DNA of 64,000 bases from an uncultured Verrucomicrobiota bacterium (GCA_903873945.1 CAIQQM010000291.1:20386-84385), one strand, 5' to 3'. Positions 1 through 64,000 are shown, numbered from the stretch's first letter. The notes: generated by a model from the letters alone, not told the origin. Program-made: numbers and translations.

Positions 1-330
1 CTGGCAAACCGACTTGCGCCGGAGCATTGCGAAGCGATGCTGTCCGGAGCGCGAAAGTTTTCGGAGCGCATACTGACAGCGGGAGCTATTTTTCTCGGTT
101 CCTGGTCGCCAACCGTGGTGGGTGATTATGTCGCCGGGCCGAGCCACACCTTGCCCACGGGCGGCGCGGGAGCGTCATTTGCGGGGCTAACAGTGGACCA
201 ATTTCAAAGACGGACGAGCCTAGTTGAATATAACCGGGCTGCGCTGAAGAAAGCATTGCCGACGGTAGAAAAGTTCGCACAGATCGAGGGATTGAGCGCA
301 CACGGAAGAAGTGCGGCCGCCCGTTTTTAG
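1..330 (+). CDS. hisD: histidinol dehydrogenase, C-terminal part (5' end outside window)
   Basis: Frame 1 is open from base 1 (LANRLAPEHCEAML...). The segment ...VGDYVAGPSHTLPTGGAGASFAGLTVDQF...SAHGRSA matches the conserved HisD C-terminus. Stop at 328-330. Confidence 0.9.
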   Translation: MANRLAPEHCEAMLSGARKFSERILTAGAIFLGSWSPTVVGDYVAGPSHTLPTGGAGASFAGLTVDQFQRRTSLVEYNRAALKKALPTVEKFAQIEGLSAHGRSAAARF

Positions 331-532
331 AAACATAGCTACGCGCGTCGATGGCCGATAGGGCCGCAGGTTCGACCAAATTCTGGAACCCCATGCAGGG
401 GTGTGTTTCGAGAGCAATGCTGTCACTGTTTGGGACAATCAGCGAGTCTGAGTCGAAGGCTTTGCGGCGTCAGTGGAAGTTTTTCTTCCTTTCAGGCGCC
501 TTTTAAGGCATCTTTTCTGCTTAGAGAGCTGC

Positions 533-1351
533 GTGTACTTGGAATACTACAGCCTGACAGAACCGCCGTTCGACATTACGCCGAACCCCCGGTTTCTGTT
601 TTACAGCGCGAAACACCGCGAGGCGTTCAATCATTTGCTTTACGGTATTCGCGAGCGCAAAGGCTTCGTACAACTCACGGGGGAAGTTGGCGCGGGCAAA
701 ACGACGCTATGCCGTGCGATACTTGAGCAACTGGATAGCAGCCACTACGCGACAGCCCTCATCCTCAATCCGGTTATGAGCCCGGGCGAGCTGAGGAAGG
801 CAATCGCCGTCGAGTTCGGCTTACCGGTCAATGGGCTGGACCACCTGGATACACTGGCTGTGATCAACGAGTTTTTGCTCCAGCAAGCCGAGCGAAACAG
901 GGACGCGGTGCTGATTATAGACGAGGCGCAGGATTTGACGGACGAGTTGCTGGAACAGGTGCGACTGCTATCGAACCTGGAGACGGACAACCGCAAGCTA
1001 CTGCAAATCGTGTTGATGGGCCAGCCGGAGTTGCGGGTCCGGCTCAACAACCCACGCCTGCGCCAACTACGCCAACGGATCACGGTTCGTTATCACCTGC
1101 TGCCGCTGAACCGGCAGGAAGTGAATCAATATGTGCAACATCGCCTGCACATCTCCGGCGGGAACGGGATTCCCCGCTTCACACGACCGGCATTGTGGCG
1201 TGTTCATCGCTACAGCAAGGGTATTCCACGATTAGTAAATGCGGTTTGCGACAAGGCATTGCTGGCGGGCTTCGTGCAACAACGCGAACAGATTGATTTC
1301 AGCATGGTCGGTCGCGCAATCCGCGAGTTGGAAGGAGACATCCACGCATGA
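533..1351 (+). CDS. ExeA/GspA/MshM-like AAA ATPase (secretion/PEP-CTERM-locus type)
   Basis: Walker A GEVGAGKT and Walker B LIIDEAQ. The N-terminus YLEYYSLTEPPF is typical of the COG3267 family. I moved the start from 473 to the in-frame GTG at 533. No C-terminal peptidoglycan-binding domain. Confidence 0.85.
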   Translation: MYLEYYSLTEPPFDITPNPRFLFYSAKHREAFNHLLYGIRERKGFVQLTGEVGAGKTTLCRAILEQLDSSHYATALILNPVMSPGELRKAIAVEFGLPVNGLDHLDTLAVINEFLLQQAERNRDAVLIIDEAQDLTDELLEQVRLLSNLETDNRKLLQIVLMGQPELRVRLNNPRLRQLRQRITVRYHLLPLNRQEVNQYVQHRLHISGGNGIPRFTRPALWRVHRYSKGIPRLVNAVCDKALLAGFVQQREQIDFSMVGRAIRELEGDIHA

Positions 1352-1995
1352 GCTTGATCAATGACGCATTGAAGCGGGCCAAGCAGGCTCAACAGCAGAC
1401 CCCGCCACCATCCGAACCGCCTCCTCATACTCCGCCGATCGAACCCGCTCAACATGTCAGGCACAACCTCGGCTTGTTGTTACCGGCGATGCTTGCGGTC
1501 ATTGCAATACTCATGCTTTTTGTCATCTGGCAGGCGGCACAGAGAAGTCGCCCGGCACAAACCAACCAGCCCAAGGGTCAAACTAAAGTTGCGGCAAGCA
1601 CAAGAACCGCTCCGTCACCGGCGTCTCCACCCGCGCCAACCTTCACGAAGATTGACAAGCCAAGCCCTCCTTCGGAAGTGGCCGATGCTGCGAACGTGGT
1701 CGCGGCGCCAAGCGCTCTGGCGACAACGAATTCTGCGGTTCCCGGAAACGAAACGGGCGCAGTTACAAACACAAGCCCAACGAACGCGCTCACCGAACCG
1801 CCGGCTCCAAAACCCGCACCGCTAAGATTGCAGGCAATTATTTTTAACCCAAAACGGCCATCGGTGATGATCGGCGGCAAAACACTGTTCATCGGCGACA
1901 GGCTGGGCGAGTTACGGATTATAGCCATCGACCGAGGAAGCGTCATACTTGCAGGCGCGGGACAGACGAACGTTCTGACTCTACCTGATCAATAA
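1348..1995 (+). CDS. Pro-rich single-pass membrane protein with GspB-like C-terminal domain
   Basis: ATGA overlap with the upstream ATPase stop (1348-1351). One TM segment (LGLLLPAMLAVIAILMLFVIW) and a Pro/Ala/Thr-rich linker. The C-terminus LRLQAIIFNPKRPSVMIGGKTLFIGDRLGELRIIAIDRGSVIL resembles the T2SS protein B domain that partners ExeA. Confidence 0.55.
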   Translation: MSLINDALKRAKQAQQQTPPPSEPPPHTPPIEPAQHVRHNLGLLLPAMLAVIAILMLFVIWQAAQRSRPAQTNQPKGQTKVAASTRTAPSPASPPAPTFTKIDKPSPPSEVADAANVVAAPSALATTNSAVPGNETGAVTNTSPTNALTEPPAPKPAPLRLQAIIFNPKRPSVMIGGKTLFIGDRLGELRIIAIDRGSVILAGAGQTNVLTLPDQ

Positions 1996-2061
1996 CCCTT
2001 CAGGTCCAGGAAACTTTTTTCGCTTGGCGGCTACCCGGGATAACCGGATGATTGTCCGCCA

Positions 2062-2772
2062 ATGAATTTTCTTCGCACAAAATTTGCAACCTCGCCCGCG
2101 ACAGCCCGAGTGGCGCCATTTGTGATTTTTCTGGCGTTGACCGGTTGCCAGGGTTGGTTCGGCGAAGCCGGACGCTACTGGTTTTATCTCGCTAAAACGG
2201 TGGCCGGAGCATGGCTAATTTGGGATATGCGACCATTCATTTTGGAAATGAGGTGGACGTTCAGTTGGGAAGCCGTCGCCATCGGCATCGCAGTCGTTGT
2301 CGTGTGGATCGGACTTGATCCGTATTATTCAAGGCTGAGCGAGCTAACTTCCAAAATCGGATTGACCAAAGCCAGAAACGCGGCGGAACAGATACCCTGG
2401 AACCCCGCGCTCGAGTTCGGCAAGGGCACCGTGCTGGCATGGTTTTTCCTTATTGTTAGATTCGTCGGCCCCTCACTTGTGGTCCCGCCGCTTGAAGAAG
2501 TGTTTTATCGTTCGTTCCTCTATCGGTACCTTGTCAGAGTGGATTTTCAATCCCTTCCTCTCCGCCAATTGCACTGGGTATCGCTGTTTGTTACAGCCTT
2601 GATTTTTGCCTCCACGCACGAGCAATGGCTGGCGGCGATTTTTTGCGGGCTGGCATATCAATGGCTCGTGCTCCGCAAGAATCGGCTCGGAGACGCGATG
2701 GCCGCGCATGCGATTACCAACTTTCTGCTGGGGATTTGGGTGGTGTGGAAAGGCGCATGGAATTTCTGGTAA
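2062..2772 (+). CDS. CPBP family intramembrane glutamic endopeptidase (CAAX protease-related)
   Basis: Polytopic membrane protein. CPBP motifs are EEVFYRSFLY (EExxxR), FASTHEQW (FxxxH) and HAITNF (HxxxN/D). Confidence 0.8.
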   Translation: MNFLRTKFATSPATARVAPFVIFLALTGCQGWFGEAGRYWFYLAKTVAGAWLIWDMRPFILEMRWTFSWEAVAIGIAVVVVWIGLDPYYSRLSELTSKIGLTKARNAAEQIPWNPALEFGKGTVLAWFFLIVRFVGPSLVVPPLEEVFYRSFLYRYLVRVDFQSLPLRQLHWVSLFVTALIFASTHEQWLAAIFCGLAYQWLVLRKNRLGDAMAAHAITNFLLGIWVVWKGAWNFW

Positions 2773-2832
2773 GAAGGACCTCGCCGCAAACCCGCCAAGC
2801 CTCACGCGAGTCGCGTTCGACATTTTCCAGTT

Positions 2833-4599
2833 TTGTGGTTTCATTGGCCCGTGCTGCCATGTTTGCTCTTCGAAGATGATGATTTGCTGGTGGTGAACAA
2901 ACCCGCCGGTCTTAACACGCACGCACCGAGTCCCTACGCCGGAGAAGGCCTCTATGATTGGTTGCGGCACCGGGAGCCGCGCTGGGCGAAACTGGCCATC
3001 ATCCATCGGCTGGACAAGGAAACGTCCGGGGTAATCGTCTTCTCCAAGACCCAGGCAAGCAACCGCTCGCTTACCGAACAATTCACAAGACGCACCGTTC
3101 GGAAGAGTTACATTTTATTGACCGACCGCCCAATTCCACAAAAGGAACTTGCGGTAAGAACCGCTCTTATTCGCACAGGAGCGAAGTACGCGAGCCGCCC
3201 GCCGGGCTCGGGTGCAGAGCTGGCCGAAACGCACTTTCGCCCCCTTCTGGCAGCCGACGCGAACAAGCTCATTGTCATACCGCCCCCCAACCTTCACTCC
3301 CATCTATCCGGCAGCTGGATCCGCGCCGGCGGCCGCAACTTAATGGAAGCCAAGCCCCTTACTGGTCGCACGCATCAGATTCGGGTTCATGCAACAGAAA
3401 ATGGCTTCCCGATTCTCGGCGATACGCTTTATGGCGGCACTCCAGCCGCGCGTATTTACCTGCACGCTGCCGAGATAATTCTGAAACATCCCGTTTCTGG
3501 AAAGGAAATGAGCTTCCGCGCTCCGGTCGAGGCGGCTTTCCTGGAGGCCCCACGAGGGTCGGGAAGCGCGACCGAATACCCTGCTTATCTCGCCTCGCGA
3601 ATGGCCCTAACTGACGAGGACTTAAGCGATGCCTATTGCCTAATTCACGGGGCGGCAGATGGCTGGCCGACCTGGCACGTGGAACGGCTCGGGAAATTCC
3701 TGCTATCACAGAGCGACCGGACCTTGAGCGCGGCCCAGCGTGAAGAACTGGCGCGGTTGATGAAAATTCTTCCGACTTGTGGTGCTTACCACAAGATTCT
3801 GACACGGCAAGCGCAACGAACGCCGCTCCCGGAAGCGTGCCCACAAGTTGTGCTAGGAGATGCGGCTCCCGAGCGATTCGTCGTACGCGAAAACGGCATG
3901 CAATTCGAATTGAGCCTGAGCGAAGGATATTCGATCGGGCTGTTTCTCGACCAGCGGGATAACCGGCGGCGACTGCTCACCGGGCACATCGCCGGAGGTT
4001 TTCCGCTGTCGGAAGAAGTCAGCCAGCCAACCAATCTGCCGGCCGAAGGGATAACGAAGCCGAAGCCCCGCCCCGTGATTGAAATCCTCAATACGTTCGC
4101 ATACACGTGCGGTTTTTCCGTGTGCGCAGCACAGGCTGGCGCCCGGACGACGAATCTCGATCTATCAAAAAAATATCTCGATTGGGGGAAGCGCAATTTT
4201 GCGCTAAATCAGATCGATGCCGCGCAGCATAATTTTATTTACGGTGACATATTCGAATGGCTGCGCCGACTGGGCAGGAAGCGGCGCATGTTCGACGCCA
4301 TCCTGCTCGACCCGCCGACGTTTTCGCAATCCAGAGAATCGGGCGTGTTCAGAGCAGAAAAGGATTATGGCAGCCTGGTAACAGCGGCCCTGCCGCTGCT
4401 GCGGAGAAATGGCGTTCTTTTTGCATCGGCTAACGCCGCCAGCTGGCGATCGGCGAACTTCCTGATCTGCCTCGATGAGGCAATCCGAAGGGCGGAACGA
4501 ACAATTCTTCAGCGCCACTACGTACCGCAGCCGCCGGATTTTCCAATTTCGCGTTCAGAACCGGCGTATTTAAAGACCGTTTGGCTACGAGTCCAATAG
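2833..4599 (+). CDS. fusion protein: RluA-family pseudouridine synthase (N) + RlmI/COG1092-like SAM-dependent RNA methyltransferase (C)
   Basis: The N-terminal half has LLVVNKPAGLNTH, the catalytic-Asp motif HRLDKETSG, and GRTHQIRVH. The C-terminal half has FLDQRDNR, NTFAYTCGFSV, and LDPPTFSQS. It is one uninterrupted 588-codon frame with a TTG start at 2833. Confidence 0.8.
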   Translation: MWFHWPVLPCLLFEDDDLLVVNKPAGLNTHAPSPYAGEGLYDWLRHREPRWAKLAIIHRLDKETSGVIVFSKTQASNRSLTEQFTRRTVRKSYILLTDRPIPQKELAVRTALIRTGAKYASRPPGSGAELAETHFRPLLAADANKLIVIPPPNLHSHLSGSWIRAGGRNLMEAKPLTGRTHQIRVHATENGFPILGDTLYGGTPAARIYLHAAEIILKHPVSGKEMSFRAPVEAAFLEAPRGSGSATEYPAYLASRMALTDEDLSDAYCLIHGAADGWPTWHVERLGKFLLSQSDRTLSAAQREELARLMKILPTCGAYHKILTRQAQRTPLPEACPQVVLGDAAPERFVVRENGMQFELSLSEGYSIGLFLDQRDNRRRLLTGHIAGGFPLSEEVSQPTNLPAEGITKPKPRPVIEILNTFAYTCGFSVCAAQAGARTTNLDLSKKYLDWGKRNFALNQIDAAQHNFIYGDIFEWLRRLGRKRRMFDAILLDPPTFSQSRESGVFRAEKDYGSLVTAALPLLRRNGVLFASANAASWRSANFLICLDEAIRRAERTILQRHYVPQPPDFPISRSEPAYLKTVWLRVQ

Positions 4600-4661
4600 G
4601 AGCCTTAGATGGCCAACCTTAAGGGATTGTCCCGTGCAGACGCAAAACGTGTCCGGGGCAC

Positions 4662-6017
4662 CTATTTCTTATCGCGTTCGAGTGAATGGGTGATGAGGCT
4701 CCCGCGAGAAGCGGGGCGCAACCGGCGTAGCATCAGAATGGCCAACGCCAGAAATGCGCCAACCAAAATGATTCCAGCGATCCAGATAGTCCTTCTGTCA
4801 AGAGGGCTTTGGGGCGGAACAACCACACCGCTCTGGATCGGCGGCACGGTCGATGAGGACGCGGCAAGATTACTGACGGCAGGAGAGAAAGGTGCGGACC
4901 CGGAACCGGAAGAGGCTTCGCTCGTCGCGGCGGACTTCCCTGGTGCTGAAAGAGGTTGGGGGGCCGGCGCCGCCACAGCAGGAGCGGTGGCACTTGGCTT
5001 AGGTTGCTCAACCACCACAGGCTCTGGTTTTAGATTGAGCGTCTTTGCAGTTTCCGCCTTTGATTCCACCAACGGAGCCATGGTTGGCAATGGTTTGATG
5101 GTCGTTTCGAGTCCTTGTTTTTCTGGCGCCGCCAGGCTTGTGTCGGCACTACCGACTCTGGATGTGGGGGCTGAATCTCCTGTCTTAGCCTTCAAAGATT
5201 CCGGCTGTACCGGGGCGATTTTTTCGGCTTCAGTTTTTCTCCCGGATAGAATAAGCGGGGCTGCCATAACTGGCTGAGGAACAGGTTGAGGTTTAAGGAG
5301 CACTATCTCCGGCTTTTTTGGAGGTGCAGCCAGCAATTCGGAGGGCAGCGGCGGAAGTTCCACGGGCCAGGAAGCCGGGTTCACCTTAAAATCCATAATC
5401 TGGCCACCTTTTGCGCGCAAAACAGTGACAAACGGCGTTCGTACCTTCTGTTGCCCCTTACGCCACAGTTTGTAAGCCTCGTTGATCTGAGCGTCAAAAG
5501 GCGTGCCATGGATTGGCTCTGCGCCGTCGGAAATGAGGAGCACGGTGATAAAATCCGATTCTTCGATCAGGCGATCCATAGTGGGCAAGACACTGTCCAA
5601 TCGACCCAGTTTTTCGTACTTCTGGTTGTTGAGAAAGGTGAGCACCAGATCGGGAACAGTCCGCCAGGCTTCGGGCGACCATTGTTGCAACGGGAAACGT
5701 CCAGCGTAAAGGTACCGGTTAAACGTCCAGAGGCCAATCGTATCGCCAGGCCGCAGTTGACCTTTCATGCCTGAACCGAGCAAATCCTGAACGGCCTGGA
5801 GAGCCGCGCCTTTCCGAGGCCGCATAGAACGCGAAGTCTCAACGATGAACAAATAACGGTTAGACAACGGAGCCGGAGTCGCGCGTGGGGCCTGGGCACA
5901 GATCCGGGAGGGCGGGGACACAATCAAAAACAGAAGCGCCGCAAACAGCGCGGCAGCGAGCCCGGAATGCAGGTCAAGAATTCGAATTCGTTTTTTCACT
6001 CGATCGCTGATACGCAT
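4662..6017 (-). CDS. membrane-anchored von Willebrand factor A (VWA) domain protein with Pro-rich spacer
   Basis: N-terminal hydrophobic segment. VWA-like core (FIVETSRSMR...ITVLLISDGAEPIHGTPFD), a long P/A/S-rich linker, and a C-terminal TM plus basic tail. The ORF-track start at 6044 is TTG. I prefer the ATG at 6017, which avoids overlap with the upstream gene. Confidence 0.7.
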   Translation of the reverse strand: MRISDRVKKRIRILDLHSGLAAALFAALLFLIVSPPSRICAQAPRATPAPLSNRYLFIVETSRSMRPRKGAALQAVQDLLGSGMKGQLRPGDTIGLWTFNRYLYAGRFPLQQWSPEAWRTVPDLVLTFLNNQKYEKLGRLDSVLPTMDRLIEESDFITVLLISDGAEPIHGTPFDAQINEAYKLWRKGQQKVRTPFVTVLRAKGGQIMDFKVNPASWPVELPPLPSELLAAPPKKPEIVLLKPQPVPQPVMAAPLILSGRKTEAEKIAPVQPESLKAKTGDSAPTSRVGSADTSLAAPEKQGLETTIKPLPTMAPLVESKAETAKTLNLKPEPVVVEQPKPSATAPAVAAPAPQPLSAPGKSAATSEASSGSGSAPFSPAVSNLAASSSTVPPIQSGVVVPPQSPLDRRTIWIAGIILVGAFLALAILMLRRLRPASRGSLITHSLERDKK

Positions 6018-6022
6018 TTCAG

Positions 6023-6493
6023 TTATCGGCGGCGCTGAAAGCAATGCCGCTCTTGCCGGTTATGATGTTTAATATCATCAGCCTGTTCCGCCAAGGTATT
6101 TTCGATGGTTTGAATGAAGTTCGAACAGGTCGATGCCAAGCCACCGAGGCTAATGACCGTGTCGCGCTCGGCGTGGTCGTCGGTGACGGCAAGAATTTCA
6201 CCGTATGAATTGAAGCGGTGCGTGGCGCGCTCGATCATCTGATCGGCTGTCTGACCGCGCCGCGAATAAAGCACTTCCATTTCAGGACTCGACAAAGCTG
6301 GGGGCGTGCCGGCCCGAGCGCCGGCACCGTCGAAAAAAACGGTGATCGGTATGTTGATCGCGTCACGGTAGAGCGCAAGCCGCTGGATTAGCTCATCGCG
6401 GGCGGCAGCAGAATGGCGCGGCCTGCCCGGCGCGAGTTCCGGCCAGTTATGCAACAGGCTGTAGCCATCAACCAAAATTCTGACCAACGCCAT
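6023..6493 (-). CDS. YacP/NYN-domain (PIN-like) putative RNase
   Basis: MALVRILVDGYSLLH...ITVFFDGAG...VLYSRRGQTADQMIE...ILAVTDDHAERD matches the YacP-like NYN architecture. The upstream 85 codons of the 241-aa ORF overlap the nfeD start region and look non-coding. Confidence 0.75.
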   Translation of the reverse strand: MALVRILVDGYSLLHNWPELAPGRPRHSAAARDELIQRLALYRDAINIPITVFFDGAGARAGTPPALSSPEMEVLYSRRGQTADQMIERATHRFNSYGEILAVTDDHAERDTVISLGGLASTCSNFIQTIENTLAEQADDIKHHNRQERHCFQRRR

Positions 6494-6647
6494 AATTGAT
6501 GTAACGATACTGCCGGGCCGCTGAATTGAAAGATTCAAACGCAAGGTGATCCCGGCAGGTGAATTGCGCCATCCAACTCGAGTCCAAGTTGAATATGAAT
6601 TGCACACGGCAGCAGTTTTGATTACTATGAAATGCAACGGGGATGTT

Positions 6648-7931
6648 ATGAAGCGAAAGGCGTTCATTGGGGTCGCGGCGCTGTGGTGCGCCACCATGGT
6701 CCCGCTCCAAGCAGCAGAGGTTGGGCTTATCAAAGTTGATGGCACCATCGGTCCGGCGACTGCCAGCTACATCGCCCGGGCCATAGAAACGGCCGAAGCC
6801 CGCAATTATTCCTGCCTGATCATTCAGCTCGACACCCCAGGCGGGCTGCTGGATTCCACAAAGGACATTGTTCAACAAATTTACGCTTCGAAAGTACCCA
6901 CAGTTTCGTACGTAGCGCCGGCGCCGGCCCGCGCGGGCAGCGCGGGTGTCTTTATCACCCTGGCGGCGAACATTGCAGCAATGGCTCCGCACACAAGAAT
7001 CGGCGCAGCCCACCCCGTAAACCTCGGCAGTGGCGGAGAGGTGGAAAAGACGGACGACGTGATGAAAAAGAAGCAAGAAAACGACACGGCAAGTTTTGCC
7101 GAATCCATTGCGGACAAGCGCAATCGCAATGCGGAATGGGCCAGGTCGGCCGTAGTCGAAAGCGCTTCGATTACAGCGGAAAAGGCGCTTGATCTCAAAG
7201 TCGTTGATTTGATTGCCAAAGACATTCCCGATTTGCTGGAACAAATCGACGGACGCACAGCGGATGGACAGGAGTTGCATACATCGAAAGCGACGGTGAT
7301 AAAAATTCCAATGACTACGCGCGAAACTTTCCTGCAATTGGTCTTGCGCCCCGAGGTAATGTTCATCCTTATGCTGATTGTGATTTACGGGATCATCGGG
7401 GAACTGAGCAGTCCCGGGGCAATCCTGCCGGGGGTCGCTGGAGCGATAGCCCTCATCCTCGTGCTCTACATGTCCGCCATTCTGCCAGTAAACATGGCCG
7501 GGTTGGCGCTGATCGCGCTGGCGCTTGTCCTGTTCATCGCGGATATTTTTGCGCCAACGCACGGGGTCCTGACCTTTGGCGGCATTCTGGCTTTTTTCCT
7601 AGGTGCTCTGATGTTTTTTAACCGCACCGATCCGGCCTTTCGTCTCTCGCTCGCCTATATCGTCCCGGCCACATTGGTGACGGCTTTGTTCTTCATGTTC
7701 GTTGTTGGGGCGGGCTTGCGCGCGCAGTTTCTGCCCGTGCGGGCCGGCCGGGAAGCCATGCTCGGCAAGACCACTGTCGCCATCACGGCCATCAGGGCGA
7801 CAGAAGGCAAAGTGTTTGTAGAAGGCGAATATTGGAACGTCTCCAGCGACACACCCATTGAACCTGGCCAAGCGGTTGAAATCGTGGAAATCCAGGGGCT
7901 CACCTTGAAAGTGAAACCCAAAATACTCTGA
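6648..7931 (+). CDS. NfeD-family membrane-bound serine protease (ClpP-class) with C-terminal OB domain
   Basis: Signal peptide MKRKAFIGVAALWCATMVPLQA. ClpP-like domain (IIQLDTPGGLLDST...AGSAGVFI), four TM segments, and a C-terminal NfeD OB domain (GKVFVEGEYWNVSSD). Directly upstream of a stomatin gene. Confidence 0.85.
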   Translation: MKRKAFIGVAALWCATMVPLQAAEVGLIKVDGTIGPATASYIARAIETAEARNYSCLIIQLDTPGGLLDSTKDIVQQIYASKVPTVSYVAPAPARAGSAGVFITLAANIAAMAPHTRIGAAHPVNLGSGGEVEKTDDVMKKKQENDTASFAESIADKRNRNAEWARSAVVESASITAEKALDLKVVDLIAKDIPDLLEQIDGRTADGQELHTSKATVIKIPMTTRETFLQLVLRPEVMFILMLIVIYGIIGELSSPGAILPGVAGAIALILVLYMSAILPVNMAGLALIALALVLFIADIFAPTHGVLTFGGILAFFLGALMFFNRTDPAFRLSLAYIVPATLVTALFFMFVVGAGLRAQFLPVRAGREAMLGKTTVAITAIRATEGKVFVEGEYWNVSSDTPIEPGQAVEIVEIQGLTLKVKPKIL

Positions 7932-7980
7932 ATCCGCCCCACTTCCCCAAATCCGTTAAACCCCAAACCAAACCCAGATT

Positions 7981-8763
7981 ATGCCTGAACAAATTAACGC
8001 ACTCGCCAAGATTATTCCCTCACTCATCGTCATCCTCGTGCTGGCTTCGGTCATCCTGCCACAAGCTGTACGCATTCTGCGCGAATATGAGCGCGGGGTT
8101 ATTTTCCGACTTGGAAAACTGCTCAGCGCCAAAGGGCCGGGAATGATCCTCCTGATTCCCGTTGTTGACCGCATGGTAAAGATGGACTTGCGCGTAGTCA
8201 CCATCGACGTCGCCAAACAGGAAATCATGACTCGCGATAACGTGCCCGCCACCGTTGATGCGGTAGTTTATTTTCGCGTCGTGGACCCGGTTGCGGCAGT
8301 GATCAAAGTGGAGAACTTCTGGAAAGCGACCTCGCTCATTGCGCAAACGACCCTCCGCAGCGTCCTGGGCCAGGCTCCGCTGGACGATCTGCTCTCACAA
8401 CGTGATGTGATCAACTTGAAGTTGCAGGAAATCATCGATCGCCAAACCGAGCCATGGGGCGTCAAAGTAACCGCGGTTGAGGTAAAGGACGTGTCGCTGC
8501 CCGACAGCATGAAACGCGCGATGGCCAAACAGGCGGAAGCTGAACGCGAGCGTCGCGCGAAAATCGTCAACGCCGAAGGCGAATTTCAGGCCGCGGAGAA
8601 GATGGTCCAGGCCGCCGCAATGATCAGCAAGGAACCCATCGCGCTCCAACTGCGCTTCCTCCAGACGATGCGTGAGATCTCCAGCGAGCACAACACCACC
8701 ACATTCCTGCCCGTTCCAATCGATCTGTTCAGCCCGTTCCTAAAAGGCCAGCAAAAATCCTAA
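7981..8763 (+). CDS. SPFH/stomatin-family (slipin) protein
   Basis: N-terminal TM, then [13 protein letters not shown]...[12 protein letters not shown]..., and a C-terminal coiled coil ([17 protein letters not shown]). Canonical partner of NfeD. Confidence 0.9.
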
Positions 8764-8893
8764 TGTCGGATCCGGAAGGCTGAGCTGCAAATCCGGCGGC
8801 GGTGAAGGGCGGAATCCGCTTTACCGCCCCGGGCCAGCCTTGGTCAACCGATTTTAGGTTCGACACCCAACGCTCGAAATTTAAGAATACGCT

Positions 8894-9130
8894 GTGCCCC
8901 TTTACGAATACGAACTCTGCGAAGGCGACTGCAAAGTCTGCGGAGGCAAGTTCACCCTGCGTCGGCCACTGTCGGCGGCACCCTTGACGAAGTGCCCGGT
9001 TTGCAAGAAGCCCGTCCGTAAAGTTTGGTCCGCCTTTAACTCGCCCAAAACACTCTCGATTTCGGACGCAAAAAAAGCCGGTTTTACCGTCCTTAAACGC
9101 GTTAACAAAGGCGAGTACGAACGCCAATAG
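8894..9130 (+). CDS. FmdB-family zinc-ribbon protein
   Basis: GTG start. MPLYEYELCEGDC..CGGKF...CPVCKK gives the CxxC...CxxC pattern with the PxYEYxC N-terminus typical of the family. Confidence 0.8.
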   Translation: MPLYEYELCEGDCKVCGGKFTLRRPLSAAPLTKCPVCKKPVRKVWSAFNSPKTLSISDAKKAGFTVLKRVNKGEYERQ

Positions 9131-9325
9131 CCAACCCGGCGGGGCTTGACTCCAGTTTGTGCGAAAAGTGAAGACTGGCTGAGGCGGAATGGAATAGAAT
9201 TGCTTTTGGGGAAGCATTTGTGGCTTCATTGCCCGCAGTTGGAACCGGTGGCGAGGTGATTTTCCTCCCGGGAGCGGGCCGCGTGTGGCATATTGGAGCA
9301 GGTTTGGGCTGTGAATCGCAAGCAA

Positions 9326-9589
9326 ATGCGGATTCTATATTCTGGCAGCGTGCAAGGCGTGGGGTTCCGCTATACTGTGAGAACGGTTGCCAATGGGTTC
9401 GAGGTCACGGGAATGGTTCGCAATCTTGCCGATGGCTGTGTAGAGCTAGTTGCCGAAGGCTCGAAAGACGAGTTGGATGCGTTCCGGCAAGGGATCAAAG
9501 AGTCGGGTCTGGAACACTTTATCGGGAAGGAAGACGTCAGCTGGGGCGAGGCCAGCAATGGGTTTCGCGGGTTCGAAATTGTGAGATAG
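9326..9589 (+). CDS. acyP: acylphosphatase
   Basis: ILYSGSVQGVGFRYTVRTVA...VTGMVRNLADGCVELVAEG is the acylphosphatase signature. I prefer the ATG at 9326 over the TTG at 9293. Confidence 0.85.
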   Translation: MRILYSGSVQGVGFRYTVRTVANGFEVTGMVRNLADGCVELVAEGSKDELDAFRQGIKESGLEHFIGKEDVSWGEASNGFRGFEIVR

Positions 9590-9596
9590 ACTTTAC

Positions 9597-10319
9597 ATGA
9601 AGTTTGCCATCATAGCCGATATTCACGCCAATCTGGAGGCGTTTCAGGCCGTATTGGAGGATATCAAGCAGCAGAAATGCACTCATTACGCGTGCCTGGG
9701 TGATATCGTCGGGTATAACGCCAATCCGAAAGAGTGCCTCGACATTGTCCGGAAGATGGGCATCCCCTGCGTAAAAGGCAACCACGACGAATACTGCTCC
9801 ACCGACGGGCCTTTGGACGGTTTCAATCCAGCCGCAGCCGAGGCCGTAAACTGGACACGCAAACAATTGACCCAGGAAGATCGTGAATGGTTGCGGGATC
9901 TGAAATATGTACGGATGGCAACCAACTTCACGATCGTTCACTCCACGCTCGATGGCCCACAACGATGGGGGTACGTGTTTGACAAACTGGCCGCAGCGGC
10001 CAGTTTCACTTATCAAAATACGGCGGTTTGTTTTTTTGGCCATACCCACGTGCCAGTAGCCTTCATTCGGGACAGCATGGTCCGGGGTGGCACCTATTCG
10101 AAGTTCAAGGTTGAGGCCGGCAAGAAATATTTTGTGAATGTTGGCGCCATAGGCCAACCACGCGATAACAACCCGAAAGCGGCGTATGTGGTTTACGACA
10201 TGAATGAAGGAACAATTGAATTGCGACGGTTGGAATATGACATCCCAATGACACAGAAGAAGATTCTGGATGCGGGGCTGCCTCCCCGCCTAGCTGAACG
10301 CCTCGCTTTCGGCAGATAG
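9597..10319 (+). CDS. metallophosphoesterase (YfcE/MJ0936-like)
   Basis: Motifs DIHAN, GDIVGYN, GNHD, GHTH in canonical order. Confidence 0.85.
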   Translation: MKFAIIADIHANLEAFQAVLEDIKQQKCTHYACLGDIVGYNANPKECLDIVRKMGIPCVKGNHDEYCSTDGPLDGFNPAAAEAVNWTRKQLTQEDREWLRDLKYVRMATNFTIVHSTLDGPQRWGYVFDKLAAAASFTYQNTAVCFFGHTHVPVAFIRDSMVRGGTYSKFKVEAGKKYFVNVGAIGQPRDNNPKAAYVVYDMNEGTIELRRLEYDIPMTQKKILDAGLPPRLAERLAFGR

Positions 10320-10385
10320 CCCCGAGCTTCAGGCTCGCGCCTTGAATTTTACGGCTCATCTTCCCTTCGTTCGCGCGACGCACTC

Positions 10386-11411
10386 TTGAAAATCCTGATT
10401 CTTAAACCCAGCTCCCTCGGCGACGTCATACAAGCCCTCCCGGTGTTGCGGATGCTTAAACGGCATCTTCCCGACAGCACGATTTATTGGTGGATTGAGT
10501 CAAAGTTGGCGCCGTTACTGGAAGGAGACCCGGATCTGGCGGGCATCGTCCGATTCGACCGCCAGCGTTGGGCCGAACCACGACAAGCGCTCGCATTCTG
10601 GCGCGGCCTGCGTTGGATGCGCTCCCAGACATTTGACTGGGTGATTGATTTGCAATGTTTGATTCGCAGCGGTTTCGTAGCCTGGCTTGCGAATGGAAAA
10701 ACGACGATCGGCCTCGACGAGCCGCGGGAAGGCGCCCGGGGAGTCTACGACATCATTGCGCAACGCCAGTCATTTCACACGCATGCGGTGGATTGGTATC
10801 TGGAAGTGCTGCGGCTCTTGAATGTGCCTGTCCGGTGGGACTTTCAGTGGCTGCCGGAACGGCCGGAGATCGCAGCAGCCGTGCGGCGGAAATGGCCGGT
10901 TGACGCAGCTAAATGGCTGGTCATCCAACCCGGTGCACGCCGGTTGAACAAGCGGTGGCCTGCGGAATACTTCGCCAGCCTTGTGAGGCAACTGGCTGCG
11001 GCACACGCGGATTTTCGCTTCGCTATTCTGGGCACTCGCAACGAACAGCCGCTGGGCGAGATCATTGCACGGGTCGATCCTCGCCGGTGCCTCGATTTGA
11101 CGGGCCAAGTATCCCTGCCGGAAATGGTCGAGTGGATCCGGTTGGGGGAGTTGGTGGTGAGCAACGACACTGGCCCGATGCACGTTGCGGCTGCGCTGGG
11201 CAAACCTGTAGTGGCTTTATTCGGCCCCACTGAGCCAAGACGCACAGGACCCTATGGCCAGATCGACCACACGTTACAGTTGGATCTCCCCTGCATTCCT
11301 TGCCTGAAACATGGCTGCGCTTCGCGAAACCCGCTGGAATGTTTGCAAGCGCTTCCAGTGACCACGGTTTTCCAAGCGGTGCAGAAACGCCTTGGCTCGC
11401 TCGCGCGGTAA
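10386..11411 (+). CDS. glycosyltransferase family 9 (LPS heptosyltransferase-like)
   Basis: TTG start. MKILILKPSSLGDVIQALPVLRMLK... and C-terminal SNDTGPMHVAAALGKPVVALFGPT are characteristic of GT9. Confidence 0.85.
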   Translation: MKILILKPSSLGDVIQALPVLRMLKRHLPDSTIYWWIESKLAPLLEGDPDLAGIVRFDRQRWAEPRQALAFWRGLRWMRSQTFDWVIDLQCLIRSGFVAWLANGKTTIGLDEPREGARGVYDIIAQRQSFHTHAVDWYLEVLRLLNVPVRWDFQWLPERPEIAAAVRRKWPVDAAKWLVIQPGARRLNKRWPAEYFASLVRQLAAAHADFRFAILGTRNEQPLGEIIARVDPRRCLDLTGQVSLPEMVEWIRLGELVVSNDTGPMHVAAALGKPVVALFGPTEPRRTGPYGQIDHTLQLDLPCIPCLKHGCASRNPLECLQALPVTTVFQAVQKRLGSLAR

Positions 11412-11483
11412 TTTCACAAAGGCGGCGCTCCATGATCGGTGTTTGCGGCTTGCTACTCCTTAATGGCCATTTAAAGTGGCTGG

Positions 11484-12392
11484 ATGAAAAAAATCGCGTT
11501 GTGGTTAAGTCTCCTGAGCGGCTTAATCTCGCCGGTTGCGGCCCAGGTTGGAGTGGAGGTCACACTCGAACAGGACCAGTTTCTTCCGGGTGAAGCTCTG
11601 CAAGTGGCGGTGCGCATCACCAGCCATGCCGGTCAGACGCTCATTCTGGGTGGAGCAGATGATTGGCTAACATTCTCGGTCGAATCGCCCGACGGAATTG
11701 TTGTACCAAAGACGAGTGATCTTCCGGCGAAGAACGAATTCCCTCTGCAGTCCTCCAAAGTAGCGACCGTCCGCGTAAATCTGGCCCCCTATTTTGCTCT
11801 AACCCAGCCCGGACGCTATGCGGTAACCGCCACAATCAAAATTAAAGGATGGGACAGCGAGGTCACAAGCCGGCCGAAGGGTTTTTATATCATCCAAGGC
11901 GCCAAGTTATGGGAGCAGGAGATTGGCATACCGAAACCCACGGGCGCATCGGCAGGCTCTCCTGAAGTCCGCAAGTATATTCTGCAACAAGCCAACTACC
12001 TCAAGAACCAACTTCGACTTTATTTGCGTCTAACCGATGCTTCCGAAGCGAAGGTTTTTCGAGTCATTCCTATCGGCCAGCTGGTTTCCTTCAGCAAGCC
12101 TGAACCACAAGTCGACAAACTCAGCAACCTGCACGTTCTTTACCAAAACGGGCCACATTCCTTCAGCTACACCGTTTGCAATCCCGACGGGGATATGCTC
12201 ATCCGCCAGACCTACGATTACGTGAGCGCGCGCCCGCGGTTGCGAGGGAATGGCGAGGGGAGCATAACGGTGGAGGGTGGCGTCCGCCGGATGATGGCCA
12301 GTGATTTCCCCGTACCCAAACCGGAAACGCCGCTAGAAGAACCGTCCAAAACCGCGGGGCCAACCAACGAATTTAAACAGGTGAAACCCTGA
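11484..12392 (+). CDS. secreted hypothetical protein
   Basis: Clear signal peptide (MKKIALWLSLLSGLISPVAAQ). Beta-rich sequence with no family recognised. Confidence 0.55.
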   Translation: MKKIALWLSLLSGLISPVAAQVGVEVTLEQDQFLPGEALQVAVRITSHAGQTLILGGADDWLTFSVESPDGIVVPKTSDLPAKNEFPLQSSKVATVRVNLAPYFALTQPGRYAVTATIKIKGWDSEVTSRPKGFYIIQGAKLWEQEIGIPKPTGASAGSPEVRKYILQQANYLKNQLRLYLRLTDASEAKVFRVIPIGQLVSFSKPEPQVDKLSNLHVLYQNGPHSFSYTVCNPDGDMLIRQTYDYVSARPRLRGNGEGSITVEGGVRRMMASDFPVPKPETPLEEPSKTAGPTNEFKQVKP

Positions 12393-12408
12393 CGAGCAAT
12401 GAGCTTGG

Positions 12409-12954
12409 TCAAACAGCCACCGCCTGGCTGCCGACTCGCAATTGCAGTATCTTTTCCACGATAGCGCCAAGGTCGGACAGCACAAAATCGCGGTGCCCGG
12501 CGCCAAGCCAGGGAGACTGGAGCAGCAGAGACGTAGAACCTGCCGCCCAGGCAGCCTCGGCATCCTGCCACTTGTCACTGATGACGAAGGAATGGTCAAG
12601 GTCCAGGTACCATTTGAACCCAGCCTCGACCAAGAGACCCGCTTTGGGTTTGCGACAAGAACAGTGGTCGGTCTCATCGTGCGGACAAACAAAAATGTCG
12701 TCGATCGGAAACACCTGGCGCAGCACCTCATGCATCCGGTCCAACTCGTGGCGAGTCTGATAACCACGAGAAAGGCCTGGCTGGTTTGTCGTAGCAATCA
12801 GCACGAAACCCACGGCTTTTAGTTTCTGCAGCAACGGAAGCGCCTCCTGATTCACCCGAAAGTCTTCCAAAGCCAGCGGTCCGATCTGATGCTGGCGCTC
12901 GACTCGAACCCGGTTCAAAATCCCGTCCCGCTCAATAAACACACCCAATTTCAT
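12409..12954 (-). CDS. HAD-IIIA GmhB-like heptose bisphosphate phosphatase homolog (nucleophile Asp replaced by Glu)
   Basis: TTNQPGLSRG, the Zn-loop CPHDETDHCSCRKPKAG, and SDKWQDAEAA align with GmhB. Motif I reads FIERDGILN instead of FLDRDGT. Confidence 0.75.
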   Translation of the reverse strand: MKLGVFIERDGILNRVRVERQHQIGPLALEDFRVNQEALPLLQKLKAVGFVLIATTNQPGLSRGYQTRHELDRMHEVLRQVFPIDDIFVCPHDETDHCSCRKPKAGLLVEAGFKWYLDLDHSFVISDKWQDAEAAWAAGSTSLLLQSPWLGAGHRDFVLSDLGAIVEKILQLRVGSQAVAV

Positions 12955-13086
12955 GCTGTTGAGACAACATTAAATCTCGCCCAGAACCACCTCATTCGCA
13001 ACCAGCCCCAATCCACAGGATCAGTGTCTAATTCAGCTTTCGACAGTCTTAAAAATGAGAGAGGCGACTGACAACAATCTTTCCGG

Positions 13087-14139
13087 CTATTGAAGTTCCT
13101 CTTGCAGGGATTGGATGCGACCTTGCATTTCTTTGAGAATTGGCGTGGCGCGGACAACGGCACTCTCTTCTGTCTCGCCGGGAAACGAACTCATTTTTAC
13201 ACGCACGGCGGCAATGATGTCTCCATTCCGATCCCGCAAGGGCCTGGTAACGGACACCGACTTCTTATCCCTGCCGTAGTAGCTGACGCCCCGGGCGATC
13301 ACGTCCTGTTCGGCCTTCCCGCCAGGCCGCCCCGTTTCTTTTTCATCTTTGCTCGCCACGAGGCGGGTTATTCCATGGTTCGTTCCAGCCATGTAAACCT
13401 GCAAGTTTAGCAGACGCGGGTACTTTTTCATCATATCGCGCACGACGGCTTGCGCCGGCAACTCTAGCGGTGTGTAAATGATTCTCGCATCGGCGAAGTA
13501 ACTAACCGAATCGGACTTGGTCCAGAAACCAATCTTGCCCTTGGAAAAAGAGGTGTCTGTAATCGTGGGAATTAATTGTTTTCCGTTCAACAGGCAGCGG
13601 ATTTCATTGCCCTTACACTCAACTGTGAGTTCGTGCCAAACTCCGCTCGGGATTTCTGCCTCAGGCCCGAGCAACGTGCCACGCTCGCCGTTGACAACCT
13701 TGTAAAAACGGAATGTGTTTCCAAGCGAACTAGCCCTCACCACATAATAATTGGTTTCATTCTGAATCCGGAACGCAAGACCCGCCATCTGTTCCACCAC
13801 GCCACGCACGGTTTTGAAGCGAGTTGTCAGTGTGAAATCGCCAAATGTATCGTCGGAAAAAATCAACAGGGGGAAGTGTTCGTCGGTTGGGTCCTGCGCC
13901 AGTTGTGCCAGCACGGCCCGCTTGGCAACTGCCGGGGCCTGGGGTGAAATCGCTGGCATCAGCGACGTTACATCATCCATCACGACCCTCCAATCGCCCG
14001 GCTTGCCTCTCCCGGTCACTGTACTTTGAAAGTCCGGCGGAGCCTGATTTTCGTGCAATTCATTGAAATCGAATTTGCGCTCCGCAGCAGCCAACGGCAG
14101 AGCCAGCACCACCAGAGCCCAAAAGAAATGTGTTCGCAT
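13087..14139 (-). CDS. secreted protein with DUF1080/LamG-like (3-keto-disaccharide hydrolase fold) domain
   Basis: Signal peptide MRTHFFWALVVLALPLAAA. FTLTTRFKTVRG...AGLAFRIQNETNYYVVRAS...WHELTVECKGNEIRCLLNGKQLI resembles DUF1080. The C-terminal ~110 aa are unassigned. Confidence 0.6.
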   Translation of the reverse strand: MRTHFFWALVVLALPLAAAERKFDFNELHENQAPPDFQSTVTGRGKPGDWRVVMDDVTSLMPAISPQAPAVAKRAVLAQLAQDPTDEHFPLLIFSDDTFGDFTLTTRFKTVRGVVEQMAGLAFRIQNETNYYVVRASSLGNTFRFYKVVNGERGTLLGPEAEIPSGVWHELTVECKGNEIRCLLNGKQLIPTITDTSFSKGKIGFWTKSDSVSYFADARIIYTPLELPAQAVVRDMMKKYPRLLNLQVYMAGTNHGITRLVASKDEKETGRPGGKAEQDVIARGVSYYGRDKKSVSVTRPLRDRNGDIIAAVRVKMSSFPGETEESAVVRATPILKEMQGRIQSLQEELQ

Positions 14140-14309
14140 TTAATGGAAAGCTAACAAAACAAAGGCCGGCTACAAGTTTTTAGGCCCGCCCGGAGACAAG
14201 TCTGTAAAGGATAAGACATCTTCAGACTACGTTTGTCCAAAAAATGAGAGGTGTCCCCATTCAAAAAAACTACATTTCTGATTGACCAGACGATGCTTTC
14301 TATGCCGAG

Positions 14310-17300
14310 ATGGTAGAACTCTTAATCGGGCGTAATCAGATGGCAAAGGCATTATTAAGGAACGGGAACGGGTCGCACTCCGCCCATGCATCAAAGTACG
14401 ACGCTCATCACACCGTGCTCTCCAAAACTTATGGGGCACTGGCGGATCTGCGCCGGGAACTGTCTGATTCGAAAGCCGATGTCGCTGAACGCGAGGAGCT
14501 GCTAAGAAATTTTAGCATCTGCACCGATTCCCAGCGAGCCTGGCTGTTGCTCGAAGACTATTTTGAAAAGCTCGCCCTTTCCCGCAAAGACTTCCCCAAC
14601 GCGGATTGGTGGCCGCATCTGCTGGCGACGCAAGGCCAAGCGCGGCTCGAAGAAGTGGCGTTTCTTTTTCTTCGGGCCAAACGCCCGCTGCCGACTGAAC
14701 TGATGGCTTATGCCAATCCCGACCGATTCGCGCAAGTGGAACAAGCGGCGCAGGAGCAACAGTTGGTGCGGCATTTGGAATCGTGGGTCTTCCCGCCCGC
14801 ACCGGCACACTTCGATTCTCCGCGTGCTTCCCTGCGCGTGGTTTGCCGGCCCCAACCAGATGACCGGGAGCCGGCGCGCCATAAGCTGGCCGTTCAGTTT
14901 CACCTGCTCCGCCCCCGCACCGGGGAGAAGGCCAAAGCGCCCGGAGAAATCATCGAGCTGACAACGCGCGCCGCTCACGAGCAGGAACTCTTCACGCCGG
15001 CGGACTGGGAATTCATTCAGTGGCTGGCCGAAACCGAACCCGCCCGCACCAATAGCGAGAAAACGCTGGTTCTGTCAGATTTGGAATTGTTGCACTGGCT
15101 GGCGCGTTGGGGACACACGCAGCGTCTTGAACTCGCTCCCGGGGATTCTCCCGCAACGCTCGCGTTTCACGGCCAAGTGGCTGAGCTGACGCCGCACCTT
15201 GAAAATGGGGACAAGGAACTTTCGTTTACCCACCAACTCACCGTGCCAGGCGGCCAAACTTATCGGTTGAACGAAGTCCGGTTCTTCAACCACCGCCCAC
15301 CACTTGTTCTCGCCGGACACACATTTTACCTGCTTCGCAATGCTCCGCCGCTGCAATTGTTGGAGCATTGGGCCACCCAGCAGGCGATCCCCGTACGCAA
15401 GCTCAGCCATCGCCTGCTCATGCACCTGCGCAGAACGCAGTCGAATCACGGGATGGATTGGGAGCAATTGTGCGTCGCACATTCGGCGGCTCCGCAGTTT
15501 GTCTTCGAACTGCTCAACGATACGGTCAGGCTACGGCTAATGGCCCGGAGCCAACGGGATCAAAGCGTCTGGTTATGGAACGGCCACGAGTGGCAGTTGA
15601 ACGAACCGGGCCGGAGCCCGGTTGGAAAGCCGCAAATTCTCGACGACCCCCGCCTTGAGCCGGCGATTTTATGGCTGCGCCAGCTCGATTGGTTTACACC
15701 GGAGCCCGGCTTGTGGGTGGGCGACGCAACCGAAGCGTTCTTGACTACGCTTGCGCGGGCATGGCCGGACCGCCCGAAGGATGCCGAGTACCTCGGCAAC
15801 CCCGGATTTCAACGGCTTTTTCTGGCACCCCGCCAATTGCGTCCGCGGCTCGTCGTCAAGGGCAGCGGCATTGATTGGCTGGCCGTCTCAGCCGAGTGGG
15901 AGCAGGAGGGGTTTAAGCTCACAACGGCGGATCTGCAACGCCTCCAAACAGCCACCGGCCGCTTTGTCAAACTGCCTGATTCCGGATGGGTTGAGCTGGA
16001 TTCAGGCGCGGTCCAGTCCGCCCATGAAGCGATGGCGGATCTGGGCGTTGATGGCCTGGTCCCGGCCACCCAGCGCATCGGCCTGGAACAAGCGGCGCAT
16101 TTGGATGAAGCAGGATTGCAACGGTTTGGCGATTCGGCTCATGCCAAGGCTCTACGGGAACGCCTCAAGGATTTCAAGGGTGTGCCTGCCACACAATTGC
16201 CAGGGAGCGTGCAGGCCGAAATGCGGCCTTACCAGAAAGACGGTTTTGATTTCCTCTGCCACCTTGCGCAAATCAGGCTCGGAGGGATTCTCGCCGACGA
16301 CATGGGGCTGGGCAAGACGCTGCAGACTCTCGCATGGCTTGCATGGCTGAAAGAGCGGAATGGAAAAGATCCCAAGCCCTCGCTCGTCATCTGCCCCGCA
16401 TCGGTGCTGCATAACTGGCGCCGGGAGGCGAACCGTTTCACGCCCCAGCTCAAAGTGCTCGTGCTCGAAAGCGGCGCCGCGCGTCATAATTTGCGCAAAC
16501 AAATTCCGCAACACGATCTGATTGTAACGAATTATGCCTTGCTGCGACGCGACCTTGAAGAACTGCAGAAGTTTTCTTTCCGCGCCGCCATACTCGACGA
16601 AGCGCAGTTCATCAAAAATCCGGGCGCGCAGGTCACGCAGGCGGTGAAGCAGTTGAAATCCGAGCATCGCCTCGCGCTCACCGGCACGCCGCTGGAGAAT
16701 CGCCTGCTCGATCTATGGAGCATTGTTGATTTCATCAAGTCCGGCTATCTCGGCACCCAGGACCAATTCTCGGAAACTTATGAGCCACGCGGCGAAGATG
16801 CGGAATCCGCCCAGCGTATCGCGCGCCGGAGGTTGTCCGCCAAGCTGCGCCCTTTGCTGCTTCGCCGTTTGAAAAAGCACGTCGCAAAAGATTTGCCAGA
16901 GCGCATCGAACAGCGCCGCGATTGCCAGCTCGACGAGGAACAGCGCAAACTTTACCTAGCCGAGCTGCGCCGGAGCCGCGAGCAAGTGATGAAGACGGTG
17001 GCCGAAAAAGGCCTGAACAAAAGCAAGATTCACGTTCTTGCCGCCCTTACACGACTGCGCCAGATTTGCTGCCATCCCAAACTGGTGGGCAACGATTCGG
17101 GGTCGGGAAAAACAGAAACGCTCTTTGAGTTGCTTGATTTGCTTGTGGCCGAAGGCCAGAAGGTTCTCGTTTTCAGCCAGTTTGTGCAGATGCTGCTATT
17201 GCTTGAAGAAGAGTGCCGCCAGCGCCAAATCAACACCCATATCCTTACCGGCCAAACCAAGAATCGGTTGGAAGTCGTCTCCGCCTTCCAGAATGATCCC

Positions 17301-17612
17301 AACGCCGCCGTTTTCCTGCTGAGCCTCCGGGCTGCGGGGACCGGGCTGAACCTGACCACCGCGAGCTATGTAGTGCTCTATGACCCGTGGTGGAACCCAG
17401 CCGTGGAAGCCCAAGCTATCGACCGCTCCCACCGCATTGGCCAGACCCAAACCGTTAACGCTTATCGCCTGATATCGCCGGGCACTGTCGAAGAGAAGAT
17501 TTGGGAATTACAGCAAAGCAAAGCCCAGACGATCGCTGATGTGCTTGGTGAGGAGGGTTTTGCCCGCAGCCTCTCCAAGACGGACCTGGAGTACTTGTTC
17601 TCGGAAGATTGA
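14310..17612 (+). CDS. SNF2-family helicase with long bacterial SNF2-associated N-terminal region
   Basis: Helicase motifs LADDMGLGKTLQ, DEAQFIKNP, LTGTPLENR, VLVFSQF and DRSHRIGQ lie in the C-terminal ~460 aa. Confidence 0.9.
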   Translation: MVELLIGRNQMAKALLRNGNGSHSAHASKYDAHHTVLSKTYGALADLRRELSDSKADVAEREELLRNFSICTDSQRAWLLLEDYFEKLALSRKDFPNADWWPHLLATQGQARLEEVAFLFLRAKRPLPTELMAYANPDRFAQVEQAAQEQQLVRHLESWVFPPAPAHFDSPRASLRVVCRPQPDDREPARHKLAVQFHLLRPRTGEKAKAPGEIIELTTRAAHEQELFTPADWEFIQWLAETEPARTNSEKTLVLSDLELLHWLARWGHTQRLELAPGDSPATLAFHGQVAELTPHLENGDKELSFTHQLTVPGGQTYRLNEVRFFNHRPPLVLAGHTFYLLRNAPPLQLLEHWATQQAIPVRKLSHRLLMHLRRTQSNHGMDWEQLCVAHSAAPQFVFELLNDTVRLRLMARSQRDQSVWLWNGHEWQLNEPGRSPVGKPQILDDPRLEPAILWLRQLDWFTPEPGLWVGDATEAFLTTLARAWPDRPKDAEYLGNPGFQRLFLAPRQLRPRLVVKGSGIDWLAVSAEWEQEGFKLTTADLQRLQTATGRFVKLPDSGWVELDSGAVQSAHEAMADLGVDGLVPATQRIGLEQAAHLDEAGLQRFGDSAHAKALRERLKDFKGVPATQLPGSVQAEMRPYQKDGFDFLCHLAQIRLGGILADDMGLGKTLQTLAWLAWLKERNGKDPKPSLVICPASVLHNWRREANRFTPQLKVLVLESGAARHNLRKQIPQHDLIVTNYALLRRDLEELQKFSFRAAILDEAQFIKNPGAQVTQAVKQLKSEHRLALTGTPLENRLLDLWSIVDFIKSGYLGTQDQFSETYEPRGEDAESAQRIARRRLSAKLRPLLLRRLKKHVAKDLPERIEQRRDCQLDEEQRKLYLAELRRSREQVMKTVAEKGLNKSKIHVLAALTRLRQICCHPKLVGNDSGSGKTETLFELLDLLVAEGQKVLVFSQFVQMLLLLEEECRQRQINTHILTGQTKNRLEVVSAFQNDPNAAVFLLSLRAAGTGLNLTTASYVVLYDPWWNPAVEAQAIDRSHRIGQTQTVNAYRLISPGTVEEKIWELQQSKAQTIADVLGEEGFARSLSKTDLEYLFSED

Positions 17613-17685
17613 CCAGCACAGCTTGGCCAGGTTTCGTTGGGTGACTTTTTCGGTTGGCATGGTCACCGCCGCTTTCTCCTTGCGG

Positions 17686-18471
17686 CTATTGGGCGAACTG
17701 CCCCAGTCCCACGAGGATGAAGAAGGATTGTTCCAACACCCAAAAAGCCAGAACCAGAAAGGCTGCACGCATAAACGGCGCCCCGGAAAGCCTTGCCAAA
17801 CCAACGGACATCACGCCGACCAGCCAGAATGAAAAGACATTGACCGTTCCCAGCATCAAAGGGCTCTTGCGGGTCGCGTCAAAGTCGCCAACCGCCAGCG
17901 CCATGCTCGGCGTGGCGAACATCCTGCCAAAATTCACCGTCAACAGCAACGTAACCACTGTGCCCAGCACACTGATCATCAGCGCCAGCCCAGCAACCTC
18001 GAGTGTTTTGAGATAAACCACTGGCGTCTTCAGTAGCGACCGACCGAGCAGCCACAATATAAATCCCCACCAGAACACGCGGACGAAGCTCACAAAAACA
18101 GCGCTGATGGAGCCAAGGATCTTGAGCATGGCTGGTCCTGTAAATTTCTCCGCCACGACCAGGATTTTGTCCACCTGTTCGCGGGTCATCTTGCCCGCCT
18201 GAACCTGCTTATCCAGCATCTTCGCTTGTTCTTCCCGGACCTGTTGTTGAATGGCGGGTTGCGAAGCAATGATCACTGCGGAAATCACACCGACCAAGGC
18301 CAACAACAGGACAGGGACGAGCCAGTTTGCGGTGACGCCAGGACTGGCTTTCACTTCATCAAACACATCAGCAGGGACCGCAAAAACATTCAGCAACCGG
18401 GCGCCAAGTGATGTTGCGGGAGGCTTTGAAGCGGTGGGCTCAGACACAGTAACTGGCGAAGGTTCTTCCAT
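17686..18471 (-). CDS. Yip1-domain polytopic membrane protein
   Basis: Five predicted TM helices after a short cytosolic N-terminus. The pattern resembles Yip1/YIF family proteins, but the family call is tentative. Confidence 0.55.
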   Translation of the reverse strand: MEEPSPVTVSEPTASKPPATSLGARLLNVFAVPADVFDEVKASPGVTANWLVPVLLLALVGVISAVIIASQPAIQQQVREEQAKMLDKQVQAGKMTREQVDKILVVAEKFTGPAMLKILGSISAVFVSFVRVFWWGFILWLLGRSLLKTPVVYLKTLEVAGLALMISVLGTVVTLLLTVNFGRMFATPSMALAVGDFDATRKSPLMLGTVNVFSFWLVGVMSVGLARLSGAPFMRAAFLVLAFWVLEQSFFILVGLGQFAQ

Positions 18472-18769
18472 AAGACGAATCAGGGTTCTGAAGCGCCGGA
18501 CCGCGCGCGTTGGGAAGATGCCGGAATCTCTCTTGCCTGTCCAGAATTGTGATTTCCGTGTGATTTTCGCATAGTGAGACTCAACCTAATAAATTTTTAG
18601 TCGAAATGAGTCGAAAGAAGTGCAACTCGCACTCAACCTTGGCAAGGATTTCTCCAATGCCGACCTTTTGGCCTGTAAGTCAAGCTACCCCCGCAGATTC
18701 CCGATCACGGTGGGGCCAACCGGCGGCAATAGCTATTTCGGCTGAGAGATATAAATCAGATGGTTGTGG

Positions 18770-19168
18770 TTAGATCTGTTTCTGAATCTTGCCGAGAATA
18801 ACATGAGACAAGGCTTCGTCGCCAAATGTGCCAACCCGGATATGGATTTCGGTCGCTTGATCTGACACTTTTTTTACTTTGATCGTGACTTTCTTACCGC
18901 TGGCATTGTGAGCCGTCAGTTGCCCTTGAAGGCTGTCCTTGGCCTGCGAGAGGACAGGGAACTCCAGTTCCTTCATGGCGGCAAGTGTGGCTCCCCATGC
19001 ATGGTCCATAGAAGCTGATACTACCGCGGTAACCTCACCATTAACATAAGCATAAGTTCCTGCGCCTCCCGCAGCTCCAGCGCCCAATAAAATTACCGGC
19101 GCAACACAACCGCTGCTAAGCACCAAAATAGATGCTGTTATCACAATTGTCACAATGTTAGTCTTCAT
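18770..19168 (-). CDS. small lipoprotein (DUF3568-like)
   Basis: Signal peptide ending in the lipobox-like VLSSGC, followed by a Gly/Ala-rich segment (GAGAAGGAGTYAYV). Confidence 0.55.
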   Translation of the reverse strand: MKTNIVTIVITASILVLSSGCVAPVILLGAGAAGGAGTYAYVNGEVTAVVSASMDHAWGATLAAMKELEFPVLSQAKDSLQGQLTAHNASGKKVTIKVKKVSDQATEIHIRVGTFGDEALSHVILGKIQKQI

Positions 19169-19413
19169 AGATATTCCTTGTCGTTCGTATGGCGGCGAAA
19201 GTCTTCACACTACCTAAGTGAATCGCATTTTGGCGCAAATTCCACAAGCAAAGTTTTGACAGCAAAGAAATGGGGGAAAAGCTGCTTGGGGCTGTCCATG
19301 TTGAACTGTCCCCACTGCGGAAGGGAGATTGCCCTCTGCGTTCCAAAGAACGAGTCCTCCACACCGCCAGTCCTGCCACCGCCCCAATCCATGCCCCAAC
19401 TATTCCAAGAGAT

Positions 19414-20241
19414 TTAGCTCGCACCCCCGGGTTCCGCCGAACCGTCAGCGCCAATAAGCTCGCGCACTTTGGCCTTGATGTCCGAGTGTTTCACCAGGGA
19501 CTCGCCAACGAGAATTGCCCGGGCGCCATACTGAGCCAGCCGCATAACATCGTTTCGGGTTTGAATGCCGCTTTCGGCAACGAGCAAAGTGTTGCGCGGG
19601 TGAGCGTGCAGACGCGCGCCCAGGCGTTCCGTAACACCCAAGTCCACCTGGAAGGTGCGCAGATTGCGATTATTGACTCCGATAAGTTCAGCTCCCGCGT
19701 TCAGCGCTCGAGCCAATTCAGCTTCGTCATGCACCTCGACCAGCACCGCCAACCCCGCGCCAGCCGCCAAGGAATGAAACTGCCGCAACCGGGCATCGCT
19801 CAAGACGGCAGCGATAAGCAGTATGGCGTCGGCGCCCCATTGGACGGCTTCAAGGATCTGCCGCTCATCAATGATAAAATCCTTCCTCAGCAACGGCAGC
19901 TTTACCGCGCACCGGATCTGTTTGAGGTGCCCGAGGGAGCCCCGGAAGAATTTTTCATCAGTCAGCACCGAAAGGCAGGTTGCGCCCGCCGCTTCATATT
20001 CCAAGGCAATGCGGACGGGGTCAAAATCGGGGCGGATTACGCCCGCCGAAGGCGAGGCTTTTTTGACCTCGGCGATAAGCGCGATCGAGCCCGCCCTGGG
20101 GTGGCGTAATGCGGCGAGAAAATCACGGGCGCCGCCCAGCGCCACCGAGGCGGCTTTCAAATCGGCAACAGAAACCTCGCGCTGGGGCAAAGACGCGAGT
20201 TCGAGCTGCTTTTGCGCGATAATTGTTTCAAGAATCGTCAC
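19414..20241 (-). CDS. trpC: indole-3-glycerol phosphate synthase
   Basis: ALIAEVKKASPSAGVIR, LSVLTDEKFF, LRKDFIIDERQI, and GVNNRNLRTFQVD are the canonical TrpC motifs. Confidence 0.9.
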   Translation of the reverse strand: MTILETIIAQKQLELASLPQREVSVADLKAASVALGGARDFLAALRHPRAGSIALIAEVKKASPSAGVIRPDFDPVRIALEYEAAGATCLSVLTDEKFFRGSLGHLKQIRCAVKLPLLRKDFIIDERQILEAVQWGADAILLIAAVLSDARLRQFHSLAAGAGLAVLVEVHDEAELARALNAGAELIGVNNRNLRTFQVDLGVTERLGARLHAHPRNTLLVAESGIQTRNDVMRLAQYGARAILVGESLVKHSDIKAKVRELIGADGSAEPGGAS

Positions 20242-20274
20242 TTGGGGTGGTGAGGAGTTGTTTGAGGGAAGGCT

Positions 20275-21421
20275 TTAATCATCCACATCTTTGACGCCTT
20301 GCATTCTCTTCGCCGGACGCCCGGCGCGCAACCAGCCATTCGCAAACTGGTCCAATTCGCCGTCCAAAACGGCTTGCACGTTGCTGGTTTCAATTCCAGT
20401 GCGAAGATCTTTTACCATGCGGTAGGGCTGGAGAACGTAACTGCGGATCTGGTTGCCCCAGGAGATGCTGCCTTTATCGCCGTAGAAGCGCTCCATCTCG
20501 GCCTTTTGTTCGTCCAAACGCTGGGCGTAGATTTTGGAGAGCAGCATTTTCATTGCGGTAGCCCGGTTCTGATGCTGAGAACGCTGGTTTTGCGAGGCGG
20601 CAATGATCCCGGTGGGGAGGTGCGTAATGCGCACGGCAGTTTCGACCTTGTTCACGTTTTGCCCACCCTTGCCGCCCGAGCGGTAGGTATCAACTTTGAG
20701 TGCAGCAGGCGGGATGACAATCTCGGAAGACGTTTCCTCGATTTCGGCGATGGCATCGACGCTGGCGAAGCTGGTGTGGCGGCGTTTGTTTGAGTCGAAT
20801 GGCGAGATGCGCACCAGGCGATGCACCCCACGCTCAGCCTTGCAATAGCCGTAGGCGAATTCGCCGGTAATAACCATGGTGGCACTCTTGATGCCGGCGG
20901 ATTCACCCGGGAGCGCGTCAGTCACATCCACCTGCCAACCGCGCGATTCGGCCCAGCGCTGGTACATCCGCAGGAGCATGTTCGCCCAGTCACAGGACTC
21001 GGTGCCGCCCGCGCCGGCGTTGATGCTCATGATGCAATTGGCACGGTCGTGAGGGCCATTGAGAAAAACTCCAAGCTCGAGCGAATCGAGTTCCTTGAAG
21101 TAACGGGAAATGTCACGTTCGAGTTCCTGCTGGATATTGAGCTGGGCCGTTTCCGGCTCCGCTTCGCCGAGCTCAACCATGACCCGGAAGTCTTCGAGTT
21201 GCTTCTCGGCCTTCAGCAGGGGTTCGATGCGGTTGCGGAGCGAATTAGCTTCGTCGATGAGCTTTTGTGCTTGCTCCCGGTTATTCCAGAAATGATCAGC
21301 CGCCATCAGGGCGTTGAGTTCGCCTAAACGTTTTTGAGCGCCGGGAACGTCAAAGAAACCTCCGCAAATGGACCAGTTTATCGGCCACGGTGGTCAGCTC
21401 GGCTGTGATATTATCAAACAT
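20275..21421 (-). CDS. prfB: peptide chain release factor 2 (two frames joined by programmed +1 frameshift)
   Basis: Frame 0 runs 21421-21353 ([23 protein letters not shown]) and ends at an in-frame TGA (21352-21350). The +1 frame runs 21351-20275 and carries SPF (RISPFDS) and GGQ ([11 protein letters not shown]). Confidence 0.9.
21349..21363 (-). promoter_or_regulatory. prfB autoregulatory +1 frameshift site (SD-like GGAGG, then CTT TGA C)
   Basis: The minus-strand sequence reads CGGAGGTTTCTTTGAC. GGAGG lies 3 nt upstream of the slippery CTT, followed by TGA in the weak context TGAC. Confidence 0.85.
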
Positions 21422-21642
21422 CGGGCGAATGTATGTCGGCCACCAGCGGGTTGCAAGTTGAAGGCATAACCATTGTTCATCGCGCGTCGAGCGCCGCAGC
21501 AGCCCTGGCAAGATTTGGGTCGCGCAGGAAGGCAGTATTTCGCAGGATTGAGGGGGCAGGAACGCGCCGCCTGCGCCGGATCAAACCGCCGCAAGCATAA
21601 TAGCAATATGAGCATGGCGCGCCCCAGCCAGCGCTCTCTTAT

Positions 21643-22398
21643 ATGGGGAACATATTCTTTCAACCAGGCGACGAACGCGCCGCAAAGGTGAAGGCTCTGT
21701 TTAGCGGCATCGCACCGCGATATGACCTAATCAACGACCTCCAAAGTTTCGGCCTGCACCGGCACTGGAAACGGCGTGTGATAGAACTAGCCCGCACGCA
21801 ACCCGGAGTTCGCGCGCTCGATGTCTGCTGCGGCACCGGCGATCTCGCGCTGGCCCTCGCGCGTCGTGGGGCAGAAGTGGCGGGGCTGGATTTCAGCGAA
21901 CAAATGCTGGCAATCGCGGAAAAACGGAAGTGCAAACGAAGAGTTTCCATGTCGGGAATTCATAGCCCGCGCTTTATCCACGGGGACGCGCAAAACATTC
22001 CCTTCGCCGACAATTCGTTCGAGATTGTGACAGTGGGATATGGGTTGCGGAACCTGGCGAATTGGGAGGCTGGGCTCAAAGAGCTACAGCGGGTCGCGAC
22101 ACCCGGCGGCAGGTTGCTGGCACTTGATTTCGGTAAGCCGGAGAATGCGCTTTGGCGGTGGCTGTACTTCAGCTATTTGAAACTGTTTGTGCCGTTGCTG
22201 GGCCGGATTTTCTGCGGCAATTTCGACGCATATGCGTATATCCTTGAATCCTTGAAACACTACCCCGAGCAAGGACGCATAGCTGTCAGGATGGGTGAAA
22301 TGGGCTTGACCAATGTGCGGATCGTCAATTTTCTCGGCGGTGTGATGGCGGTCGTTTATGGAGAAAAAGGGGAAGCGGGCAAAGGGAATAGTCCATAG
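21643..22398 (+). CDS. ubiE: demethylmenaquinone/ubiquinone C-methyltransferase
   Basis: FSGIAPRYDLINDLQSFGLHRHWKR and the SAM motif LDVCCGTGDLA give the UbiE/MenG signature. This is consistent with the futalosine-pathway enzyme elsewhere in the window. Confidence 0.85.
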   Translation: MGNIFFQPGDERAAKVKALFSGIAPRYDLINDLQSFGLHRHWKRRVIELARTQPGVRALDVCCGTGDLALALARRGAEVAGLDFSEQMLAIAEKRKCKRRVSMSGIHSPRFIHGDAQNIPFADNSFEIVTVGYGLRNLANWEAGLKELQRVATPGGRLLALDFGKPENALWRWLYFSYLKLFVPLLGRIFCGNFDAYAYILESLKHYPEQGRIAVRMGEMGLTNVRIVNFLGGVMAVVYGEKGEAGKGNSP

Positions 22399-22439
22399 TC
22401 TGTTTCACGTTTCAAAAGCCCGGCATTCCAGATCTTCCC

Positions 22440-22961
22440 TTGCTAAAGCGGAAAATTTTTGGCCAGAATGCGGGTGTGAATTTTCGAGAAAAAATCATTT
22501 CCTGGGAGAAATTGCCGGAGTGGCGGGCTGCTGTGCGCAGGCAAGGCAAACGATTGGTTGTTACGAATGGTTGCTTTGATCTTCTGCACGTTGGTCATGT
22601 GACTTACCTGGAGGCGGCACGCAACCAGGGTGACAGTTTACTGGTTGGTTTGAATGGGGACGAATCTGTGGGGGAGTTGAAAGGGCCGGACCGCCCCTTA
22701 AACGGACAAAATGACCGGGCAGCCGTGCTCGCCGCGCTGGAAAGTGTGGATGGTGTTTGCATCTTCCCCGAGCGAATGGCAACACACTTCCTGACCGCCG
22801 CGCAACCGGACGTTTACGTAAAGGGCGGAGATTACACGCTGGAGACGCTCAACCAGGAAGAACGCAGGGCCGTCGAGCAAGCAGGCGGGAAAATTGTGAT
22901 CATTCGGCTCGTGCCAGGAAAATCCACAACCGCGCTGTTGAAAAAGATCGCCCAATTATAA
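22440..22961 (+). CDS. hldC: stand-alone D-beta-D-heptose 1-phosphate adenylyltransferase (RfaE domain II type)
   Basis: VVTNGCFDLLHVGHVTYLEAAR (HxGH), LLVGLNGDESV, YVKGGDY. TTG start. Immediately upstream of a GT9 gene. Confidence 0.8.
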   Translation: MLKRKIFGQNAGVNFREKIISWEKLPEWRAAVRRQGKRLVVTNGCFDLLHVGHVTYLEAARNQGDSLLVGLNGDESVGELKGPDRPLNGQNDRAAVLAALESVDGVCIFPERMATHFLTAAQPDVYVKGGDYTLETLNQEERRAVEQAGGKIVIIRLVPGKSTTALLKKIAQL

Positions 22962-23026
22962 GCCGGCCCTCAAGGCCAAAAAATGCGACATTAAAGCTCC
23001 ACATCGCAGGGTCTGAGCCATTCGTG

Positions 23027-24115
23027 ATGAAAGTTTTGATAATTTCTTTGGCGGGCATTGGCGATACACTGTTCACAACCCCGCTCATCAGCGAACTACG
23101 CGCCAACTTTCCGAATGCTACGATTGACGCCCTTGTGCTCTGGGGCGGCGCGAAGGATGTGCTGCTGGGAAATCCAAATCTTAACGAGATCTTCCAAAAA
23201 AACCTCATCAAAGAAAACAAGGTTTCCTCCCTCAGGTTCCTACGAACTTTGCGGAAACGAAGGTACGACGTTTCCTTTAACACGCACCCGCAAAGCAGGG
23301 TTCATTATCGGATTGTGGCGCGCCTGATCAACGCCGGCCTGCGCGTGAGCCACGAGTACGACAATGCGACGCCGTTTGACCGCCTATTGGTCAACCGGGT
23401 GCTCAAGCAAGACTACGGAAAGCACGCCATCGAAAACAACCTGGGGTTTCTGGAGTTGATCGGCGCCCGGCTGCTGCTGCCGCGGCACGATTACGAGGTC
23501 TTTCTGACTGCGGTTGACCGGCAATGGGCTGGGGACTTTGTCGCCCGCCAAAACTGGTCCGGGCGGAAGCTTCTGGGCATCCATGTTGGCTCAGGCGGCA
23601 CAAAGAACCTGTCCCTCAGACGCTGGCCACTGGAGCATTATCTTGGGTTATTTGAAAAACTGCGCCGGAACCATCCGGAAGCGGCAGTGTTGCTTTTTGG
23701 CGGGCCGGAGGAACAGGGAGACCACGAACTGATTCTGGCGCAAACCAGTCGCGACCAAGTATGGGCTGCCGAAACCGGCAACCTTCGCCAGGTTGCCGCC
23801 TTGCTCAAACGCTGCGACGCGTTTCTTAGCGTCGATACCACGTTGATGCACTTGGCAACGGCGATGAAAGTCCCGAGGCAAATCGTGATTGAAACCCCAA
23901 CCTGGAACAAGCCGATCGAGCCATATAACAACCCGTTCGTTTTGGTCAAGAACCCGGCTGTTGGCGGACGAAACCTGGAATATTACCGCTACGACGGCCG
24001 TGGCATCCGGGGAACAAAGGAAGAGCTGCTTCGCTGCATGGCCTCAGTGACCATCGAAGCGGTGTACCAAGAGGTGGAGAAGGCCTTGGCCGGGAACCCT
24101 GGAAGCCGGGACTGA
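23027..24115 (+). CDS. glycosyltransferase family 9 (heptosyltransferase-like)
   Basis: MKVLIISLAGIGDTLFTTPLI... and VDTTLMHLATAMKVP. The 90 upstream codons of the 452-aa ORF overlap hldC and were discarded. Confidence 0.85.
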   Translation: MKVLIISLAGIGDTLFTTPLISELRANFPNATIDALVLWGGAKDVLLGNPNLNEIFQKNLIKENKVSSLRFLRTLRKRRYDVSFNTHPQSRVHYRIVARLINAGLRVSHEYDNATPFDRLLVNRVLKQDYGKHAIENNLGFLELIGARLLLPRHDYEVFLTAVDRQWAGDFVARQNWSGRKLLGIHVGSGGTKNLSLRRWPLEHYLGLFEKLRRNHPEAAVLLFGGPEEQGDHELILAQTSRDQVWAAETGNLRQVAALLKRCDAFLSVDTTLMHLATAMKVPRQIVIETPTWNKPIEPYNNPFVLVKNPAVGGRNLEYYRYDGRGIRGTKEELLRCMASVTIEAVYQEVEKALAGNPGSRD

Positions 24116-24150
24116 ACCGTTTGTTAACAATTCGGGATTCAACAATACAT

Positions 24151-25350
24151 ATGATTAATGACTTTATCATCGTTGGCGGAGGCATCGTTGGGCTCGCGAC
24201 CGCCTGGCGGCTGCAACAAGCCCAGCCGGGCTGTAAGTTGCTGCTGTTGGAGAAAGAACAGGACCTGGGGCTCCATCAGACGGGCCATAACAGCGGCGTG
24301 CTCCATTCCGGTCTTTACTACAAGCCCGGATCCAGCAAGGCGACGCTGGCAGTGCAAGGACTCCAGCAGATGATCGCTTTTTGCCGGGAGCATGGAATTC
24401 CGCACGATCAATGCGGAAAGATTGTCGTCGCCACGTCTCCCGAGGAACTCCCCAGGCTAGAGAATCTTTGGCAGCGGGGCAATGCCAATGGGTTGAAGGG
24501 ATTGCGCAAACTTTCAGCCGCGGAGATCAAAGAAATCGAACCCCACGCCGCCGGAATCGCGGCCATTCATGTGCCGCAGGAAGGGATCGTTGATTACCCG
24601 GCGGTCACCCGAAAGCTAGGCGAGTTGATCCGACAAGCCGGCGGAGAGGTGCGGCAAGGGGCACGCGTCACCCAACTGGCGCCGCGGGACAAGGAATGGC
24701 TGGTTCGAAGCTCGGCGGGGGATTTCAGTGCGCGTTTTGTTATCACCTGCGCCGGTTTACATGCGGACCGATTAGTTCGGGCCTCAGGTGGCCGGCCCTC
24801 GGCCAAGATCGTTCCCTTCCGTGGGGAGTATTACAAAATCCGCAATGAGCGGCAGTTCCTGGTCCGCAACCTCATTTACCCGATTCCAGACCCGAAGTTC
24901 CCCTTCCTTGGCGTGCACTTCACCCGGTTGATTCATGGGGGAATTGAAGCCGGCCCCAATGCAGTGCTGGCGTTTGCGCGCGAGGGATATCGCTGGACCC
25001 AAATCAATCTGCGCGACCTGACAGAAGCTGTCTTGTTCCCCGGTCTGTGGCGGTTTCTGGCGGCCTACCCGAGCATGTGCGGCTATGAAATCCGCCGTTC
25101 CCTATTCAAAGGCGAGTTTACGCGGTCGCTGCAAAAGTTGGTGCCGGAAATTCGAGTCGAAGACCTTGAAACCGGCGGTTCGGGCGTCCGGGCGCAGGCG
25201 ATGCTGCCGGAAGGCAAACTGGTTGAGGATTTCCATTTCGAAGAGGGTCCCGGCATCCTGCACGTGCTGAACGCCCCGTCGCCAGCAGCTACAGCCGCGC
25301 TGGCGATTGGCCAGCATATCGCTGAGAAAGTGTCTGGCAAGTTGCGCTAA
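24151..25350 (+). CDS. lhgO: FAD-dependent L-2-hydroxyglutarate oxidase/dehydrogenase-like
   Basis: The dinucleotide fold DFIIVGGGIVGLATA, plus HQTGHNSGVLHSGLYYKPGS and the C-terminal VLNAPSPAATAALAIG, are typical of LhgO/YgaF. Confidence 0.75.
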   Translation: MINDFIIVGGGIVGLATAWRLQQAQPGCKLLLLEKEQDLGLHQTGHNSGVLHSGLYYKPGSSKATLAVQGLQQMIAFCREHGIPHDQCGKIVVATSPEELPRLENLWQRGNANGLKGLRKLSAAEIKEIEPHAAGIAAIHVPQEGIVDYPAVTRKLGELIRQAGGEVRQGARVTQLAPRDKEWLVRSSAGDFSARFVITCAGLHADRLVRASGGRPSAKIVPFRGEYYKIRNERQFLVRNLIYPIPDPKFPFLGVHFTRLIHGGIEAGPNAVLAFAREGYRWTQINLRDLTEAVLFPGLWRFLAAYPSMCGYEIRRSLFKGEFTRSLQKLVPEIRVEDLETGGSGVRAQAMLPEGKLVEDFHFEEGPGILHVLNAPSPAATAALAIGQHIAEKVSGKLR

Positions 25351-25406
25351 GCTACGTAAGGCGAGGTTGTCCTATTCGGGCTTGCGGAAATCGCCGACCG
25401 AGGCTT

Positions 25407-25979
25407 CTACTTTCGGACTAGCTCCGGATGCTCCATGAAGGCGTAGCAGAGCATATGACAGATGCCCATTTGGGCATCTTCCACGCGGCCATAGTGGGTG
25501 TCGTTGATCATCAGGACACATTCGGCAATTTCGGCCATCCGACCCCGCTTGGCACCCACCAAGGCCACGGTCTGCAATCCGTGGTCTTTGGCCCAGCCCA
25601 GGGCTTTGACGCAGTTGGGGGAGTTGCCGCTCACGCTGATGCCCAGGGCGATGTCGCCCGGTTTTCCGTAGTTTTGCAACTGCCCGACAAACACCTCCTC
25701 ATACGAATAGTCATTGGCCAGAGCCGTCATCCAGCTCACATTGTCGTTCAAAGAAAGCACACGGAACCGTTTACCGACCTTATCAGAGGCACCCTTGCCG
25801 AGGTCCGTAGCAAAGTGAGAAGCATTGGCAGCGCTGCCGCCGTTGCCAAAAACGAAAATCTGGCTGCCCGCGTGAAGAGCGGCGCGCAGTTTCTCAATAA
25901 GTTCGGCCACCGCTTCCACGGGAATCGAGTCATGAGCGGCTTTTTGAGTTCGGATGTAGTCAGAGATCCAGTGCTTCAT
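25407..25979 (-). CDS. gmhA: SIS-domain sedoheptulose-7-phosphate isomerase-like protein
   Basis: IFVFGNGGSAANASHFATDL and ISVSGNSPN match GmhA-type SIS domains. Last gene of the long minus-strand glycan operon. Confidence 0.8.
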   Translation of the reverse strand: MKHWISDYIRTQKAAHDSIPVEAVAELIEKLRAALHAGSQIFVFGNGGSAANASHFATDLGKGASDKVGKRFRVLSLNDNVSWMTALANDYSYEEVFVGQLQNYGKPGDIALGISVSGNSPNCVKALGWAKDHGLQTVALVGAKRGRMAEIAECVLMINDTHYGRVEDAQMGICHMLCYAFMEHPELVRK

Positions 25980-26072
25980 GTAACGGAAGATGGCCCGATC
26001 TACCGGATTTGTCAGGCAATTTCCTTCCCGGCGGTCATTTAACCCCAGCGCAGCAGAGTTTCTCGGAACTGC

Positions 26073-27026
26073 CTACTGATTGTAAAGGAGGCGGAGGGCC
26101 AACTGAGCCAGGGGCCGGGGCAGGAGCTTTTTCGCCACTAATTCCCCGCTGCGGCGACAACACCGCGAGACCAGGAGCGGGGTTAAGAACTGCCGATATT
26201 CGCGCCGACTCATGATGAGACGAAGCACAGGGACACCGAACAACCCGAGTACGGCGCTGTCACGGATGCGAGGGGCGATGTCCGAACAAGCGGGCGAAGA
26301 AAGCTTGTCGAGCAGGTGGGTCAGCACCTGAAAGTGCTCTCCAGTCTTGCGCCCTCGATTGTAGAAGGATGTGGAATAGAGATAAAAATCCGACAATGGT
26401 TCCGGAATGTAGCAGACGCCGTAGCGCAAAGCGGGGACAAAAGCGGCAAACCAGTCGGCATGCCAGCGGAGTTCAGGATGAAAGCGGCCCGCTTCGAGCA
26501 AGGGTTGCCGCTTAAAAACCGCGCTGGCGGTGACAATTAATAGCTTGCCCCGCCGACCTAACCGGACCAATTCCTGCGGGGAAAGGTAGCAGGGTTTCTC
26601 GGCCATGCCCGCGGCCATAAACCACCTCAAGCCGGAGGCCGCATCGTGCCATTCGCTCACCGAACAACTCATCGCCGCCTGAGGATACCGAGCCAGCAAA
26701 GTGAGCGATTTTTCAAACAAACCCGGCTGCACCTCGTCATCTGCCGAGCCAATATATACGTAATCACCACAAGACAATTCCAAGCCCTTGTTAAGATTGG
26801 GCATGACGCCAAGGTTTTTCTCGTTTTGGATAAGCCGGACGAGCGGGTTCTGCGCGGCAATCCGCTTGATGATTTCCACACTGTCGTCGGTTGAAGCATC
26901 ATCCAAAACTAACACTTCTATTGGCCGCAGCGATTGTTTGATAATGGCGGAAAGGGAGGTGTCGAGGTATTTGCCGTGATTGTAGTTGGGGACTACAACC
27001 GAAAGCGCCGGGAGTGAAGAAGACAT
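26073..27026 (-). CDS. glycosyltransferase family 2
   Basis: LSVVVPNYNHGKYL...VLVLDDASTDDS...GSADDEV gives the GT-A DxD architecture. Confidence 0.85.
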   Translation of the reverse strand: MSSSLPALSVVVPNYNHGKYLDTSLSAIIKQSLRPIEVLVLDDASTDDSVEIIKRIAAQNPLVRLIQNEKNLGVMPNLNKGLELSCGDYVYIGSADDEVQPGLFEKSLTLLARYPQAAMSCSVSEWHDAASGLRWFMAAGMAEKPCYLSPQELVRLGRRGKLLIVTASAVFKRQPLLEAGRFHPELRWHADWFAAFVPALRYGVCYIPEPLSDFYLYSTSFYNRGRKTGEHFQVLTHLLDKLSSPACSDIAPRIRDSAVLGLFGVPVLRLIMSRREYRQFLTPLLVSRCCRRSGELVAKKLLPRPLAQLALRLLYNQ

Positions 27027-27084
27027 GTAAGGCTCGCGAACTTAGGTTTCGGGTTAGTGCAGCAAATGAGAGCAGGGGAGAGCC

Positions 27085-28209
27085 TCACACAAACGCCAAA
27101 TGCTCCGGCTCCTTTCCCTGAGGGCGTTGGAGTTCGAGTTTTTCTTTGACCAAATTGTCGAGGGTTTCATTGACACGGTGCTGCAGGCAGAGACTGCCGC
27201 ACATTTTCTGCGCATTAAACTCGGGGCTGGCCAGATAATTTATCACTTCCCAGTACCGGTCACTCTGCCAGATGTCCTTGAAACTTTGCTCGCAGATGTT
27301 CCCGATATGGAACTTCTTGTATTTTTCGTTGAACAACATGCCGCAGGGAGCCACCAGGCCCGAGCCGGAAATCTGTAGCAAAAATGGCGCGCCATAGCAG
27401 CGCTGGTAAGAGCGCGTGCCCTGGGCCTGGATTTTGCTCCACTTGACGGTGCATTGGTAGCTGGAATCGGAATAGGACTCCGCTTCGTGCAAGAGATCGC
27501 TGAGCCGCGAATAGCCGCGGTAATCCACGCCTAGGTCGCCGTTTTCGTTATCGCTGCAATGTTTGATCGCGAGGTAATCGACCCGGAGCTCTTTGCCCAG
27601 CCGCGCCAGGGGGATAATCTGATCGGCGTACTGCGGCATGAGCACCATTTGGAGACCGATCGTGACGCCGAGACGGTCGCGCCGCTTGATCTCGGTCATG
27701 TGCCGGATGTTTTCGATCACCCGATGGAAATATTCCTCCTTCACACCCATGATTTCGGCATAACGCTTGGGTTCGCCAGCGGAAATATTGACGCGCAGAT
27801 AGGTCAAGTGAGGAAGCACTTCCTCCGATTTGCTGCGCGTCAAGACATAAGCGTTGGTGCCACAGGCTATCGAGAGCCCCAGGGCGGATCCCTGCTGGCA
27901 CGACTGCACAAACACAGGCGAAATGGTGCTTTCGCCATCAGAGACAAAGCTGACACCCTTGACGCCGATTTCGGCACAGTCATTCAGAAAGCGGGAGATG
28001 ACCTGTTTATCGATGAAGCTCCGGTCATTCTCCTGGAGCATGGCATAACAATAATGGCATCCGAAATTGCAAGCCCGGGTCAGGGCCATGTCGATGGTAA
28101 TCGGAGCGATGCGCTCGCCGCGCTCCCAGGCGCGCACCCGGTCCTCGTGCCAGGCAATCTTGGTGCCGTCGAGGATCAGCTTCTCCACATGTTCAGTCAT
28201 TCCACTCAT
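27085..28209 (-). CDS. radical SAM enzyme with C-terminal SPASM/twitch-like Cys-rich domain
   Basis: CX3CX2C in ALTRACNFGCHYCYA. C-terminal cysteines lie in QRCYGAP, VAPCGMLF, GNICEQSFKDIW and KMCGSLC. The ATG at 28209 shares its A with the upstream TGA (TGATG). Confidence 0.85.
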   Translation of the reverse strand: MSGMTEHVEKLILDGTKIAWHEDRVRAWERGERIAPITIDMALTRACNFGCHYCYAMLQENDRSFIDKQVISRFLNDCAEIGVKGVSFVSDGESTISPVFVQSCQQGSALGLSIACGTNAYVLTRSKSEEVLPHLTYLRVNISAGEPKRYAEIMGVKEEYFHRVIENIRHMTEIKRRDRLGVTIGLQMVLMPQYADQIIPLARLGKELRVDYLAIKHCSDNENGDLGVDYRGYSRLSDLLHEAESYSDSSYQCTVKWSKIQAQGTRSYQRCYGAPFLLQISGSGLVAPCGMLFNEKYKKFHIGNICEQSFKDIWQSDRYWEVINYLASPEFNAQKMCGSLCLQHRVNETLDNLVKEKLELQRPQGKEPEHLAFV

Positions 28210-29291
28210 CAATTTACTTTCTCGATCTGGCGTCGAAGCTTGCTGAGGTCTTTCTTTTCCTCGCAGAACACTTCGAGCCGGGGATCGCAATGTTCCCGCA
28301 CGAGTCTTTCCAGCGCCAGCGCCAGGCTGCGCTTGGCGGAGATCGGGAGCTGGTCGCCGAACCGAACGGTGACGGCATAGGCATGGTTGCAGTCAACCAC
28401 CTGCACCTCGCCATTCTTGAGCCCAAGCACCGCGCCATGAGCGGCCAAAGCCGCGGTGACGCGCGCTTCCCGTTGGGCGGGGGACAAAGCGGCCCAGGCG
28501 GCGCGGGGGCCCGGGTCGAAAAAGTTTGCCGCCGGGCGGTAGCCAGTGGAAGTCAGATAATCGTTGAAGAGCCGGTTCGCCAACGAGGAGGGAAGCCGAA
28601 ATAGCGGGTCAGCGTTCTGGGGAAGCACGATCCCCGCGATGGGATGGCGCTGGCGCGGGTCACGCAGCGAGAATTCCAGGCGGATGATCGCATGATCTCT
28701 GGCCTCAAGCACGGGCAACCCAACCAGAATCTCACAGAAGGCGTCGAGCGCCGCCAGCATGGGGCCGCGGGCAGTCCCGTCAAAGACAGCGTCGGTGATC
28801 ACATGAGCATCGGTTTGCACCGCCCACGCCAGGGTGCAATGCTCCTCAGTGGCGCGGAGAGGAATTTGATTCTCCCGCACACGCAACTCGCGCTTAAAGC
28901 GCAGATTGGCGAAGCGCGCCCGGAGACGTTGCTGGTAAATGGGCCGCACCGAACGGAACGAGGCGGTTTCCTGCAGGTGAGCGATGGTGAAAACCACCGC
29001 GCCCGGTTCCGCCCGACAACCAACCTCACCCAGGCTGGCCAGTTTCTCCTTGAGCAAGGCAGCGGCTTGGTGCTCGATGATTTTGTTGGCTACCCGCACC
29101 GAGATGGAATCGCTGCCACAAAGCTGGGCGGCTTCGACCAGGTTGCTGAGACTCCGCACCGGGTCGTCATCCGGAACCCAGGTATCCAGCATTTCTTCAG
29201 CCGGCCGGAAGCCCCGGAGGGTGACGTCGAGATTCGTGTTGTACGCCTCAACGAGCTTGTCGTAATCGAAAATCTTTTCGGTTGTCGTCAT
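28209..29291 (-). CDS. hypothetical protein (360 aa), no family recognised; translationally coupled to the radical SAM gene
   Basis: Uninterrupted ORF embedded in the operon, 18 nt after the preceding gene, with its stop overlapping the next start. No motif I can assign. Confidence 0.6.
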   Translation of the reverse strand: MTTTEKIFDYDKLVEAYNTNLDVTLRGFRPAEEMLDTWVPDDDPVRSLSNLVEAAQLCGSDSISVRVANKIIEHQAAALLKEKLASLGEVGCRAEPGAVVFTIAHLQETASFRSVRPIYQQRLRARFANLRFKRELRVRENQIPLRATEEHCTLAWAVQTDAHVITDAVFDGTARGPMLAALDAFCEILVGLPVLEARDHAIIRLEFSLRDPRQRHPIAGIVLPQNADPLFRLPSSLANRLFNDYLTSTGYRPAANFFDPGPRAAWAALSPAQREARVTAALAAHGAVLGLKNGEVQVVDCNHAYAVTVRFGDQLPISAKRSLALALERLVREHCDPRLEVFCEEKKDLSKLRRQIEKVN

Positions 29292-29309
29292 TCGGTTCCA
29301 GCAATTTAG

Positions 29310-30419
29310 CTATTTGGACCCATTATAGTAACAATGGACAGAGTGAATAGTGAAGTCAAGCTCCTCCCGCGTCAGGTGCTGGTGGGCGGGGAGGGTAATA
29401 ATGCTGCGGCAGTCGGCTTCGGCCTTCGGGAAGGTCCCCGGTTTATACCCCAAATAGGCGGCGGCGGGTTGGAGGTGGATGGGTTTGGGATAATGCACCT
29501 TGGCTTCGATGCCGCGCTGCTGCAGGAAGGCCAGGAGGCCGTCGCGGTCCTTGGCGCGCACCATGTACAGGTGATAGACATGCTTGACGCCGGGGCGCCG
29601 GAGGGGGGGCTTGACGAACTCCGGAATGTCGGCCCAGGCGGCGTCGTAATAGGCTGCGTTCTTGATCCGGGTTTGGGTGATGAAATCCAGTTGTGGCAGG
29701 AGACGGTTGGCCACGACGGCTTGCAGGGTGTCCAGGCGGCAGTTGATGCCGAAAAACTCGATTTCGTCGCGGTTGACGAGTCCATGATTGCGATAGAGCC
29801 TGAGTTTGCGGGCCAGTTCCGCCGAGCGGGTGGTGACCACGCCTCCGTCAGCCCAAACATTCAAGTTCTTGAGCGGATGCAAGCTGTAGGCGGCAGCCTC
29901 ACCCCAGGAACCCATGGGGCGGCCGTTGAATTCGCCGCCAATCGACTGGCAGGAATCCTCGAAAATCATGAGGCCGCGTTTGTCGGCGATGGCCTTGATC
30001 CGGTCGAGGTCGGGGATATTGCCACTGAAGGTTACCGTGACGATGGCTTTGGTCCGGGGCGTAATGGCCGCTTCGATCTTCTCGGGATCAATCATGAGAC
30101 CGTCTTCACTGTCCACGAGCACGGGACGCGCGCCGGTGGCGACGATGGCGCCGACGGTGGCGTAGAAGGTCATGGTGGTGGTGATCACTTCATCGCCCGG
30201 ACCGATGCCGGAGAGTTTCATCGGCAGGATCAACGCATCCGTTCCGGTGCCTACGCCGATGGCGTGCGGCATGCCGGCGCGTTTGGCAAAACGCTCTTCG
30301 AACTCCGTCAGCGGCTTGCCCAAAGTGAAATCTCCGCTTTTCACCAGCGCCCGGATATCGTGCAGATAATCTTCGACGTCAGCGAATTGGCGGTCCAGAT
30401 AGGAGAAAGGGACTTTCAT
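29310..30419 (-). CDS. DegT/DnrJ/EryC1/StrS-family PLP-dependent sugar aminotransferase
   Basis: MKVPFSYLDRQF... with the PLP-lysine motif YSLHPLKNLNVWADGG. I used the start at 30419 (M21 of the ORF-track translation). Confidence 0.9.
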   Translation of the reverse strand: MKVPFSYLDRQFADVEDYLHDIRALVKSGDFTLGKPLTEFEERFAKRAGMPHAIGVGTGTDALILPMKLSGIGPGDEVITTTMTFYATVGAIVATGARPVLVDSEDGLMIDPEKIEAAITPRTKAIVTVTFSGNIPDLDRIKAIADKRGLMIFEDSCQSIGGEFNGRPMGSWGEAAAYSLHPLKNLNVWADGGVVTTRSAELARKLRLYRNHGLVNRDEIEFFGINCRLDTLQAVVANRLLPQLDFITQTRIKNAAYYDAAWADIPEFVKPPLRRPGVKHVYHLYMVRAKDRDGLLAFLQQRGIEAKVHYPKPIHLQPAAAYLGYKPGTFPKAEADCRSIITLPAHQHLTREELDFTIHSVHCYYNGSK

Positions 30420-30432
30420 GGGATAATGGGAT

Positions 30433-31545
30433 TTAGTTCGTTTTATAAAAATCGAGGATGGCCTGAGCAACTGCGTCAATTTGCTGGCCGCTGAGTTCGG
30501 AATAGATGGGGAGGCTGAGAATTCGCCCAGCCAGACGTTCGCAAACCGGGAAGTCTCCTTCGCGGTGGCCCAACCGCCGGCCGACGGTCATCAAATGGAT
30601 GGGGACGGGGTAATGGATGGCTGTTCCGATGCCTTGCGTTTGCAGGTACTGGACCAACTCATCCCGCTTGTCGGCCTGCACTACGAACGTGTGATAGACA
30701 CAGAATTCGCCGGGGCCATCGACGGGGCATTGCAGGCGCCGGCAGGCAGCCAAACGCAGACGATAGCGTTCGGCATTGGCCCGGCGGGAGGCGGTGATAG
30801 CCTCCAGGTGCCGAAGCTTGACCCGGAGTATGGCGGCCTGGATGGAATCAAGACGGGACACCATGCTGAATTCAAGACAATCATTCCGACTGGGCTGGCC
30901 ATGGTTGCGCAGCAGCCGCGCGCGCTGCCAAACCGATTCGTCATCGGTAACCAGCATTCCGCCATCGCCGCAGGCGTTCAGATTCTTCAACGGGTGGAGG
31001 CTGAAGCAGCCGATCCGGCTGAGTGAGCCCACCGGCTTTCCGTGCAAAGCCGCACCAACCGCCTGGGCCGCATCTTCGATCAGTTCCACCCCGCGCTCTT
31101 GCGCGAGGGCTGACAACTCTTTCATCGCCGCAGGTTTGCCGGTCAGATGCACTGGAATAATGGCCCTGGTGCGCGGAGTAATGGCGCGGGCCACGGCTTC
31201 CGGGTCCAAATTCAAATCATCCCGCACATCGGCAAACTTCGGCACGGCTCCGGCCAGGGCAATGCAACTGGCGCTGGCGAGATAAGAATTGGGAGCCGTA
31301 ATCACTTCATCGCCCGGCCCGATGCCGAGGCACCGAAGCGCGAGGATCAAAGCGTCGGTTCCTGAATTGAGCCCCACGGCGTAGCGGGCGCCGCAAAAAA
31401 CGGCAAACTCCTGCTCAAAGCGCTCGGTTTCCTCGCCCAGAATAAACTGGCCCGAATCGAGCACCCCCGCGACAGCCTGGAGCATCTGCTCGCGCTGGGG
31501 GTGTTGCCGGTGGGACAGGTTTACGTAAGGAATGGATGTGCTCAT
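30433..31545 (-). CDS. DegT/DnrJ/EryC1/StrS-family PLP-dependent sugar aminotransferase (second paralog)
   Basis: IPYVNLSHRQ... with the PLP-lysine motif FSLHPLKNLNACGDGG. I used the start at 31545 (M28 of the ORF-track translation). Confidence 0.9.
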   Translation of the reverse strand: MSTSIPYVNLSHRQHPQREQMLQAVAGVLDSGQFILGEETERFEQEFAVFCGARYAVGLNSGTDALILALRCLGIGPGDEVITAPNSYLASASCIALAGAVPKFADVRDDLNLDPEAVARAITPRTRAIIPVHLTGKPAAMKELSALAQERGVELIEDAAQAVGAALHGKPVGSLSRIGCFSLHPLKNLNACGDGGMLVTDDESVWQRARLLRNHGQPSRNDCLEFSMVSRLDSIQAAILRVKLRHLEAITASRRANAERYRLRLAACRRLQCPVDGPGEFCVYHTFVVQADKRDELVQYLQTQGIGTAIHYPVPIHLMTVGRRLGHREGDFPVCERLAGRILSLPIYSELSGQQIDAVAQAILDFYKTN

Positions 31546-31558
31546 TGCAAACCAGGAT

Positions 31559-32635
31559 TTAGAAAGGACCAGGAAACTCAAGGTATGGGACATCCACAGG
31601 ACAGGGCCGCTTGGGAAACTTATCAACCAAACTGGCTCCGCGCCCGACGATCCGCGCGGCCGCCAGAAATAAGTCGGGGGCGGCCGGATAATAAACCGCC
31701 GCCAGCGCGGAAGAGCTGGGGGAGGCGCAATCCGGGTAAGTCACGCGCACGGGTGGAGCATTCAATTTCAACCCCGCCTCGCCAACCCGGGCGACGATCT
31801 CCGCCGCAAATCCGCACTGACGGGTATCGTCATCCGCCACCACCAATCCCCGGGTCTTTTTCACAGAGTTGGCAATCGTCTCGAAGTCCAGCGGATTCAA
31901 GCATCGCACGTCCACAACCTCCATTTCCACCCCCGCGTGGGCGGAGGCAAAATCCGCAGCCCGCAAGGCTTCAATCACCATGTGGGAACTGGCCACTACC
32001 GTCACATCCGAACCGCTCCTCGCGACCAGACACTCGCCCAAAGGAGTGCGGTGATAACCCTCCGGCACAGGTCCGCGCATATTGTGCAGCCAACGATGCT
32101 CCAGAAAAATCACAGGGTTGTCGTCCTCCACGCTGGCGACCAGCAGGCCTTTGGCATCCGCCGGCGAGGCCGGGGCAACCACTTTTAGACCGGGTATATG
32201 CGCAAACCAAGAGCTTAGACTCTGGGCGTGCTGGGGCCCCTGCCCCCAGCCCCGGCCGATGATCATTCGGATCACAATCGGGATCGTGCCGCCGCGGCCG
32301 TCAAACATGTAATACCATTTGGCCGCCTGGTTGACGATTTGTTCAAGGCTCAAGAGCGCAAAATCGACGCGTTGATGGGTAAGGATGGGGCGCATTCCGC
32401 CCAAGGCCGCGCCAATGACCAGACCGGTCAGAGCGTTTTCGGACAACGGCACATCCAGAGCCCGATCGGCGCCGAACTCGGCCGCCAGCTCGGCGGTGGT
32501 TCCGAAAATCCCTTTCGGGTCGGGCACTCCCAGGCCAATCACAAAAGCACGCGGGTCGCGGGCCAGGCAGAGAGCGGTGCCTTCGCGGATGGCCTCGGCG
32601 AAGGTCAGCTCTCGTGTTGGGGATTTGTCGCTCAT
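31559..32635 (-). CDS. ThDP-dependent 2-oxoacid dehydrogenase E1 component, beta-subunit-like (transketolase Pyr/C domains)
   Basis: TFAEAIREGTALCLARDPRAFVIGLGV..., DVPLSENALTGLVIGAALGGMRPI, FLEHRWLH. The start overlaps the E1alpha stop (ATGA at 32632-32635). Confidence 0.85.
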   Translation of the reverse strand: MSDKSPTRELTFAEAIREGTALCLARDPRAFVIGLGVPDPKGIFGTTAELAAEFGADRALDVPLSENALTGLVIGAALGGMRPILTHQRVDFALLSLEQIVNQAAKWYYMFDGRGGTIPIVIRMIIGRGWGQGPQHAQSLSSWFAHIPGLKVVAPASPADAKGLLVASVEDDNPVIFLEHRWLHNMRGPVPEGYHRTPLGECLVARSGSDVTVVASSHMVIEALRAADFASAHAGVEMEVVDVRCLNPLDFETIANSVKKTRGLVVADDDTRQCGFAAEIVARVGEAGLKLNAPPVRVTYPDCASPSSSALAAVYYPAAPDLFLAAARIVGRGASLVDKFPKRPCPVDVPYLEFPGPF

Positions 32636-33660
32636 GGCGCAAACACTCCCCTCTGCAAGGTCGCCGCGTCCGGCATGGGACTGGAGCGGACATTTTCAAT
32701 GACCGCATCGATTTCCCGGATATATCGTTTTTCGGCCGCTGTCATTTCCGGGTCGAGTGCCGGGCTCAATGCCAGCAAGCGCGTTCGCGCGACAGCTAAG
32801 GGGCAACGCTCCGCCCAATGCTTGATCTGTTCCGCCTCGCGGTAGCCTAGGTGGTCATCCTGTCCGGGGCCGCAGTGTTCGTAATAGCGCCAGGTGGAAA
32901 ACTCGACCACACACGGCCGGCCCGGGTCTTGGCGCATGGCGGAAAGCGCCTGGCCGGTCAGAGCGAAGACTTCTTCAACATCGTTGCCATGCCCTGAGAA
33001 ATAGAGGCTCCCGTGGCTTCGCACGTAACTTCCAAATTCAAAATCCGGGGCGCGCCGCAAACTGAGGGGCGTGTAAACCGAGAAGCCATTGTTTTCGCAG
33101 ATGAAAAGCATCGGCACGCGCAACACGCACGCAAGGTTGAGCGTTTCGGTGAAAACCCCCTCTTCGGTTGCGCCTTCGCCGAAAAATGCGGTGGTCAGCT
33201 CATCGCCACCTCTCCGTTTGTCGGCTAACGCCAGCCCCAAGGCGATGGGCATAGTGCTGCCCACGATCGGCACCGCGCCCCAAAAACCGGCTTCCCGGTC
33301 GATCAGATGCATCGAGCCGCCGCGGCCGCCGCAGCAGCCGGCTTCCCGGCCATAGAGTTCGGCGAGCATGGCGCGGATATTGCCGCCTTTGGCCAGATAG
33401 TGGCCGTGAGACCGGTGCGCGCTCATCACTTTGTCCTGCTTGCGCAAATGAGCGCAAACTCCGACCGCCACAGCTTCCTGGCCGATGCTCAGGTGGACCG
33501 GACAGCGCATCTCTTTCTCACCGTAACGCTCCGCGATGCGCCGCTCGATAACGCGGATGCGCAGCATCTCCAGATACAGGCGCCAGAGCCGATCGCATAT
33601 TTGGCTTGAGGTTTCCGCCCGGGGCGGCTGGCTCAGAGGCACCGGTGAGTTGGCCATCAT
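32632..33660 (-). CDS. ThDP-dependent 2-oxoacid dehydrogenase E1 component, alpha-subunit-like
   Basis: LSIGQEAVAVGV, HRSHGHYLAKG, GGRGGSMH. The ThDP motif reads FFGEGATEEG...ENNGFSV, so GDG is GEG here. Confidence 0.85.
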   Translation of the reverse strand: MMANSPVPLSQPPRAETSSQICDRLWRLYLEMLRIRVIERRIAERYGEKEMRCPVHLSIGQEAVAVGVCAHLRKQDKVMSAHRSHGHYLAKGGNIRAMLAELYGREAGCCGGRGGSMHLIDREAGFWGAVPIVGSTMPIALGLALADKRRGGDELTTAFFGEGATEEGVFTETLNLACVLRVPMLFICENNGFSVYTPLSLRRAPDFEFGSYVRSHGSLYFSGHGNDVEEVFALTGQALSAMRQDPGRPCVVEFSTWRYYEHCGPGQDDHLGYREAEQIKHWAERCPLAVARTRLLALSPALDPEMTAAEKRYIREIDAVIENVRSSPMPDAATLQRGVFAP

Positions 33661-33676
33661 TGTGCGGAGTTGAGCC

Positions 33677-34696
33677 TTATCGAATGCGGAGTTCCTGCAT
33701 CCGCTTGATATTCGAAAAGAGCGTATTGGTCATCGGGTTGGGTATTTTCCCGGCTCGGTAGGCGACGGCAATGCTGCTGATGGCATCCTCGATGGTGAAC
33801 TTTGGCTCGAACCCGAGCACGTTCTTGATCTTCTCAGAGTTGACATGGTAGGAGCGATTGTCGTTCGTCGGCGTGTACTCCAATTCGATGACCGGATCAT
33901 CGAGCACTTTGACCACCATTTTCGCAATGTCTTCGATCGAGCGATTCTGGAAGCCGACATTGAAGGCCTCGCGGTCAATTTTGGCGCCGGGTGCTTGCAG
34001 GAATAGATGATAGGCCCGCACCATATCGTCGATGTGGAGGTTGGGGCGGAGCTGTTTGCCGCCAAAGATGCGGATCTTACGGTTCACGAGCGCGTTGATC
34101 GTGAGAATATTAACGCTGAGGTCAAGCCGCAGGCGCGGTGCGTAGCCGCAGATAGTCGCCGGACGCACGATGACGCGTTCCATGCCATTGGCATTGGAGT
34201 GGGCCAACAGATCCCGCTCGCAATCCAGCTTGAAACGCGAGTAATCCGTCAACGGCTCAGGCGCAGCATCCTCGCGGACATTCGGGTCCTCCTTAACTCC
34301 GTAAATGCTGGAAGAGCTGGCGTAGACGAACCGCTTGACGCCCTGGTCGATGGAACTCTGCAGCAACCCGGCAAACGCGTCGTAGTTGATCGATTTGCCA
34401 AGCGAAGGATCGAGTTCGAAACTCGGGTCGTTGGAAATGCATGCCAGGTGGATAACGGCGTCGATGCCCTTGAGCGCCGCTTTCAGGCGTGTACTGTTGC
34501 GGATGTCCAACTCGATCCGTTCAAGCTGTGGATTCCGGTTGGCGTCGCCATAGACGTCGCGGCCGTACCAAAACAGATCGACGACTTTGACCTCGTAGCC
34601 TTGCTTGAGTAGAGAGGGCACGAGGGCGCTGCCGACGTAGCCGCCACCCCCAGTGACCAGGACTGATTTGAATTCATGAGGATGCTGCTTGTTCAT
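33677..34696 (-). CDS. NAD-dependent sugar epimerase/dehydratase (extended SDR)
   Basis: VLVTGGGGYVGSAL (GxxGxxG), the ASSSSIYG serine, and the YSRFK (YxxxK) catalytic dyad. Confidence 0.9.
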   Translation of the reverse strand: MNKQHPHEFKSVLVTGGGGYVGSALVPSLLKQGYEVKVVDLFWYGRDVYGDANRNPQLERIELDIRNSTRLKAALKGIDAVIHLACISNDPSFELDPSLGKSINYDAFAGLLQSSIDQGVKRFVYASSSSIYGVKEDPNVREDAAPEPLTDYSRFKLDCERDLLAHSNANGMERVIVRPATICGYAPRLRLDLSVNILTINALVNRKIRIFGGKQLRPNLHIDDMVRAYHLFLQAPGAKIDREAFNVGFQNRSIEDIAKMVVKVLDDPVIELEYTPTNDNRSYHVNSEKIKNVLGFEPKFTIEDAISSIAVAYRAGKIPNPMTNTLFSNIKRMQELRIR

Positions 34697-34703
34697 AAAA
34701 ACG

Positions 34704-36233
34704 TTACTTCATCAAAGACGTGATATGCCGGAACAGGCTTGTCGGCTCGATGAAGCTGCGGTGGCCCATAATAGTGCAGGCTTCCGCTCCGACGACGTTC
34801 GCGATAAAACCGAGCACCTGGGGCGGCACGCTCAAGGCCGCGCAAGGGGCTGTAAGGCCCAGCACGGCATCTCCCGCGCCGACGCGGTCCACGACGCGGA
34901 TGGCAAACGCGGGCACGTGGAAAGTGCCTTGTTCACGGTCATGAACCAAGCAACCGGAGGCGCCGCGCGTCACGAGGAAGTTTTTCGTTGAGATTTTACG
35001 GGCGATACCTTCAGCCAGGCCCCGCAGGTCGCCGCTGGCTTTGCGGGCGTCGAGGCGGACTTCGGGATCCCCGATAGAGACAAAATCGGCGCGCGGGTAT
35101 TTTGAGATGGTGTTGAAGCCTTTGTTGCCGGCATTGGCCTGAGTGTTGACGGCCAGGAATTTGGATTTCTTGCAGACTAATTCCACGCCCCGGTCAGTCA
35201 TCAAGCCGTGGCCATAATCGGCGACCACCACCAGGTCAAATTGTGGGGCCAGCCGTTCCAGCGCGGAGCAGAACTCCGCCTCCGCCTCGGCTGGCATGGC
35301 GTCATTGCGCATCACATAGACCTCAAAGAGCTTGGCTGAGAGATATTCCTCGAGAAACCGGCGTTTGATGATCGTCGGCGCACCCGCCACCCGGACGAAT
35401 TGAGGCGTGATGTTCTTATTCAGTTTGGAGAGGATGAAATCCTCGCACGAATTGATCTGCCCAACCGAACTGAGAAGGGTGACATTGTCGCAAAAGTTCG
35501 AGATGTGATTGGCAATGGCCGGCGCGCCGCCGGCGTATTGCTCGGTTCGATTATGCAGGGCGGCCAGCACCGGTTCCTTGCCGGATTTGCCCATCACCGA
35601 GCAAAACTGGTATTCGTCGATAATGGTTTCCCCCACAATGAGCACCTTAAGTTTGCGAATGGCCTGAAGGTAGCCGACGATCTCTTCCGGAGTGTGGCGC
35701 ATGCGGAACTGCTCGAGGAACGCCTTGGTTTCCGTGGAAAAAACGTCCGTAAACCGGTTAATGAGGGCCGACGCGCTAAAGGTTTCCTCATCGGTGAGCA
35801 CGAGTTGCCCGCCAGTCGCTTTGACGGCATTCTCCTCTTTGTCGATGGCATCGGTATGGTCGCGTTTTCCCGCCTCGCGCACGATGCCTTTCACATAGAA
35901 CGAAGGCCGGAGCCGTTCTATGGTTTCCACCGCCGTAGGCCATTCATTGATGGCGACAAAATCGACACAGGCAAGGGAAGCCAGGGCTTCCGCACGCAAA
36001 CGTTCGGGAAAGGCGGGGCGATGGGGTCCTTTGTTGACGAACCGGTCGGGGGTAATCGTCACGACGAGCAAATCGCCTAACTTGCGGGCCGCTTCAAGAT
36101 GCTTGATGTGTCCGATATGCAACAGGTCAAAAACTCCGTGGCAGTGCACGGCCCTCTTCCCTTCGGCTCGAAGTACTGCCAGGGTTTTGGCCAGGTCCTC
36201 GATCGGTCTTATCTTGCGCTCGGTCGTGTCCAT
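34704..36233 (-). CDS. bifunctional sugar-phosphate nucleotidyltransferase (N) / PfkB-family sugar kinase (C), HldE-like with reversed domain order
   Basis: The N-terminal domain has HCHGVFDLLHIGHIKHLEAARK (HxGH) and FYVKG. The C-terminal domain has VNTQANAGN and VDRVGAGDAVLG (PfkB signature). I chose the ATG at 36233 (MDTTERK); the 116 upstream codons look non-coding. Confidence 0.8.
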   Translation of the reverse strand: MDTTERKIRPIEDLAKTLAVLRAEGKRAVHCHGVFDLLHIGHIKHLEAARKLGDLLVVTITPDRFVNKGPHRPAFPERLRAEALASLACVDFVAINEWPTAVETIERLRPSFYVKGIVREAGKRDHTDAIDKEENAVKATGGQLVLTDEETFSASALINRFTDVFSTETKAFLEQFRMRHTPEEIVGYLQAIRKLKVLIVGETIIDEYQFCSVMGKSGKEPVLAALHNRTEQYAGGAPAIANHISNFCDNVTLLSSVGQINSCEDFILSKLNKNITPQFVRVAGAPTIIKRRFLEEYLSAKLFEVYVMRNDAMPAEAEAEFCSALERLAPQFDLVVVADYGHGLMTDRGVELVCKKSKFLAVNTQANAGNKGFNTISKYPRADFVSIGDPEVRLDARKASGDLRGLAEGIARKISTKNFLVTRGASGCLVHDREQGTFHVPAFAIRVVDRVGAGDAVLGLTAPCAALSVPPQVLGFIANVVGAEACTIMGHRSFIEPTSLFRHITSLMK

Positions 36234-36515
36234 CTCGTGTTCCGGTCTAAAGAATTTAAAGATTACTTTGGCAGAGGAAAGCACTTTCTTCCCTCGCATT
36301 CCGAAATTGGGCCTATGAGACCTTGCCGTCGAGACTGAGGCGATCAAATGGACCAGCCCACTCGCTGCTGCTCTCCTGCGCCTCCAAGTGCAGAATAGCT
36401 GCTGCCAGTGCGCAGCCGTGAAACACAGGCTCAGGTTTTCCCCAGGAGCCTGCAGAATAGTTTTCCAACAGGCGTTTTCTTGAACCGGAGGGACTTTCAG
36501 TGTAACTAAGGCCCC

Positions 36516-37784
36516 ATGTCGCAGCCAGTTGATTTCCCACCAGTGCCCCCGGCGAGAAAACATGCCTCCTTTTTCCGCCAAAGTGGCTGGCTAATGATTT
36601 CAGGAATCGGCGGGGGCGTTCTGATGTGGGCGGTCCATTTTCTGTCCAAGGCCATTCCAGCCGGCGAATACGGTCTTTTTGGAGCCCTGATGGCCGTGGG
36701 GATGTGCATCCCAGCCATGCCGCTGCAAATGATCCTCGCGCAACAGACGGCCAAAGCCATCGCCTGTCACCGGGAGGGCGAGCTCTCAGGCATGATCCGC
36801 TTGCTTTGGCGTTGGACCTTCGTTCTCTGGTTCGTTGGTGCCGTCGTCGTGCTGATATTTCAAGAGAGCATTCTGAAGGGATGGGAAGCCTCGAGCCCTG
36901 CGGGACTCTGGTTAATGCTCCCCGTCCTGCTGCTTTCGATTTGGGGGCCGATGTTTGGAGGGATTCTCCAAGGACAACAGAACTTTCTTTGGCTTGGCTG
37001 GTCTGGAATTTTCAACGCTTTTTTCCGGTTGTCGGTTGCCGCATTTGCGGTGCTGGCCTTGGGTGGACGGGCCGCGGGCATGGTGACAGGCGTCCTCGTT
37101 GGCGCGGGGATCTCCCAGGCGATCGCATTCTGGCAGACGCGCTCCCTTTGGCTGCTTCCGCCCCTGCCTTTCGACTGGCGCGGCTTGCTCCGCCAGGTCA
37201 TCCCATTGGTCCTCGCCTGCGCCGCTTTCCAATTCCTGTTCACCGCTGATACAATGTTTGTGAAGACGTATTTCAGCCCGGATGAAGTCGGGTTCTATGT
37301 GGGCGCCGGAACTTTGTCGCGCGCGCTCATGTGGCTGGTTGGCCCTCTGGCAACAGTGATGTTCCCGCGAATCGTCCACCACTCGGCCAAAGCTGAAAAA
37401 ACCGACTTGATGGGGCTCGTGCTTTTGGGAACGGCCATTATGGCAGTGGCCGGGGCGATCTGTCTTTCGGTGCTGGGTCCGTGGATAATCAAACTCGTTT
37501 ACAAGCAAAGCTACGTGGCGGTCGCCTCTGCCGTGCTGCCTTGGTATGCCGCGGCGATGGTTCCGCTCGCGCTCGCTAATGTGCTGCTCAATAATCTGAT
37601 GGCTCGGAGCTTGTTTCGGGCAGTGCCGGCGCTGTGTCTGTTGGCTGTGGCCTACGGTTTGGCGCTCACCCACTTTCACCACAGTCTGGTGAGCGTGCTC
37701 AAGACGTGTGGCGTGTTCAATCTCCTACTCCTGGCCGTCTGCGCCTCGTTTACCTGGGTGAAGCCGTCTGTAAGATGTTCTTGA
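36516..37784 (+). CDS. polysaccharide/oligosaccharide flippase (Wzx/MOP superfamily)-like membrane protein
   Basis: About 12 predicted TM helices at 422 aa. Transcribed divergently from the sugar operon and followed by a GT2. The family call rests on topology and context. Confidence 0.65.
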   Translation: MSQPVDFPPVPPARKHASFFRQSGWLMISGIGGGVLMWAVHFLSKAIPAGEYGLFGALMAVGMCIPAMPLQMILAQQTAKAIACHREGELSGMIRLLWRWTFVLWFVGAVVVLIFQESILKGWEASSPAGLWLMLPVLLLSIWGPMFGGILQGQQNFLWLGWSGIFNAFFRLSVAAFAVLALGGRAAGMVTGVLVGAGISQAIAFWQTRSLWLLPPLPFDWRGLLRQVIPLVLACAAFQFLFTADTMFVKTYFSPDEVGFYVGAGTLSRALMWLVGPLATVMFPRIVHHSAKAEKTDLMGLVLLGTAIMAVAGAICLSVLGPWIIKLVYKQSYVAVASAVLPWYAAAMVPLALANVLLNNLMARSLFRAVPALCLLAVAYGLALTHFHHSLVSVLKTCGVFNLLLLAVCASFTWVKPSVRCS

Positions 37785-37833
37785 GTTACGTTTCCGACTT
37801 TCTTAGCGTGCCGCCAATGAACTTCCTTTTGGC

Positions 37834-38925
37834 ATGATGCCGGAGACCGTGAGACAACCCCTCCTCCTCACCCCACCGACCTCCGTTCAGCCGCCACCAC
37901 TGGCAAGCATTATAGTCCTCAACTATAATGGCGCAGCCTGGCTCGAGCGCTGTCTGGCGTCCCTTCACGCGCAAACCATATTCAGCCAGATTGAAATCAT
38001 TGTCGCCGATAACGCTTCTCCGGACCATTCCGACCGCTTGGCGGCGGAATTGATGCGCGACTGGCCGAACGGTCGCGTCATCCAGAATGGCTGCAACCCC
38101 GGCTTTGGCGGGGGAAGCAACCTGGCCGTCAAGCAGACAACGGGACGCTACCTGTTTTTCCTGAACCCGGATGTTTGGTTGGAGCCTGATTGTCTCGAGC
38201 GGCTCTGCCAGGAGTCGGAGCGGGCAAGAGTCGGCGCAGCCAGTAATCTGGTCCTGGATTACGAAACCAACGATGTGCAAGCCCGCGGCGCTGTGGGCTT
38301 TGACCTCTTTGGCTTCATGGTCGGGCCGAAGGCTGGGCAAGTCCCGGAACGCCTGTTTGCCTCCCAGGGTTTTTTCTTCCTGCGGCGCGACTTCTTCGAA
38401 AGGATCGGCGGCTACGACGAGACCTTCTTCCTTTACTGCGAAGAATTCGATCTTTCCTGGCGGATCCAGACTGCAGGAGAAGAAATCGTCCATGTCCCCT
38501 CCAGCCGCATGCACCATCGCGGGGCGGCCGGCGAGAATCCAAAAGGCGGGACCAAACTAGTGGAGCTCCGCACGAGCGATTCCAAACGCTTTTATGCCAA
38601 CCGCAATCACTTGCTCACGATCCTGAAAAATGCCCAGCACGTCTTGTTGCTTTTGCTGCTGCCGGCTTTGGCCTTGATCCTGGCGGAGGGGTTGGTCGGC
38701 GCGCTCCTGCTGCGGCGCTGGTCTTTCTTATCACGCAGTTGCCTGGACGCCCTGGTGGGTTGCTGGCGTCTGCGCGGGCACGTGAGAGCCGAACGCCGCC
38801 GCATTCGCGCGTTCCGACGCTGCGGTGATTTCTATCTGCTGCGGTTCCTATCCTGTCGCTTCAGTCGCTGGCATGAATTCAAGAAAGTGCTCAAGCTGGG
38901 CCTGCCCAAGGTGGATCAGCGGTAA
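37834..38925 (+). CDS. glycosyltransferase family 2 (rhamnosyltransferase-like) with C-terminal membrane segment
   Basis: ASIIVLNYNGAAWLERCL...IIVADNASPDHS...FLNPDVW...CEEFDLSWR. Confidence 0.85.
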   Translation: MMPETVRQPLLLTPPTSVQPPPLASIIVLNYNGAAWLERCLASLHAQTIFSQIEIIVADNASPDHSDRLAAELMRDWPNGRVIQNGCNPGFGGGSNLAVKQTTGRYLFFLNPDVWLEPDCLERLCQESERARVGAASNLVLDYETNDVQARGAVGFDLFGFMVGPKAGQVPERLFASQGFFFLRRDFFERIGGYDETFFLYCEEFDLSWRIQTAGEEIVHVPSSRMHHRGAAGENPKGGTKLVELRTSDSKRFYANRNHLLTILKNAQHVLLLLLLPALALILAEGLVGALLLRRWSFLSRSCLDALVGCWRLRGHVRAERRRIRAFRRCGDFYLLRFLSCRFSRWHEFKKVLKLGLPKVDQR

Positions 38926-38931
38926 ACGGTT

Positions 38932-39359
38932 ATGAAAGTTCTTATCACCGGCGGCAAAGGTCTGTTGGCCTACGCGCTCCAGCAACTGCCGCCAGGGTCG
39001 ATGGACCTCACCTTGTGGGACATTGAAGAGTTCGACCTGACTCGGCCCGCTGACATGCGACGGCAATTGGATGCGCTCCAACCCAAGGTGGTCATCAACA
39101 CGGCCGCCTACAACCCAGTGGACCGCTGCGAGCAGGAGCGCGAGCTTTCCTGGTGCTCCAGAGCCCGGTGCCAGTACAACCGGTCCTGACGGCACACTTC
39201 AGTCCGACGATGGCTCGCCCGGCTTACTCCGTCTTAAGCAATGAGAAAGCCGCGTCCCAGCTGAGCAGTCATTTGGGATCCTGGCGCGCCGGGTTGGCCA
39301 AAATGTTTCAGGATTGGAAACACGCCCCGCCGGCCGAAACGGTTCCAGGCCGCGCTTGA
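38932..39359 (+). pseudogene. rmlD: dTDP-4-dehydrorhamnose reductase (RmlD) remnant with large internal deletion and frame change
   Basis: The first frame encodes MKVLITGGKGLLAY...VVINTAAYNPVDRCEQERELSW, an RmlD N-terminus, and then stops at 39189. A different frame from about 39153 encodes ...LTAHFSPTMARPAYSVLSNEKAA..., an RmlD C-terminus. The total is 428 nt against roughly 0.9 kb for typical intact rmlD genes (from memory). Confidence 0.75.
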
Positions 39360-39492
39360 CCTTTCCGGGGCGTTGCGATTCAATTTTCCCTATCTTTGAC
39401 TTCCTGTGGCGAGCGGCAGACAGGGTCGGAGCACGCGCTTAGCAGTCCGTGACGCTCCCCCGCCGCAAGGGAGACGCGGGTTACGTATTCTT

Positions 39493-40740
39493 ATGATTCG
39501 AGAAGTCACTCATTGCCGCACCTGCGGCTCCGAAAATCTGGCTTTGGTCCTGGACCTGGGGAAAACACCTCTGGCCAACGACTTTCTTCCACCCGAAGAA
39601 GTGTCTGATTACAAAACCTTCCTGCCATTGCGGCTGTGCGTTTGCCGTAACTGCTCGCTTGCACAATTGGCGGATACCGTCAGCCCCGATGTGCTTTATT
39701 CCCACTACGCCTACGTCACGTCAACTTCCCGCACAATGGAAGTGCACCTCAGCGCCCAGCGGGAGCATCTGCTGATGGTGGGCGGCTTCGCGCGACCGCC
39801 GCGGGTGCTGGAGATTGCGAGCAACACAGGTATCTACTTGAAGAAGTTCCAGCACGCCGGTTGCGAAGTGCTGGGCATCGAACCGGCCGAAAACATTGGC
39901 CGCCTGGCGATCTGGGAAGGGGTGCCGACACGCCTGGAGTTCTTCAACGGGGCAACGGCCAAAGTGCTGCGCCAGGAGTGGGGCCAAGCCGACCTCATCC
40001 TGGGCCGTCACGTTTTTGCACACATCAACGACCTGCCCGACCTCATCGCGGGCCTTGAAGCGGTGTCCCACCCGGGCACAGTGGTTGCATTCGAGGTGCC
40101 TTACCTAGTAGACTTTTTCAAGGGCTGCGAGTTCGACACGATCTATCACGAGCACCTCTCCTACATTTCGGCCCGGGCGATTGAAGCGCTAGTGGCCAAC
40201 ACTCCGTTCTTCCTCCAGCGCATCGACCGCTATCCCATCCACGGAGGCTGCATACTCTTTCACCTCCGGCACCGGGAATCCAAGGTTCATGTGCATGAGA
40301 GTGTGGCCCAAGCACTGGCAATCGAAAGCCAAATGCGCCTTGACGACCCGGCCTTCTGGCAGCCGTTCGTCAAGCGAGTACGCAAGGTCCAGGAGGATTT
40401 GCCTGCGCTGGTCCGGCGATTGAAGGCCCAAGGCAAACGGATCATCGGTTACGGGGCTTCCGCCAAAGGCAACACGCTCCTCAATACCTGCGGACTCACG
40501 GCCCGGGACCTGGACTACATCATCGACAACACCCCCTTCAAACAGAACAAAGTGGCACCGGGTTCGTGGATTCCCGTCCGCCCCCCGGAAGGACTGATGC
40601 ACGACCGCCCAGACTACGCCTTGATCCTGGCATGGAATTTTGGCCCCGAGATCATCCAGCGCGAGAAAGCTTATCAGGAAGCCGGCGGTCGGTTTATCCT
40701 GCCATTGCCCGAACCTAGAGTGGTTGATTATGCCCGCTAG
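39493..40740 (+). CDS. NDP-hexose C-methyltransferase (TylCIII/NovU-like; Zn-finger + class I SAM MTase + C-methyltransferase C-domain)
   Basis: CRTCGSENLALVLDLGKTPLANDF (N-terminal Zn-binding domain), VLEIASNTG (SAM motif), and C-terminal GYGASAKGNTLLN...PDYALILAWNF. ATG at 39493. Confidence 0.85.
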   Translation: MIREVTHCRTCGSENLALVLDLGKTPLANDFLPPEEVSDYKTFLPLRLCVCRNCSLAQLADTVSPDVLYSHYAYVTSTSRTMEVHLSAQREHLLMVGGFARPPRVLEIASNTGIYLKKFQHAGCEVLGIEPAENIGRLAIWEGVPTRLEFFNGATAKVLRQEWGQADLILGRHVFAHINDLPDLIAGLEAVSHPGTVVAFEVPYLVDFFKGCEFDTIYHEHLSYISARAIEALVANTPFFLQRIDRYPIHGGCILFHLRHRESKVHVHESVAQALAIESQMRLDDPAFWQPFVKRVRKVQEDLPALVRRLKAQGKRIIGYGASAKGNTLLNTCGLTARDLDYIIDNTPFKQNKVAPGSWIPVRPPEGLMHDRPDYALILAWNFGPEIIQREKAYQEAGGRFILPLPEPRVVDYAR

Positions 40741-41229
40741 CAATAAGGCGTGGGTGCCTGGCCCAACCGGCTTCAGGGAACCAGCCGACAGGCCCTGGAA
40801 GCCGCAGGCTATTTTATTTCGGACCGCTTGGTCCTCCAGGAGGGCCATCTGGCGCAGTACAGGAAGCAGCCGGAAGCTTTCCCACGAGAGCCAGCCCGGC
40901 GGCTGCCGTATTGATAAATTGGAGGCGGGCTTCTCGTCGCGCGACTACGGCCACACTGAGCGGTAGAAACCCGCCGGTGCGTTGGTGGAGGCCCACTCGA
41001 TGTACTCGCAGACGCCATACTCGTCCGCAGTCTGTGTGGCCACGTCCTGCCAGTCGGGCGTGAACAGGGACTCAGTGTTTTGGGGTTGGCACGCTTATAG
41101 TCCTTTGAGGGGATTTCTCGACACAGGTTGATTAAAGCCAGTAACCGGGAAACCGTCAATTAGGGAAGCACATAGGCCAAGCGGACAATCTTAAGACGGA
41201 CTTTACATTTCTTGTCCGGAGTTGAGCAA

Positions 41230-42144
41230 TTACTTTGGAAAATCGGGGTGTCGTCCAAGCCGACCGCGGAGGCCGTCCCAGAGGCCCCGGAAGGCGCAGG
41301 ACAATTTGTGGCCTCTTTGATGCTCAAGGATGGCTATCCGGCACAGTTCAAGAAGCATCCGCGACCAATCCCACAAGACCCAAGCCGGAAACGAGGCCAG
41401 GTATCGGAGGTGCAGCACCGTCCGGTTCCGAATGTTGTAATAGTAACGCCAGGCTGAGTGGATCCGGAACGAAATGCTCAAGCCAAGAAACCTGCGCACT
41501 TGTTTGTCTCCCAGTTCGTGGCGCAGAACCACCTGCGGGGCACAAAGAATGCGGAAGCCCCGTTTCCGCAAACGCAAACAGAAATCCGTGTCCACATAGT
41601 CGATGAACAGAGGCTCGTCATAGAAACCGATTCTCGAAAAAATGTCCGCCCGGATCAGACAGCCCGAGTTTGAAGCTCCCTTGACGAATGTAAAATCACG
41701 CCTTGCCACATTTTGGGCGCCGCCGTCCGGATCGCAATGGGGCACCCATTGGCCGGGAACAATCATCCCAACTTTTTCAGGCTCGGGGCAAATCGCGTAG
41801 GCACGTAATAGATCCTCGAAATAGCGCGCAGTTACCGCGCTGTCCTGATCGAACGTGGCCACCCATTGGCACCCGGCGTCCAAGGCGCGGCGAATCCCAA
41901 TGTTCAAGGCTGCCGCGATCCCCAGGTTCTCCTCGTTCCTCACGAGATGCACCCCAGTCAGATGTCCGACTTGTTCGACGATCTCCAGCGATGTCCCCGC
42001 CGACCCGTTATCCACCACGATGATTTGCCCCACCTGACTGCAAAGACTCCGGAGGTTGTTCAACAGAGCGGCGTCCGGTTCGAACGTGACCACGACCGCT
42101 GTGCAAACTGCGGGGGAAATGGCTTGGTTGGTGGGCGGTTGCAT
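41230..42144 (-). CDS. glycosyltransferase family 2 (rhamnosyltransferase-like)
   Basis: CTAVVVTFEPD...IIVVDNGSAGTS...ATFDQDS...DYVDTDFCLR. I chose the ATG at 42144. Confidence 0.85.
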   Translation of the reverse strand: MQPPTNQAISPAVCTAVVVTFEPDAALLNNLRSLCSQVGQIIVVDNGSAGTSLEIVEQVGHLTGVHLVRNEENLGIAAALNIGIRRALDAGCQWVATFDQDSAVTARYFEDLLRAYAICPEPEKVGMIVPGQWVPHCDPDGGAQNVARRDFTFVKGASNSGCLIRADIFSRIGFYDEPLFIDYVDTDFCLRLRKRGFRILCAPQVVLRHELGDKQVRRFLGLSISFRIHSAWRYYYNIRNRTVLHLRYLASFPAWVLWDWSRMLLELCRIAILEHQRGHKLSCAFRGLWDGLRGRLGRHPDFPK

Positions 42145-42245
42145 TGGCTTCGTTATTCGCCAGCCAGATATAAGCAATGCTCGGAAACGAGTCGAACTTT
42201 CTCTTGAGAGAGTCATTTCTCGCAGATAGTCTCTCCCCGTTTTTA

Positions 42246-44951
42246 ATGATTATGCCACCAAGCAGCCCATCCCTATCCGACGCTAAGAACAGGAAATTAT
42301 ATCTCGCCACCCTCGGCCTGCTCGCTTTGGTGCTGGGCCTGCTCTTTGCGCGGAGTTTTGGGTCCGGCTGGGTGCTGTTTTCCAACGACGGACCGCTGGG
42401 CGGCATGGTGGCAGCTCAGAACCGCATGCCGGGCACCCTTACCGGGTTCTGGTCCGATACCAATTCCATTGGTGTGAGTGGCGGAATGCAGCCCCCCAGC
42501 ATTAGCAATCTGCTCCTGTTGTTGCTGGGGCCTGTCGGCTTTGCCAAGTTCATCGCGCCGTGCACTCTGTTCCTGCTGGGGCTTTGCGCCGCTTTCGCTT
42601 TTCGACGTTCGAATTTTGCTCCGCTGGCCTGCGTTCTGAGTGGGCTGGCCGCAGCCTTGAACATGGATTTTCTTGGGGCCGCCGCCTGGGGTGTCTGTGC
42701 ACAGGTGGTTTGTTTCAGCATGAACTTCGTGGCTGTGGGATTGCTTATCAGCAAGGAGCCGCGAGGGAAATGGGTGCGTACAGCGCTCGCCGGCCTGGCT
42801 ATCGGGATGGGCGTTATGGAAGGAGCGGATATCGGCGCTCTTTTCAGCATGCTGGTGGCGGCATTCGTGCTTTACAACGCCTGGGCCGGGACGGAGGGAA
42901 CTCCTGGCAAACGTTTTAGGATTGGCATCGGGCAGGTTGTAGTCGTGGCCGCATGCGCCATGTTCATCGCCATCAGCACGGTGACCACGTTAATCTCAAC
43001 CAACATCAAAGGGGTAGCCGGCACCCAGCAGGATTCCCAGACAAAGGCGCAGCGCTGGGACTTCGCCACACAATGGAGCCTGCCAAAGCGGGAGGCGCTG
43101 AATCTCATCATCCCCGGCCTTTTCGGCTATAGGATGGATACGCCATTGCAGTTGCCTGAGTTCATGCAGGAAACGTATAAGGGCGGCAATTACTGGGGGG
43201 CAGTCGGCCGCGACCCTGCGTGGGATCGTTACTTCGCAAGCGGCAGGCAAGGTGCGCAGCCTTCGGGTTTCATGCGCTTCTCCGGTGGTGGTAATTACGC
43301 CGGCATCCTGGTTGTGCTCATCGCGCTGTGGGCGGGCGCTCAATCGCTTCGCCGCCATGGCTCAATCTTTTCGGAAACCGCCCGGAGGCACATCTGGTTC
43401 TGGCTCGGCGTGGTGGTCATTTCATTGTTGTTCGCTTTCGGACGCTTTGCCCCGTTCTATCAGTTTCTCTACGCCCTCCCCTATTTCTCAACAATTCGCA
43501 ATCCGGGCAAGTTCACCCATCTGTTGACCTTCGCCTTGTTAATGCTTTTCGCCTACGGCGTTGACGGCTTATGGCGCGGTTATTTGCAAACGACTGGCCG
43601 CAGCACTTCAAATTTGAAAGCCCGCCTCAAGGGTTGGGGATCCGGCCTTTCTGGATTCGACCAGCGCTGGATTCTTGGGTGCACCGCAGGTCTGGGCGCA
43701 AGCCTGCTCGGCTGGCTGTTTTATGCGGCCTCGCGTCAATCCTTCGAGCAATACTTGCAGACAGTTCAGTTTGACGAAAGCATGGCTCATGCGATAGCGG
43801 GTTTCAGCATCACCCAGGTCGGATGGTTCATTCTCTTTTTTGCGCTCTCGGCCAGCCTGTTGACCCTGGTTCTGAAGGGCACATTCGCCGGCAGGCGAGC
43901 GAAGTGGGGAGGCGTCCTCCTCGGCCTGCTCCTAGTGGTGGACCTCAGCCACGCCAATCTGCCTTTACTCATTTATTGGGATTACAAAGACAAATATGAA
44001 ACGGACGCGCCAAATCCCGTCATCGAGATTTTGCGCCAGAAACCTTATGAGCATCGCGTGGCGATGTTGCCTTTCCGGGCGCCGCCTCAATTCAGCCTTT
44101 TCGACCAGCTTTACCGGATCGAGTGGGCGCAGCACCATTTCTATTACTACAACATCCAATCGCTTGACATTGTCCAAATGCCGCGGATGCCGCAGGATTT
44201 GATGGCCTATGAGTCAGTCCTGTTCTTTGACGGAACCACCAACCGCCTGCACCTCATAACACGCCGCTGGCAACTGACGAATACGCGCTATCTCCTCGGG
44301 GCTGCAGGTTTCCTGGATGTCCTCAATCAACAAATCGATCCCGTCCAGCACCGGTTCCGCATCGCTGCCGCGTTCGACATCGTCCCCAAGGCTGGCTCGA
44401 GAAACGCGACGCAGTTGACGGACCTGACCGCGGCGCTCAAGCCGGACGGCCAGTATGCATTGTTCGAATTTACCGGTGCTTTGCCCCGCGTAAAGCTCTT
44501 CGCCAACTGGCTCGTCAGCACCAATGATGACACAACGCTTAAAAAGCTCGCCAGCCCTTCTTTTGATCCCGCAGAAACCGTCCTGGTCGCCGAACCGCTG
44601 CCGCCAGCCAGCGGAACCAGCAAAACCGCCGGAACTGTGGACTTTACCAGTTACAGTCCCAAAAAAATCGTCCTGCACGCCCAGGCTGCCGTCTCTTCCG
44701 TACTCCTGCTAAATGATAAATTTGATCCCAACTGGCAGGTCACGGTGGATGGCAAACCCGTTAAACTGCTTCGCTGCAACTACATCATGCGAGGCGTTTA
44801 TTTGGAACCCGGCTCGCACACCATCGAGTTCGCATTTCGACCTTCACTCAGGGCGCTTCGCATCACTCTCGCGGCCATCGCACTCGGGCTGCTGCTTATT
44901 GGCGTCCTCGCCTTTCGCCTCGGGAAGGGCAAACCTGTCCCAGCACCCTGA
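42246..44951 (+). CDS. large polytopic membrane protein, YfhO/GT-C-like putative glycan-processing enzyme
   Basis: About 900 aa with more than 10 N-terminal TM helices, a large soluble extracytoplasmic region and a final C-terminal TM. This architecture resembles YfhO-type GT-C proteins. The start (42177, 42246 or 42252) is uncertain. Confidence 0.55.
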   Translation: MIMPPSSPSLSDAKNRKLYLATLGLLALVLGLLFARSFGSGWVLFSNDGPLGGMVAAQNRMPGTLTGFWSDTNSIGVSGGMQPPSISNLLLLLLGPVGFAKFIAPCTLFLLGLCAAFAFRRSNFAPLACVLSGLAAALNMDFLGAAAWGVCAQVVCFSMNFVAVGLLISKEPRGKWVRTALAGLAIGMGVMEGADIGALFSMLVAAFVLYNAWAGTEGTPGKRFRIGIGQVVVVAACAMFIAISTVTTLISTNIKGVAGTQQDSQTKAQRWDFATQWSLPKREALNLIIPGLFGYRMDTPLQLPEFMQETYKGGNYWGAVGRDPAWDRYFASGRQGAQPSGFMRFSGGGNYAGILVVLIALWAGAQSLRRHGSIFSETARRHIWFWLGVVVISLLFAFGRFAPFYQFLYALPYFSTIRNPGKFTHLLTFALLMLFAYGVDGLWRGYLQTTGRSTSNLKARLKGWGSGLSGFDQRWILGCTAGLGASLLGWLFYAASRQSFEQYLQTVQFDESMAHAIAGFSITQVGWFILFFALSASLLTLVLKGTFAGRRAKWGGVLLGLLLVVDLSHANLPLLIYWDYKDKYETDAPNPVIEILRQKPYEHRVAMLPFRAPPQFSLFDQLYRIEWAQHHFYYYNIQSLDIVQMPRMPQDLMAYESVLFFDGTTNRLHLITRRWQLTNTRYLLGAAGFLDVLNQQIDPVQHRFRIAAAFDIVPKAGSRNATQLTDLTAALKPDGQYALFEFTGALPRVKLFANWLVSTNDDTTLKKLASPSFDPAETVLVAEPLPPASGTSKTAGTVDFTSYSPKKIVLHAQAAVSSVLLLNDKFDPNWQVTVDGKPVKLLRCNYIMRGVYLEPGSHTIEFAFRPSLRALRITLAAIALGLLLIGVLAFRLGKGKPVPAP

Positions 44952-45085
44952 ACCAAGAGTGGAAGTGAGGTTTTCCTCGCGTCCGCTAGAACCGGACAAA
45001 CAGTGGGCTGGAATTCCCGTGCGTCAGCCATCGGCCTTTGAGCGAGGCGCACCAATTGGTGCCGTGGTTGAACCCTTGGAACGGT

Positions 45086-46057
45086 TCAACTATAAACGTT
45101 CTTGGGGTGTCGCGGACGGCGTAAAATTCCAAAAACGAGCAAGTCTCGCACTTCGACAAGGAACTGCCCGAGGAACCAGGCAACCGGTCCGCTGAACCGT
45201 TTGGCCACACGGACAATTTCGCTCGAATAATCCAGGTTGCCTTGCTGCCTAAAGCGTTTGGCTTTGATGCCGGAACGCACCGCCAAAAGGCCCTTCAGTT
45301 TGAACTGCCGCCACAGGCCGGATTTACTTTTACGAAGCGCCTCGTTTATCTGCATCGTGCGCCATTCATCCGTGATCAATGAATCGATGTTCGGCGCCCG
45401 GGATGAAGTGGCGTTTGCCCCATGCCAGCGGTACTTCGCCAGAGACCGACGCACATGGACAAGTTTGCGGCAGTAGCTGCCATATTCGGCCCAGTACACC
45501 ATATCCGCCAGGATAGGCATATCCATGCGGAAGCGACAGGGAGCCAGCCGGCTGCCGGTCTTGAGCAACGTAGCGCAGTAGGCTTGGTTCCCGATTTCAG
45601 CCTTGCGGCGGAGGAATTTATCCAGCGAAAGCACTTCCACCTTGCCGTCCGCTTTACCGGAGACACTCAAAGACTTGTTGTTTTCATCGATGCGTTCGTC
45701 CAGGCACCAAGCCATTCCGCGGCCGTCACAATCTTCGAGCACACAGACCATCTGCCGGTAAAACTCCGGATCGATCAGGTCATCCTGGTGAAGGATTTGC
45801 AGGTAGTCCGTTTCCGCGGCAAACTCTAAAGCGCGATTGCAATTTCCGTGGAGACCCAGGTTTTGGGGGTTGCTAACGTACTCAACTTTGAGCGCACGAA
45901 AGTCCCGCACAATTCCCGGAGTGCTGTCAGTGGAACCATCATCCAGCACGATCACCCGATCCGGCAGCAACGCCTGACGAGCCACAGATTCAAGGGTCTG
46001 CGCGATGAACTCCTCCCCGTTCCACACAGGAATCACAGTAATGATTTTGGACTTCAT
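45086..46057 (-). CDS. glycosyltransferase family 2
   Basis: ITVIPVWNGEEFIAQTLESV...VIVLDDGSTDST...LHQDDL. Confidence 0.85.
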   Translation of the reverse strand: MKSKIITVIPVWNGEEFIAQTLESVARQALLPDRVIVLDDGSTDSTPGIVRDFRALKVEYVSNPQNLGLHGNCNRALEFAAETDYLQILHQDDLIDPEFYRQMVCVLEDCDGRGMAWCLDERIDENNKSLSVSGKADGKVEVLSLDKFLRRKAEIGNQAYCATLLKTGSRLAPCRFRMDMPILADMVYWAEYGSYCRKLVHVRRSLAKYRWHGANATSSRAPNIDSLITDEWRTMQINEALRKSKSGLWRQFKLKGLLAVRSGIKAKRFRQQGNLDYSSEIVRVAKRFSGPVAWFLGQFLVEVRDLLVFGILRRPRHPKNVYS

Positions 46058-46072
46058 GAAGCCAAGTGTTTA

Positions 46073-46834
46073 CTAAAGCCCGGTGGGATGGTCGAGGAAG
46101 GCCCAGGGCACCTTGAACCGGCGGGAGAGATGGGCCGCCAGAGCCTTAACCCCGAATGTCTCGGTAGCGTAATGGCCGCCATAAAGGACATTAACGCCCA
46201 ACTCCTCGGCCAGCGCATAAGTCCAATGCGGCCCTTCGCCGGTAATGAACGTATCCACACCTTCGTCCGCCGCTTTTTTCAACTCGCCGCCCGCGCCGCC
46301 AGTCACGACGCCAATGCGCCGACAGGTTTGCGGACCGCCAGGCAGAACCACCGGTTTCACGCCCGTAGCGCGCTGGAGACGTCGAGCAAGGTCAGTGCGG
46401 GAAATTTTCACCTGAGACTGGAACCCGATGAACTGGCCATGGTCAAAAAAGAACGGGCGGAGCTGTTTCAGGCCAAGCGCAGCACAAAGTTGGGCGTTAT
46501 TGCCAACCTTCGGGTGCGCGTCCAACGGGAGGTGGGAGCTGTAAACCGCGAGATTATTTTCGAACAGACAGCGCAGCAATTCGTGGCGCTTCCCGGTCCA
46601 GGGATGCGACGGCCCCCAAAAGAGGCCGTGGTGCACGAGCAACAAATCCGCTCCAGCCGCCGCTGCGAGCTTGACGGTTGCCAGGCTGGCATCAACCGCC
46701 GCAGCAAGCCGGGTCACCGTGCCCCAATTTTCAACCTGGAGGCCATTGGCGGCGCCGTCGTAGTCCTGCAGCTCTTTTACGCGCAGCAACCCGTCGCAGT
46801 AACGAACAATCTTCGGCAGGGAACCTTTTGACAT
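46073..46834 (-). CDS. Nif3-family dinuclear-metal-centre protein (GTP cyclohydrolase 1 type 2 homolog)
   Basis: GLQVEN...ADLLLVHHGLFW...HLPLDAHP...GGHYATE are Nif3/YbgI signatures. It lies 15 nt upstream of the GT2 gene. Confidence 0.8.
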   Translation of the reverse strand: MSKGSLPKIVRYCDGLLRVKELQDYDGAANGLQVENWGTVTRLAAAVDASLATVKLAAAAGADLLLVHHGLFWGPSHPWTGKRHELLRCLFENNLAVYSSHLPLDAHPKVGNNAQLCAALGLKQLRPFFFDHGQFIGFQSQVKISRTDLARRLQRATGVKPVVLPGGPQTCRRIGVVTGGAGGELKKAADEGVDTFITGEGPHWTYALAEELGVNVLYGGHYATETFGVKALAAHLSRRFKVPWAFLDHPTGL

Positions 46835-46947
46835 GCGCTGATGGAACCAAAACCAAGCGCCGCTGCAAAGGCGGAAAGATTTTTCATTCTGCCTATTGAA
46901 TTCCACACGCAGCGTTCTATAGTGCGCATCGATTTGAAGTAATCGAA

Positions 46948-48933
46948 ATGACTAACGCAACCGAAGGCACCGAGCCCTGGAGCATCCAGGATGCCCGCAA
47001 TTTGTATAACATCCACCGCTGGGGGGCGGAATACTTCGACATCAATGAGGCAGGGCACGTCGTCGCAAAGCCGTTGCGGGAAAACGGGGCGTCGGTGGAT
47101 CTGACCGATGTGATCGAGGAGGCCAAGGCCCGCGGGCTGAAATTTCCGGTATTAATTCGTTTTCAGGACATCCTCCGCAACCGAGTGGAGTCGCTCAACC
47201 TTGCGTTTCGCAACGCCATTTCTGAATTTAACTACCAGGGCGGGTATCGCGGGGTTTTCCCCATTAAAGTCAACCAGCTTCGCGAAGTGGTTGAAGAAAT
47301 CCTCGATGCGGGCAAGCCCTACGATTTCGGCCTCGAAGTGGGCAGCAAGCCCGAACTGTTTGCCGGCCTGGCGATGCAGAACCAGATCGGGAGCCTGATC
47401 GTTTGCAACGGTTACAAGGACGCCAGCTTTATTCGCATGGCCCTGCTCGGCACCAAACTGAACAAGAAGGTCATTATGGTGGTCGAGAAGCTGGAAGAGC
47501 TCCGCCAAATCATTGCGATCTCCAAGCAACTCGGGGTCGAACCGCTGATCGGCATCCGCGCGCGGCTATTGAGCCGGGGCGCCGGCAAGTGGGCCGAAAG
47601 CGCCGGTGAAAACGCCAAGTTCGGGCTAAGCACGGCGGAGCTGCTCGCGGCCACAGAAATGCTGAAGGCCGAGAACCTCGCCCATTGCTTCAAGCTCCTT
47701 CATTTTCATATCGGCTCGCAGGTGCCAGATATTCTCATCGTCAAAAAGGCAGTTCAGGAGGCCTCGCGGTTTTACGCAAAACTTTACAAAATGGGATTCC
47801 AGATCGAATTCCTCGATGTGGGCGGGGGGCTGGGGGTGGATTACGACGGCAGCCGGTCCGCGTTTGACAGCTCGACCAATTACACCTTGCAGGAATATGC
47901 CAATGACATCATTTATTACATCGCCGATGTCTGTAATGCGGAGAAGGTTCCCCACCCGACTGTCATCAGCGAAAGCGGCCGCGCGCTCGTGGCGCATCAT
48001 AGCGTACTGATCGTGGAAGTGTTCGGGGCGCTCGAAAAAGCGCGGGGCGCCGAGTGTTCTCAATACGACGAGAACGAGCCCCCACTGGTCAGGGAACTGC
48101 TGGATATCCGGAAAAACCTTCCGAAGTTGAACAAGCTGGAAGCCTACCATGATGCGCTCGAGCGCAAGGAAGATGCCCAGCACATGTTCACGCTCGGGAT
48201 GATGGATCTTCCGGAAAAGGCCAAGATCGAGAACCTCTATTGGGAAATCAGCCGGGCGGTCGTGGACAGTTTCAAGGGCCAGGCTTACATTCCTGAAGAA
48301 ATTCGCCAGCTGGAAGACATCCTCGGGGACCAGTATCTCTGCAATTTCTCCGTGTTCCAGTCGCTGCTCGATCATTGGGCGCTGGGCCAGTTGTTTCCCA
48401 TCATGCCGGTAGGCCGCCTCAACGAGCGACCCACACGCGAAGCTACGCTGGTCGATATCACCTGCGACTCAGACGGCCAGGTTAACAAGTTCGTCGACTT
48501 GCGCGACGTGCGCGACACGCTACCGCTGCACCAGCTCAACACCAACGGCAACGGCCAGTTCGAGCCTTACTATCTGGGCTTTTTCCTAATGGGCGCCTAT
48601 CAGGACATCATGGGCGACCTGCACAATCTTTTCGGGCGCGTAAATGAAGTCCACGTCTTTCTGGAACCGGACGAGCCGGCCGGTTATTACGTCGAAGAAA
48701 TCATTGAGGGCAGCACGATTGTGCAGTGCCTAGCTTCCGTGCAGTACGACGAAAACGAATTAAAGCGACAGATGAAGGCACAAATTGACGAAGCCATCAA
48801 ATCGGACCGGATGAAGCCTTCCGAAGCGATGCGTCTCCTCGATGATTACGAACGCGGGTTGAAAGAATACACCTACCTGAGCTTTGGGAAAACAGAAGGA
48901 AGAATGGAACCGGGCGCTGCCGGCACAGCATGA
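46948..48933 (+). CDS. speA: biosynthetic arginine decarboxylase
   Basis: WSIQDARNLYNIHRWGAEYFDINEAGHV..., FPIKVNQ (PLP Lys), HFHIGSQ, and GGGLGVDYDG are canonical SpeA features. Length is 661 aa. Confidence 0.9.
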   Translation: MTNATEGTEPWSIQDARNLYNIHRWGAEYFDINEAGHVVAKPLRENGASVDLTDVIEEAKARGLKFPVLIRFQDILRNRVESLNLAFRNAISEFNYQGGYRGVFPIKVNQLREVVEEILDAGKPYDFGLEVGSKPELFAGLAMQNQIGSLIVCNGYKDASFIRMALLGTKLNKKVIMVVEKLEELRQIIAISKQLGVEPLIGIRARLLSRGAGKWAESAGENAKFGLSTAELLAATEMLKAENLAHCFKLLHFHIGSQVPDILIVKKAVQEASRFYAKLYKMGFQIEFLDVGGGLGVDYDGSRSAFDSSTNYTLQEYANDIIYYIADVCNAEKVPHPTVISESGRALVAHHSVLIVEVFGALEKARGAECSQYDENEPPLVRELLDIRKNLPKLNKLEAYHDALERKEDAQHMFTLGMMDLPEKAKIENLYWEISRAVVDSFKGQAYIPEEIRQLEDILGDQYLCNFSVFQSLLDHWALGQLFPIMPVGRLNERPTREATLVDITCDSDGQVNKFVDLRDVRDTLPLHQLNTNGNGQFEPYYLGFFLMGAYQDIMGDLHNLFGRVNEVHVFLEPDEPAGYYVEEIIEGSTIVQCLASVQYDENELKRQMKAQIDEAIKSDRMKPSEAMRLLDDYERGLKEYTYLSFGKTEGRMEPGAAGTA

Positions 48934-48975
48934 GCGCGTGTCCGCGGCTGGTTCTCCGCATTTCATCTTTTTACC

Positions 48976-49659
48976 ATGCCTGAATCGGTTCCCAGCACCG
49001 AACTCCTGCACTCGCTTGGCCGGCTTGTGCGCGGGCTGTCTGCTTTGTTCTGGGGATTGCCCATAACACTGGTCGTATGTTTTCATACAGCCAAAGCCGG
49101 GCCGTTGAACTCGTTTGGCATCGTGCTGCCCCTAGTTCCCGCCGGGGTACTGGTTTACGCTCTCTGGCAACTTGGCGATTTCCAGAAACAAGAACGGGTC
49201 TGGCGCAATGCACTCGACCGCGCCAGGCTTCTGGCTCTGATCGACTTTAGCTTGTGCCCGTTTCTTTATTGGTGGAACAAAATTCCCGACAACGGCTTTT
49301 TTGCGACCATGGTGGTTTTGCTGATGTTCTCGGCTCTATTGTTTCTCGGCAGCTTGAATTTGGTTTTACAGCGGCTTGGCGCCATGCTGCCGGATGAAGC
49401 ATTGCGGCTGGAAACCAAACAGTTCACTGCTCTGAATCTCAATTTGCTGTTTGTGACCTTCGTCCTGGCGGCGCTTTATTTTGGACTCCGCAAGGTTCAA
49501 GTATTGCCGCTTTGGCTAAACGTGGTCATGGAATTCATAGAGCGGGGCAATATTTGGTTTTTGGTCGTGTTAGTCCTACTGCCTCTGGCCATGACCATGG
49601 CACTCTTGTGGAAAACCAAGGAAGTGATCCTCGACAATGTTTTTGGAGCCAAGCGGTAA
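48976..49659 (+). CDS. hypothetical polytopic membrane protein
   Basis: About six hydrophobic helices. No family recognised. Confidence 0.5.
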   Translation: MPESVPSTELLHSLGRLVRGLSALFWGLPITLVVCFHTAKAGPLNSFGIVLPLVPAGVLVYALWQLGDFQKQERVWRNALDRARLLALIDFSLCPFLYWWNKIPDNGFFATMVVLLMFSALLFLGSLNLVLQRLGAMLPDEALRLETKQFTALNLNLLFVTFVLAALYFGLRKVQVLPLWLNVVMEFIERGNIWFLVVLVLLPLAMTMALLWKTKEVILDNVFGAKR

Positions 49660-49749
49660 TTGACCGCACTCCGTTCGTCGTGGCGGCACACGTATCTCGA
49701 GGGGGATCTGCGCGTTACCTGGCGTTACATGCTGGCAGACTCTTCAATT

Positions 49750-50916
49750 TCAATTCACCAACCGATACCAGTTGTCCCGCTGATGCGGCTCGTAACCAAG
49801 TTCCGAGATCAGCCGCCGCATATCGCCGACCGCCATGCGAAAGGACGTTCCGGCCTGCGACACCACATTCTCCTCAATCATGATGCTGCCGAGATCGTTC
49901 GCGCCGTAATTCAATGCCACCTGGCCGATTTCCTGCCCTTGCGTCACCCAGGAGCTTTGAACGCTTGGGAAGTTATCCAGGTAAATACGGGAGAGAGCTT
50001 GCGTGCGCAGATATTCGTGCGCGCCCACCGTCGGCGCGCGCAATTTTGTGTGCTCAGCCTGGAACGTCCAACAAATAAACGCAGTAAAGCCCGCCGGGTG
50101 CACCGCCACCTCACTCCCAGGGGAATAGCCGGCCTGGGAACAGGGAACACGCCCGCTAGCGCCGGACCTGCTCTTGTCCTGCTGCGCGCGCACACGCTCG
50201 AGATGCTCTATCCTGTCTTCCACTGTCTCGACGTGACCAAACATCATAGTTGCCGACGAGCTCAGCCCCAGCCGATGCGCCACGTCCATGACCTCCAGCC
50301 AATCGTCGGTCATCGCCTTAAGGGGAGATATCCGCCGACGCACGCGGTCCACCAGAATCTCTCCGCCGCCGCCCGGGATTGATCCAAGCCCCGCTTGCAT
50401 AAACTTCAAGATGATTTCTTCCAACGGGAGCTGAAAGACCTCGCGGAAATGCACGAATTCACTGGGGCTGAAGGCGTGAAGGTTGACCTGGTGGAATTTG
50501 CCTTTGATATGCGATAACAGATCCAAATACCACTGCAGCGTCAACTTTGGATGGTGCCCGCCCTGCAGTAAAATCTGCGTGCCGCCCAATTCAATCGTCT
50601 CCTCGATTTTTCTATCTATCTCGTCGAAGGTAATGACATACGCATCGGCGTCTCTTTCGGTGCGGTAGAAAGCGCAGAACTTGCAATAGACGTTGCAGAT
50701 GTTTGTGTAGTTGATGTTGCGGTCGACAATGTAGGTAACGATCCGGTTGCCGCGACCGCCGTATGCCGACTTCCGGGCAAGTTGGCGCCGCCGGTCCGCC
50801 AAGGCGCCGAGTTCTTCGATGGGCAGATGATAAAGCCGCAGGGCTTCGGCTTGAGCGATGCGCCCGCCGTCCCAAACTTTTTGCATCAACTCGTCCAGTG
50901 ACGCGTCGCAGATCAC
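49750..50916 (-). CDS. futalosine-pathway radical SAM enzyme (MqnC/MqnE family; MqnC-like)
   Basis: IVDRNINYTNICNVYCKFCAFYR (CX3CX2C), LLQGGHHP, FTAFICWTFQ. The MqnC versus MqnE assignment is not resolved. GTG start at 50916, or alternatively the ATG at 50886. Confidence 0.8.
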   Translation of the reverse strand: MICDASLDELMQKVWDGGRIAQAEALRLYHLPIEELGALADRRRQLARKSAYGGRGNRIVTYIVDRNINYTNICNVYCKFCAFYRTERDADAYVITFDEIDRKIEETIELGGTQILLQGGHHPKLTLQWYLDLLSHIKGKFHQVNLHAFSPSEFVHFREVFQLPLEEIILKFMQAGLGSIPGGGGEILVDRVRRRISPLKAMTDDWLEVMDVAHRLGLSSSATMMFGHVETVEDRIEHLERVRAQQDKSRSGASGRVPCSQAGYSPGSEVAVHPAGFTAFICWTFQAEHTKLRAPTVGAHEYLRTQALSRIYLDNFPSVQSSWVTQGQEIGQVALNYGANDLGSIMIEENVVSQAGTSFRMAVGDMRRLISELGYEPHQRDNWYRLVN

Positions 50917-50952
50917 CTTTTGAACGTAGCGGAGATCGGGGGCTGAGACAAA

Positions 50953-51675
50953 CTAAGTAAACATTGCGGATTTTTGAAACGGCACGACCTGCGGCGCCTG
51001 ACGCAAATGCGTCAGGGCATACAACATCAGGTAGGCGATGAACAGGAAGGCGGCGAACAGCACTGGAAAGGCCAGCGAGGTGGGCTGGGACACGGGGTTA
51101 GAAACCCAATGGCCAACACCACGATACAGCGCCACCGGCTTAAAAAAGATGTCCCAACTGTTGAAACGCAAAAAGCGGCCCAAATAGATCCCGACCCCAC
51201 ACAACGCCGCGACGACAGCGATGAAGCCCCAACTCGCCGCGCGACCGAACATGCGCGTAACAACCGTTTGCATCAGGTACAGCGACACGAAACCCAACAC
51301 AAACCCTGTAAACGCGCACAGGAGAACTAACACCATATCCACCCAAAAATGGGCGTAGAAGGAGGCCGTAAGGTGGATTACGTCTGTAAAGATATAGGGG
51401 GCGTTTGGGAAAAAGAGCAGCCATGCGCCCGCCAGACAATAAAAACGCCAATTCCGACTCGCCCGGTTCTGGAAATTATCGCTGGCCAGCAGCGCAAAGA
51501 TCAGCGGCAACCAAGCAAGGGTCAGGTTCCAGATGAGAAAGCCGTAATGGATATTGCCAGTGTAGATGATGCGCCCCAAGGCCAGAGCCATGCAAACGGC
51601 GGATGAAAGCATTAAAGCGAGCATCGGCATGGCGATCTCGCGCTTAAAAGCGAGTTTGAGCAATTGCATAAGCAC
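50953..51675 (-). CDS. DUF1361-like polytopic membrane protein
   Basis: Six or seven TM helices with FLIWNLTLAWLPLIFA and FFPNAPYIFTDVIHL, which resemble DUF1361. Confidence 0.55.
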   Translation of the reverse strand: MLMQLLKLAFKREIAMPMLALMLSSAVCMALALGRIIYTGNIHYGFLIWNLTLAWLPLIFALLASDNFQNRASRNWRFYCLAGAWLLFFPNAPYIFTDVIHLTASFYAHFWVDMVLVLLCAFTGFVLGFVSLYLMQTVVTRMFGRAASWGFIAVVAALCGVGIYLGRFLRFNSWDIFFKPVALYRGVGHWVSNPVSQPTSLAFPVLFAAFLFIAYLMLYALTHLRQAPQVVPFQKSAMFT

Positions 51676-51713
51676 TGTTCTTTAGACCTGTTTTATCCGC
51701 GCCTTGCTCAATC

Positions 51714-51739
51714 AATAATTGATTTGGTTTAGAATTATT
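51714..51739. promoter_or_regulatory. AT-rich inverted repeat (AATAATT-N12-AATTATT), candidate Fur-family operator
   Basis: A perfect 7-bp inverted repeat read directly from the sequence, 46 nt upstream of the fur-family start codon in the divergent intergenic region. Confidence 0.3.
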
Positions 51740-51784
51740 CCAAATATTGACGTCGGCACCAACTGCGGTTAGCTTCCCGGTGTC

Positions 51785-52219
51785 ATGCGTTCGGCCCAAA
51801 AACAGAAATTAAGCGACAGTCTGAGCCATCAACTGGCAACGTGCGGTTTTCGTTTTACTCCGCAGCGCCAGCACGTTTATTCTGTGCTGCTGGGAAAACT
51901 CGATCATCCGACGGCTGAGGAAGTTTTTATCCGGGCCAAGCGGGAACTGCCGGACATCTCCATGGCGACGGTCTATAATTGCCTGGATGCGCTGGTGAAA
52001 TGCGGATTGGCGCGGCAAGTCAGCCTGGCCCGCGGCGCGACGCGTTTCTGCCCGAACATGAAGAATCACTGTCATTTTTATTGCGACACTTGTGAGAGTG
52101 TTTTTGATGTCAACCTGCCCGCCGAGCCGGGGATCGCGCTCCCGGAGGGATTTAAGGCTGCGCACTATGACATCGCCATTCACGGGCGCTGCCCGGCCTG
52201 CGCTAACGGAGGGAAATAG
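51785..52219 (+). CDS. Fur-family metalloregulator
   Basis: FRFTPQRQHVYSVLL...HPTAEEVF...ISMATVYNCLDALVKCGL (winged helix), plus the two CxxC pairs (CDTC, CPAC) of the structural Zn site. Confidence 0.85.
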   Translation: MRSAQKQKLSDSLSHQLATCGFRFTPQRQHVYSVLLGKLDHPTAEEVFIRAKRELPDISMATVYNCLDALVKCGLARQVSLARGATRFCPNMKNHCHFYCDTCESVFDVNLPAEPGIALPEGFKAAHYDIAIHGRCPACANGGK

Positions 52220-52276
52220 CCGGGAAATCACCCGGCCGCTGAATGGATATTTCAGTTTAAACTTTGAACAAACGGG

Positions 52277-53725
52277 ATGAGCACTGCGACCGAGACAATT
52301 GAGAGTTTGGTCCGAAAGGAATACAAATATGGCTTCTACACGGACGTCGAGACGGACTCCGCGCCGCCGGGACTGAGCGAGGATATTGTCCGCCTGATTT
52401 CGGCGAAGAAAAACGAGCCGGCGTTCATGCTGGAATGGCGGCTTAAGGCCTACAGGCACTGGCTGACCCTAGAGGAGCCAAAGTGGCCACATGTTCACTA
52501 CCCACCCATTGATTATCAAAATGCCGTCTATTATTCGGCGCCGAAAAAGAAGGGCGCGGGACCGAAAAGCCTCGATGAGGTGGATCCCAAGCTGCTGGAG
52601 ACCTACGAAAAACTCGGCATTCCCCTGCAGGAGCGCGCGCGCCTGGCCGGTGTGGCGGTAGATGCGGTGTTCGACAGTGTTTCTGTGGGCACCACATTCA
52701 AGGAAAAACTGGCTGAACGCGGAATTATCTTCTGCTCCTTCACGGACGCAGTCCACGACCATCCGGACCTAGTCAAAAAGCATCTTGGTTTGGTTGTGCC
52801 CTACACGGACAACTTTTTTGCGGCGCTCAACTCAGCCGTGTTTAGCGATGGCTCGTTCTGTTTCATCCCGAAAGGCGTGCGGTGTCCGATGGAGCTATCC
52901 ACTTACTTCCGCATCAACGCCGCCAACACCGGCCAGTTCGAACGCACGCTCATCATCGCCGAGGAAGGCGCTTCGGTCAGCTACCTCGAGGGCTGCACCG
53001 CCCCGATGCGCGACGAACATCAGTTGCACGCCGCCGTGGTTGAATTGATTGCGCTAGACCATGCGCAGATCAAGTACTCGACAGTGCAGAATTGGTACCC
53101 GGGCGATGAGCAGGGCCGAGGTGGAATTTATAATTTCGTCACCAAACGCGGTTTGTGCAAAGGCAGGAACTCCAAGATCTCGTGGACGCAGGTAGAAACC
53201 GGTTCCGCCATCACCTGGAAGTACCCGAGCTGTATTTTGCTCGGAGACAATTCCATCGGTGAGTTCTACTCAGTCGCCGTGACGAACAATTACCAGCAGG
53301 CGGACACCGGCACCAAGATGGTCCATATCGGCAAGAACACCCGCAGCACGATTGTGTCCAAAGGCATCGCCGCCGGTCATGGTCAAAACAGCTATCGCGG
53401 CCTGGTCAAGGTCCAGAAAACCGCCACAAATGCGCGTAATTTTTCCCAATGCGATTCTCTATTGCTCGGCGACCAATGCGGCGCCCATACTTTTCCTTAC
53501 ATCGAGGTGAAGAACACCTCGTCCCGCGTGGAACACGAGGCTTCGACCTCGAAAATCGGCGAGGATCAAATTTTTTACTGCAACCAGCGCGGGCTTTCCA
53601 CACAGGACGCCGTCAATATGATCGTCAACGGTTTTTGCAAGGAAGTCTTTCGTGAATTGCCGATGGAATTCGCGGTTGAAGCGCAAAAATTACTCGGGGT
53701 GAGCCTGGAAGGCAGCGTCGGCTGA
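52277..53725 (+). CDS. sufB: Fe-S cluster assembly scaffold SufB
   Basis: 482 aa with KEYKYGF near the N-terminus, then ...[23 protein letters not shown]...QNWYPG...[16 protein letters not shown]... as in canonical SufB. Confidence 0.9.
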
Positions 53726-53776
53726 ACGCTCGCCACCCACACCCAAACGCTGTGTGCCCAAATAACGACTTGAAAA

Positions 53777-54547
53777 ATGAAACATCCTCTTCTGGAAATC
53801 AGAGACCTGAACGCCGGCGTTGAGAACAAGCAGATCCTTAAAGGCATCAACCTGACGATAAAGGTTGGCGAAGTCCACGCGATCATGGGACCTAACGGCA
53901 GCGGCAAGAGCACCCTCGCCGCGATTCTGGCCGGCCGCGAAGGTTACAAGGTCACCGCCGGCCGAGTCCTTTACGATGGCAAGGATTTGCTCGAACTTGA
54001 TCCCGAGGAGCGCGCCCGCGAGGGGCTCTTCCTCGCTTTCCAATATCCGGTCGAAATCCCGGGCGTAAACAGCACGTATTTTTTGAAGTCCGCCCTGAAC
54101 GAAGTGCGCAAACACAAAGGCCAGCCCGAGCTTGATGCGATCGAGTTTCTGGAATTGGTCAAGAAGAGAATGAAAGTGCTCGAGTTGAATGACGACCTTT
54201 TGCGCCGCTCAGTCAACGAGGGTTTTTCCGGCGGGGAGAAAAAGCGCAATGAGATCTTCCAAATGGCGGTGCTCGAGCCCAGGCTCGCCATCCTCGATGA
54301 AACGGATTCCGGGCTCGATATTGACGCGCTCCGGATCGTCTCGACCGGCGTCAACCGGTTGCGCCGCGCGGACAACGCGCAACTGGTAATCACCCATTAC
54401 CAGCGGCTGCTTAATTACATCGTTCCGGATTTCGTCCACGTCCTTGTGGATGGCCGGATCGTCCGCACCGGCGGCAAGCAACTTGCCCTCGACTTGGAGG
54501 AAAAGGGCTACGATTGGCTCAGCAAAGAAGAAGCGGAGCCTGCATAA
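53777..54547 (+). CDS. sufC: Fe-S cluster assembly ATPase SufC
   Basis: Walker A GPNGSGKST, ABC signature FSGGEKKRNE, Walker B LAILDETDSGLD. Confidence 0.9.
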   Translation: MKHPLLEIRDLNAGVENKQILKGINLTIKVGEVHAIMGPNGSGKSTLAAILAGREGYKVTAGRVLYDGKDLLELDPEERAREGLFLAFQYPVEIPGVNSTYFLKSALNEVRKHKGQPELDAIEFLELVKKRMKVLELNDDLLRRSVNEGFSGGEKKRNEIFQMAVLEPRLAILDETDSGLDIDALRIVSTGVNRLRRADNAQLVITHYQRLLNYIVPDFVHVLVDGRIVRTGGKQLALDLEEKGYDWLSKEEAEPA

Positions 54548-54650
54548 GCCCGTTCGCTGAAGCCGCTCCGGAAGTAAATCGCTTTCAGTTACCGGGATCA
54601 GAGCGCGGGCAGCTTGCTTTGAGCACTTGCGCTGGTTAGTTTGGCGTTGA

Positions 54651-55775
54651 ATGCGGCTGCTCGACCGTTACCTTTTGCGCGAATTGCTAGTCCCGCTTGG
54701 CTACTGCCTTTGCGGCTTTTTGATTTTTTGGATTTTCTCTGACCTCTTCAACGAGTTAGGCGAGTTTCAGAGGAAAAAACTCCTGATCAGCGACGTTGGT
54801 GAATATTACCTGATTACAACACCGGGATTTCTCGTCGTCGTGCTTCCCATCGCGCTCTTGCTGGCTCTGCTTTACACCCTGACCACCCACGCGCGCCACC
54901 ACGAAATCACCGCGATCCGGGCGGCGGGCGTCAGTCTCTGGCGGTTGAGCGCTCCCTACTTTGCTTGCGGGCTTGTCGCCAGCTCGCTTTTGTTCATTGT
55001 CAACGAATTCTGGGTGCCGGATAGCGCAGAGGCCGCGGAACAGGTCAAAAGTCGCCACCAACCACGCGCGCCTGACGCGCCCGGACGAAATCAGGTCCGT
55101 GAGCTGGCTTTCAAGAACGAAGCGGCCGGGCGCATGTGGCGCATTGGAACGTATAACTTCGAAACCGGGGAGATGACCAACCCGGAAGTGTTCTGGACGG
55201 AGGCGGACGGCTCGCCGCGCTGGCTCAGGGCCTCCCATGCTCTCCGAAGAGCTGGCGCCTGGACGTTCTACAACGTCCGGGAATGGAAGGAACCGCCGGG
55301 AACAAGTTCGCTTTTGGCGCCTTGGCTGCAAACGAACCTACTGGTAATCCCGGAGTTTTCCGAAACACCCGAGCAAATCAAAAGCGAGATCAAAATCAGC
55401 AACAGCATCACCCTGCGAGGCGCGAAAAAGGCTGATATTCCGCTCGTTGAAATACTGAACTACCTGCGCTTGCATCCAAGGCCGTCATCCTCGAACGCGT
55501 CCTGGCTGCATACGAAATTCCAGGGCCGGCTGGCAGCGCCCTGGACCTGTCTCGTGGTCGTACTGATTGCAATCCCCTTCGGAGCGGCTTCCGGCCGGCG
55601 CAATGTCTTCGTGGGCGTGGCGAGCAGTATTTTGATTTGTTTCATCTATTTTATCCTGCAGCAACTCGGCCTTGCTCTCGGAACCGGCGGTTACGTGCCG
55701 CCCTGGCTGGCGGCGTGGTTTCCCAACCTGTCGTTCGGGATAGCGGGACTCTGGATGACGGCACGGGTCAGATAA
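54651..55775 (+). CDS. LptF/LptG-family LPS export permease
   Basis: MRLLDRYLLRELLVPLGYCLCGFLIFW... is the YjgP/YjgQ N-terminus. Topology is three TM segments, a periplasmic beta-jellyroll region, then three TM segments. Confidence 0.8.
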   Translation: MRLLDRYLLRELLVPLGYCLCGFLIFWIFSDLFNELGEFQRKKLLISDVGEYYLITTPGFLVVVLPIALLLALLYTLTTHARHHEITAIRAAGVSLWRLSAPYFACGLVASSLLFIVNEFWVPDSAEAAEQVKSRHQPRAPDAPGRNQVRELAFKNEAAGRMWRIGTYNFETGEMTNPEVFWTEADGSPRWLRASHALRRAGAWTFYNVREWKEPPGTSSLLAPWLQTNLLVIPEFSETPEQIKSEIKISNSITLRGAKKADIPLVEILNYLRLHPRPSSSNASWLHTKFQGRLAAPWTCLVVVLIAIPFGAASGRRNVFVGVASSILICFIYFILQQLGLALGTGGYVPPWLAAWFPNLSFGIAGLWMTARVR

Positions 55776-55964
55776 GTTCTGAAACTGCCTCTGAATGCGG
55801 CCGAGGCAATGCCTGATGGCGGCGCGCCGACCATCACCTCACGCCCCATCCGAATGCTGCCTGAATTTCTAATGCAGCTTGTCATCCAACAGGCTGAAGG
55901 GGTAGTTTTGTGCCCGTTGTAGACACACAAGAGAATTCGTAAACATTGCCGCCAGCTTTCGACC

Positions 55965-57245
55965 ATGACACGCAAGCACACTTCGTCCAAGCCAGCTATT
56001 TCAGTCATGGTATTGGGTGTTGGCGCGTTCGCCCATAGCACCGCGCAGATTCTCAAAGACGCCGGGGTGAGCGTCGCGACCTACCTCACGCGAAATTACG
56101 GTCATTATCCGCCTTCCCTGGCCGGACCGGTCTACAGCCAGGAACAATTTCCATCTCCTTGTCCGCTGCTCAAGGAGAAGGCTGTGGATCTCGTGGTCCC
56201 CATGTCCATCGACTGGGCACAAGCCCCCTGGAAAGACGAATTGCTCAGCCTGGGGATCCCAATCTTTTGCCCCACCCATGAAGGCATGAGGATCGAGCGG
56301 GAACGGGATTTTGCCCGCCAGCTTTGTCAGCGGTTCAAGATTCCATTTCCACAGTCTCACGTGGCGCGCAACCGTTTGGAAGCCGAGGAAATTCTGGGGA
56401 AATACCCCCGGGCCTTTGTCATCAAGAACCCCTTGTGCTCGCCGACCAGCCCGGTGCATACGGTGTTGTGTGAATCACTGGCGGACACCCGCTCATGGCT
56501 CAAGCATGTCAATTACGCGGAGGGCGTTTTTTTGCAGGAATACCTCGGCCCGCGCGAGGCCGGACACATCGCCCTAGTCAGCGGCGGGGAAATTTGCTCG
56601 CTCGTGACCAACCAGGAATACAAACGCGCTTTCGCCGGCAACATGGGGATTGTCGCCGGCGCTCCGCTCGGCGGCCTCGTCGAGTGGGATCCGGCGGACA
56701 AATACGGGCTCGCGCGAGAATTGATCCATCCCCTACTGCCCTGGTTCCGCGAGGTGAAATATCACGGCCCGATCCAAGTGACCGCCGTGCAGCGAAACGG
56801 GAAATGGCATGTCATTGAGTACAATATCCGAATTGGCGTCACTTCCGGAGCGATGCTTTTACGCATGCTCGCCAACCCGATTGAAACGCTGCTCCAAACC
56901 GGGCGAGACGAGAAACTCGCTCCCCGATTCGTAAAGAACCTTAATTTCGGGTGTTCGGTCACTTTGGCCGGGTATGCCTATCCCCACGTCCAGGTTCGCG
57001 GACCTCAATTGCCGGTGGAGGTCGGGGGATCTTTCAGTTGCGACGTCTGGTGGAACGAGGTCGCGCGCGACGGAAATGACTCGCTCGTGTCCACCGGCCA
57101 TCGTATCGCCGATGTAATCGCATTTGGCTCCGTACTGGACGAAGCTATTGCCAAAGCCTACGCGAACATCCGCAAAATCCGCAGCCTCGGCAGCTATTAT
57201 CGTGAAGATATTGGCCGGAGCCTCTGGCCGCCCGGAAACCCTTGA
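55965..57245 (+). CDS. divergent PurD-like (phosphoribosylamine-glycine ligase fold) ATP-grasp ligase
   Basis: Co-linear with PurD N/A/C domains: ERERDFARQLCQRFKIPFP, FVIK, LQEYLGPREAGHIALVSGG, IEYNIRIG, GHRIADVIAFGSVLDEAIAKAYANIRKI. The Gly-rich PurD loops are altered: GVGAFAHS for GSGGREHA, and AGNMGIVAGAPLGG for GDxGPNTGGMG. Confidence 0.7.
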   Translation: MTRKHTSSKPAISVMVLGVGAFAHSTAQILKDAGVSVATYLTRNYGHYPPSLAGPVYSQEQFPSPCPLLKEKAVDLVVPMSIDWAQAPWKDELLSLGIPIFCPTHEGMRIERERDFARQLCQRFKIPFPQSHVARNRLEAEEILGKYPRAFVIKNPLCSPTSPVHTVLCESLADTRSWLKHVNYAEGVFLQEYLGPREAGHIALVSGGEICSLVTNQEYKRAFAGNMGIVAGAPLGGLVEWDPADKYGLARELIHPLLPWFREVKYHGPIQVTAVQRNGKWHVIEYNIRIGVTSGAMLLRMLANPIETLLQTGRDEKLAPRFVKNLNFGCSVTLAGYAYPHVQVRGPQLPVEVGGSFSCDVWWNEVARDGNDSLVSTGHRIADVIAFGSVLDEAIAKAYANIRKIRSLGSYYREDIGRSLWPPGNP

Positions 57246-57281
57246 AATAATTTAACCCCATCCGCCTAAACGAGCTCTGAA

Positions 57282-58529
57282 ATGAATACTTTGTTCCCCG
57301 ATATTATTGATTCAACAAGCTCCCCTTCCGACGCTTTGCCCTCGGTTAACCGGCCGGCAGCACCGGCTTCAACACCTGAGAACTTTCTTTCCTTGAATTA
57401 TCCCCTGCGGCCCGCCTGGGTTGAAATCGACCTGAACAAACTCAAACGGAACTTTGAGCTCATTCATCGGGACAAGCCGAAAGGCTTGCAAGTTGTTTCC
57501 GTGGTAAAGGATGAAGGGTATGGCCATGGCGCATTGGCCGTGGCCAGGACCGCTTTGGCTTGTGGCGCCAGCTTTCTTGCAATAAGCACCGTCGAAGAGG
57601 CCATGGCTTTGCGGGACCGGGGCATCCCCACACGCTTGCTGTTGCTTGGCGACCGCCAGGAGGCAGAGTTCCCCTGGTGCCTCGCCCACGATCTGACCTG
57701 TTGTGTCAGTGAGCCGCAATCAATCGCAAAACTCGGCCAACTGGCCGCCCGCGCCGGCAAACGGATCCCGGTCCATCTCAAGATTAACACGGGCATGAAC
57801 CGCTACGGCGTGCGTTGGGATGAGGTCGCCTCTCTCGTTGATCTGATCGCTTCGACCAAATCACTCTTCCTCGAGGGCGCGCTAAGCCACTTTGCGCAAT
57901 CCGACGAGACGGACAAGACTTTCGCTTTACTGCAACTGGCTCATTTTAACGAAGCGCTCGACATCATTTCTGAGCGGGGTTGCTCGCTGAAACTCAGGCA
58001 CTTGTGCAACAGCGGCGGTTTTCTCGATCTCCCCCAAGCCCATTTCGACATGGTTCGGCTCGGCATCCTGCCACTGGGCGTCTTTCCTTCTTCGGTTTGC
58101 CGCCGCATCCCGGGCATAGAACCTGTCATGTCGGTTAAAGCTCGCATTGCCGCCATTCAAAACCTCCAACCCGGCGATACCGTCGGCTACGGAATGCGCT
58201 TTAAGGCCGAATCTCCGCGACGTATCGCGGTTTTGCCGATTGGTTACGGGGACAGCTTCCCGCGCGTCCGCAACCAGGGTTGCGCGCTCATCCACGGCCG
58301 CCGGGCTCCCCTGGTTGGCGGTGTTGCCATGGACGCGATCACCGTGGACATCACCGACATTCCCACCGCCCAATTGTGGGACGAGGCCGTCATTATGGGC
58401 CGGCAAGGCGCAGAGGAAATTACCGTGCACGAGGTTGCGCGGCTGAAGAACTCGGTTTCGTACGATATCCTCGTCGGTTGGCGCACCCGGTTGCCTCGCC
58501 TCTACGTCGGCCAGGATGTTCTCCCATGA
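57282..58529 (+). CDS. alr: alanine racemase
   Basis: RPAWVEIDL, VVKDEGYGHGA (PLP Lys), and YGDSFPR/HGRRAPLVGGVAMD. There is an ~40-aa N-terminal extension. An in-frame TTG at 57393 (MNYPLRPAW...) is an alternative start. Confidence 0.9.
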   Translation: MNTLFPDIIDSTSSPSDALPSVNRPAAPASTPENFLSLNYPLRPAWVEIDLNKLKRNFELIHRDKPKGLQVVSVVKDEGYGHGALAVARTALACGASFLAISTVEEAMALRDRGIPTRLLLLGDRQEAEFPWCLAHDLTCCVSEPQSIAKLGQLAARAGKRIPVHLKINTGMNRYGVRWDEVASLVDLIASTKSLFLEGALSHFAQSDETDKTFALLQLAHFNEALDIISERGCSLKLRHLCNSGGFLDLPQAHFDMVRLGILPLGVFPSSVCRRIPGIEPVMSVKARIAAIQNLQPGDTVGYGMRFKAESPRRIAVLPIGYGDSFPRVRNQGCALIHGRRAPLVGGVAMDAITVDITDIPTAQLWDEAVIMGRQGAEEITVHEVARLKNSVSYDILVGWRTRLPRLYVGQDVLP

Positions 58530-59329
58530 AACTGCTTTTCTCCGAAACCAAAGCTGATTATGGACATTATATTTTCCCCTATGCTATCTGGGCGTTTCCC
58601 GAGGCGGGGGAAAAACCGGGTGATCTCTTCAATCAAGGATTCCTCCCCTCATCCCGTGATCTTGACCGGTTTTATCTTTGCCGCCAGGTGCGGGTTTCCC
58701 TGAAACGGCATCGCCTCTCTTCGGAAAACCGGCGCATCTTGCGCAAGGGCGCCGGGATTACCGCCACGCTGGTTCCGCGCGCGGAATTCGATTTTACTCC
58801 ACAACGCCGCGAGTTTTATAAGACCTACGCGGACATCAAATTCGGTAAGGACGTCATGTCCTATGAGCGGCTCGATGCGTTGTTCGGGGGGAAAATCACG
58901 TCGCATTTGCTCATGTTCACCGACACCCGTTCCGGCGCCGAGGTGGGCACAGTCACGCTCTACCTCGAGCCCAACTCGCTGGCCTATTATTATTACGCCT
59001 TTTACGACCTTAACTACTACAGCCGAAATCTCGGCATGTTCATGATGACTTCAGCGATCTCGTTCTTCGCCGAGCGCAAGTTCAACTTTCTTTATCTCGG
59101 CTCCTGCTACCTGAAGAACGCCCTCTACAAAACCCAATTCGTTGGCGCCGAGTTTTTCAATGGCGTATGCTGGTCCGCGAATCTTGAAGAATTGAAGTAC
59201 CTCATCCGCCGGGATCGGCACGAACTGCGCCAGCATTTGCTCGAGACCGACGAGTACCGGGAGGCTTTTTACGACGGCGATCTCGCGCCGCTCGTTTCCA
59301 GCAGCGCCTTTCGCGTGCATATCAAGTGA
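58526..59329 (+). CDS. Bpt/ATE-like aminoacyl-tRNA-protein transferase homolog
   Basis: ATGA overlap with the alr stop. NQGFLPSSRDLDRFYLCRQVRVSLKRHRLSSENRRILRKG parallels GFRRSG...C..C...R.....F..S.S.RR. LAYYYYAFYD...SRNLGMFMMTSAISFFAERKFNFLYLGSCY...LYKTQF parallels the ATE_C core. Confidence 0.65.
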   Translation: MKLLFSETKADYGHYIFPYAIWAFPEAGEKPGDLFNQGFLPSSRDLDRFYLCRQVRVSLKRHRLSSENRRILRKGAGITATLVPRAEFDFTPQRREFYKTYADIKFGKDVMSYERLDALFGGKITSHLLMFTDTRSGAEVGTVTLYLEPNSLAYYYYAFYDLNYYSRNLGMFMMTSAISFFAERKFNFLYLGSCYLKNALYKTQFVGAEFFNGVCWSANLEELKYLIRRDRHELRQHLLETDEYREAFYDGDLAPLVSSSAFRVHIK

Positions 59330-59339
59330 GCTTCGGCCA

Positions 59340-60476
59340 TCAACACTTCTGCAGCGTCCCGTCTCTCTGAAGCCGCATCTTCTGCCCGCGCCATTCGATG
59401 TGATTGCCACCGAATGCCGCCACCCAAATAGCCGTTTGCAGCAGGTCCTTGATCGGCACGAGCCATGAGTAAAGATAGTGGTTTCGCGCTCCGGTCAACT
59501 TTTGCTGCAAGTGCGCCGCGGTGGCCATGCGCAGCCCCAGGCAACCCAGACAGAATACCAGCACAAGTCCCGAGGGATTTACAGCAAGCCAGAGCACCGG
59601 CCAAAGGGTAGCGTTGCTCAAAATGCTGAAAAAATACGGCGCCGGCTGGCAGACCCGGATCGTACGCGCCCACCGGAGCTGATGGGTCCACACCGCAGAC
59701 CAGTCCATAGGCTCCGACCAGCATTCCACAACCACCGGCGACAGAGCGATTCGCTGCCCGCCGCGCACAATTCGGTTCCCCAACTGGTAATCGTCAGCCA
59801 GACAATTCATCAGCGCCGCGAAACCGCCAATCTTCTCAAGCTGCTCACGCCGCACCGCCATCACCGCGCCCAGGGCAAAATCCATCGGCTTAAGGCTATT
59901 AGCCTGCAACACCTGGCTCCAAAAATCCGCGTTGATGGCCACCGCTTCCCACTGCATCGCCAGAGTGGTGGGGTTGGCCAGCCGATAGAAGCAATTCACC
60001 AGACCTGTTTCCTGGTTGCGCAGCGGCGCGACCACATTCGCCAGGAAATCCGGCGTCACCCGGACATCCGCATCGCTGACGATCAGGATGTCATGCCTTG
60101 CCGCCCGGGCCAGCTCCACCAGTTTCGAAACCTTGGAATTCGCGCCCGGCGGAGGCCCGCACACAATTAATTCCGCGTCAATTCCCGGATTTTCCCGAAG
60201 AAGGTTGCGGACGGTTTCGCAAACCGGGTCTGCCGCCGAAGCGACACCGAAAAGAATCTGCAGCGGCCCGGGGTAGTTCTGGGCGAACCAGCTTCTCAAG
60301 CACGCTTCGGCATGAGCATCATGTCCCTTCAGCGGCTTGAGCAACGTGACCGCCGGCGCGAATGAATGCGTGCCCGCGCGCTCATGCAAAGGAAAGCGCC
60401 GCGCGACAAACCATTGCCACAGCATCAGGACCAGGCTCAAGACCGCCAAAAAACCGAGGATTGCACTCAAGAACAC
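59340..60476 (-). CDS. glycosyltransferase family 21-like (ceramide glucosyltransferase / HpnI-like)
   Basis: N-terminal TM, then VTLLKPLKGHD...LQILFGVASAADP...NSKVSKL...ILIVSDADVRV...QLRWARTIR, and C-terminal TMs. GTG start at 60476 with AAGGA 8-12 nt upstream. The rest of the 644-aa ORF was rejected. Confidence 0.7.
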   Translation of the reverse strand: MFLSAILGFLAVLSLVLMLWQWFVARRFPLHERAGTHSFAPAVTLLKPLKGHDAHAEACLRSWFAQNYPGPLQILFGVASAADPVCETVRNLLRENPGIDAELIVCGPPPGANSKVSKLVELARAARHDILIVSDADVRVTPDFLANVVAPLRNQETGLVNCFYRLANPTTLAMQWEAVAINADFWSQVLQANSLKPMDFALGAVMAVRREQLEKIGGFAALMNCLADDYQLGNRIVRGGQRIALSPVVVECWSEPMDWSAVWTHQLRWARTIRVCQPAPYFFSILSNATLWPVLWLAVNPSGLVLVFCLGCLGLRMATAAHLQQKLTGARNHYLYSWLVPIKDLLQTAIWVAAFGGNHIEWRGQKMRLQRDGTLQKC

Positions 60477-60587
60477 GTCCGGTTCCTTAACAGAGAGCGC
60501 CTCCGCCGCAAGCGGATTCTGCGGGCCAATTTTCCCGGAGCGGATTTTGCTCGCCGCTGGTTCCGCCGGTTGTATAGGTTCCTTTCG

Positions 60588-61937
60588 ATGCTCAATTACA
60601 TTTGGCTTGGGCTGATTTTGCTGGCCGTCATCATCGGCGGCTGCACCGACAATCTCAAGGCGGTGGCCGACCAGAGCTTCGAGATGGCGAAGTTTGCCGT
60701 GCTGAATACGGCCTTTCCGCTCATCGGCATCATGACGCTCTGGCTGGGAGTGATGCGGCTGGCCGAGTGCTCCGGGATGGTGACTTTGCTGGCGCGCGCA
60801 TTGCGGCCGCTCCTGCGCCGCCTCTTTCCGGATGTCCCCGCCGAACACCCGGCCATGGGCTCCATGCTGATGAATGTCGCGGCCAATATGCTCGGGCTTG
60901 GCAACGCCGCCACCCCGCTCGGGCTTCGCGCCATGAAAGATCTTGAATCCCTCAATCCGCGGCCCGGCACGGCCACTAACGCGATGTGCACCTTCCTTGC
61001 CATCAACACCAGTTCGGTGCAACTCATCCCCGTCACCGCCATCGCCATCCTCGTCGCAAACCGGTCCGCGAATCCCACCGCCATCGTCGGCACCGCGCTG
61101 GTTGCGACAGTCTGCGCCGCTGTCTCGGGCGTCACCATGGCGAAACTCCTTTCGCGCCTGCCCGTGTTCCGGCTGCCGCCAAAACCCCTCGCGACGCCTG
61201 CTCCCCAGGACGGAAACCCCCTGGCAACCGGGCCGGAAACCTCCTTTCCTTTGAAAAACGCCGCCGGCCTCCAACCGCTAAAGTGGTGGGGCGCCGCCTC
61301 GCTTGGCGTTCTTGGTTTGTTTTTCTTCTGGTTCTTCCTGCGATCGGCATTTCCTGCAATTCTCGGAATCGAAATGCCGCAAGAGGCCACCGGGCAAAAC
61401 GCCTTCGTGCGAATCGTGGCTGCCATTTCGAAGCTCCTCATCCCTTTGCTCCTCGCCATTGTCCCGCTCTACGCGGCGCTACGGCGGGTGAGTGTTTATG
61501 AAGAGTTCGTGGAAGGCGCCAAGGAAGGATTCAACGTCGCAATTCGCATCATCCCGTACCTGGTCGCCATTCTTGTGGCAATCGGAATGTTCCGCGCCGC
61601 CGGAGGCATCGACTGGCTGAGCCACGTACTCGCCCCCGTGCTGGCGGCGGTTGGCTTCCCGCCCGAGTTGCTGCCGCTGGCGCTGATGCGGCCGCTAAGC
61701 GGCAGCGGTTCGCTGGGTCTGTTCGCCGAGTTGGTCAAACAATGTGGCCCCGACAGCCTTATCAGCCGGATGGCTGGCACGCTTTACGGCAGCACCGAGA
61801 CCACTTTCTATGTCCTCGCCGTCTACTTCGGGGCGGTGGGCATTAAGAAAACCCGTTATGCCGTTTTGGCCGGCTTGACAGCGGATTTGGTCGGCATCGC
61901 CGCCTCAGTGATGGTTTGCCGGCTGGTCTTCGGGTAA
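60588..61937 (+). CDS. fused SpmA/SpmB-like nucleoside-recognition (Gate) domain membrane protein
   Basis: MLNYIWLGLILLAVIIGG... and NVAANMLGLGNAATPLGLRAM are SpmA-like. A Pro-rich linker follows, then a second Gate-like half (...LMRPLSGSGSLGLFAEL...). ATG at 60588. Confidence 0.7.
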   Translation: MLNYIWLGLILLAVIIGGCTDNLKAVADQSFEMAKFAVLNTAFPLIGIMTLWLGVMRLAECSGMVTLLARALRPLLRRLFPDVPAEHPAMGSMLMNVAANMLGLGNAATPLGLRAMKDLESLNPRPGTATNAMCTFLAINTSSVQLIPVTAIAILVANRSANPTAIVGTALVATVCAAVSGVTMAKLLSRLPVFRLPPKPLATPAPQDGNPLATGPETSFPLKNAAGLQPLKWWGAASLGVLGLFFFWFFLRSAFPAILGIEMPQEATGQNAFVRIVAAISKLLIPLLLAIVPLYAALRRVSVYEEFVEGAKEGFNVAIRIIPYLVAILVAIGMFRAAGGIDWLSHVLAPVLAAVGFPPELLPLALMRPLSGSGSLGLFAELVKQCGPDSLISRMAGTLYGSTETTFYVLAVYFGAVGIKKTRYAVLAGLTADLVGIAASVMVCRLVFG

Positions 61938-61964
61938 GGGAGGCCCGCTATTGAGAGGAATCTG

Positions 61965-62189
61965 CTAGCGGCCTGCCAACTGGCGGCTCTTGCGCCATTT
62001 TGAACGATGTCGGATGATCCAATCGGTCAATGCCCGCTCAAATCCAATGTCATGCCCTGCCTTTTCCGATTCAATCCATTTGTGCTTCAGGATCTCTTCT
62101 CGTTCGGCTTGAAATTCCCGATAAAGCGAGGAGTTCTTTAGCAAATCGTTCGCCACGACCGGCGCTTTTGTTTCTTCAGACATAATCAC
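61965..62189 (-). CDS. small conserved-looking hypothetical protein (74 aa)
   Basis: ORF with the motif KHKWIESEKAGHDIGFERALTDW. I believe this recurs in small bacterial proteins of unknown function, but I cannot name the family. Confidence 0.45.
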   Translation of the reverse strand: MIMSEETKAPVVANDLLKNSSLYREFQAEREEILKHKWIESEKAGHDIGFERALTDWIIRHRSKWRKSRQLAGR

Positions 62190-62356
62190 GAATTCAAATT
62201 GCTAAGGGCCGCAATCTATAAGGGAATCCTGGAAAAATACAATCCTCTTTTGCGTTTTCCTCGTGGGTGGATTTTTCGTGTTTGAAGCTCGATTTTCCAT
62301 TCCCATCTTCTGCCATCGCCAAAAATTTAGCACAAAAAAGGCCCGCGCGCCAGCAA

Positions 62357-63409
62357 CTAGCGGAAGCGCTCGCGCAATACCTCGGCTATCCTGATGAATG
62401 ATTGCCCCGCCGCAGTTTGGGCAGCCGACACCACTATGGGAACGCCCCGATCTCCCGCTTCCCTGATTTCAACAAAAATGGGCACCTCCCCGAGAAATAG
62501 GACCTTTTGGCGCCCAGCCTCTTCCCGCCCACCGCCGTGGCCGAAAATTTCCACGCGCTCGCCGGATGGGCTCGTGTAAAAACTCATGTTTTCCACAATG
62601 CCGAGTATCGGGACGTTGACCTTCCGGAACATGGCGATACCCTTACGCACGACGCCGAGCGACGCCTCCTGCGGAGTCGTCACGATGACGCCGCCATCCA
62701 GCGGAACCGTTTGGCAGAGGGATAGCTGGGCATCGCCCGTGCCCGGCGGCAGGTCCACCAGCAAAACATCCAACTCGCCCCATTCCACCGCGGTGACGAA
62801 TTGCTGGATGGTTTTCATAATCATCGGGCCGCGCCAGATGACCGGCTGGTCGCCTTCGAGCAAGAAACCCATGCTCATCAACTTCACGCCGTGCTTCGAC
62901 GGCGGAATCATCTTATCCTTGCCGCTGATCGCGGGCTTCTCGTTCACACCCATCATCAACGGAACGGTCGGCCCGTAAATGTCGCAATCCAACAGGCCCA
63001 CCTTCGCCCCGAGAAGCTGCAGTCCGCAGGCCAGGTTGACGGAAACGGTAGACTTGCCGACGCCCCCTTTTCCGCTGGCAACCGCAACGACCCAGCGGAT
63101 TCCTGGAATCGCGGTCTGATTCGACCAGGGACTTTGCGGAGAGCTTGCTGGCGGCGTGGCCTGTTGATTCACCTCCACATAAACCGCATTCACCTTCGGC
63201 AACGCCTTCAGCACCTTTTCGCTTTCGGATTTGATCTGCGCCGCAGCCTCGGGATTATGGGATGTCAACTGCAATGACACGCTGATCGCGCCATCTTTCA
63301 CGATGATTTGCTTGACCAAGCCAAAGGAAACGACGTCGCGGCTGTAGCCGGGATATTTTACCGCTTTCAACGCGTTCCTGACATCATCTTCAGTGAGCAT
63401 GTTCTCCAT
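62357..63409 (-). CDS. apbC: Mrp/NBP35/ApbC-family Fe-S cluster carrier ATPase with N-terminal DUF59/MIP18 domain
   Basis: The N-terminus LTEDDVRNALKAVKYPGYSRDVVSFGLV is DUF59-like. Deviant Walker A VASGKGGVGKSTVSVNLA, plus DLPPGTGD and VENMSFY. Confidence 0.9.
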   Translation of the reverse strand: MENMLTEDDVRNALKAVKYPGYSRDVVSFGLVKQIIVKDGAISVSLQLTSHNPEAAAQIKSESEKVLKALPKVNAVYVEVNQQATPPASSPQSPWSNQTAIPGIRWVVAVASGKGGVGKSTVSVNLACGLQLLGAKVGLLDCDIYGPTVPLMMGVNEKPAISGKDKMIPPSKHGVKLMSMGFLLEGDQPVIWRGPMIMKTIQQFVTAVEWGELDVLLVDLPPGTGDAQLSLCQTVPLDGGVIVTTPQEASLGVVRKGIAMFRKVNVPILGIVENMSFYTSPSGERVEIFGHGGGREEAGRQKVLFLGEVPIFVEIREAGDRGVPIVVSAAQTAAGQSFIRIAEVLRERFR

Positions 63410-63573
63410 AATCAGTCTTCATTCCCCGGTGTCAATCTCAGGCCGATTCTCCCCGCCGCCGTGGATACCTAACCAGCGCCGTAGACGTGACATCTTCGGC
63501 TCATGGCCAACACTTTCCGCGGCTTGACTTTCAACCCGGTTCAAGTCGATCGGAAAATGAACTTCCGGCAGAA

Positions 63574-64000
63574 CTATCTGGTGGAAATTTTCCGTTCGAT
63601 TTCCCGAACCAGGAGCATGTTTTGGCCGTTCTGCGGTTCGAGCTGTTGCAATCTTATGGCGCAGCGGAGCGCTGTTTGAAAATCTTCGGTCTTCCACGCC
63701 AGCCTGATGCAGCCGCGGAGAGCGTTAGCGTTGGCAGGCTCGAGGCGAAGCGCGGCGTCGAACACTTCGCGGGCCTCCATGTTCTGGTTGTTTTCCGCGA
63801 GCACAGTTCCGAGATTGACCTGGTATTGCGCGGACCCGGGGTTCCGATGCACCGCCCATGCAAGGAGTTCTATCGCTTCGGGAAACTGGCCCATCGCAGC
63901 GCGGGTTAATCCCAGTGCTGAGGCAACAACCTCGTTGGTTGGGAATAAACGATGCGCCTCAGTAAGGGTTTGGAGGGCGGGAGCAGCGTCATCATAGGAA
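63574..64000 (-). CDS. TPR-repeat protein, C-terminal part (5' end outside window)
   Basis: The frame stays open to base 64000. It shows a repeated TPR-like A/L/Y/N pattern (AIELLAWAVHRNPGSAQYQVNLGTVLAENNQNMEAREVFDAALRLEPANANAL). Confidence 0.7.
   Translation of the reverse strand, partial: SYDDAAPALQTLTEAHRLFPTNEVVASALGLTRAAMGQFPEAIELLAWAVHRNPGSAQYQVNLGTVLAENNQNMEAREVFDAALRLEPANANALRGCIRLAWKTEDFQTALRCAIRLQQLEPQNGQNMLLVREIERKISTR

Follow-up and report, generated by a model that had tools for sequence, protein, structure and literature searches.

In cross-bridge synthesis, D-amino acids are added by ATP-grasp ligases and L-amino acids by Fem GNAT ligases (PMC2922099). Among the closest described arrangements to the locus reported here is that of the ATP-grasp D-aspartate ligase Aslfm and the aspartate racemase Racfm with tRNA-dependent transferases of the Fem/MurM/Bpp type, a Gram-positive system of peptidoglycan side-chain synthesis. 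The same three kinds of enzyme, namely a racemase, an ATP-grasp ligase and a tRNA-dependent transferase, are predicted from the three genes described below, with the racemase and ligase genes adjacent and inherited together and a transferase associated with them. Interpeptide branches of this type are unusual in diderm bacteria.

Two other enzyme families, each with a known role elsewhere, are represented at the locus. PurD (EC 6.3.4.13; TIGR00877, PS00184) is the ATP-grasp enzyme that joins glycine to phosphoribosylamine (PRA) in purine biosynthesis. The ATE1/Bpt enzymes (PF04376 and PF04377) are, to our knowledge, so far known only as protein N-terminal transferases. The best reading of the locus is that a D-alanine-using amide ligase and a tRNA-dependent aminoacyl transferase would follow the logic of cross-bridge synthesis with different enzyme lineages. 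The three genes form an uncharacterised unit that recurs in several bacterial phyla; its product is probably a peptide containing D-alanine, which may be built on the cell wall.

Layout of the locus

The window, meaning the whole stretch of DNA that was analysed, comprises 64,000 nt from an uncultured Verrucomicrobiota bacterium (GCA_903873945.1 CAIQQM010000291.1:20386-84385). The relevant features are as follows.

55776-55964, + strand: intergenic region 5ˊ of G1 (189 nt), included solely to delimit the unit
55965-57245, + strand: G1, PurD-derived ATP-grasp ligase (ORF, 426 aa)
57282-58529, + strand: G2, alanine racemase (PLP-dependent, Alr family; ORF, 415 aa)
58526-59329, + strand: G3, putative aminoacyl-tRNA-dependent transferase of the ATE1/Bpt fold (ORF, 267 aa)

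The ORF coordinates agree with the first-pass annotation, which had described three co-directional genes separated by a 36-nt gap and then joined by an ATGA overlap. Specifically, the TGA stop codon of G1 (57243-57245) is separated by 36 nt from the ATG of G2 at 57282, and the stop codon of G2 shares the sequence ATGA (58526-58529) with the start codon of G3, giving a 4-nt overlap. The translational coupling of alr and G3 proposed on this basis holds for the window and for KSB1, but not everywhere, the median spacing between G2 and G3 in relatives being about 86 nt. The 189-nt region upstream of G1 presumably holds the promoter or leader of the G1-G2-G3 unit. No sigma-70-like site was found in this region, and it matched no Rfam family, which includes purine riboswitches and other RNA leaders. 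The first-pass annotation also knew of no described system with these three activities, and a literature search likewise found no paper on the combination.

The three predicted enzymes

G1 shares with PurD a four-domain N-B-A-C ATP-grasp architecture. Its residues 13-418 align with positions 2-421 of the 425 in the TIGR00877 purD model, and it matches the Pfam domains GARS_A (29.9 bits) and GARS_C (39.6 bits). A Foldseek search with the AF2 model (pLDDT 86.9) returned 15 PurD structures (E 1e-28 to 1e-25, TM 0.70-0.77), with biotin carboxylases as the next best matches (E 1e-18). Both the full-length alignment and the fold bear out an earlier description of this protein as co-linear with PurD over all domains. 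With the roles of the PurD ligand residues for ATP and glycine taken from PMC8880213, the ATP ligands Lys143, Lys214 and Glu192 correspond to K154, K220 and E198 of G1. These residues, together with E285, N287 and R289, form an ATP-grasp core that is invariant across the G1 family and canonical PurDs. The E-x-N Mg site, the catalytic Arg and the C-terminal YRxDIG sequence are likewise common to both. Because the PurD architecture and the ATP, Mg and Arg residues are retained, acyl-phosphate amide-ligase chemistry is expected for G1, and the protein looks like an active ligase as predicted from its ATP-grasp core.

The substrate-binding features are different. All four PurD signatures (GGREHA, GLAAGKGV, GDxGPNTGGMG and GDPE) are replaced in G1. 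The counterparts of three PurD loops are GAFAHS, PLCSPTSPVHT and AGNMGIVAGAPLGG, which are invariant or nearly so in the family; the loops quoted in the first-pass annotation, GVGAFAHS and AGNMGIVAGAPLGG, both occur in the protein. The PS00184 signature R[LF]GDPE is absent and is replaced by R289-I-G-V-T-S294, whereas GDPE is carried by every canonical PurD representative having the N-terminal GGREHA. A missing PS00184 motif has already served elsewhere as grounds for not counting PurD-like paralogs among the true GAR synthetases (PMC3261824). The glycine ligands Asp212, Arg287 and Glu292 of A. aeolicus PurD correspond to Glu218, Arg289 and Ser294, such that the Arg alone is retained. The replacement of Glu292 puts an alpha-amino acid as acyl donor in doubt.

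The G1 family forms a monophyletic clade that is separate from PurD and has its own invariant motifs, including KNxxCSPxSPxHT, NQEYK, the consensus R[IL]GV[ST]xG in place of the PS00184 signature, and a C-terminal LWPP. This clade was found in at least 420 species genomes. Within an order the family is near-universal and highly conserved, with G1 identities of 70-80 % across the order. Searches for other PurD homologs (in the 64-kb window and 1.38 Mb of related loci) and for ddl (in the same 1.38 Mb) gave none, although these searches covered loci only and are uninformative on genomes.

By its sequence, G2 is an orthodox alanine racemase. It passes the TIGR00492 alr model over its full length (329.8 bits; cut-off 168) and matches both Ala_racemase_N (197.7 bits) and Ala_racemase_C (129.1 bits) in full. 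Its best PDB matches are alanine racemases, with B. subtilis Alr2 (5irp, 237 bits) as the top solved relative. At its N-terminus it carries about 40 additional residues of low conservation.

G3 is a putative aminoacyl-tRNA-dependent transferase of the ATE1/Bpt fold. The top 32 Foldseek matches of its AF2 model (pLDDT 85.1) are ATE1 structures (E 1e-9 to 2e-5, TMq 0.47-0.59), among them the human and yeast enzymes at E 1e-9 to 1e-6 and TMq 0.58. These are followed by A-PGS/MprF, Sbb17/Sba18 and FemX, all of which are aminoacyl-tRNA transferases, in keeping with the fold assigned to this protein at first pass. The likeness to ATE1/Bpt lies in this fold and in a weak but specific sequence similarity, in that bacterial arginyl/leucyl transferase models give the best sequence scores (E 3e-10, residues 52-216). 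However, G3 is much shorter than ATE1 and falls below every curated cut-off: it scores 21.4 bits against ATE_C (gathering score 25) and at most 39.8 bits against the NCBIfam arginyltransferase models (cut-offs 170-358). An ortholog at one locus (L093), where G3 lies directly after G1, barely reaches the ATE_C threshold (25.2 versus 25). The N-terminal Cys-rich ATE_N domain (PF04376) has no match in G3, and C52 and C194 are the only invariant cysteines among 48 family members. A profile search of PDB sequences with G3 also gave no match. The partners of G3 are a ligase and a racemase; its neighbours include no N-degron pathway genes, and neither ClpS, ClpA nor aat was seen among them.

Conservation of the linkage across lineages

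The full trio is present in 56 of the 67 informative loci of subdivision-3 Verrucomicrobiota. Its order and strand are kept in these loci although the flanking genes differ, a degree of linkage far exceeding chance. Caldithrix (Calditrichota) and KSB1 MAGs likewise carry all three genes intact, with G3 orthologs at 60 % identity following G1-Alr. The synteny therefore sustains the possible three-gene module suggested in the first-pass annotation, the adjacency being clearly conserved in relatives.

The G1-Alr pair is found without G3 in Opitutae, in Alteromonadaceae and in a deep Bdellovibrionales-like clade (35 % identity), and the same adjacency is seen in a sister group. The identities of G1 and Alr drop in parallel across lineages (60/58, 50/46 and 35/38 %), and by this measure the two proteins co-diverge. 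At two loci of the deep clade, a PF04339 FemAB-like gene (249 bits) lies beside aspartokinase-like, G1-like and Alr genes. The G1-like proteins of these two loci share only about 30 % identity with each other, and the FemAB-like protein has no direct sequence similarity to G3.

In the remaining 11 of the 67 loci, as well as at L089, L092 and L102, G1 has neither Alr nor G3 nearby. Paralogs of G1 that lack Alr adjoin a DAO-family oxidase or DAP-epimerase fragments. Paralogs coupled to STAND NTPases point to other uses of the same predicted chemistry.

Connections to peptidoglycan come from single lineages. A MurC/Mpl-family paralog lies directly upstream of G1-Alr at one locus (L098), and an Opitutae locus (L002) has a muropeptide-recycling neighbourhood. 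No peptidoglycan gene recurs near the trio in 80 subdivision-3 loci. The genes found beside it most often there encode Dus, a response regulator, an aconitase-family protein and ThiH, none of them in more than 20 loci. Nor is the trio consistently accompanied by an exporter, regulator or resistance gene.

Candidate functions and competing explanations

We tentatively propose, at somewhat less than even confidence, that the trio is one functional module whose two steps, of differing chemistry, make an amide or peptide linkage that contains D-alanine. Alr (G2) would supply D-alanine. G1, having kept the ATP, Mg and acyl-phosphate machinery of PurD while its recognition of glycine and PRA was replaced, would activate a carboxylate as the acyl phosphate and couple it with an amine, one of these two partners being D-alanine. 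G3 would then take a second, L-configured amino acid from an aminoacyl-tRNA and attach it to that same acceptor or product at a free amine. We infer D-alanine as a G1 substrate from the adjacency and co-divergence with Alr and from the D-amino-acid enzymes beside paralogs; the fold of G3 suggests its dependence on tRNA. The most likely target would be a peptidoglycan precursor, a muropeptide or another envelope peptide, as hinted at by the L098 and L002 neighbourhoods. On that view, diderms would possess in this module an equivalent of the side-chain or cross-bridge synthesis of Gram-positive bacteria.

This proposal differs from the Aslfm system in several respects. G1 descends from PurD, and no relationship to Aslfm is known. 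The transferase of the trio is ATE/Bpt-like, and a FemAB-like protein (PF04339) is found only in the deep clade. The trio belongs to diderm phyla. Points against the proposal are that G3 is structurally closest to the protein-modifying ATE1 and not to FemX, that interpeptide branches are unusual in such hosts, that the links to peptidoglycan are confined to single lineages, that G1 also occurs apart from Alr and G3, and that the loss of Glu292 casts doubt on an alpha-amino acid as acyl donor. The more specific version, in which a PurD-derived D-alanyl linkage and an ATE/Bpt-type extension of a non-protein acceptor tailor the envelope or peptidoglycan of diderms (Verrucomicrobiota subdivision 3, Calditrichota and KSB1), is possible but doubtful. 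If true, a core purine enzyme would have given rise to a new catalytic branch, and the ATE/Bpt lineage would have its first substrate that is not a protein. If the target is indeed peptidoglycan or the envelope, an unknown cell-wall modification would exist in poorly studied diderm phyla, and ATE-type aminoacyl transfer from tRNA would reach further than the N-termini of proteins.

A somewhat unlikely alternative is that the product is a small soluble molecule, either a di- or tripeptide containing D-Ala or an alanyl-amide, such as a signal, osmolyte or antimetabolite. G1 would then work in the manner of ATP-grasp enzymes of the L-amino-acid-ligase type, and G3 in that of the tRNA-dependent peptide synthases known from natural-product pathways. 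The structural neighbours Sbb17 and Sba18 belong to streptothricin-type pathways, where they serve as aminoacyl-tRNA-dependent peptide synthases. The trio is self-contained, no envelope partner recurring over the 80 loci, and its patchy spread over Verrucomicrobiota, Calditrichota and KSB1 fits a small transferable pathway. Against this reading, export, regulatory or resistance genes are not consistently linked, the family is present almost throughout an order at high conservation rather than sporadically, and some lineages place it in housekeeping contexts. The 70-80 % identity of G1 across an order, as for an essential enzyme, would suit a different explanation, in which G1 is a non-orthologous D-alanine-D-alanine ligase that replaces or supplements Ddl, is fed by Alr, and is followed by G3 or the FemAB-like protein modifying the peptidoglycan precursor. 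Like Ddl, G1 is an ATP-grasp enzyme functionally tied to alanine racemase, which it adjoins tightly and consistently. The L098 locus packs a MurC/Mpl-like ligase, G1 and Alr together, mimicking the common murC-ddl neighbourhood, and the deep-clade cluster adds an aspartokinase-like gene (DAP supply) to the G1-like and Alr genes. Nevertheless, we regard this explanation as unlikely. G1 has the PurD-type architecture with a GARS_C domain and matches no Ddl family (Dala_Dala_lig_N/C, Pfam and NCBIfam). Moreover, the G1-Alr pair also occurs in Alteromonadaceae, whose members are known to carry ddlB, and the STAND-coupled paralogs are hard to fit with a housekeeping Ddl role. Finally, ddl and alr are reported to be essential in V. 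spinosum and to be kept throughout Verrucomicrobiota (PMC12283558, in whose supplements subdivision 3 was not found).

Protein modification is less probable again and distinctly unlikely. Here G3 would be a Bpt/ATE-type N-terminal transferase acting in N-degron-like tagging, and G1 would attach D-Ala or a different residue to one end of a protein. The ATE1 structures and the arginyl/leucyl transferase models that head the G3 matches are what such a role would predict, but the failed curated cut-offs, the undetected ATE_N domain and the lack of ClpS, ClpA and aat among the neighbours speak against it. It is hard to see what an alanine racemase would contribute to protein tagging, and we know of no PurD-lineage enzyme that acts on proteins. 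Least credible is that G1 is a divergent but orthodox PurD whose position beside alr and an ATE-like gene is functionally meaningless. The fold and co-linearity would allow this, and some databases and PGAP label family members 'phosphoribosylamine--glycine ligase'. However, the score of 113.4 bits is far from the equivalog cut-off of 288, the family has invariant substitutions in place of all four signature motifs and of two glycine ligands out of three, and no purine riboswitch or other RNA leader precedes the gene. G1 is genomically tied to alr and not to pur genes, the adjacency is kept across phyla while the flanks vary, and paralogs are coupled to STAND NTPases. Because its substrate signatures are replaced, its clade is distinct and its linkage is conserved, G1 is very unlikely to be an orthodox PurD, in agreement with the doubt raised at first pass.

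Rather, under the proposed module, a core scaffold of the purine pathway would have been recruited to new amide-ligase chemistry. The enzyme family defined here is large, highly conserved and at present mis-annotated, its members being labelled 'phosphoribosylamine--glycine ligase' or 'arginyltransferase' in sources. Its hosts include abundant soil and freshwater Verrucomicrobiota, which account for the species genomes counted above, and several other phyla. Such annotation errors would distort metabolic reconstructions of purine biosynthesis in MAGs.

Three adjacent genes and their predicted products

The genes considered here are arranged in the following order, with all three on the + strand.

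55965-57245, + strand, 426 aa: G1, a predicted PurD-derived ATP-grasp ligase
57282-58529, + strand, 415 aa: G2, an alanine racemase (Alr) by sequence
58526-59329, + strand, 267 aa: G3, a putative transferase with an ATE1/Bpt-like fold

The raw sequence agrees with the three ORFs as placed by the first-pass annotation, including the 36-nt gap between the G1 stop codon (TGA, 57243-57245) and the G2 ATG (57282), and the ATGA overlap at the G2/G3 junction (58526-58529). Family scans concur with its domain calls for each gene, and the motifs it quoted from G1 are present in that protein. No credible RNA leader was detected in an Rfam scan of positions 55600-59500, and a scan for promoters and terminators around the trio gave no signal over background.

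On sequence grounds, G2 is an orthodox Alr. It passes the alanine racemase equivalog model (330 bits, cut-off 168), and B. subtilis Alr2 is its nearest relative of solved structure. Ahead of the conserved 'RPAWVEIDL' start of the Alr domain, G2 carries ~40 aa of low-complexity sequence as an N-terminal extension (window 57282-57410, MNTLFPDIIDSTSSPSDALPSVNRPAAPASTPENF...). Because orthologs do not conserve this extension, the real start codon may lie further downstream than 57282.

The G3 protein scores below the curated cut-offs of its presumed relatives, with 21.4 against a threshold of 25 for ATE_C and at most 40 bits against bacterial arginyltransferase models whose cut-offs are at least 170. 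A family scan detected no ATE_N domain, only two cysteines are invariant in the G3 family, and a G3 profile matched no PDB sequence, such that relatives emerged from the fold search alone. In that search, human and yeast ATE1 are the best matches of the G3 model (pLDDT 85.1), at E 1e-9 to 1e-6 and TMq ~0.58. A-PGS/MprF, Sbb17 and Sba18 (peptide synthases of the streptothricin type) and FemX come next. All of these structural neighbours are aminoacyl-tRNA-dependent transferases, in keeping with the earlier assignment of G3 to the aminoacyl-tRNA-protein transferase fold. The fold matches together with the low sequence scores therefore indicate that G3 shares the ATE/Bpt fold without being a certified member of that family.

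Relationship of G1 to PurD was evident from both sequence and structure. The protein matches the Pfam families GARS_A (29.9 bits) and GARS_C (39.6 bits) and aligns end to end with the TIGR00877 purD model, as expected from its reported co-linearity with PurD, at 113 bits against a cut-off of 288. Its AlphaFold model (pLDDT 86.9) matches 15 solved PurD structures (E 1e-28 to 1e-25, TM 0.70-0.77), with biotin carboxylases ten orders of magnitude weaker, and the structure search revealed no characterised non-PurD enzyme that is nearer to the model than PurD.

Residues were mapped by alignment to canonical PurDs and to A. aeolicus PurD (2YW2), using published residue roles (PMC8880213). The ATP-grasp core of G1 is intact (K154, E198, K220, E285, N287 and R289) and matches the PurD ATP ligands Lys143, Glu192 and Lys214 and the Arg287 site. 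The PurD signatures are replaced: GGREHA by GAFAHS, the B-loop GLAAGKGV by PLCSPTSPVHT, GDxGPNTGGMG by AGNMGIVAGAPLGG, and the PROSITE signature R[LF]GDPE by RIGVTSG. PurD binds glycine through three residues, of which G1 keeps only the Arg, with Asp212 changed to Glu218 and Glu292 to Ser294. Archaeal 'extra' PurD-like proteins have been judged not to be GAR synthetases on the basis of a lost PROSITE motif and a divergent N-terminal loop (PMC3261824). The missed cut-off and the replaced signatures and glycine ligands bear out the suggestion of the first-pass annotation that G1 is unlikely to be an orthodox GAR synthetase. Judged from sequence and model, G1 looks like an active ATP-grasp amide ligase that no longer uses the substrates of PurD.

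The G1 family is compact. When 1.84 billion representatives were searched exhaustively, it had few full-length representatives at the 50 % identity level (65, 41, 40, 35, 34 and 31 % identical to G1). Canonical PurDs in this search begin at ~85 bits and 23-29 % identity. In a neighbour-joining tree, which is only indicative since it carries no bootstrap values, all proteins with the KNxxCSPxSPxHT, NQEYK, R[IL]GV[ST]xG and LWPP motifs form one clade with canonical PurDs outside. A third small PurD-like group (P0337, P0368 and P0369) has partly degenerate signatures (GNG/GDGR, FGTPGS/FGDPT, GDLGPxxA) and sits on a branch of its own, separate from canonical PurD as well as from the G1 family; it may represent another neofunctionalised PurD lineage.

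Conservation and distribution of the trio

Synteny was scanned with one genome per GTDB species, and the best 80 of at least 420 genomes with G1 relatives were examined. Essentially all of these 80 loci belong to Verrucomicrobiota subdivision 3 (Pedosphaerales/Limisphaerales). By local tblastn, the order and shared strand of G1, G2 and G3 are preserved in 56 of 67 informative loci. The G1-Alr pair without G3 occurs in none of the 67, and in the remaining 11 G1 stands alone amid unrelated housekeeping genes. The first-pass annotation had made its proposal of an alanine-ligation module depend on conservation of the trio among relatives, and the arrangement indeed recurs both in subdivision 3 and in other phyla. 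In a Caldithrix MAG, G1 (60 %), Alr (58 %) and G3 (60 %) are packed together, and a KSB1 MAG carries G1, Alr and then an overlapping ORF starting MKLLFSEYKSDYSNYIFPYAIWAIPE, which corresponds to G3. The genes that now and then separate members of the trio differ between loci, and at one locus (L093) G3 directly follows G1 with no Alr between.

Several bins among the 80 loci have implausible taxon labels. Eleven MAGs (L014, L020, L042, L043, L050, L051, L063, L066, L071, L082 and L084) are labelled Bifidobacteriaceae, Bifidobacterium, Limnocylindrales, Methylomirabilota or Methylacidimicrobium, and carry a G1 at 68-74 % identity to that of the window, most with the full trio. Such labels probably stem from errors in binning or taxonomy.

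The conserved unit is the trio itself. When 694 neighbouring ORFs from the 80 loci were clustered, no family occurred in more than 20 loci, and thus there is no recurrent fourth gene and no recurrent neighbour specific to peptidoglycan. The neighbours that do recur (Dus, a response regulator, an aconitase-family protein, ThiH and ROK) reflect only lineage-level synteny. Likewise, the flanking genes in the window, which encode SufBC, LptF/G, a GT2/GT21 glycosyltransferase, a Gate-domain protein and Mrp, are not conserved beside the trio elsewhere. The GT2/Glyco_transf_21 (ceramide-glucosyltransferase-like) gene lies immediately downstream of G3 and convergent with it (59340-61274, - strand), and adjoins the trio only in a few close relatives. 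Gene callers assign it 361 aa on identical contigs, compared with 644 aa for the mechanical ORF, which overlaps the start region of the Gate-domain gene (60366-61937, + strand). Elsewhere in the window, AT skew is strongly negative at 36001-38000 (-0.20) and 42001-44000 (-0.18) and is otherwise near zero.

The G1-Alr pair and G1 paralogs in other contexts

An Opitutae MAG carries the G1-Alr pair without G3 amid muropeptide-recycling genes, including those for an S13 DD-peptidase, an L-Ala-D/L-Glu epimerase-like protein, NagX and NagB/deacetylase. A metagenomic sister group also has the pair without G3; a metagenome scan for the most distant, Bdellovibrionales-like relatives of G1 (the deep clade) retrieved this group and no additional members of the deep clade, which is tiny. 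Identities of G1 and Alr fall in parallel (60/58, 50/46 and 35/38 %), and therefore the two appear, from sequence, to be inherited together.

On a ~2.5 Mb Alteromonadaceae contig, the pair (50 % and 46 % identity; L101, 8001-10372) is found beside the nusA-infB-rbfA-truB-rpsO operon. The S15 proteins of this contig and of Alteromonas sp. LMIT006 are identical, a relation that might give a culturable experimental handle, and the G1 cluster lists related metagenome assemblies only. In a low-GC (39 %) lineage (L098, 299-4202), a MurC/Mpl-family paralog is located 40 nt upstream of the pair. It scores 252 bits against the murC cut-off of 335 and 216 against the mpl cut-off of 389, and may be a dedicated UDP-MurNAc ligase acting with the pair.

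Members of the deep clade are 35 % identical to G1, and the two known here are ~30 % identical to each other. Both occur in very divergent, AT-rich genomes that share a four-gene cluster (L004, 7667-12393; L007, 7787-12339) consisting of a divergently transcribed PF04339 FemAB-like gene (249 bits), an aspartokinase-like kinase, the G1-like ligase and Alr. The kinase lacks ACT domains and reaches ~92 bits against cut-offs of at least 346, and may have a substrate other than aspartate; no homolog of it is present in the window. No direct sequence similarity is detectable between G3 and the FemAB-like proteins of these two loci. With an ATE-like G3 elsewhere and a FemAB-like protein in the deep clade, the ligase-racemase pair is therefore accompanied by a Fem-superfamily transferase in two unrelated forms.

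Three G1 paralogs that keep the family motifs are coupled to genes for large STAND NTPases (L005, 6351-12246; L006, 6381-11311; L089, 5821-9470) of the AAA_16, NACHT or NB-ARC type with TPR. The first two are 39-41 % identical to G1 and the third 63 %. A 4-nt overlap joins the STAND gene to the start of the G1-like gene in both L005 and L006. A DAO-family (ThiO-like) oxidase comes next in L005. The L006 paralog has TIR, SIR2 and nSTAND1 genes around it as well as fragments of DAP epimerase, a setting that resembles a conflict or defence island. A PADLOC scan of the G1, G3 and STAND-coupled loci returned no meaningful match.

Proposed function and alternative explanations

The evidence shows that inheritance ties G1 to an alanine racemase and, in the majority of carriers, also to a protein with an aminoacyl-tRNA-transferase fold. 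Gram-positive peptidoglycan side-chain synthesis offers the closest known logic for the trio. In that process, an ATP-grasp ligase with a dedicated racemase (Aslfm with Racfm) adds a D-amino acid, and aminoacyl-tRNA is the source from which Fem-type GNAT enzymes add glycine or an L-amino acid. The protein transferases for arginine and for Leu/Phe are related to these Fem enzymes (PMC2922099). Based on this linkage and likeness, we propose a two-step mechanism whereby G1 would carry out a D-Ala-dependent ligation via an acyl phosphate, and G3 would then perform a tRNA-dependent aminoacylation, most probably on a peptidoglycan or envelope acceptor. The use of D-Ala as a substrate, the reliance of G3 on tRNA and the nature of the acceptor are inferred. 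The trio would thus follow the same logic of racemase, ATP-grasp D-amino-acid ligase and tRNA-dependent transferase, but with other enzyme lineages and in diderm phyla.

The identity of G1 as an orthodox PurD is contradicted by its score, motifs and ligand residues, by the conserved non-purine context, and by the absence of a purine leader from the Rfam scan. Linkage to Alr, the MurC-like gene adjoining the pair in L098, and the aspartokinase-like/Alr cluster of the deep clade also fit a role for G1 as an analog of Ddl. However, ddl is reported to be conserved across Verrucomicrobiota and essential in V. spinosum, in a study whose PVC dcw supplements omit Pedosphaerales/Limisphaerales (PMC12283558), and the occurrence of the pair in Alteromonadaceae likewise argues against this role. 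A search for canonical purD and ddl that was limited to the window and 87 loci (1.38 Mb), using a canonical-PurD HMM and an E. coli DdlB sequence, recovered members of the G1 family, a single biotin carboxylase and nothing else, a result that bears on these loci and not on the genomes as a whole.

The self-contained nature of the trio and the presence of Sbb17 and Sba18 among the structural matches of G3 are compatible with production of a soluble D-Ala-containing peptide or metabolite. Tagging of protein N-termini is suggested solely by the resemblance of G3 to ATE1. 

The first-pass annotation knew of no system that combines the three activities, and our literature searches likewise found no description of the PurD-like, Alr and transferase combination or of such a PurD-derived family. 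Source annotations of members read 'phosphoribosylamine--glycine ligase', 'GARS C domain-containing protein', 'hypothetical protein' or 'arginyltransferase', and pipelines name G3 relatives 'arginyl-tRNA--protein-N-Asp/Glu arginylyltransferase'. Judged by sequence, the glycine ligase and arginylyltransferase labels are likely over-annotations, which would distort metabolic reconstructions. The G1-family members that pipelines have annotated as 'phosphoribosylamine--glycine ligase' include P0391, P0417 and P0432, and the label is also found among JGI names.
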